A stretch of 60,000 bases of DNA, from contig CM097885.1 of assembly GCA_044892525.1 (NCBI GenBank), forward strand, positions 7,566,001-7,626,000. Reading direction: 5' to 3'. This DNA comes from Schmidtea polychroa. Lineage: Eukaryota. The position numbers and the translations under genes are program-made. This document shows, in pieces, positions 1 to 60,000 of this stretch (positions are counted from its first letter, which is position 1; every line of letters begins with the position of its first letter). Below the pieces are notes generated by a model. It did not search any database and was not told the DNA's origin. It worked only from the letters and a program-made list of their open reading frames with translations.

Positions 1-140
1 TAATAAATATATTAAATACATAAATATGTTAACTATATAACATAAGTTTTATTTTCTCATCAGCCATTATTAGTGTAAGTGAAACTTTTTTGTATTGCCC
101 AAAACAACTCATCTTGTGTCTAAAAGGTTGGACACCCCTG
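1..140. mobile_element. End of a hAT (Charlie/Buster-type) DNA element running off the window start
   Basis: GGTTGGACACCCCTG ending at 140 is the reverse complement of a CAGGGGTGTCCAACC hAT terminus. It is followed by ATTTAGAA (NNNTANNN-type 8-bp target). Confidence 0.55.
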
Positions 141-928
141 ATTTAGAACTTTCTTGCCTGTTCAAAACATCTGTTGAAGTTAAAAATAATGATAAAACTA
201 CATCACGCCTTTAATCTGACGGTATTCTCCATTCTGGAACATAAGTATAAATTATTCTACTAATGCATCTTGAACATTTTTTCCAAGTGAGGTCCCTAAA
301 TATGGCAAACAAACTATTTTAATTTAAGTCGTTTTATTAATACAATAAAGATTCTGTCAAAAATAATAGTGTAAAAGTAATAAATGAAAAAGGAATACTT
401 CATTCACAATAAAGGATTATGGTATATCCCACCAAGAAGATCATGCATAATTTAATGCAGGACTAAACAAAAAATTGTCAATGAATTCGTCTAACATTTT
501 ATAATAAATACACTATTTTGATTATCTTTAAGTTTAATATTCAATAAATTTACTTCCATTTATATTAGAAAGAACAACAAACTTACCACTTTTGCTGATA
601 ACATCGTTTCATAAATATTTTCGAATATTATTCATACCAGATAATACAGTAAAACAATCATTATCTCTTGTAAATTTTAAGAAAGTAGTTGGAGATTTCA
701 AAAGACCATATTTGTCTATAAGACACCATAAAAGTGAACACCCACCAATCCAAAAAAACCAAAACGTCAATAATAAAGTTTTGATTCGTATGAAAAGTAA
801 TTATTATTCCAATTCAGAGGCAAGATTCTTCCTACTGAAGGCTCAGGGACCAACTGTCGTAAAGGCAGGGATAAAATATTTTCTGATACTTGACTATTTT
901 AGTCAGTACCAATGTTTATTATCATTAA

Positions 929-1004
929 TAGGTTTGCCACCTCAGACCTGGGTCTCCTCGGAGCCCGGAGATTACTCACTGAAACCCAGAGAGCTGGCAA
1001 CCCT
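929..1004. mobile_element. Tiny hAT-type MITE; related half-copy at ~1375-1448
   Basis: TAGGTTTGCCA...TGGCAACCCTT imperfect terminal inverted repeats. Internal GAGCCCGG-AGAT...CACTGAAACCC is shared with 1384-1410. Confidence 0.5.
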
Positions 1005-1877
1005 TGTCTCTGCACTATAATTAATAGAATAGAATTTCTATCCGCCAATTAAAATCAGCATCAATTTAATTGTGTAAGTAACTATCAATATAACTTACCA
1101 CTTATCATCAATAAACACGGAACACGGATTACCAAACTAGTCTAGACTATCATCAATGTAGTACTGTCTGAACAGACACAAAAGAGATTCTCTATTCACG
1201 TGCTTTCGCGCATTGTGCTAATATGAACGGTGCTATCGAATATGCGCGTCGATCGTCTCCGAAGTAGCGATGTTTCGGCGCAAAAGAGTGTTAGTTGTAA
1301 CGGCTGCCGCGAGATGTAGTTGACACAATTTTGTGTATATTCAATTTTACTTACGTCTACCAGAGAAATAATAGTTAAACCCAGAGCCCGGAGATAAATC
1401 ACTGAAACCCGAAGTCTCCGGGTCAAACCAGGAGAGGTGGCATCCTTAATCATCAAGGTAAAATTCTCACCAGATTCTTGCAACGTCCATTCACTTAAAA
1501 TTGGTTTAAATTTAGTTCAAGTTATGTCATTTTTAAATAAGTAATTTATTTAATTTTCTGAACTTTAAATCCTTTAGTCGTTATTTCTTATTGCTTGCAA
1601 TTATGTACCGTATAAATAACAAATATTTTCAAATTTTATTGATTTTAAATTTAAAAGAAGTTTTATTAAATTATTATAAGAAACAATTCATTTACAAAAT
1701 AATATGAGCAATAACGGTTTATATTTAAAATATATAAATCCATTTTATGTCCAAAAAATTTATGTTTTGTTTAAAGTTTGTTTAAAGTAATTTATACAAC
1801 ACAACCTTTTCAATTAATTGACGTATAATATTAATTTTTAGTTATAAATTTATTTATTAAATTAGTTAAGCGCATTA

Positions 1878-4800
1878 ATGGTTCTTACTTCGTATAATCT
1901 GTAAGTTTAAATGATGTTCTGACAAATTATTTAATTTTCAAATATTTAGACAAATAGAAAAAGATGCATTTATTATCTACAAATCTCAAAATGCAACTGA
2001 GTATGTTGTAATTGATAGATTATCAGAAGAAGTTACATTGCAAAGTTTTTAATTGTTTAGAAATTTATTGTTTATTGATTTTTTGAAGGAAAAATTAAAG
2101 TTGAGTTAAAAACAGACAATCTTAAAATATGGGGAATATGGGGAATGATTAAATTAATTTCGGGTATCTTAAGAATATTTTAAAGCTTGTTTTTAAAATA
2201 TATTGAGATCAGGTCATTTCCTTATCGTAATAAAAAATGTTGAAACTGTTGGAACGTTGAATAAACATGATATTTACAAAATTACTGAAAGTCAAATTAT
2301 TCCACTTTCTAGATCAAATCGTCACATTGTTGATACTCAGGTTGAATTGCAATTATATTTTATCAGAATTTATATTATTTTCATTTAGATTTTAATTGAA
2401 AGAGAATATTTACAAATGTTGGAAACTGTTTTGGCCACACAAGATTTTTATTTATCCCCAACAATGGATTTAACTCATTCTTTTCAAAGGTTACAAAACG
2501 TCAGTTTGGATTTTCATAATATGTCTATGTTTGAACGGGTAATTAGTTAATTAATCTTTTAATTAGAAATTAATTAATTTTAATTTATGCATTTTTATGA
2601 ATTATTTTAATTTATTTAACAATTTAATTTGTTAAAAACTGTTGATTATTTTAATTAATGTAATTACCGTAATTGCTCCACTTGATACACATCCTCTATC
2701 GGTTTCCTTGCATTTATTATCAAATCTATCATGATTTGTTTATTCTGTTCACCGATTTATATAAATTCATTGGAGCGTTCTAGAGCTCAATTATCAAATG
2801 TTTATCAATTTGCGAAGGTTGACCATGAATATCCGGCACAAAGGTGCACAATGCAGCCAGAATTGGGTTATAAATATCCTTGAAGCAAGCGGGTAGGGCT
2901 GGGGGATAATTCAAGAGTACTGGTTACTGTGTGTCCATCTGCCCCTCCCTCCCCTCCCTCCCACCACTAATCGCTAATTTACATATTTTACCAATTATTA
3001 CTCGTATTAAAACATTTAATAATTGGTTTAAATTCATGCAAATAACATTATTTCGGTGTATTTGTAGGCAGGCAAGATATACGCGTTTATGACCCCTACT
3101 AGTGCCACTTTATCACCCTTTCATAACGCCCTTCTAGTGCCACTTTATCACCCTTTCATAACGCCCTTCTAGTGCCACTTTATCACCCTTTCATAACGCC
3201 CTTCTAGTGCCACTTTATTACCCTTTCATAACGCCCTTCTAGTGCCACTTTATCACCCTTTCATAACCCCTTCTAGTGCCACTTTATCACCCTTTCATAA
3301 CCCTTTCTAGTGCCACTTTATCACCCTTTCATAACCCCCTTCTAGTGCCACTTTATTACCCTTTCATAACGCCCTTCTAGTGCCACTTTATCACCCTTTC
3401 ATAACCCTTTCTAGTGCCACTTTATCACCCTTTCATAACCCCTTCTAGTGCCACTTTATCACCCTTTCATAACCCTTTCTAGTGCCACTTTATCACCCTT
3501 TCATAACCCCCTTCTAGTGCCACTTTATTACCCTTTCATAACGCCCTTCTAGTGCCACTTTATCACCCTTTCATAACCCCCTTCTAGTGCCACTTTATTA
3601 CCCTTTCATAACGCCCTTCTAGTGCCACTTTATCACCCTTTCATAACGCCCTTCTAGTGCCACTTTATTGTCCTTTCATAACCCCCTTCTAGTGCCACTT
3701 TATTACCCTTTCATAACGCCCTTCTAGTGCCACTTTATCACCCTTTCATAACGCCCTTCTAGTGCCACTTTATTGTCCTTTCATAACGCCCTTCTAGTGC
3801 CACTTAATTGTCCTTTCATAACGCCCTTCTAGTGCCACTTTATCACCCTTTCATAACGCCCTTCTAGTGCCACTTTATCACCCTTTCATAACGCCCTTCT
3901 AGTGCCACTTTATTGTCCTTTCATAACGCCCTTCTAGTGCCACTTTATCACCCTTTCATAACGCCCTTCTAGTGCCACTTTATCACCCTTTCATAACGCC
4001 CTTCTAGTGCCACTTTATTGTCCTTTCATAACGCCCTTCTAGTGCCACTTTATCACCCTTTCATAACGCCCTTCTAGTGCCACTTTATCACCCTTTCATA
4101 ACGCCCTTCTAGTGCCACTTTATCACCCTTTCATAACGCCCTTCTAGTGCCACTTTATCACCCTTTCATAACGCCCTTCTAGTGCCACTTTATCACCCTT
4201 TCATAACGCCCTTCTAGTGCCACTTTATCACCCTTTCATAACGCCCTTCTAGTGCCACTTTATTACCCTTTCATAACCCCCTTCTAGTGCCACTTTATTG
4301 TCCTTTCATAACCCCCTTCTAGTGCCACTTTATTGTCCTTTCATAACCCCTTCTAGTGCCACTTTATCACCCTTTCATAACGCCCTTCTAGTGCCACTTT
4401 ATTACCCTTTCATAACCCCCTTCTAGTGCCACTTTATTGTCCTTTCATAACTCCCTTCTAGTGCCACTTTATTGTCCTTTCATAACCCCTTCTAGTGCCA
4501 CTTTATTGCCGTTTCATAACCCCTTCTAGTGCCACTTTATTGTCCTTTCATAACCCCTTCTAGTGCCACTTTATCACCCTTTCATAACGCCCTTCTAGTG
4601 CCACTTTATTGTCCTTTCATAACCCCTTCTAGTGCCACTTTATTGCCGTTTCATAACGCCCTTCTAGTGCCACTTTATTGTCCTTTCATAACCCCTTCTA
4701 GTGCCACTTTATCACCCTTTCATAACCCCCTTCTAGTGCCACTTTATTGCCGTTTCATATCCCCCTTCTAGTGCCACTTTATCACCCTTTCATAACGCCC

Positions 4801-7800
4801 TTCTAGTGCCACTTTATCACCCTTTCATAACGCCCTTCTAGTGCCACTTTATTACCCTTTCATAACCCCCTTCTAGTGCCACTTTATTGTCCTTTCATAA
4901 CCCCTTCTAGTGCCACTTTATTGCCCTTTCATAACCCCTTCTAGTGCCACTTTATTGTCCTTTCATAACCCCTTCTAGTGCCACTTTATCATCCTTTCAT
5001 AACCCCCTTCTAGTGCCACTTTATTGCCGTTTCATATCCCCCTTCTAGTGCCACTTTATCACCCTTTCATAACGCCCTTCTAGTGCCACTTTATTACCCT
5101 TTCATAACCCCCTTCTAGTGCCACTTTATCACCCTTTCATAACCCCTTCTAGTGCCACTTTATTGCCCTTTCATAACCCCTTCTAGTGCCACTTTATTGC
5201 CCTTTCATAACCCCTTCTAGTGCCACTTTATTGTCCTTTCATAACCCCTTCTAGTGCCACTTTATCACCCTTTCATAACGCCCTTCTAGTGCCACTTTAT
5301 TACCCTTTCATAACCCCCTTCTAGTGCCACTTTATCACCCTTTCATAACCCCTTCTAGTGCCACTTTATTGCCCTTTCATAACCCCTTCTAGTGCCACTT
5401 TATTGCCCTTTCATAACCTCTTCTAGTGCCACTTTATTGTCCTTTCATAACCCTTTCTAGTGCCACTTTATCACCCTTTCATAACCCCCTTCTAGTGCCA
5501 CTTTATTGTCCTTTCATAACCCCTTCTAGTGCCACTTTATTGCCCTTTCATAACCCCTTCTAGTGCCACTTTATTGTCCTTTCATAACCCTTTCTAGTGC
5601 CACTTTATCACCCTTTCATAACCCCCTTCTAGTGCCACTTTATTGCCGTTTCATAACCCCTTCTAGTGCCACTTTATTGTCCTTTCATAACCCCTTCTAG
5701 TGCCACTTTATCACCCTTTCATAACGCCCTTTTAGTGCCACTTTATTGTCCTTTCATAACCCCTTCTAGTGCCACTTTATTGTCCTTTCATAACCCCTTC
5801 TAGTGCCACTTTATTGTCCTTTCATAACCCCTTCTAGTGCCACTTTATTGCCGTTTCATAACGCCCTTCTAGTGCCACTTTATTGTCCTTTCATAACCCC
5901 TTCTAGTGCCACTTTATTGCCCTTTCATAACCCCCTTCTAGTGCAACTTTATCACCCTTTCATAACCCCCTTCTAGTGCCACTTTATTGCCGTTTCATAT
6001 CCCCCTTCTAGTGCCACTTTATTGCCGTTTCATATCCCCCTTCTAGTGCCACTTTATCACCCTTTCATAACGCCCTTCTAGTGCCACTTTATCACCCTTT
6101 CATAACGCCCTTCTAGTGCCACTTTATTACCCTTTCATAACCCCCTTCTAGTGCCACTTTATTGTCCTTTCATAACCCCTTCTAGTGCCACTTTATTGCC
6201 CTTTCATAACCCCTTCTAGTGCCACTTTATTGTCCTTTCATAACCCCTTCTAGTGCCACTTTATCACCCTTTCATAACCCCCTTCTAGTGCCACTTTATT
6301 GCCGTTTCATATCCCCCTTCTAGTGCCACTTTATCACCCTTTCATAACGCCCTTCTAGTGCCACTTTATTACCCTTTCATAACCCCTTCTAGTGCCACTT
6401 TATTGCCCTTTCATAACCCCTTCTAGTGCCACTTTATTGTCCTTTCATAACCCCTTCTAGTGCCACTTTATCACCCTTTCATAACCCCCTTCTAGTGCCA
6501 CTTTATTGCCGTTTCATAACGCCCTTCTAGTGCCACTTTATTACCCTTTCATAACCCCTTCCAGAGCCCCTTTATTTTCCTTATAGTGCCATTTGAACAG
6601 CGAAATGTGTGACGTAACCTTGGCATGCAGTACTGACATGATTATTAGTCGCATAATAAACACAATCGTTCCATTCAATATTTGATCCAGTCAAGTGTAC
6701 ATATTGAATGTTACACATCACACCATTTTCATATAATCATCCGATGAACTCTATCTGCCTCTCGTTGCTAAATTATACAATTATTATCATTATATATAAA
6801 TATATATATATTCATATAGTTTCCAATAATTATTATATCTCTGTTGGTTGCGATTTATGAATTATATATTGCGTTGAATAGCCGTGTTTATTGATTTTCA
6901 CATATAAATTGATGTCAGCAACACTTGATTAGTGATTTAATTTCAAAAATTATAATTATAGATAATATTTATTTCACAATCATGATAATTGATATTAATA
7001 CACCAAATTTCCATCATTTACGGAAAATATTCAGTTTTTTTCGCTATTAGCAAGATTTTTAATCTTCACATTAATATTCGAATTCCTAAATTTTTCTCAA
7101 TCATTTCATTTCGTTATTTTACAAATGAGGTGTCACTACGATAGAATAGATTCCCATTTTGTCCAATTAAAATTCACGAATCCCGCGTGGGACTTACCGC
7201 TCGCATGCGCTCACTATCCATTGGCGGGGATAAATAATTTCGTCTTAATAAAATAATTTTGTTAACAAGAAAGTTCTTGTTGTTAAAAATATAATTTTAA
7301 GGCTGATGAAAGGTTTGTATGGAATCGACATTTAGTAAACAATTTCGTCCAATTCCCTGAGCTACAGAAGTTTGTTCTTCCAATTATGCATGGATGTGAG
7401 TTATTCATTTTATTGTGTTATTATATTTTATAAATCATATATCAATTAATTACTTCCACTAGCCTAGTTTTACTGGATCATTTTTATATCATTTTATTCG
7501 TAGCTGGTATTTTATTATGACATTAAATTTAGTTAATTAGGATTTTAGTTTTACCTACAGTTTTTTCCATTATCATATTACTTGTTATTTTATATAATTT
7601 GTTATTAATTCAATTTATATATTTATAGATTTATTTTTAATTCTAGTTCAATAAAATATTAATTTTATTTATTTTGTATGAAAAAAAATTAATTCTAATT
7701 TGCAGTTGGTATTTTATTATGATAATAAATTTAGTTGATTTCGATTTGGTTTGACCTAGTTTTATTCAATATTATATTATTTGTTATTATAATTTGTTAT

Positions 7801-10800
7801 TAATTCAATTTATATATTTATAGATTTATTTTTAATTTTAGTTCAATATAATATTTATTTTATTATGATAATAAATTTAGTCGATTTCCATTTTAGTTTG
7901 ACCTAGTTTTATTCAATATCATTTTACTTGTTATTTTATTATTATAATTTGTTATTAATTTAATTTATAGATTTATTTTTAATTCTAGTTCAATAAAATA
8001 ATTATTTATCTAATATTTGCAATCTTTTATTTTTTTTGTATGAAAAAAAATTAATCCTAATTTTTTAAAATGGCTGTATCTAAAATCGATACAATCAATG
8101 TAAATCCGGGACGGGTGAGCTTATTTCCCTGAAAATAAACGAAATAATCTGCATAGCAACTATCAAATATTATGAAATATCATTAACACCAAATATCCTT
8201 TAGTCATCGGATCAATAAATTACAATTTTCCACATTCTGGTGGCCCATTCAGTATTTGGTTAATTAGTCGACGTAGTATTCACAGAGCCGGTACGAGATA
8301 TTATTCTCGAGGCTGTGATAATAATGGCAATGCTAGTAATTTCGTTGAAACCGAACAGATAGTTGTATTCGGTTCAGACATCGTTTCATTTATCCAGGTA
8401 ACGAGAATATTTCGCTCACAACAAACTAACCAAAATCGACCTTTTCCAGACCAGGGGCTCTATTCCATTAGTTTGGAGTCAGAAACCAAACCTTTATTAT
8501 AAACCAAAACCAAACATGTCAGTTCCCGAAGATGAACAAGTAGCCGTTTTGACTGAGCATTTCAATTCTCAGATTTATATCCATAAATACGGTCCTCAAA
8601 TCGTCGTTAATCTTCTTAACCAATCAGGATCAGAAAAACCTCTCGGATCACTTTTTGCTCGTATTTTGCACGATTCTCATTTGCAAAATGTCAAGTGGGT
8701 TTTTTCTCCGATAATTCTTATAAAATTAATTATTTTTGATTATTTAATTATAATTTTGTCAATTTCATTCATTTTTTAAATCTATTTATTAAAAAACTTT
8801 AAAATTTCTAAAAATATACATATAAAAATACTAATAAATTTTAAAAAAATTTGAAAAATAATTAAAAATTAAAAAATTTTCAGATGAAAATATATACTTG
8901 AATAAAGATTTTCTGAGTGTAAGAAAAATTTAAAAATAATTTTTTAAAATTAAAAATAATTTTAAAATTATAAAATTTTCAGAAGAAAGATCAGAGTAGA
9001 ATAATTGCTTAAATAAAGATTTTTCGAGTTTAGGATTAATTATAAAAACTTAAAGCTATAATTATCTGAAAAATTTTAAAAAGTTTAAATTTAAAAAAAT
9101 GTAAATTTATAAAAGAAAGATAAAAGTAGAGTATTTGCTTAATTGGAAATTTTCCGAAATTAGCACTGAATTTCAAAACTTAAATTTATTAAAAAATTAT
9201 AAGAAAAAATTTTAAAAATAATTTTTAAAAATTTAAAAAAATTTTTAAATTATAAAATTTTCAGAAAAAAGATCAGAGTAGAATATTTGCTTAAATAAAG
9301 ATTTTTCAAGTGTAGGATTAATTATAAAAACTTAAAGTTATAATTATTTATCTGAAAAATTTATTAAGAAATTTCAAAAAAAATTGTAAAAATTTTTTTG
9401 AAAAATTTTAAAAAATGTAAATTTATTAAAGAAAGTTCAAAGTAGAGTATTTGCTTAGTTGGAAAATTTCGAACATAGCACTGAATTTCAAAGCTTTAAA
9501 ATATTAAAAAATTATAAAAAAATCAGAAAAAATTGTAAAAATATTTTAAAAATTAAAAAAAAATTAAATTATAAAATTTTCAAAAAAAAGACAAAAATAC
9601 CTATTTAATTCAGCTATTGAAATGCACATTGAAATTTACACAATTTTTGCTGATTTTACCAAAATTATTTCGAACCGCGCGCCAAATTCTGACATTTAAA
9701 CAACGATAAAATACCTGTTAAATAATTCAGTTTTTAAAATTAAACAATTTCCCAGAAATTTTTTTTCTTTCATAAATCCAAAAACTGTTAAATATTAAAA
9801 ATTTATTTTAAAACGCGCGCCGAAATCTCACATTTAAACAACTTGAAATACCTGTTAAATAATTCAGTTATTGAAATCTACACAATTTTCGTTGATTTTA
9901 CCCAAATTATTTTAAATCGCACGCCACTCATTTAAACAATCACATTTACCTATAAATTTAGACATAATTTCCTAGGAAATCTGATTTCTTTCATTAATTT
10001 TCAAGAAAATGTTAAATATTAAAATTTTATTTAAATTGCGCGCCAAAATCTCACATTTAAACAACATTGAAATTTACACAATTTTTGTTGATTTTACCAA
10101 AATTATTTGAAAAGCCACCAATTTTTCATTGATTTAAACAAATACATTTATTTCTATTTGATTTGAGCTGATTTATCGTTTTTTAATGTCAATGATATTG
10201 ATTATTGCAAAATATCGATTTTATATATAAAATTGTATTTATTTGTTCAAATTTGTATGTGATATTGATTAAATAAAATGATTTCCAGATATGTCCCATT
10301 TGATTTTCATCACATGTGTAAAAATATGAAATGGGACAAATTAGAGATTTTAATGGACACTCTTTTGCCAGACATGGATGAAATGAAGTAATTGTTTCCA
10401 GTGATTTGATGTGTTGTCTCACCGTTATTATCACCGTAGATATCTGCACATGTCTGGTAAAGACTCACAGAAACCAACTGTGACCTATATACAAAATGGA
10501 GTATTTCGAACGAATTGCATCGATTGTCTCGATAGAACTAATGTCGTTCAATCAATGATTTCTTGGTGTGTCTTAGAAAGGATTCTGATTGATTTGAATA
10601 TTCTCCCAACTTCATCTAATGTGCAAAATCACTCTCGTGGTGAATTGCTTGATCAAACCTGCCCAGAACTTCATTTTCTCTATAAAAACCTTTGGGCTGA
10701 CAATGGAGATACTCTTGCTATTCAATACACTGGAACTGGAGCTCTTAAGAGTGATTTCACCAGAACCGGTATTTTTCTTTGTTTGAATTTCTTGCTCTTA

Positions 10801-12957
10801 CCCAATCGATCCCTTTCACATATTTTCGCTATAATAAAACTTAAACAATTCACTTTTTGTTTGCAATATACTCCACTACAAAATATATCAATATAAATAA
10901 CACTTGAGAGAAGCAGTGCTGAAAATCTCTTAAATTAAATTGAAAAGAAACACAAATGAAGATAAATAAAATTTAAAAGGATAAAACAAAAATCGATATC
11001 TTTACTGATTCATTTTTTCATTTTATTTTCTTTTTCACATTTTATAAATCTTTTTCCAAATATTAGACTCCAAAATGTCTTTCATCGTAATTAACCTTTT
11101 CAAATTAAAATTCTATTTGGATAAAAATTACATCATTTTGTTTATATTTCCTTATAAACTTTCAAGGTCATCACAATATCATGAAATATGTCCAGATCAA
11201 ATATAATTCAATTGAATCATTTATTTTTTAAATTAAAATTTTATTTAATTCATTTTAATTTTATTATTTAATTATTATTATTTTTTAATTTAAATTTTAT
11301 TTAATTACTTTTTTTTAAAATTTAAATTTTATTTAATTATTTTATTAATATTTTATTTTAATTACTTACGTTATTTATTTAATATTATTATTTATTTATT
11401 TTTTATTTTATTATTCTACATTTACATTTAATATATGCTAACAAGAGAGTAAATTATAACAATAATATTTCAATTTGAATAAAGTTTTAATTAGAAATTA
11501 TTTAATTTATTATAAAATAAAAAAAAGGAAAAAAAAGTATTAATATTAAATAAATAACATAATTAATTAAAATAAAATATTAATAAACTAATTAATTAAT
11601 GAAATGTAATAAATTAAAAATTGACTAAATTAAGTAATTAAAATAAAACATAATGAAATAATAAAATTAAAATGAAAAAAAATTTTTAAATGAAGTAATT
11701 AAATCAAATTTTAAAGGATAAAACAAAAAATGTGAACAAAAATTATTATTTTTTTTAATTTTAATTTTATTTAATATTATTATTTATTTTATTTATTTAT
11801 ATTTTATTTTATTATTTTACATTTAAATTTAAAATATGCTAACAATGGCGTAAATTATAACAATAATATTTCAATTTGAATAAAATTTTAGAAATTATTT
11901 AATTTTTTATAAAATAAAAAAAATTTAAAAAGGGAAAAAATAATAATTAATTAATTAAATGTAATAAATTAAAAATTAATTAAAGTAATTAAAATAAAAC
12001 ATAATGAAAAAAAAATTTTAAATGAATTAAATAAAATTTTAATTTAAAAAATAAATGATTCAATTGACCTATATTTGATCTGGACATATTTCATGATATT
12101 GTGATGACCTTGAAAGTGCGTTGGAGTCTTTACTACTTACTACTAATATAAACAATATTCACATTACTGTCAGTGATTAAAATAAACAGAAGATATCTAA
12201 AATGTAAAATTTATGCCAGATAATATTCAAGAATATATAAATATTATATGGCATATTTTAGATCGATAATATAAATAGATAAATAAATTCAATAAAATCA
12301 TATTCATTGATAATCATTTAATTTAATAATTGCATTTTAAGTTTAATATATTGAAATTATAAAACAAATGACTCAAAATATTTGCTCTTACAAACATGGT
12401 AAATCACAATAAAGCACATAGAAATCCAATAAGGTACATGAGTGAATAGAAAGGGAAAGTTGAGTAAAAACATAAAAACAAAATAAAAGATCATTTGAAA
12501 TAATTCCCGAATCATTCGACCAATAGGAAAACGTCTAGCATCCGGTGTAATGGCTGACGGTTACAAAAGCTCAGTGAGATACATCCTGAATAATTTCCGA
12601 GACGGTTTTAGACAAGATTCGATGGAACTGTTTTTGGGTAACTATATTGTCGACTCATTGGAAGGGTCCTCCATGAAACGTATGAGTCCACTCCAGCGGC
12701 CCCGTGGATGGAAATATCGAGGATTGCCATGGATTTTTGTGATGACATTGTCGTTACTAATACTCAGAATTCTGTTTCCATCAGGTAATGACTAATAACA
12801 CAAACGAATAATATCGCATAATATGATTCCAGGTGAATGGACCAATCAGGCAGTTCATCTGTTTCTATTGGTTTCATTTCTCGTCATTTGTTTGTCAGTG
12901 ATATTCAACAACGGCTACGATTTCGTCAACAGTCCCCGGTTGAAACGAGACGATTGA
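1878..12957 (+). CDS. SAC1: Phosphatidylinositol-4-phosphate phosphatase SAC1 (SACM1L-like), 12 exons
   Basis: Hand-spliced GT-AG exons 1878-1900, 1950-2044, 2089-2163, 2213-2340, 2389-2538, 7302-7395, 8204-8397, 8450-8694, 10289-10387, 10440-10768, 12527-12784 and 12833-12957 give one open frame. Sac motifs seen: ERADERFVWN, LISRRSIHRAGTRY, NFVETEQ, QTRGSIPLVWSQKPNL, FDFH, catalytic CIDCLDRT (10516-10539), [45 protein letters not shown], plus two C-terminal hydrophobic segments. Confidence 0.96.
3092..6565. repeat. 34-35-bp minisatellite, ~100 copies, in SAC1 intron 5
   Basis: Unit TAGTGCCACTTTATCACCCTTTCATAACGCCCTTC with period 35 (AGTGC at 3101, 3136, 3171). Head-to-tail with no unique spacers. 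Confidence 0.98.
7490..8065. repeat. Degenerate AT-rich tandem duplications in SAC1 intron 6
   Basis: Three related blocks containing GGTATTTTATTAT-GA...AAATTTAG and ATTTATAGATTTATTTTTAATTCTAGTTCAATA. Confidence 0.7.
8870..10140. repeat. Degenerate tandem duplications in SAC1 intron 8
   Basis: An ~285-bp block recurs (GATCAGAGTAGAATA near 8990 and 9271). It is followed by repeats of CGCGCC-AAAT-CTCACATTTAAACAAC near 9677, 9815, 9918 and 10038. Confidence 0.65.
11158..12117. mobile_element. Foldback-like element with ~100-bp near-perfect terminal inverted repeats in SAC1 intron 10
   Basis: ACTTTCAAGGTCATCACAATATCATGAAATATGTCCAGATCAAATATA... at 11158 is the reverse complement of ...TATATTTGATCTGGACATATTTCATGATATTGTGATGACCTTGAAAGT ending at 12117. 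The AT-rich interior holds a direct duplication. No clear TSD. Confidence 0.8.
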
Positions 12958-13343
12958 CTACAATCGGTCAGCATAGTTGATGCCAGCGGTGCTGTGGTGT
13001 TATCGCGCTCATTACCGACGAATAATATTAGTAACCAGAGCTACTATTTCGGATTAAATATCTCTGGTGATATCAAGTATTCCAATGATATAATTATTGT
13101 GTGATTCGCTTTTATTGTTCTTGTTTTGTTCGTTAATTATTATCTTTATTTTCCGGGGTTTTTATATATTCATTATTTTGATTGGTTCCTGTAGATTTTG
13201 GGATTTATCGACTTGCTTTCGGTTTTAATTGATTATTTGACAATAGGATCGATGTCGAGCCAGTTTGTTTTTTGCAGATAATCACAATCCCATTATTGAA
13301 GGTTGCAAATTGGAGCGTTGGAGTCCAAATTAGATATCCTGTT

Positions 13344-13821
13344 TCACCAAACGCTATGATATAACTGTTTGATCATCCTTTGAAGCCTGGTCATTATCAT
13401 GTTCATCCACGTTTCTAGACACTGAACAGGGTATCTATGCTGACAGAGCAACTCGTACACTTCATCGGCCACCTCATAATCTGACAGACAAATGGAACCT
13501 GTATCATTAACTGCGGTGATTTTCTTGACTTGTAATTTCTTAATGTCTGCCTCATTTGCTGGTGGAGGACCACTCTGTTCAAATTGATTCATAATACTCG
13601 TTACAAAATTGTCGAAACTTTGATCTGAAATTATGTAATCTGACGAATCGGATCTAAAATCAAGCGGCAGCAATCCACCAAATAAATTTGATATTAGTTG
13701 GCCAAAAACATTATTTCTGTTATCAGGATAAAAAAGGAACCATCAGTTTCGTTTGTAGTATTTCCATTGAGTTATCAGATTCAATAAATCCATCATTGCA
13801 CGTCACACATTTACCATCCAT
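13344..13821 (-). pseudogene. RNF126/RNF115-like RING E3 ligase pseudogene
   Basis: N-terminal MDGKCVTCNDGFIE (zinc-finger half like CPRCESGFIE) ends in a stop. In another frame: DY..DQSFDNFVTSIMNQFEQSGPPPA, then a RING-H2 with lost ligands (TGSIC, CQHRYPVQC) and no final CxxC. Confidence 0.75.
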
Positions 13822-14310
13822 TGAAAACTGAATTCCCAATAAAAGAATTTATTTTTTCAGATTCTAAAAAATCGATACAAAACCTGAAATTATAACTCCA
13901 CAATTGTCCGCGTCTGCGTGCACAAACAAATCCCTCCAACAAAGTAAAAAGCGGCCACAGGCGCGAGAACCGATAATTAACCGTTTCCTATAATATAACA
14001 AAAAAATCAATAATCTAACATTATAGAAACATACTTTGAATTCACGTTGATGTTCTTAAAATATTATCACATGTAGGAGTATTTGACAATAAGATCGATG
14101 TCAAGCCGGTCTGTGTGATTTGTTTTTTGCAGATAATCACAATTCCATTATTGAAAGTTGCAGATCGGAGTGTTGGTGTCCGAAATAGATATCCTGTTTC
14201 ATCAAACGCCACAGAACCGTTTCCTATAATATAACAAAAAATCAATAATCTTACATTTTAGAAACATACTTACTTTGATTTCACGTTGTTCTCATTTACA
14301 CCCGTTTGCG

Positions 14311-14344
<34 letters not shown>

Positions 14345-14346
<2 letters not shown>

Positions 14347-15050
14347 CTGAGTTTTAGATTAATTTAAGTCGGTTCCCTCTGACTCCTCGTGTCCTTTAAA
14401 TCAAAACAATAGACGACCCAACGTATATTGAAATAACAGATTCACAATTCTTTATCACCACTCTACAATTAATAATCAAGGTTCCGTTTGAACGATTCTC
14501 CGCTCGGTGTTGATGCTTTGCAAATAAATAATATTCACCTTTTATTCCTTTTGATTTTCTTGACCCACGTTTTCCTCGGTTTCTGTTTGATTTGATTCCT
14601 TTTTCACTTTTCCGTATTTCTAATTCTGTCTTCTTTTCCCTAATTTCCTTAATTCGTTTTGCTATTCCTAACTCGGTTTCTTCTAACCTTAGCTGAGGCA
14701 AAAGTCCGATTTTCTCTAATTTTCCCTTTCCTTATATACTCCTCAAAATCGGGATGACAAATGGTTATTGCCGAGCCAATCTTTCACTTGACATTTGCTT
14801 CCACGTATCTGTCCAACGAACCAAGATAATTAATGGCCCTTCCGGCCTTTCTACACGCACTATCTTCTTGCTCTTTTCCAATTAATCATTGTGTCAAGCT
14901 AATGGGCCAAATCTTTCTTCTGTTTGCTTTTCTTCTTGTTTAACCAGCTCGGGTTTCCTTCATATCTCGGTTTCTAGTAATCTTCATCTTAGTGGTTTTA
15001 TTTTCTGTTGTTTTGAAGTTCAGGAAAATGGAAAATATATAATATAAGAT
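14345..15050 (-). mobile_element. Probable LTR-derived fragment next to a (TA)n tract
   Basis: Begins with TG directly after (AT)n and has strong pyrimidine skew. It shares CTGACTCCTCG-TGTCCTT with the segment at 54423. Right boundary uncertain. Confidence 0.35.
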
Positions 15051-15410
15051 AGTTTATTGAGTTAGAAGATTCTCGAAAATAATATCAAAACTTTGGTAAT
15101 TTAGTTTCTGATAAATTTGGTTTTGATTTAGGCTTGCTTCTGTATCCAATTTTTCTTTTTCATTTTTGTCTTAATTTTTTCTTCGATTTTTTTTCGATTA
15201 ATTTTTTTTTATTTGTCAATTTACTATCGCTATACAGTTTTTTTTAACATATTGTTTCCCAAATGTTAAGGGTGCAGAAATGAATGTAAAAACAAAACCT
15301 ATTTGAGGTTCTGTTTTAAATCATAACAACAAAAAAAATGTAACATGTTATTAATAGTAAAATATTCCAATTTTCCCAGCTTGTCTAATAAATATTTAAT
15401 TTTAAAATAA

Positions 15411-15523
15411 TGTTGGGGTTTCACCTCGGCTGACTACTCTACAATATTGTCTGGTCTAAGGGTTGATTGTCCCTCTCGAATAAAATGTGCCGCCGCTTTG
15501 TCGACCCGGGGTGAAACCCTACA
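15411..15523. mobile_element. 113-bp TG...CA segment with ~22-bp terminal inverted repeats (mini-LTR or MITE)
   Basis: TGTTGGGGTTTCACCTCGGCTGAC ... GTCGACCCGGGGTGAAACCCTACA. The minus-strand purine tract GGAAGAAAG lies just before TG. TAA flanks both sides. Confidence 0.6.
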
Positions 15524-15913
15524 TAACTTTCTTCCAGCATAGTGCCCGTGAATCACTTCACGTTGGTACTGCACTATGCAGGCGAGACGCCAGCAAGCAG
15601 GTGAGCTTCTGCCTTAAAACTACTCCTTGCTGAGGCCTCGACTTCCCTTTCACGACTGCCGATAGAAGGGCTTACGTCCATTTCATTACCCCACCAGTTT
15701 CCAGGATTTCACGAGAATAAATCAGGGATTATTCGTTAACTCTCGAAGACGCTATATTCAACTTATTCAATTAAAATCTGAAAGTTATAAACGAAAGTAA
15801 GTAAAACGACAAAATTTATTAGTATTCAAGATTAATACACAAGGAGTTAATCGTACACATCACGAGTATTCGTTGAGAAAAAAGAAATGTCACAATAAAT
15901 GCGATACGACTTC

Positions 15914-16681
15914 CTAACGGACTTCAGGAATCTCATTTTCCCATTCGGTTTCGGCGAGCAACTCGTTCAGATCAAAGAATTCGGAGGCATTTTCCTCCCA
16001 TGTCACGCCAGCCGCCGAGATGATGCGCGCTGGGTCCCCTATCGTCAAGTCGATGGACACTCGAGAACTACCACCGCCAGTAGAGTCTTCTATTGATGGG
16101 AGGCTTGGCTTGGTGGACGCACGCTCACGCTGCCTCCGCTTTCGTTCCGCACGCGATAATTGTTTGCGCTTGGGTTTGCTCGTGGTTGTGGTTGTTTGAA
16201 GCACAGTGGGTATAGAGATGTTAGCAGCTGAAGTCTTGCTAGTACCCGTGAGGCTAACGTCCGGTCGCCTAGGTGAAAGTTCGGTTTCCACGCAGTCTCG
16301 ACACGGTCTCTTGAACGGTGGAGATGGATTCGATGAAAGGTTGTGATGAGGCGGAAAGATGTTATCGGCCTCTTTGATAGGAATCTGCACTATCCTTTGG
16401 GTTGTAGCCGCCTTTACGTAGACTTTGTGCAGTGCCTCTGACTGTTCTTTGATGAGACTTCTTTGGGCACGGCTCTCAGATATTAGCGCGTCCCGGCAAT
16501 GTTCGCTACGATCGAGTTTCTTTTGGGTCTCTTTCACCCGAGCGGGACTAAACCATGTCCCTTCTAGTTCGTCTATCTTCCTTTTGTAACGTCCAATCTG
16601 GGTTTGCAGGTCTTTGATGATGGCGTTTTTATCCGCGCAAGAGAAGCACGGACGCAACGCAGGTTTGGTAGTTGGTATCAT
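15914..16681 (-). CDS. Orphan 255-aa protein (CxxC, coiled coil, CxxC, Arg-rich, acidic tail), probably mobile-element encoded
   Basis: Uninterrupted intronless ORF (open from 16780, first ATG at 16681), much more GC-rich than its flanks. Motifs: PCFSC, heptad-like IIKDLQTQIGRYKRKIDELE, PCRDC, KPKRKQLSRAERKRRQRER, EFFDLNELLAETEWENE. Confidence 0.6.
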   Translation of the reverse strand: MIPTTKPALRPCFSCADKNAIIKDLQTQIGRYKRKIDELEGTWFSPARVKETQKKLDRSEHCRDALISESRAQRSLIKEQSEALHKVYVKAATTQRIVQIPIKEADNIFPPHHNLSSNPSPPFKRPCRDCVETELSPRRPDVSLTGTSKTSAANISIPTVLQTTTTTSKPKRKQLSRAERKRRQRERASTKPSLPSIEDSTGGGSSRVSIDLTIGDPARIISAAGVTWEENASEFFDLNELLAETEWENEIPEVR

Positions 16682-18782
16682 GCTCGCTATAAAGAATGAG
16701 GTTAAGACGTAATATGTACATGGTTGAAGAAAATACGTGGAATACGAATAATCGACTGCCCGTGGATATTCAGCCACCAAACAACAATGAATGTCCTTAC
16801 TCGTCGATTTAGATTATGTACAAAATTACTTAATTCCATTAAATAATACTAGTTTGACGGATAAAATTCTTTACCTAACTGAACTATACTGATTTGACGA
16901 ATGTAATTCGATTAATACAGGTTCAGGGATACCTTTACTAATCCTAAAATTTCTCCTACCAATCCGGAATTCCATTTATGATCAAAAATTACGCGACCTT
17001 GACGCTAACAACCTTCCCAACGCTCTTGCCCCCTTCACCCACTCGTATGATATTATAGGTGGTGGTTTGAGGATCGATGATATTTAGTAAAATATTAGAA
17101 TAATAATAATAATATAATGATGTTTAATGAAAACTTTGATACATTATTTATCGTGCTTTGTTGAAGATTCTTACGATTATTTAAATGGGCTACTGAACGA
17201 AATTGTTAGTATTATCTGTAAGCCTAATTTAAATTATTCTAATTTTCCAAAACATAAATAATTTGTAACTAATTTAAGAGTGCGATTTGTGATCGTAATC
17301 AGGATTATAATTATCTGGTGATTATTCCATAATTAGTCTAGACCAAATCTTTATCCAGTAGTATGTGAGAAGTGATAGCTTGAGTACAATAGTCTCGGAC
17401 CAGTTGCTATCTAACATGTTTCTCCGTCATTATCTCGCAGAGAGGAAAAATTACTATCAGTATGGCATATGGCCAAGTTTGTTGCTGATGATATTTACCT
17501 GAGAATTGACTCATGTCTCTCATGCGAATGTTCTCCATGTCAGTGTGTTGTGTGCATGCATTATGTGAACTCTCGTATGTCTGCCGTGTCGATGTGAATT
17601 TGCGTGTGGTTGTTTATTACTTGAAATGAATTTTGGATTTTATCGCGCTTGCTGCTAATTCCATCAACATCCCGCCACTCATATGTTATCCGATACTCAT
17701 TGTGCGGTGGATTATGTAGATTTCCTCTTGCTACTGCTGATGTTTCTCAATATGAAGTTAAAATCAAAAATTGGACTCTTATTGGAATTTTCGACGATCA
17801 ATAAGAAGGTAATGAAGAAAACTACATTCGACCCCTCTTGGTACTACACTGAAAAATTGGATTTTACTCATCGGATTCGTGAATTTCGCAACTATGCCTT
17901 AGACATTGCCTGTTCGATCTCTGGGGAAGGTATGGCATTGAACTAGTTTTCTCTTTGTATAAAATAAATTTTGTTGAATTGAATTTAGAGATATTTCGTA
18001 ATTCTGTAAATATTTTTGGAATTAATTAATTTTTGGGATTCGCTACCATATGTACTCTCGACCGATTTATCAAAATTAATTATGTGCGAAAAAATACGAT
18101 AGACTACATTCAGGGAGTTCTGGAAGCTGAAAGTCACAGGATCTAATTTTCGTAAAATCATGCATTCAGGTGATGTAGGTTATGAAATGACACCAAATTT
18201 TTAGACGAAGTTACTGAATAATTATATGACAAGTTTCTGATAACTAAGATGTGATAAAGTTCAAGAAAACGAACCGATGAGCTAATAGCGTGACCCCTCA
18301 ATCACCGTGCGAATTGTCAAAAACGCATCCATTTATACATCTGTCTTTTCAATCACTGTCTAACTACGGTTTTCCTAGGGCAATCTTTTTAGAGAATTTA
18401 GTCGCACCTTCAGCGATTGGACCCGTGAAGAAGCCTTCACTTTTCGGCCCAATCTAGCTGCGTGATTGAAATACTCCATGTCCACCGGCTGAGCTCCCGA
18501 AGGCACCTCATACCATGACATGGAGTATCTCAACTCCACGTTACTCGTTACTTTGAACAGCATAAAAATATACTTCATAAAAATAATCATAAGAATTGCC
18601 AAATCATATCGAATTAATGCCTTTAGATTTTTAAACCAGTTAATTTATCAAATTTATTAATCGGGATCAAGTGAAAAGAAAAGATCAAATGTAACTTAAA
18701 ATTTTAATTATTTAATAAATATACATAGTTATTGTTACTTCAAAAATTAAGAATAACAAATGAATACAATCTCTTACTGTCA

Positions 18783-19319
18783 CGTTAGGCTGAATCGAAA
18801 TATAAGGCTCGTCTTTTCCAAAATAGTCAACTGGTGTCGAAGCTGGTAGTCGGTTTTATGAGGTTCTCGAGTAGTTTCTCTGAATTTATTGAAGGTTTTC
18901 TGGTCCTAGAGTCAGTCCTGTAATGTTTTTCAAATTAACACTGATTTTTATGATTTTGGCGTTGGTTTATATACCAATTTTTCATTTACGCGGACCAATC
19001 AAAATTGAGTACCGCTTATTTTATTAAATTTATTTGTTTTTTCCTATTTCTTTGGATATTTTACTTATTTTCCTATTTTTATTATATCTTTTATTTATTT
19101 CCTAAATTCCTTATTATTTATTGCGTTTTCCGGTATCTTATTTATTATGTTATTACTTTATTTTTTTAATTTTTTAATTTTAATTTTTTTTTTTTTTTTA
19201 ATTTTTATATCCTATTTATGGTTGATTTATTTATTCCTAAAATTGGTGGTCTTATTTTATTTTATTCGCCTCTTATCTATCTTATTTTTCGACGATCATT
19301 TTTCCGATTCAGCCCAACA
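18783..19319. mobile_element. Solo-LTR-like or MITE-like element with ~15-bp inverted termini
   Basis: CGTTAGGCTGAATCG ... CGATTCAGCCCAACA. No TSD resolved. Confidence 0.5.
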
Positions 19320-19494
19320 ATAAGATAAGAGTTAAAAATGATTTGTTTTATAAATTATTTTCAAAATCGGCATGGTACAGTTCAGTCTGTCTTATTATGC
19401 GATACCTTGTATAAATCCTCACTATCTTTGTAATTATGGAACACTCTATCCAGTAAGCCTCTGTTACTTTCTGGAAGTGTTGTGACGAAAATTT

Positions 19495-20453
19495 TGTTGA
19501 GGATACCTAAATAACAATTTATAAATAAATAAATAAAATTACCTGGGGGAAGATCGTCATGACAAACAGGACGATCTAAGGGAACTCAGAAAAGAAAACG
19601 GAAGCAAAAAGAAATGAGAAAGAGGAAGGAAACAAAAGAAATAAAACAAGAAAACAAAAACCAAGATCAGTACTAATTAATTAGTACAAAAAGGAAAAGG
19701 AATTTCAAAATCGGTAAAAAAGAAAAACAACAATATTCTTATCTCGACAGCTTGCCAGTGATAACGTAATTGCTGGGAGAAGGCGGTTGAACAAGAATGG
19801 AAATAGGGAAACTATCTTGACAGCCGTCAAAGATAAAAAGAGAACAGTCGGGAAAGGCAAGAGAAAGAAAAGTGGAAAACATTTGATTATCTCGAGTGCC
19901 ACAAATAAAACAAGCTATATAAAAAGAAACAGTTGAACATAAAAAACACACAAAATTCAGACAAAAGAGAGAGACAAAATTATATAAAATCGGGACAAAG
20001 TGAGACAAATTTAAGAAACAAATTGAGAGACAATTTGAGAGACTAGTATAGAAACGAATTTGGGAGAAAAAGTTATTGAAGAAAAATAAGAAAACGTCGG
20101 ATGAAACTTTGTTGGAGAAACCATTGTGAAAATGAATTGTGAAGAATAATTGTTGGAGAAGATTTGAATAAAAGAATTATTTGAAAAAATAAACGAAAGT
20201 TACTTGAGTATTTGAATAAATTTGTGGAGAAGGTCAAAGAAAACAACCAACTCAAAGTCCCAGTTGATAAACCAATCAGTAATTTGTAATCTTTCAATCC
20301 GGTGTTATACAAAAGTGCTATTCCTCACTTAGTGTTGAAATAAGCATTGCAGAGTCACCAAGCAGAGTGTTGAATTGATTGTCAGGTAAAGTAAAAGTTT
20401 ATTTGTGATTGCATTTAAACATTTAAATTTATCACAAACCCAATAACCCAACA
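19495..20453 (+). mobile_element. Probable solo LTR (959 bp)
   Basis: TGTTG...CAACA termini with flanks AATTT and AATCT (5-bp TSD with one mismatch). Purine-skewed non-coding interior. Confidence 0.55.
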
Positions 20454-21199
20454 AATCTTTAGTCATCTACAAGATGCCCGAAAATATATCTGAATGCAAA
20501 AAATACCACAATCAAATAGAAGCCACATGGTTGTAGTCAGAAAAGGCAAAACAGCTGTATCAAAAGATATTTTCATTGTAAAATTCTTGGAATGCCTTGA
20601 TTACTAAAATTCTGGTTCACTATAATGTTATGAAATCCAAACATTTTTTGCTTTGCTGTACCTGCATGGACAGTAAACTCAATCACTGACTAACCGGTCT
20701 GGAAAACCTTTCCATGCTGGAGATAATACAGGATCACAACCTAATTGCTACATCTAATTACCATCTTTGTCATTTGCTTTGACGACTTCTAAAAGTTGCG
20801 CATTTGAAATTTAAATTGGAGTGTTTCCAAGTGCACGGTAATTACTCTAAATTGTTGATATAAATCAAAATTTACCCCCAACCTAATTTCACAGATATAT
20901 TTTGCGCCGGTTTTTCAATGACTTTAATTAATTTGCATCTAATCAAAAAATTAATAATTTAACAAATTTTGATGAAAAGATAAGAAATAAATATTTGTCT
21001 AAGATTATTTTTAACTTTTGATTTATTAAAAATAGTTGAGATTTAAAATTTTCGAAAACAAAATGAAATTTTTCCATTTAAATTTATCGAAAATATCAAA
21101 TACTAAAATATTTGTGTTTTAAAATATTACTGATACTCAATTAAATAGCAATGTTTTAAATTATCTTATTCAAAATTTATTTTTAAAATTTTATGTGAA

Positions 21200-47263
<26,064 letters not shown>

Positions 47264-48606
47264 CTCATTCTGTAATACCCAGGACGTTTTTGTTGATAAA
47301 TCCATTTTGATAATTTATAAAGGTAACTTCCGTTTGTCGTTGACAATTTGAGATTTATGCTATTTTTGTAATATTTGGCGCTTTAAGCATTAACGATTTT
47401 ATCACGATTGCGCCAATGGAATGGTATAATATAATATTTTCAACTAGAAATATCTTTAAATTTTTCCTACAAAGACGGTTTTATTTGTGATATATGCTTT
47501 TTTATTTTAACATAATTTTTAAATCAATAATAAATGAAATGATTTAATTTTATAATTAATATTGGTAAATTAATATACAATAATAAACTAAATCATTTAG
47601 TTTTTTAATTAATCTTGTTAAATCAATATTAAATAATAAATAAAAAAAATTTTATAATTAATATTGGTAAATCAATAAACAATAATAAACTAAATCATTT
47701 AGTTTTTTAATTAATCTTGTTAAATCAATATGAAATCAATATACAATAATAAATTAAATGATTTAATTTTATAATTAATATTTTTAAACATAAATTAAAA
47801 AAATTACGCTAATTTCTATGATAAGTTCATAACAATATTTTCTCGAAAGAAAAATGTTGATTTAAATTTTGTCTATCACATCAAGGTTTAGAGATAATCT
47901 TATGGATAGAAATAAATGTTTTGACTAGTTTTTACAAAAAATGGAAAAATGAGTATAATTTGAGGGTAATTTTAATTGGTTGATTATATTTTTGGTGTTT
48001 CGCTTCTCTTTTGTGGATGAGATTTGATTGGTCACGCCTCTAACTCAAACATTATTTAGCGATTGTGCTTTGACAACAATTACCTTAGTTATAGTAGTTA
48101 CATTGTTTGGATTCAGAATGTTAAAAATAAAAATTGAATAAAAAATTTTCAAAATAAAAGTGAAAATTCAAATTTAATAACTATGAAATTGTCAAAGGAA
48201 ATTAATTTTTATCTGTTTGTTGAGATAAAATTGAGACTTAATTAGTATTATTATTTATTATTAATTTATTATTATTATTATTTTTAATATTTTATTATTA
48301 TTATTATTATTTTTAATAATTATTATTGTGTTTTAATTATTTACATTTAATTATTTTTATTATTTTATTATTATTTATTGTAGTTATTTATCATAATTTA
48401 TTATTACTATTAATTGAAATATTATTGTTTTGGCCAATTTCGGGCTCGCGTCTGTGTGCGCGTTGTTGTTAGAATGGTTCTTCCTTGTATGTGTGCGCAC
48501 ACAGACACGGATAAAGTTTTTATTCTCGAAAAAGGGTGTAATTATCGAAATTGATTGGAATTCTGGAGTTTTTTTTATTAGGTTTTTGTTTGAATTTTTG
48601 GAAAAA

Positions 48607-49600
48607 ATGTCAACGGATGTTTATTCTAAATTTATTAATGAAGATGAAAATGATCGAAGGCTTAAAAGAAAGTGTATCACTGAGTAAATGGAACAAGAAG
48701 AGATCAAATTGTATAATTCCAATGGTTCAAATATTTGTTTAGTGGAGAAGGATTTCAATCACTACTTAAAGAACGTGGCTTGTCACTACCTTTTGATAAT
48801 GACGTCGATGATGTCGAGGACTCTGATTCGACTCCATTTGTCAAAAAATCTATTGATGAAAGATTCGAACCGCCTTTCTATGAAATTATTAAATTAGTTG
48901 TTCAATGTCAAAATGATGCCAATGTTGCTATTCGAAACAAATGTTATGGAATTGCGCTCAATGAATATTAACGAGGATTGGATATATTATATGCTATGCC
49001 GTTTGAGACTGGTGACGAGGAGAAAATTCAACGGGGTCATGTTTTGAAATTATATTTGAATATGGCTCATTGTGATTTGAAATTAAACTGGGGATTAATT
49101 AATCGGCATCGACACCAACGTGAAAGACCGATCAAAATAACAAAAAGAACGTGTGTTTAACAATTAAAATGAAACATAAAAAAGTAAAAGTAGTAAAAAT
49201 AACAAATACCTGACATTGACAAGGTATCCGTTTGGTCATCATTCTAGCTTCTAGGCTTCTATCTAGCGACCTTTAAACAAAGAAAACATCTACAATTAAT
49301 ATTTAAATACAAATTTATATGACTATGTTTAAATGGATCTATCCGGATCGTACCTGGAATCGGCAAATTCCAAAATCCGGAATCGGTGGGAAAATGGCAA
49401 TCGGCTATGTCCTAGAGTCTAGAGCCTAGACCATATGCAATCAAATGTTGCAATACGGTGCTTTCTAAGCAGCCGAATAATGCAAAAGCCCTTTATCAAA
49501 AAGGAAAGTGTTTGATGATTATTGGAGAATCTGAAGTTGGTATTTCAAAAAATGGTCAAACTCGAGAGCATGCTTTGTTGAGTCAAGCAAATGATAGTTG
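48607..49600 (+). pseudogene. Disrupted TPR-protein gene fragment, FKBP6/shutdown-like
   Basis: TPR-like helices NDANVAIRNKCYGIALNEY*RGLDIL, KLYLNMAHCDLKLN and, after an ~300-bp interruption, AIKCCNTVLSKQPNNAKALYQKGKCLMIIGE. Frameshifts and an in-frame stop at 48969. No PPIase domain visible. Confidence 0.55.
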
Positions 49601-49729
49601 ATGTAAATAAAACTTTGATTCAGACTTCATTTGGATTTGATTTGTTCAATAATTATTATTGTTTTTTATTATTATTATTTTTAATTATTTTTATTATTAA
49701 TAATTTATTATTATTTATTATTATAATTA

Positions 49730-51961
49730 TTACACCTAATGTAAATCCGCGTAAATTGAAAAACACCTTAAAATGCTCACAATTCAACCTGTAATATTTT
49801 ATATTTTAAAAATAACAAAACAGTACTTCATAAAGTACATTACCAAAAATAATTATCAATTAATTTTTTTGTTGGTGCGACGTCATTTGTGTAATAATAG
49901 ATGGTATTTCATGCGGTTCTGGTTCAATGGTTGATAGTTTTGAAACAATTTCAGACCGGTTAAACTTAGTAATGAAATCCGTAATTAATGACTGACTTGA
50001 ATTTCTGGTTAAATTTTTAAAACCCTCATCATATTGGATCAAGAGTTTATTAATACACCCAACTCTTTTTTTACACGGTCTTTTTTTACACGATTTTGAA
50101 ATAACACGGTCCAAAAAAAAGGAACAAATCTTCTTTTTTGCACGAAATATTCGGAATTTGACGGTTGTCGAAGCATGGAAAAGTTATACGATTATGGATT
50201 GTATTACACATGTTTTTTTTTGCCATAAAACAACTGCGGACTTCTACCTTAAATGCTTGTTGAAAGAAAATATGGCGAACATGTGTTAAAATTAGTAACT
50301 CTGTAATACAAAATGCAGTTGTGTGTTCTGAAATTGTAACGCTTTCACATGAAATTGGTGGTGAGGGCTTTGAAAATATGCAAGTTGCGGATATAGAGGA
50401 GTTGATGCTTGAAAAACCTTTAGATAATGAGAACTTGATTGAAGCTATAACAGTTAATGGTATTAATGAGAACCATAGTGACGAAGACGAAGGTGAAGGT
50501 GAAATGCATCAACTAACTTCTGATTTAAATCGCGATTGCTTAAAATTTGGTACCAGTATGGAACAATTTTTTCTCACTCATGATCTTAACGTGGAACGTG
50601 CATTAAAATTCCAACAGAATTCACAGGTTAGTATGGTTGGCTATCAAGAACTTTATAAGGAAGTTAAAAAGACAAACACCCAGCAGCTTATAACAGATTT
50701 TATCATAAGAAAACCAATATCAGATTTGGTAGACCTAAGTGAGTAAAGCAATTTTAGCCAGTCTATAATAAACGTGCACGCCTATTATAAAGTAGTGATA
50801 AATAAATATTACTTGGTAAATAAGACTTATATTTCCAATTTTTTATCTATTTTTAATAAAAACATGTATGGATTATATGTTGTAAAACTTATATAATATG
50901 GTTTCAAGATTTACTATTTTTTTGCACGGTTTTTTAGAACAACTAATGGTTCCTTTTTCTATTTTACACGGTTTTCTATAATTGTAGAACACATCCTCAA
51001 TTTTACTATGGTTAACATGTCTTTTTTTACACGAGTTTTTTTTACACGATTTTCGTTGGAACGTATTTACCGTGTAAAAAAAGAGTTGGGTGTATTTCGC
51101 TGGAATTACAGACCTCGTTCAATATTCGGATCAATTTATAGAAAGTGGTTACCCAATTTTCGTCCTAATTCAAGTCCTTCGCGAATTTTCTTTTCTGTAA
51201 ATACACTTGGTTCAGACTCTTCTTCGTTAATATCATCGTCGCAATCAGCTGTATTAGTTTTATCAATAATCCTCATTTAGTTCTTCATCGGCCATTAGTT
51301 CTATAATATTTCCCTCAACTATATACTCAAAACCTTCTCCTTCCAATGTATGTGCCAACTCCGTTATCTGGGAGTATTCATGTTCTAAAGGAAAAGTAGA
51401 AATTTCACTTTGACCGTGTATGTCAATCAAATGTGCTTAACACAATCTAAAATCGTAAATTTCTTCCGATTCCATTACTTAAAGATTGATCATCTTCCAT
51501 TTCATTTAAAATGTACCTGAAGGTTAGCTTGATGTCCAGTCCTGTCGAAATTATTCCTTGATCTAACGGCTGTAGTAAAGAAGTCGTATTCTTTGTCAAA
51601 AATGCAACTTGCACATTTTCGTATTACAAATCGGGGGGATGACCTGGAGCATTATCAATTAGGAGAAGCGCCTTAAAAGGCAACCCATTTTCATTTAAAT
51701 TCCTTTTGACACCTGGGACTAAAAACTGATGAAATCATTTATTAAAAAGTGAGGCTGTAACCTACGCTTCCTTATTGGCCATCTAATAAACAGGGAGGAA
51801 GTTGATGTTAACTCCTTTAAATGCCCAAAGATTTTTTATATGATTTCATTGTATGAACTCCTGAAACATTACTAGCAAATAGGATAGTTATTCGACTTTT
51901 GGCAGCATCTGAATCTGCAGATGCTAGTTCACCCTTCAATCAATTTAGGTAATGAATGTCT
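49730..51961 (-). mobile_element. Degraded pogo/Tigger-type DDE transposase element (outer, interrupted)
   Basis: Minus strand reads LLIDNAPGHP (~51635-51665), NTTSLLQPLDQGII (~51550-51592) and C-terminal QSLITDF (~49980). Many stops. Confidence 0.75.
50056..51092 (+). mobile_element. Internally deleted pogo/Tigger-type element nested in the outer one
   Basis: TIR CACCCAACTCTTTTTTTACACGG / CCGTGTAAAAAAAGAGTTGGGTG with TA on both sides. Remnant ORF 50321-50746 (IGGEGFENMQVADIEELM...QQLITDF). Confidence 0.88.
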
Positions 51962-51969
51962 ATTTAGAT

Positions 51970-54300
51970 CAGTGTTTCCCAACCTTTTTTAACTCATGTC
52001 CCCCCTAGCTGAATTTTTTTTTCTTTTGTCCCCCCTATGCAAAACATTTTACAGTTTTGAAAAAATTTCCAACTATTTTTATTGATATACGTAATTAATA
52101 GATAAAGATTAATTTTTTTATTCAATGAGACGATTGACTCTGATGATTACTGCAGAGTGATTTAATATTAGGTTCGATGTTGGTAAGTTTAAGCCTTAGA
52201 TCTCCTCTTTTGATGATATCTAAACGATTTCTCTTCTTGATAAGTAAATCATTAATTACACTAAATCCACATTCAGATAAATAGGTAGTGGGAAATGGTA
52301 ATAATAGTTTTCTTGCATAAGATGTTGACATTGGATATTTTTTATTCATCTCATCGCTAAGCCATGCCATTATCCTTTTCAAACCAAACAGATTTTTTAT
52401 TGATTCATCGTTTTGAATCTCAGCGATTTCTTCTATATATTCGAAATTTTCGAATTCTGCCAAATCTATAAGCATCGGCTGTGTTATCCAATTTGGGAAG
52501 ATAATTTCTTTTAAGTCTGAAAACCTCTCTTCTAAGTCTTCTATAAGTAATTTTAAATGGTCAAGAATCACTGACTTGGCTGATTCACTTACTTCACATT
52601 TCTGAAGCCAATTAAAACTTTCAAAGTTTTTCTTTGAGAGTGATTTAATACTTATTTTTAAAAGCGAAATAAAACTAAAAATTTTTGCTTTAACTTCAAT
52701 AAGATTTCTATTTTTCCGTTGAAGTTGCTTGTTGAGAGTATTAAACTTCTCAAAGATATCTGTTAAATAGCCCAAATAAGCCTTACCATCTTTCGTCATT
52801 AAGAATTTCATCTCAATCTTGTCAGAAAGAAAGACACTAAGACTATCAAAAAGCTCCATGAATCTAGCCAAACAATTTCTTTTTGAAAGTCATCTTACTT
52901 CAGTATGTAATAAAAGTCGAATATATTCTTCATTTTGTTCTTTACAGAATAACTTAAAAAGACGTTCATTCTTTGAATTGGCTTTAATGAAATTAATACA
53001 TTTTATAACTGACTGTAAAACTTCATTTAACTTAGGAGAAATCTTCTTGGCTACCAAATTTTCTCTGTGAATGACACAATGAATAATCATCATTTCTGGA
53101 TTTTCGTCTTTAAGTAATTTAAGGCAGCCATTTTTTTTACCCATCATGCTAGGAGCTCCATCTGAAGCACAGGAAGTAATATTACTTATAGGTATATTAT
53201 TAATTGTAAGATAATCTTTTAGATGATTTAAAATATCTTTCGCAGTTGTTGTGCTTTCCAGCGATCTGCTGAATAAAAATTCTTCAAAAAATTCCTCTTT
53301 ATCAATGTATCTTACGTAAGCAATTAATATCGATTCGCTGTCTCTAAAAGTTGATTCGTCCATTTGTAAAGAGAAATTTAAAGTTTTTAGTTTCTCAACA
53401 AGTTGATTCTCCACATCTTTACTCATTTCATCAATACTTCTACTGACAGTAATTTTACTTAACGGCATTCCCTTAACATCCGCGTCATCTTTACCCATAA
53501 CTATCCTAAGAAATGCAGAAATCGAAGGCTTGATCAGACTTTCTCCTACTGTATGATTTTTTCCAGATTTTGCAATCATCTTTGAAATTTCAAAACTAGC
53601 TTCAAGTGTACGATCACTTATAGAACTATGAAGGGTAAACAAAGATATCAAAGTTGTTCTCTGTTCGAATTGTTTCTTTAAGGATTGAAAGAAAGCCAAA
53701 TCAGATGTTTTATAAGAACTATGCTTGGCCAAAAAGTGTGCTTCGAGGCGACCTCGTTTCATTGATTCATTTGTAAGACAAATTTTAGATCTTTCAAACC
53801 AACCGTGGGTTGCTAAAAATGACATCTTTGTTACAGTTGCAGAGGAGAATGGTAACTGACTCTTTATTTCTAATGACATTGGTATCAATGAGAATTCGCT
53901 TTTGTATTTTGTCTTCTAACCATATAATTAATGCCTTTTCCATTTTTTCCGTTGCAATATTCCTTGCATATGAAGTTGTACTCAGGCTCTCGCAAGAACC
54001 AGCTACTACACTTTTTCTGACTCATTCATTGAACAATATTCGTTGTTTTTTCTCCATTACGTAAACGATTTAAAATTTTAATTTTCGTTTCTAACGAAAT
54101 AACTTTTCTTTTCATTTGGTTTTTCTTTGCTTTTTTTGGCATGGTAAGATAAAACTGCTAAAAGTTTAATTAAACTACAAAACCATTAAACAATTAAACA
54201 AAACACGAAATTTAAGAAAAATAATACAAATTTACACATAATTTTTCTTTCTTAAAAAATTGCAACACCAAATGACATAAATTTAAATAATTAAAAAATA
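51970..54300 (-). mobile_element. hAT Buster/Charlie-type transposon (ZBED5/SCAND3-like transposase), frameshifted
   Basis: Terminus CAGTGTTTCCCAACC at 51970 preceded by ATTTAGAT. ORFs 52890-53888 (FSLQMDEST, SDGAPSMMG, IHCVIHRENL, LLLHTEVR*) and 52122-52871 (LLPFPTTYLSECGFS, RNRLDI..RGDLRLKLT). The other terminus was not found. Confidence 0.92.
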
Positions 54301-54689
54301 TTAAATTGTACACCAGATATCTTGACGCTTGATTATGATTACGCAGTTCCAAATTACATTATACTTCTCAGAACTATGAGTTCTCTGAGAGTCAGATAAT
54401 TATAGCAAGGTGGTACTAGTTTCTGACTCCTCGGTGTCCTTATTCTAATGAATCGAACAAGCATACACAATAACGTTTATTCATATTTACTAAAATTGTT
54501 TACAACCCTTTATATTCACACAATTTTCGCCGACACCTCTAACCTGCACAATTTTCAAAAAAACTTTCAATTTTTAATAACGCTTTTAATTTGCAAAATT
54601 TCCAATAGCACCTTTAACCTTTCGTAAAACTCCGGGTTTCGACTTCAACTCCATAACGCTGATTTAATTTTTCTACGTCAAAGCAATTT

Positions 54690-55891
54690 AGTACAGGACA
54701 AATTTTATGTATTAAATGGAATCTAAAGTACATCAAAATTAAATCCGATAGTAAATCAATTGTGTGTTGGGTTAGCAGCATATTATCAAGCTACAGAAAA
54801 ATACATACAAAAGAAAATTCAGAGTTGTTAATACGACGAAGGCTGGAGCTTTTAAAAGATCTAGCGATTGAGTATGAACTTAAAATGAACATTGAGTTTG
54901 TATCTACAGAAAATAACAAGGCTGATGTATTAAGGAGGGTACCAGCCAACTGGATGATTATTAAAAAAGAAGTCGCAGCTTTAGGCAATCAAAAAAGCTC
55001 GAAAGATGTGTTATTAGAGATTCACAAGATCTGCCATGTAGGGAAAAATCGTATGCGATTCTTAGCATCGGAAGCGGGGATACTAAATCTCAGAAATAAT
55101 TGCAAGTTGTAATCAATGCCTATCAATTGACCCAGCGCCAGTAACGCGGGAAAAGGTGAACTAAGCTGTGATGAAAATTGGTGCCGTTTAGCAATTGATG
55201 TAGCTAAATTTGCTAATGATAAATATTTAACAATTATTGATTGTGGACCATCGAGATATGCAATCTGGAAGAAAATTAAGAATGAAATTGTAGAATAGAT
55301 ATGTAATACATTAAATGAAGTGCTATATGAAAGAGGAGCTCCAAGTAAAATATTATTAGATAATTACTTATCTTTTAGATCTAGAAAATTTCAAGAATTA
55401 GCAGATAAATGGAATGTTGAGTTGGTATTTAGAACAGTGAACCGTCCAAGGGGAAACGGAATCATTGAACGCAGCCATCGGACAATCAAATCACTAGCAG
55501 CTAGGTCCTCAGGAACAATCGCAGAAGCTGTGTACTGGTTCAACAATACGCCAAACAACAATAATATTTGTCCATCTAGAGCCATATCTAGATATAATCC
55601 AAAGCTGAATCTGCCAAGCTACAATAAAAAAGAAATAATAATCGAAGCAAAATATTCTGCTGGTGATCCAGTATGGATAAAACCGAATTTGAATCAAAAA
55701 TGCACAGAAAGATGGAAAGATGGACATTCATAAAGCATTATCAAATACAAAAATTTTAGTCAGATGTAATGGATACGATATACCGCGACACGTGGGCGAT
55801 ATTAGAAAATAAGTTGTTAAAGATTCAGATGAATCTGGTGGGGATGTAGGAATAATGTAATATTAAACAATTAATGTAGTTTTAATATTAT
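54690..55891 (+). mobile_element. Degraded Gypsy-type RNase H/integrase fragment with PPT and start of a 3' LTR
   Basis: IKSDSKS...ENNKADVL (RNase H), H-x3-H, RLAID, LLDNYLSF, RGNGIIERSHRTIK (DDE). GGTGGGGA purine tract followed by TGTAGG at 55845. Confidence 0.85.
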
Positions 55892-58800
55892 TGTAAGGAG
55901 TTAGTAAATCTCTGTATAAGATTATTATGGTTAAATGGTAGAAGTGAGATCAGTTAGTAGAAATAATTATTTCTGTTAAATTTTTATATTTAAATTCTAT
56001 ATTAAATTATATCATATTATATTAAATTATATTAAATTAAATCAATTAAATGTATGACCAGTAATTACATTAATATTAATAATAATCACGCCTCGGTGTT
56101 TAAATACTCTAATAAATGGCACAATTTTGAAGTTGTTATAAAAATAAATGCTTGAAGAAGACTTGAATTTAATTGCGTCTAACATGGCGACCACGACCAC
56201 GGATTTATTGATAAGCAGACTATTACCTGAGAAATTTCACAAAGGCGATTATTTAGAAAATTTTATCAAGGATTGTCAAAGGTTTTTTGGCGCGACAAAA
56301 AACAACAATTAGGATGCAAGTAATATTAACTACAACATTACTTGACAGATCGCTAATGGAAGATTATGAAGCAGCCGAAGGAAAAACTATGGAAGAGAAA
56401 CTTCGATATGCATTTTCGAAACCGACATCATTAATGGATGATCTAAAAGAAGCTTTGAGTTATGAACACGGATCAGATTCAGCCGAAACTTTTATAGAGA
56501 AAATTAAAAAGATGACAAAGAAATTAATAGCGCACAAATGGGATGAAGAAGAATTAGAAAAATGCCTGCTTACAAACTGTCTAAGAGATCGAGAAGTTAA
56601 AAAAGAGATCGAGATTAAAGATTTGAAAACATCAGAAGAAATGAAAGCGACAATAAAGAAATTAGAAAAGGTAAACAAAATTATGGGCTATATTAATGTT
56701 GTGAAGACTTCACCGGTTGTTCAAAACTTCAGAAGCTAGAGAGATGTTGCTCAAAGAGGAATGGTAAACGGAAATAATAATTTCAAGCAGTGAAACGTCA
56801 GTAACCGACAATTGGAATGCTGGACATGCAAGAAAACTGGTCATGTTAGTCGAGAATGCCAAATGAAAAAGAAAATGACGTGTTTTGCATGCGGAGTTGA
56901 AGGCCACGTACGGCGAGAATGTTCAACAATTCAATGCCAGAGATGTCACTTACGTGGACACAAGGAGATTGACTGCTATACAAATCTGGAAAGAAGGAAG
57001 TTTCAAACTAATTCAAACATGAGAAACAATAAAAACCACAAGCTATCAACAAAAGATCAACAATCCAGGAAGAACAATTGCAGCAATTGAACCTAATGAT
57101 GAGACGATGCCACTTGAGTATTCAGATGATGCAGAAGACAAATATGAGGATATTCAGCACCCAAAAGTACATGCTTCGACACGGGAGGCAATGATCGGAG
57201 CAATATACTAGGTAATTTTGATATTGATGTAAATATTGGTCATAATAATTTTAATAATGTAAATAATCCTTATATATATATATAATAATGTAGAACCTGT
57301 ATGTAATAAAATTTGTAATTTTAAAAAATTTCCTTTAAATAATTTTAAATGTTATAGTTATTTTAATGCTGATCGATCTTTAATAAATAATAATAATAAT
57401 CCTAAGAATCAAGAAGAGTATAATGAAATTAAAGAAGCAGAATATAATAATAAAATAGTAAATGAAAAAGTTTATAAATTTATTAAAAAGGCAGAAGATA
57501 AATTAGAGAGAAAGGAAATTGGGTGGATTAATGAAATATCAGAGGAGCCGAATATTTTCACTAAAGATGAATGGAAACAACCGAAATTGAGTTATGACAA
57601 AATGCAAGGTAGACCGAGTACAACTCTTGAAATTCAGGGCTATAGAATGGAATGCTTACTAGATACAGGAGCAAGAGTAAATGTAATGGCAGAAGCAGTT
57701 GTGGACAAATTAGTAAATGTGAAAATCATAAAAACAGATGAGATGTTAAGATGTGCAAATGATAGTAAATTAGAGACAATCGGAAAAATATATATTGACG
57801 TTAGAATTGGTAATATGGAAAGAAAAATAACATTTATAATAGTTAAAAATATTGTTCCAGATATAATAGGCGGAGTGGAATTGCAGAAAGAGTTTGGAAT
57901 TGAATTAAACTACATCAAGCAAAATGAAGAAGGATATAATGAATTTGTGTGTGTGAAATAGAAGCTAGATTTGGGGAAAAGATTACAGATAACGAGAGAT
58001 GTCAAAAAGCAATAGAAATTCTAAGATTAAACGAAAATAAAAGACCGTTAGAGATTGTTAAAAACAATAAAAGTGTTTTTATGGCTAATAACTGGGATAT
58101 CGGATGTACTGATTTAATTGCACATAAAATCATCACAAGAGAAGGGCCAATTATGATAAAACCCAGAAGGCAACCCATCAATTTAGAGGAGAAAATAAAT
58201 GCTGCTATAAAAAATTTAGAAAATAATGATATCATAAGAAGATGTAATTCACCTTGGAATACGCCGTTAGTATGCGTGTGGAAAAAAGACAAAAAAGATA
58301 TCAGACTTTGTTTAGATTTTAGACAGCTTAATAAGATTACTGAAAGACAAGCTTTTCCTATGCCGAATGTAGAAGAAATTCTAGATACATTACATGGATC
58401 TAAGTACTTTAGTTCTATAGACCTTGGGGACGCTTATTATCAAGTGAAATTGGACATAGAATCGCAAGAAAAGACAGCATTTTCTACTAAAGAAGGGCAA
58501 TTTTGTTTTAATAGAATGCGTTTTGGCATTGCGGCGGCACCGGGTACATTCCAAGAATTAATGACAAAAATATTGAAAGATCTATGGAAAGAAGGAGTTA
58601 TGGTGTATTTAGACGATATTTTAATTTTTACAAGAACAATTGAAGAACATTACAATGTGTTTGAAAAAGTTCTAGAGAAAATACGGGAAGCTAAATTGAG
58701 AATCAACCCAGAAAAATGTCAGTTATTAAAGAGCGAAGTAAAGTTTTTAGGGCACATTATTAACAGTCAGGGGATTCGGACAGATCAAAGTAAAATTGAG

Positions 58801-60000
58801 GCTATTAAATCATTTCACAGGCCTAAGTGTATAAAGAATATGAGAAGCTTTTTAGGTATATGTAACTATTATCGGAGATTTATTAAGGAATATGCAACAA
58901 AATCAAGAGCGCTAGAAAGCATATGTGGAAGCAATAGTGAAAAAATAATCTGGACTGAGGAATGTGAGAAAGCTTTCGAAGAAATGAAAATGGCGTTGAC
59001 TACAGCGCCAATTCTCGTATTTCCAGATTTCAAGAAAGAATTCATATTAGATACAGACGCAAGCTTTGATACAATTGGAGCTGTATTATCACAAAGAGAT
59101 GAAATGGGGCATGAACACGTTATTGCATATGGATCACATGCAATGAGTAGCCATGAAAGAGGATATTGTATAACACGAAAAGAGCTTTAAGCTATATATT
59201 ATTTCTATCGCCATTTCAACCATTATTTATACGGTAAAAGGTTTGTTTTGCGCACTGATCATAAAGCAATAACTTTTATGTTAACGACAAAGAAGCCTAT
59301 AACAGCACAGTTCCAAACGTGGATAAATTACTTGAGCAGTTTAGACATAAAAATGGAGTTCAGAAAAGGTACGGTGCATACGAATGCAGATATGCTGTCT
59401 AGATATGCTACATGCGGCAAATGCGTACAATGTTTGATGGATCATGATAACCCCAAATCAGGGCGATTAAAAACTAAATTGTTAACATTGATGACTGAAA
59501 ATAATGGAAATGAATGGCAAAGAGATAATGCAGAAATACAAGATATAAAAGATCAAATAAATGAAAGGAAAAATAATAAATATATATTAAAAGGAAATAT
59601 TATCTATACCAATCAAAACAAAATATGGATACCAGAAACAAAAAGACGAGAAATGATTAAGGAAACACATTTATTATTATGCCACGCAGGAGTAGAAAAA
59701 GTTATGAAATATATTAGGAACAATTTTGATATGGAAGACTTGCTAAATGAAGTAAAAGAGACTATTTCAATATGTGAAGCATGCCAGAAAAACAAAGTTT
59801 TAACTACAAAGTCAAAAGAAAAAACCCAAGTAATTCAAGCTTCAGAACCTATGGAGAAAATATACATGGATATTTGCGGTCCATTAAGAGAAACCTTCAG
59901 AGGAGAAAAATATATTTGTGCAATAATCGATCATTACAGTAAATACATATCTCTAACTCCTATTAGAAAGCAAGATGAAAATACAATAAAGGCAGTTTTG
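55892..60000 (+). mobile_element. Ty3/Gypsy LTR retrotransposon (5' LTR, PBS, gag, PR, RT, RH, start of IN), with stops and frameshifts; runs off the window
   Basis: LTR ends CTAACA at 56184 (start uncertain, 55845 or 55892). PBS TGGCGACCACG. Three CCHC knuckles (56812-57090), LLDTGA protease, RLCLDFRQLN and YLDDIL RT, DTDAS RNase H, stop at 59188-59190, then integrase HHCC and YMDICGP...IIDHYSKY. Confidence 0.96.

Follow-up and report, generated by a model that had tools for sequence, protein, structure and literature searches.

The question raised by this locus is what kind of gene occupies a GC-rich stretch within the AT-rich DNA of the 60,000-nucleotide region of Schmidtea polychroa analyzed here (hereafter, the window), and what unit carries that gene. 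The original prediction described an orphan, intronless frame of 255 codons in DNA of foreign composition, located next to an LTR-like end, and suggested an accessory transactivator or RNA-export protein of an invertebrate LTR element or endogenous virus. Both the frame and the unusual composition were confirmed. The minus strand contains an ORF (ATG at 16681, stop at 15914) that encodes 255 amino acids and has a GC content of 51%, compared with ca. 20-35% across most of the window. No ATG-initiated ORF of such length appeared in 500 shuffles of the surrounding element, nor in 500 shuffles of its GC-rich part. Coordinates of this and other features are given in Table 1.

Table 1. Features of the 3.9-kb element in window coordinates.
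Feature	Position	Strand	Basis
Left copy of target-site duplication, 4 bp, ATAA	15407..15410		Matches right copy
Full element (3,909 bp) with TG...CA ends and a 7-bp terminal inverted repeat	15411..19319		End comparison
Terminal module A: fold-back 15411-15523, purine tract 15527-15535, bulged hairpin 15537-15579, hairpin 15583-15642	15411..15678	-	
Candidate polyA signal AATAAA, ca. 95 nt past the stop codon, followed by a T/GT-rich run	15815..15820	-	Consensus match
ORF, 255 aa: core 15-99 with kink W43-P46, linker, Arg helix 171-189, SIM-like motif 208-213, tail 225-255	15914..16681	-	Frame, alignment, predicted structure
Apparent intron in 5' leader, 2,091 nt, GTAAGA...TATAG	16687..18777	-	Splice sites and contig joint
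Intronic module B: long hairpin and second copy of bulged hairpin	18415..18540	-	Fold, contig depth
Putative non-coding first exon, 167 nt, no ATG	18778..18944	-	Start inferred from initiator-like TCAGT
Internal complement of right end	18784..18813		Shuffle test
Promoter-like motifs: ATTGG (18999, 18978), TATATAAA (18973), TCAGT (18944)	18940..18999	-	Consensus matches only
Right copy of target-site duplication	19320..19323		Beyond contig-covered stretch

The ORF lies within a bounded unit. The sequence that ends at 19319 is an inverted copy of the first seven bases at 15411, and the combination of such a repeat with a flanking duplication occurs once in the window, ca. 0.003 being expected per 10 kb (a figure uncorrected for the free choice of lengths). 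The TG...CA terminus previously seen at 15411-15523, along with its purine tract (15535-15527), is indeed present; however, it constitutes just one end of the 3.9-kb element. Contigs of four public runs (X1, X4, X5 and X9, of which X1 and X4 belong to one study) were placed on positions 13800-19200 at 80% likeness. One contig departs from the window sequence at 15410 and another one joins it at 15411. The depth of the left-junction contigs is 14 and 21, and that of inner contigs is 96-356 (X1, X4), depth here not being equivalent to copy number. No pol, transposase or second LTR accompanies the ORF within the element or in the window, and 16 short frames in and around the element contain no mobile-element domain. 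Comparison of the two ends gave no direct or inverted repeat longer than 7 bp, and the window holds neither a second copy of the element nor any tRNA gene.

The ends and the 4-bp duplication point to a gypsy-type integrase; gypsy termini, in the available part of a published survey, follow TGTNR (PMC2836005). Because the unit is bounded and lacks coding enzymes, a solo LTR is the simplest interpretation, and we give it an even chance. The position between pol and a 3' LTR that had been envisaged for the ORF was not borne out, the ORF being inside the duplication-bounded unit. The broader proposal, in which the ORF is accessory to a mobile element present in many copies and bounded by LTR-type ends, is supported by the ends, the duplication and repetition, and it is almost certain that the ORF is a genuine mobile-element gene. 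Repeat catalogues may already list the element. An internal complement also exists for each of the two ends (15500-15519 for the left end), with none of 200 shuffles reaching the score for either end; these complements are accounted for by none of the explanations considered below. An Rfam scan of positions 13800-19500 to E 5 retrieved five chance-level matches, none of them to a hammerhead or other ribozyme. The hammerhead that would mark a Penelope-like element or retrozyme was not found in that scan, and a deltavirus-like circle was rejected, as positions 15405-16850 lack a rod-like fold.

The coding part of the gene is intronless, as had been proposed, whereas the gene as a whole appears, from its splice signals, to contain an intron of 2,091 nt that stops 5 nt short of the ATG, so that positions 16687-16780 would be intronic. 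On the minus strand, GTAAGA is found at 18777 and a pyrimidine-rich acceptor ends at 16687. Two contigs of run X9, which is guessed to be RNA, join positions 16686 and 18784 with CT..AC ends, none being recorded for X1, X4 and X5; the joint contigs stem from a diverged copy ca. 90% identical to the element in the window. Judged by these signals, the element probably carries its own spliced transcription unit, with a putative promoter, exon, intron, ORF and AATAAA.

The frame is also kept in other copies, as far as can be seen from 32 listed contig pieces among 11,317. All seven listed pieces wholly within the ORF preserve its length at 8-20% divergence; the eight listed non-coding pieces of the element with at least 9% divergence all change length. 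The 18 listed differences within the ORF, a sample too small and biased for dN/dS, include 7 silent and 11 replacing ones (9 of them in the linker) and no stops. A frameshift suggested by a one-base insertion at 16191 in X5 was discarded, since both covering pieces have two gaps and their net length is unchanged.

Two parts of the element stand out by fold and by contig depth, which is far above the surroundings at 15411-15678 and ca. 18325-18550. On the minus strand, module A folds better than shuffles with a z of -3.13, and module B with a z of -4.44 (-7.84 over a 150-nt stretch). Each of them contains a stem, a 5' bulge, an inner stem and a small loop, and the hairpin motif that they share is found at 15561 and 18440 only within the 60-kb window, the pattern having been defined post hoc. 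The minus strand gives the more stable inner hairpins, the plus strand the more stable terminal fold-back. Module A is common to diverged copies, which differ past 15678. No Rfam family matches the structured modules.

The protein is not an orphan, as 13 distant relatives, all unnamed database records, were found. An exhaustive search retrieved nine of them (E 5e-9 to 5e-4, 31-39% identity over approximately residues 22-126), and profile searches added four. In one profile search, 25 of 26 matches were furins pulled in via a host-derived tail in the alignment and were discarded, P0013 alone being retained. Counts of motifs given below refer to 12 of the 13 relatives, with P0009 excluded. Each of the nine relatives that were looked up forms a single-member cluster. 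According to Pfam, 11 of the 13 are gene models fused to an unrelated host-gene domain, a different one in each case (neurotransmitter symporter, glycine cleavage P, L21, actin, CRAL-TRIO, subtilase, DAD, tyrosine phosphatase, sybindin, LSM14 and MCM), and two have no Pfam domain; fusion to RT, integrase, Gag or transposase was seen in none. We infer that so many unrelated fusions arise because gene finders read a repeated element with a strong splice acceptor in introns. The element corrupts gene models, most of its database relatives being chimeric with unrelated host genes.

Positions W43, P46, L66, E69, R71, Q73, R74 and I77 are invariant in the family. A match to Gag or ORF1 would have spoken against the original prediction; Pfam gave none for the window protein or its relatives. 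Other searches were similarly negative. A word-indexed search with the window protein alone returned no relative among 589 candidates, PHROGs contained no match, and matches among PDB sequences were limited in one search to furin-type ones due to the host tail in the alignment and absent from another. No related loci stood behind 116 pattern matches in viral contigs or 56 in metagenomes, and at 43 metagenome loci retrieved by a terminal-motif search the match was confined to the motif itself. The best ESM Atlas scores, 0.84 and 0.88, serve as leads only; a delta-antigen row (0.78) was set aside. Neither the protein family nor a comparable gene within the LTR of an invertebrate element was described in the literature searched, which was thin on subscription journals. 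The gene is conserved and belongs to an unnamed family.

AlphaFold2 modeling bore out the coiled coil and the helix-like nature of the arginine-rich motif. Two long helices (residues 15-39 and 46-99) are predicted with high confidence, with block pLDDT of 92-97 over residues 21-90. Another helix (177-189) covers the Arg motif, and the remainder is disordered (mean pLDDT 65.8, pTM 0.40). The model contains no capsid-type helical bundle. Foldseek searches of BFVD and PDB returned no matches at E 0.001 or better, and fold searches yielded generic long helices only, the best VIA-align Z of 9.3 being tied with such helices. When two copies of residues 8-116 were modeled, a parallel coiled-coil dimer was predicted with a score of 0.46, compared with 0.00 for the best control; at least 83% of contacts agreed between runs, pLDDT was at least 76, and the invariant residues W43, L66 and I77 fell within the predicted interface. 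In calibration, 21 of 30 microbial homodimers and 17 of 29 eukaryotic ones attained the dimer mark, against none of the 23 and 30 single chains tested alongside them, respectively; among eukaryotic dimers without an older solved relative, only 1 of 7 did so, and coiled coils may pass the test through generic likeness. The modeling supports a long homodimerising coiled coil as the family core.

An S/T/P-rich linker joins this core to the arginine-rich helix, ca. 70 disordered residues separating the two. The Arg-rich stretch itself (residues 171-187) is present in 7 of 12 relatives. As had been noticed, the C-terminus is acidic and aromatic (10 D/E, one K/R and four F/W residues); an acidic tail also recurs among relatives. 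The pI of the window protein is 9.3. The two CxxC pairs, C12/C15 and C127/C130, which had been listed among its features, are both there, but they are not features of the family, being found in 0 of 12 relatives. The same two residues precede each CxxC, and the first CxxC sits in the predicted dimer interface; in this subfamily only, one zinc could be shared between two chains at that site of the model. SIMs have a recognized consensus and are linked to silencing. A SIM-like motif, recognized with a pattern written post hoc, occurs in the window protein and in 4 of 12 relatives from both subfamilies, and the shuffle rate of the pattern in these five proteins is 0.8-2.6%. The PPxY motif is absent from the window protein and present in 2 of 12 relatives. 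A simple pattern scan, which atypical signals can escape, found no leucine-rich nuclear export signal past the core of the window protein, a point against the suggestion of an RNA-export protein. Export-type leucine patterns occur in 5 of 12 relatives, but at unaligned places or in host-derived tails. One of the 13 relatives matches Pfam REV through its Arg stretch (E 0.0013; 19.1 bits, below the cut-off of 22); the window protein does not match this family.

These data suggest the following scheme. The 3.9-kb unit would be a solo LTR that remained when the two very long LTRs of a gypsy-like retroelement recombined, and it would carry a complete spliced gene. A Pol II promoter located ca. 350-375 bp inside the right end would drive a short exon, which splicing would join to the ORF. 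The product is predicted to dimerise as a parallel coiled coil; its Arg-rich helix would bring it into the nucleus and bind the bulged hairpin, which is present twice in the element's unspliced RNA, and the acidic/aromatic tail and SIM-like motif may recruit host transcription or chromatin factors. The protein would then be a Tat-type positive regulator of its own element. The RNA-binding, import and activation steps are deduced from anatomy. That the protein is a nuclear regulator of the element is fairly probable; that it is an activator acting specifically through the hairpin is unlikely. The overall reading, a solo gypsy-like LTR whose product activates the element's own RNA in the manner of Tat, is our tentative preference.

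The origin of the unit can be explained in two ways. The TG...CA ends, short inverted repeat and 4-bp duplication, without pol, transposase or a second LTR, argue for a solo LTR, and fusion of the relatives to 11 different host domains is expected if a gene finder reads intron insertions. Not one relative is fused to RT, integrase or Gag, and the region from start to polyA in the ORF sense, ca. 3.1 kb, would make a very long R region; both points argue against a solo LTR. Alternatively, and somewhat less plausibly, this would be a complete non-autonomous element that depends for its movement on a gypsy-type integrase or Ginger-like transposase acting in trans, the ORF being its sole gene and the terminal fold-backs at 15411-15523 (after the purine tract) and 18778-19319 (with the promoter) being its unlike ends. 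The lack of relatives fused to RT or Gag fits such an element, as do the separate internal complement of each end and the order of module A-ORF and module B-promoter, which diverged copies keep across differing spacers. Ginger elements, as characterized in the portion of the report available, share TGT ends and 4-bp duplications; however, their inverted repeats measure 40-270 bp in Ginger1 and ca. 50-180 bp in Ginger2 (PMC2836005), as opposed to 7 bp here, no direct repeat is common to both ends, and no partner enzyme was identified.

For the function of the protein, alternatives to a Tat-like activator are less probable. A Rev-like protein that forms oligomers on the hairpin module of the intron and carries unspliced RNA of the element out of the nucleus would agree with spliced expression, with the strongly folded conserved module within the intron and with the REV match of one relative, and the combination of a coiled coil and an Arg motif is found in Rev-like proteins, going by the accessible sections of a review (PMC5568270). 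We consider it improbable, as the leucine-rich export pattern is missing after the core or, in relatives, unaligned or host-derived, the REV match is below the cut-off and limited to a single relative, and the acidic/aromatic tail fits activation better. It is similarly improbable that the dimer is an anti-silencing or chromatin factor whose SIM-like motif and acidic tail counter SUMO- or piRNA-dependent repression, with the Arg helix serving as a nuclear localisation signal only. Occurrence of the SIM-like motif in both subfamilies, at low shuffle rates, is in line with this role, and gypsy LTR elements are, in the part of the study at hand, main targets of nuclear PIWI silencing in planarians (PMC8532177); yet the pattern was fitted after the fact and is missing in 8 of 12 relatives, several of them truncated. 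An atypical Gag or ORF1-like RNA-packaging protein would have a coiled coil, a basic helix and a high pI, as does the window protein, and PPxY is found in some relatives. The absence of Gag/ORF1 families from the Pfam results, of a capsid-type bundle, of a downstream pol and of PPxY in the window protein makes a structural role highly improbable. Hardly any credence can be given to the idea that the ORF is a host gene or is open merely by chance in GC-rich DNA: the one point in its favor is the absence of named relatives, against which stand the ORF length, unequaled in shuffles, the target duplication, repetition and the many unrelated host fusions.

The closest retroviral proteins are Tat and the Rev-like group. 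The Tat-like protein proposed here resembles Rev, Rex, Rem and Rec, in the available part of their description, in its Arg-rich helix, its coiled-coil oligomerisation (predicted here) and the structured unspliced RNA near or in the LTR; Rev-like proteins require an export signal (PMC5568270). Unlike them, the window protein shows neither above-cut-off homology nor an export pattern, has an acidic tail and comes from an invertebrate host, and its coiled coil is much longer and ca. 70 disordered residues away from the Arg helix. HTLV-1 HBZ, as portrayed in the section of the source at our disposal, is, as proposed here, the product of an LTR-promoted spliced gene and a nuclear coiled-coil regulator with an activation domain, but its gene is read in antisense and has its coding part outside the LTR, whereas the whole gene is here inside the bounded unit (PMC10186651); the domain order of the window protein is also different.

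Among mobile elements, the giant gypsy-like Burro/GYPSM1 elements of planarians have an internal region of up to 25 kb and a total length of more than 30 kb. They are similar, by description, in having multi-kb LTRs (implied in Burro) and accessory ORFs; their accessory ORFs and cargo domains are internal, and the available part of the description mentions no spliced gene within an LTR (PMC6431247). Plant gypsy elements offer the Retand antisense TRP28 ORFs, which are extra ORFs in the internal region (PMC11963269), and ORF0 of Retrosat2, which has LTRs longer than 3.2 kb and in which solo LTRs longer than 3 kb are common (PMC3485330). Insofar as the partial texts go, these ORFs share with ours a lineage-restricted distribution and a suspected regulatory role, but they are internal rather than within the LTR and the proteins are unrelated (PMC11963269, PMC3485330). 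The partial account of Ginger1 and Ginger2 gives them TGT...ACA ends, a 4-bp duplication, a size of 2.6-7 kb and introns, all similar to the element studied here; Ginger2 prefers AT-rich targets, and the inverted repeats of both are longer (PMC2836005). The element differs from Ginger in lacking a DDE transposase frame, although the same would be true of a non-autonomous copy.

Regulators of the Tat/Rev type have been described from complex retroviruses of vertebrates, and none was found for an invertebrate LTR element in the literature searched. A more far-reaching version of the preferred reading, that an invertebrate gypsy-like lineage independently evolved a complex-retrovirus-style control circuit wholly within a 3.9-kb LTR, is rather unlikely. 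The parts of such a circuit would be a spliced gene, which encodes a dimeric Arg-rich regulator, and the cognate RNA hairpin of that regulator, present twice (in the intron and in the terminal module). If it exists, each solo LTR in a host intron is a working regulator gene that acts in trans on the whole family, and if solo LTRs keep expressing the regulator, they are not inert. With its unnamed family, a spliced gene complete in itself and a candidate RNA target that occurs twice, the element offers a small system open to direct testing.

Several other features of the window were recorded. To the left of the element, positions 14342-15410 form a very high-depth repeat that starts at a (TA)n run, and the element is inserted into or beside it; a related contig tracks this repeat to 15410 and then departs. 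Positions 13231-14290, which contain a RING E3-like fragment (13344-13742, minus strand), partial duplications and very high contig depth at 13981-14161, are probably a repeat carrying a host-gene fragment. Exons at 10450-12795, with no Pfam match, resemble by motif a SAC1-type phosphoinositide phosphatase, and two adjacent frames at 52122-53879, also without a Pfam match, are similar to a hAT-type transposase. At 54765-60000, a decayed integrase-like stretch (identified by eye) is followed by a gypsy-like gag-protease-RT-RNase H region with stops, which is not similar to the 3.9-kb element. Positions 3023-6500 and 24682-25545 are occupied by tandem arrays, whose units measure 35 bp and 36 bp. 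Finally, a palindrome of ca. 10 kb (35642-45542), whose arms are 91-100% complementary in the ten longest pairs, falls between exons of an OST-alpha-family gene (21149 and 46363) and carries in its spacer a RING fragment (41721-42047; zf-C3HC4_3, E 7e-10).
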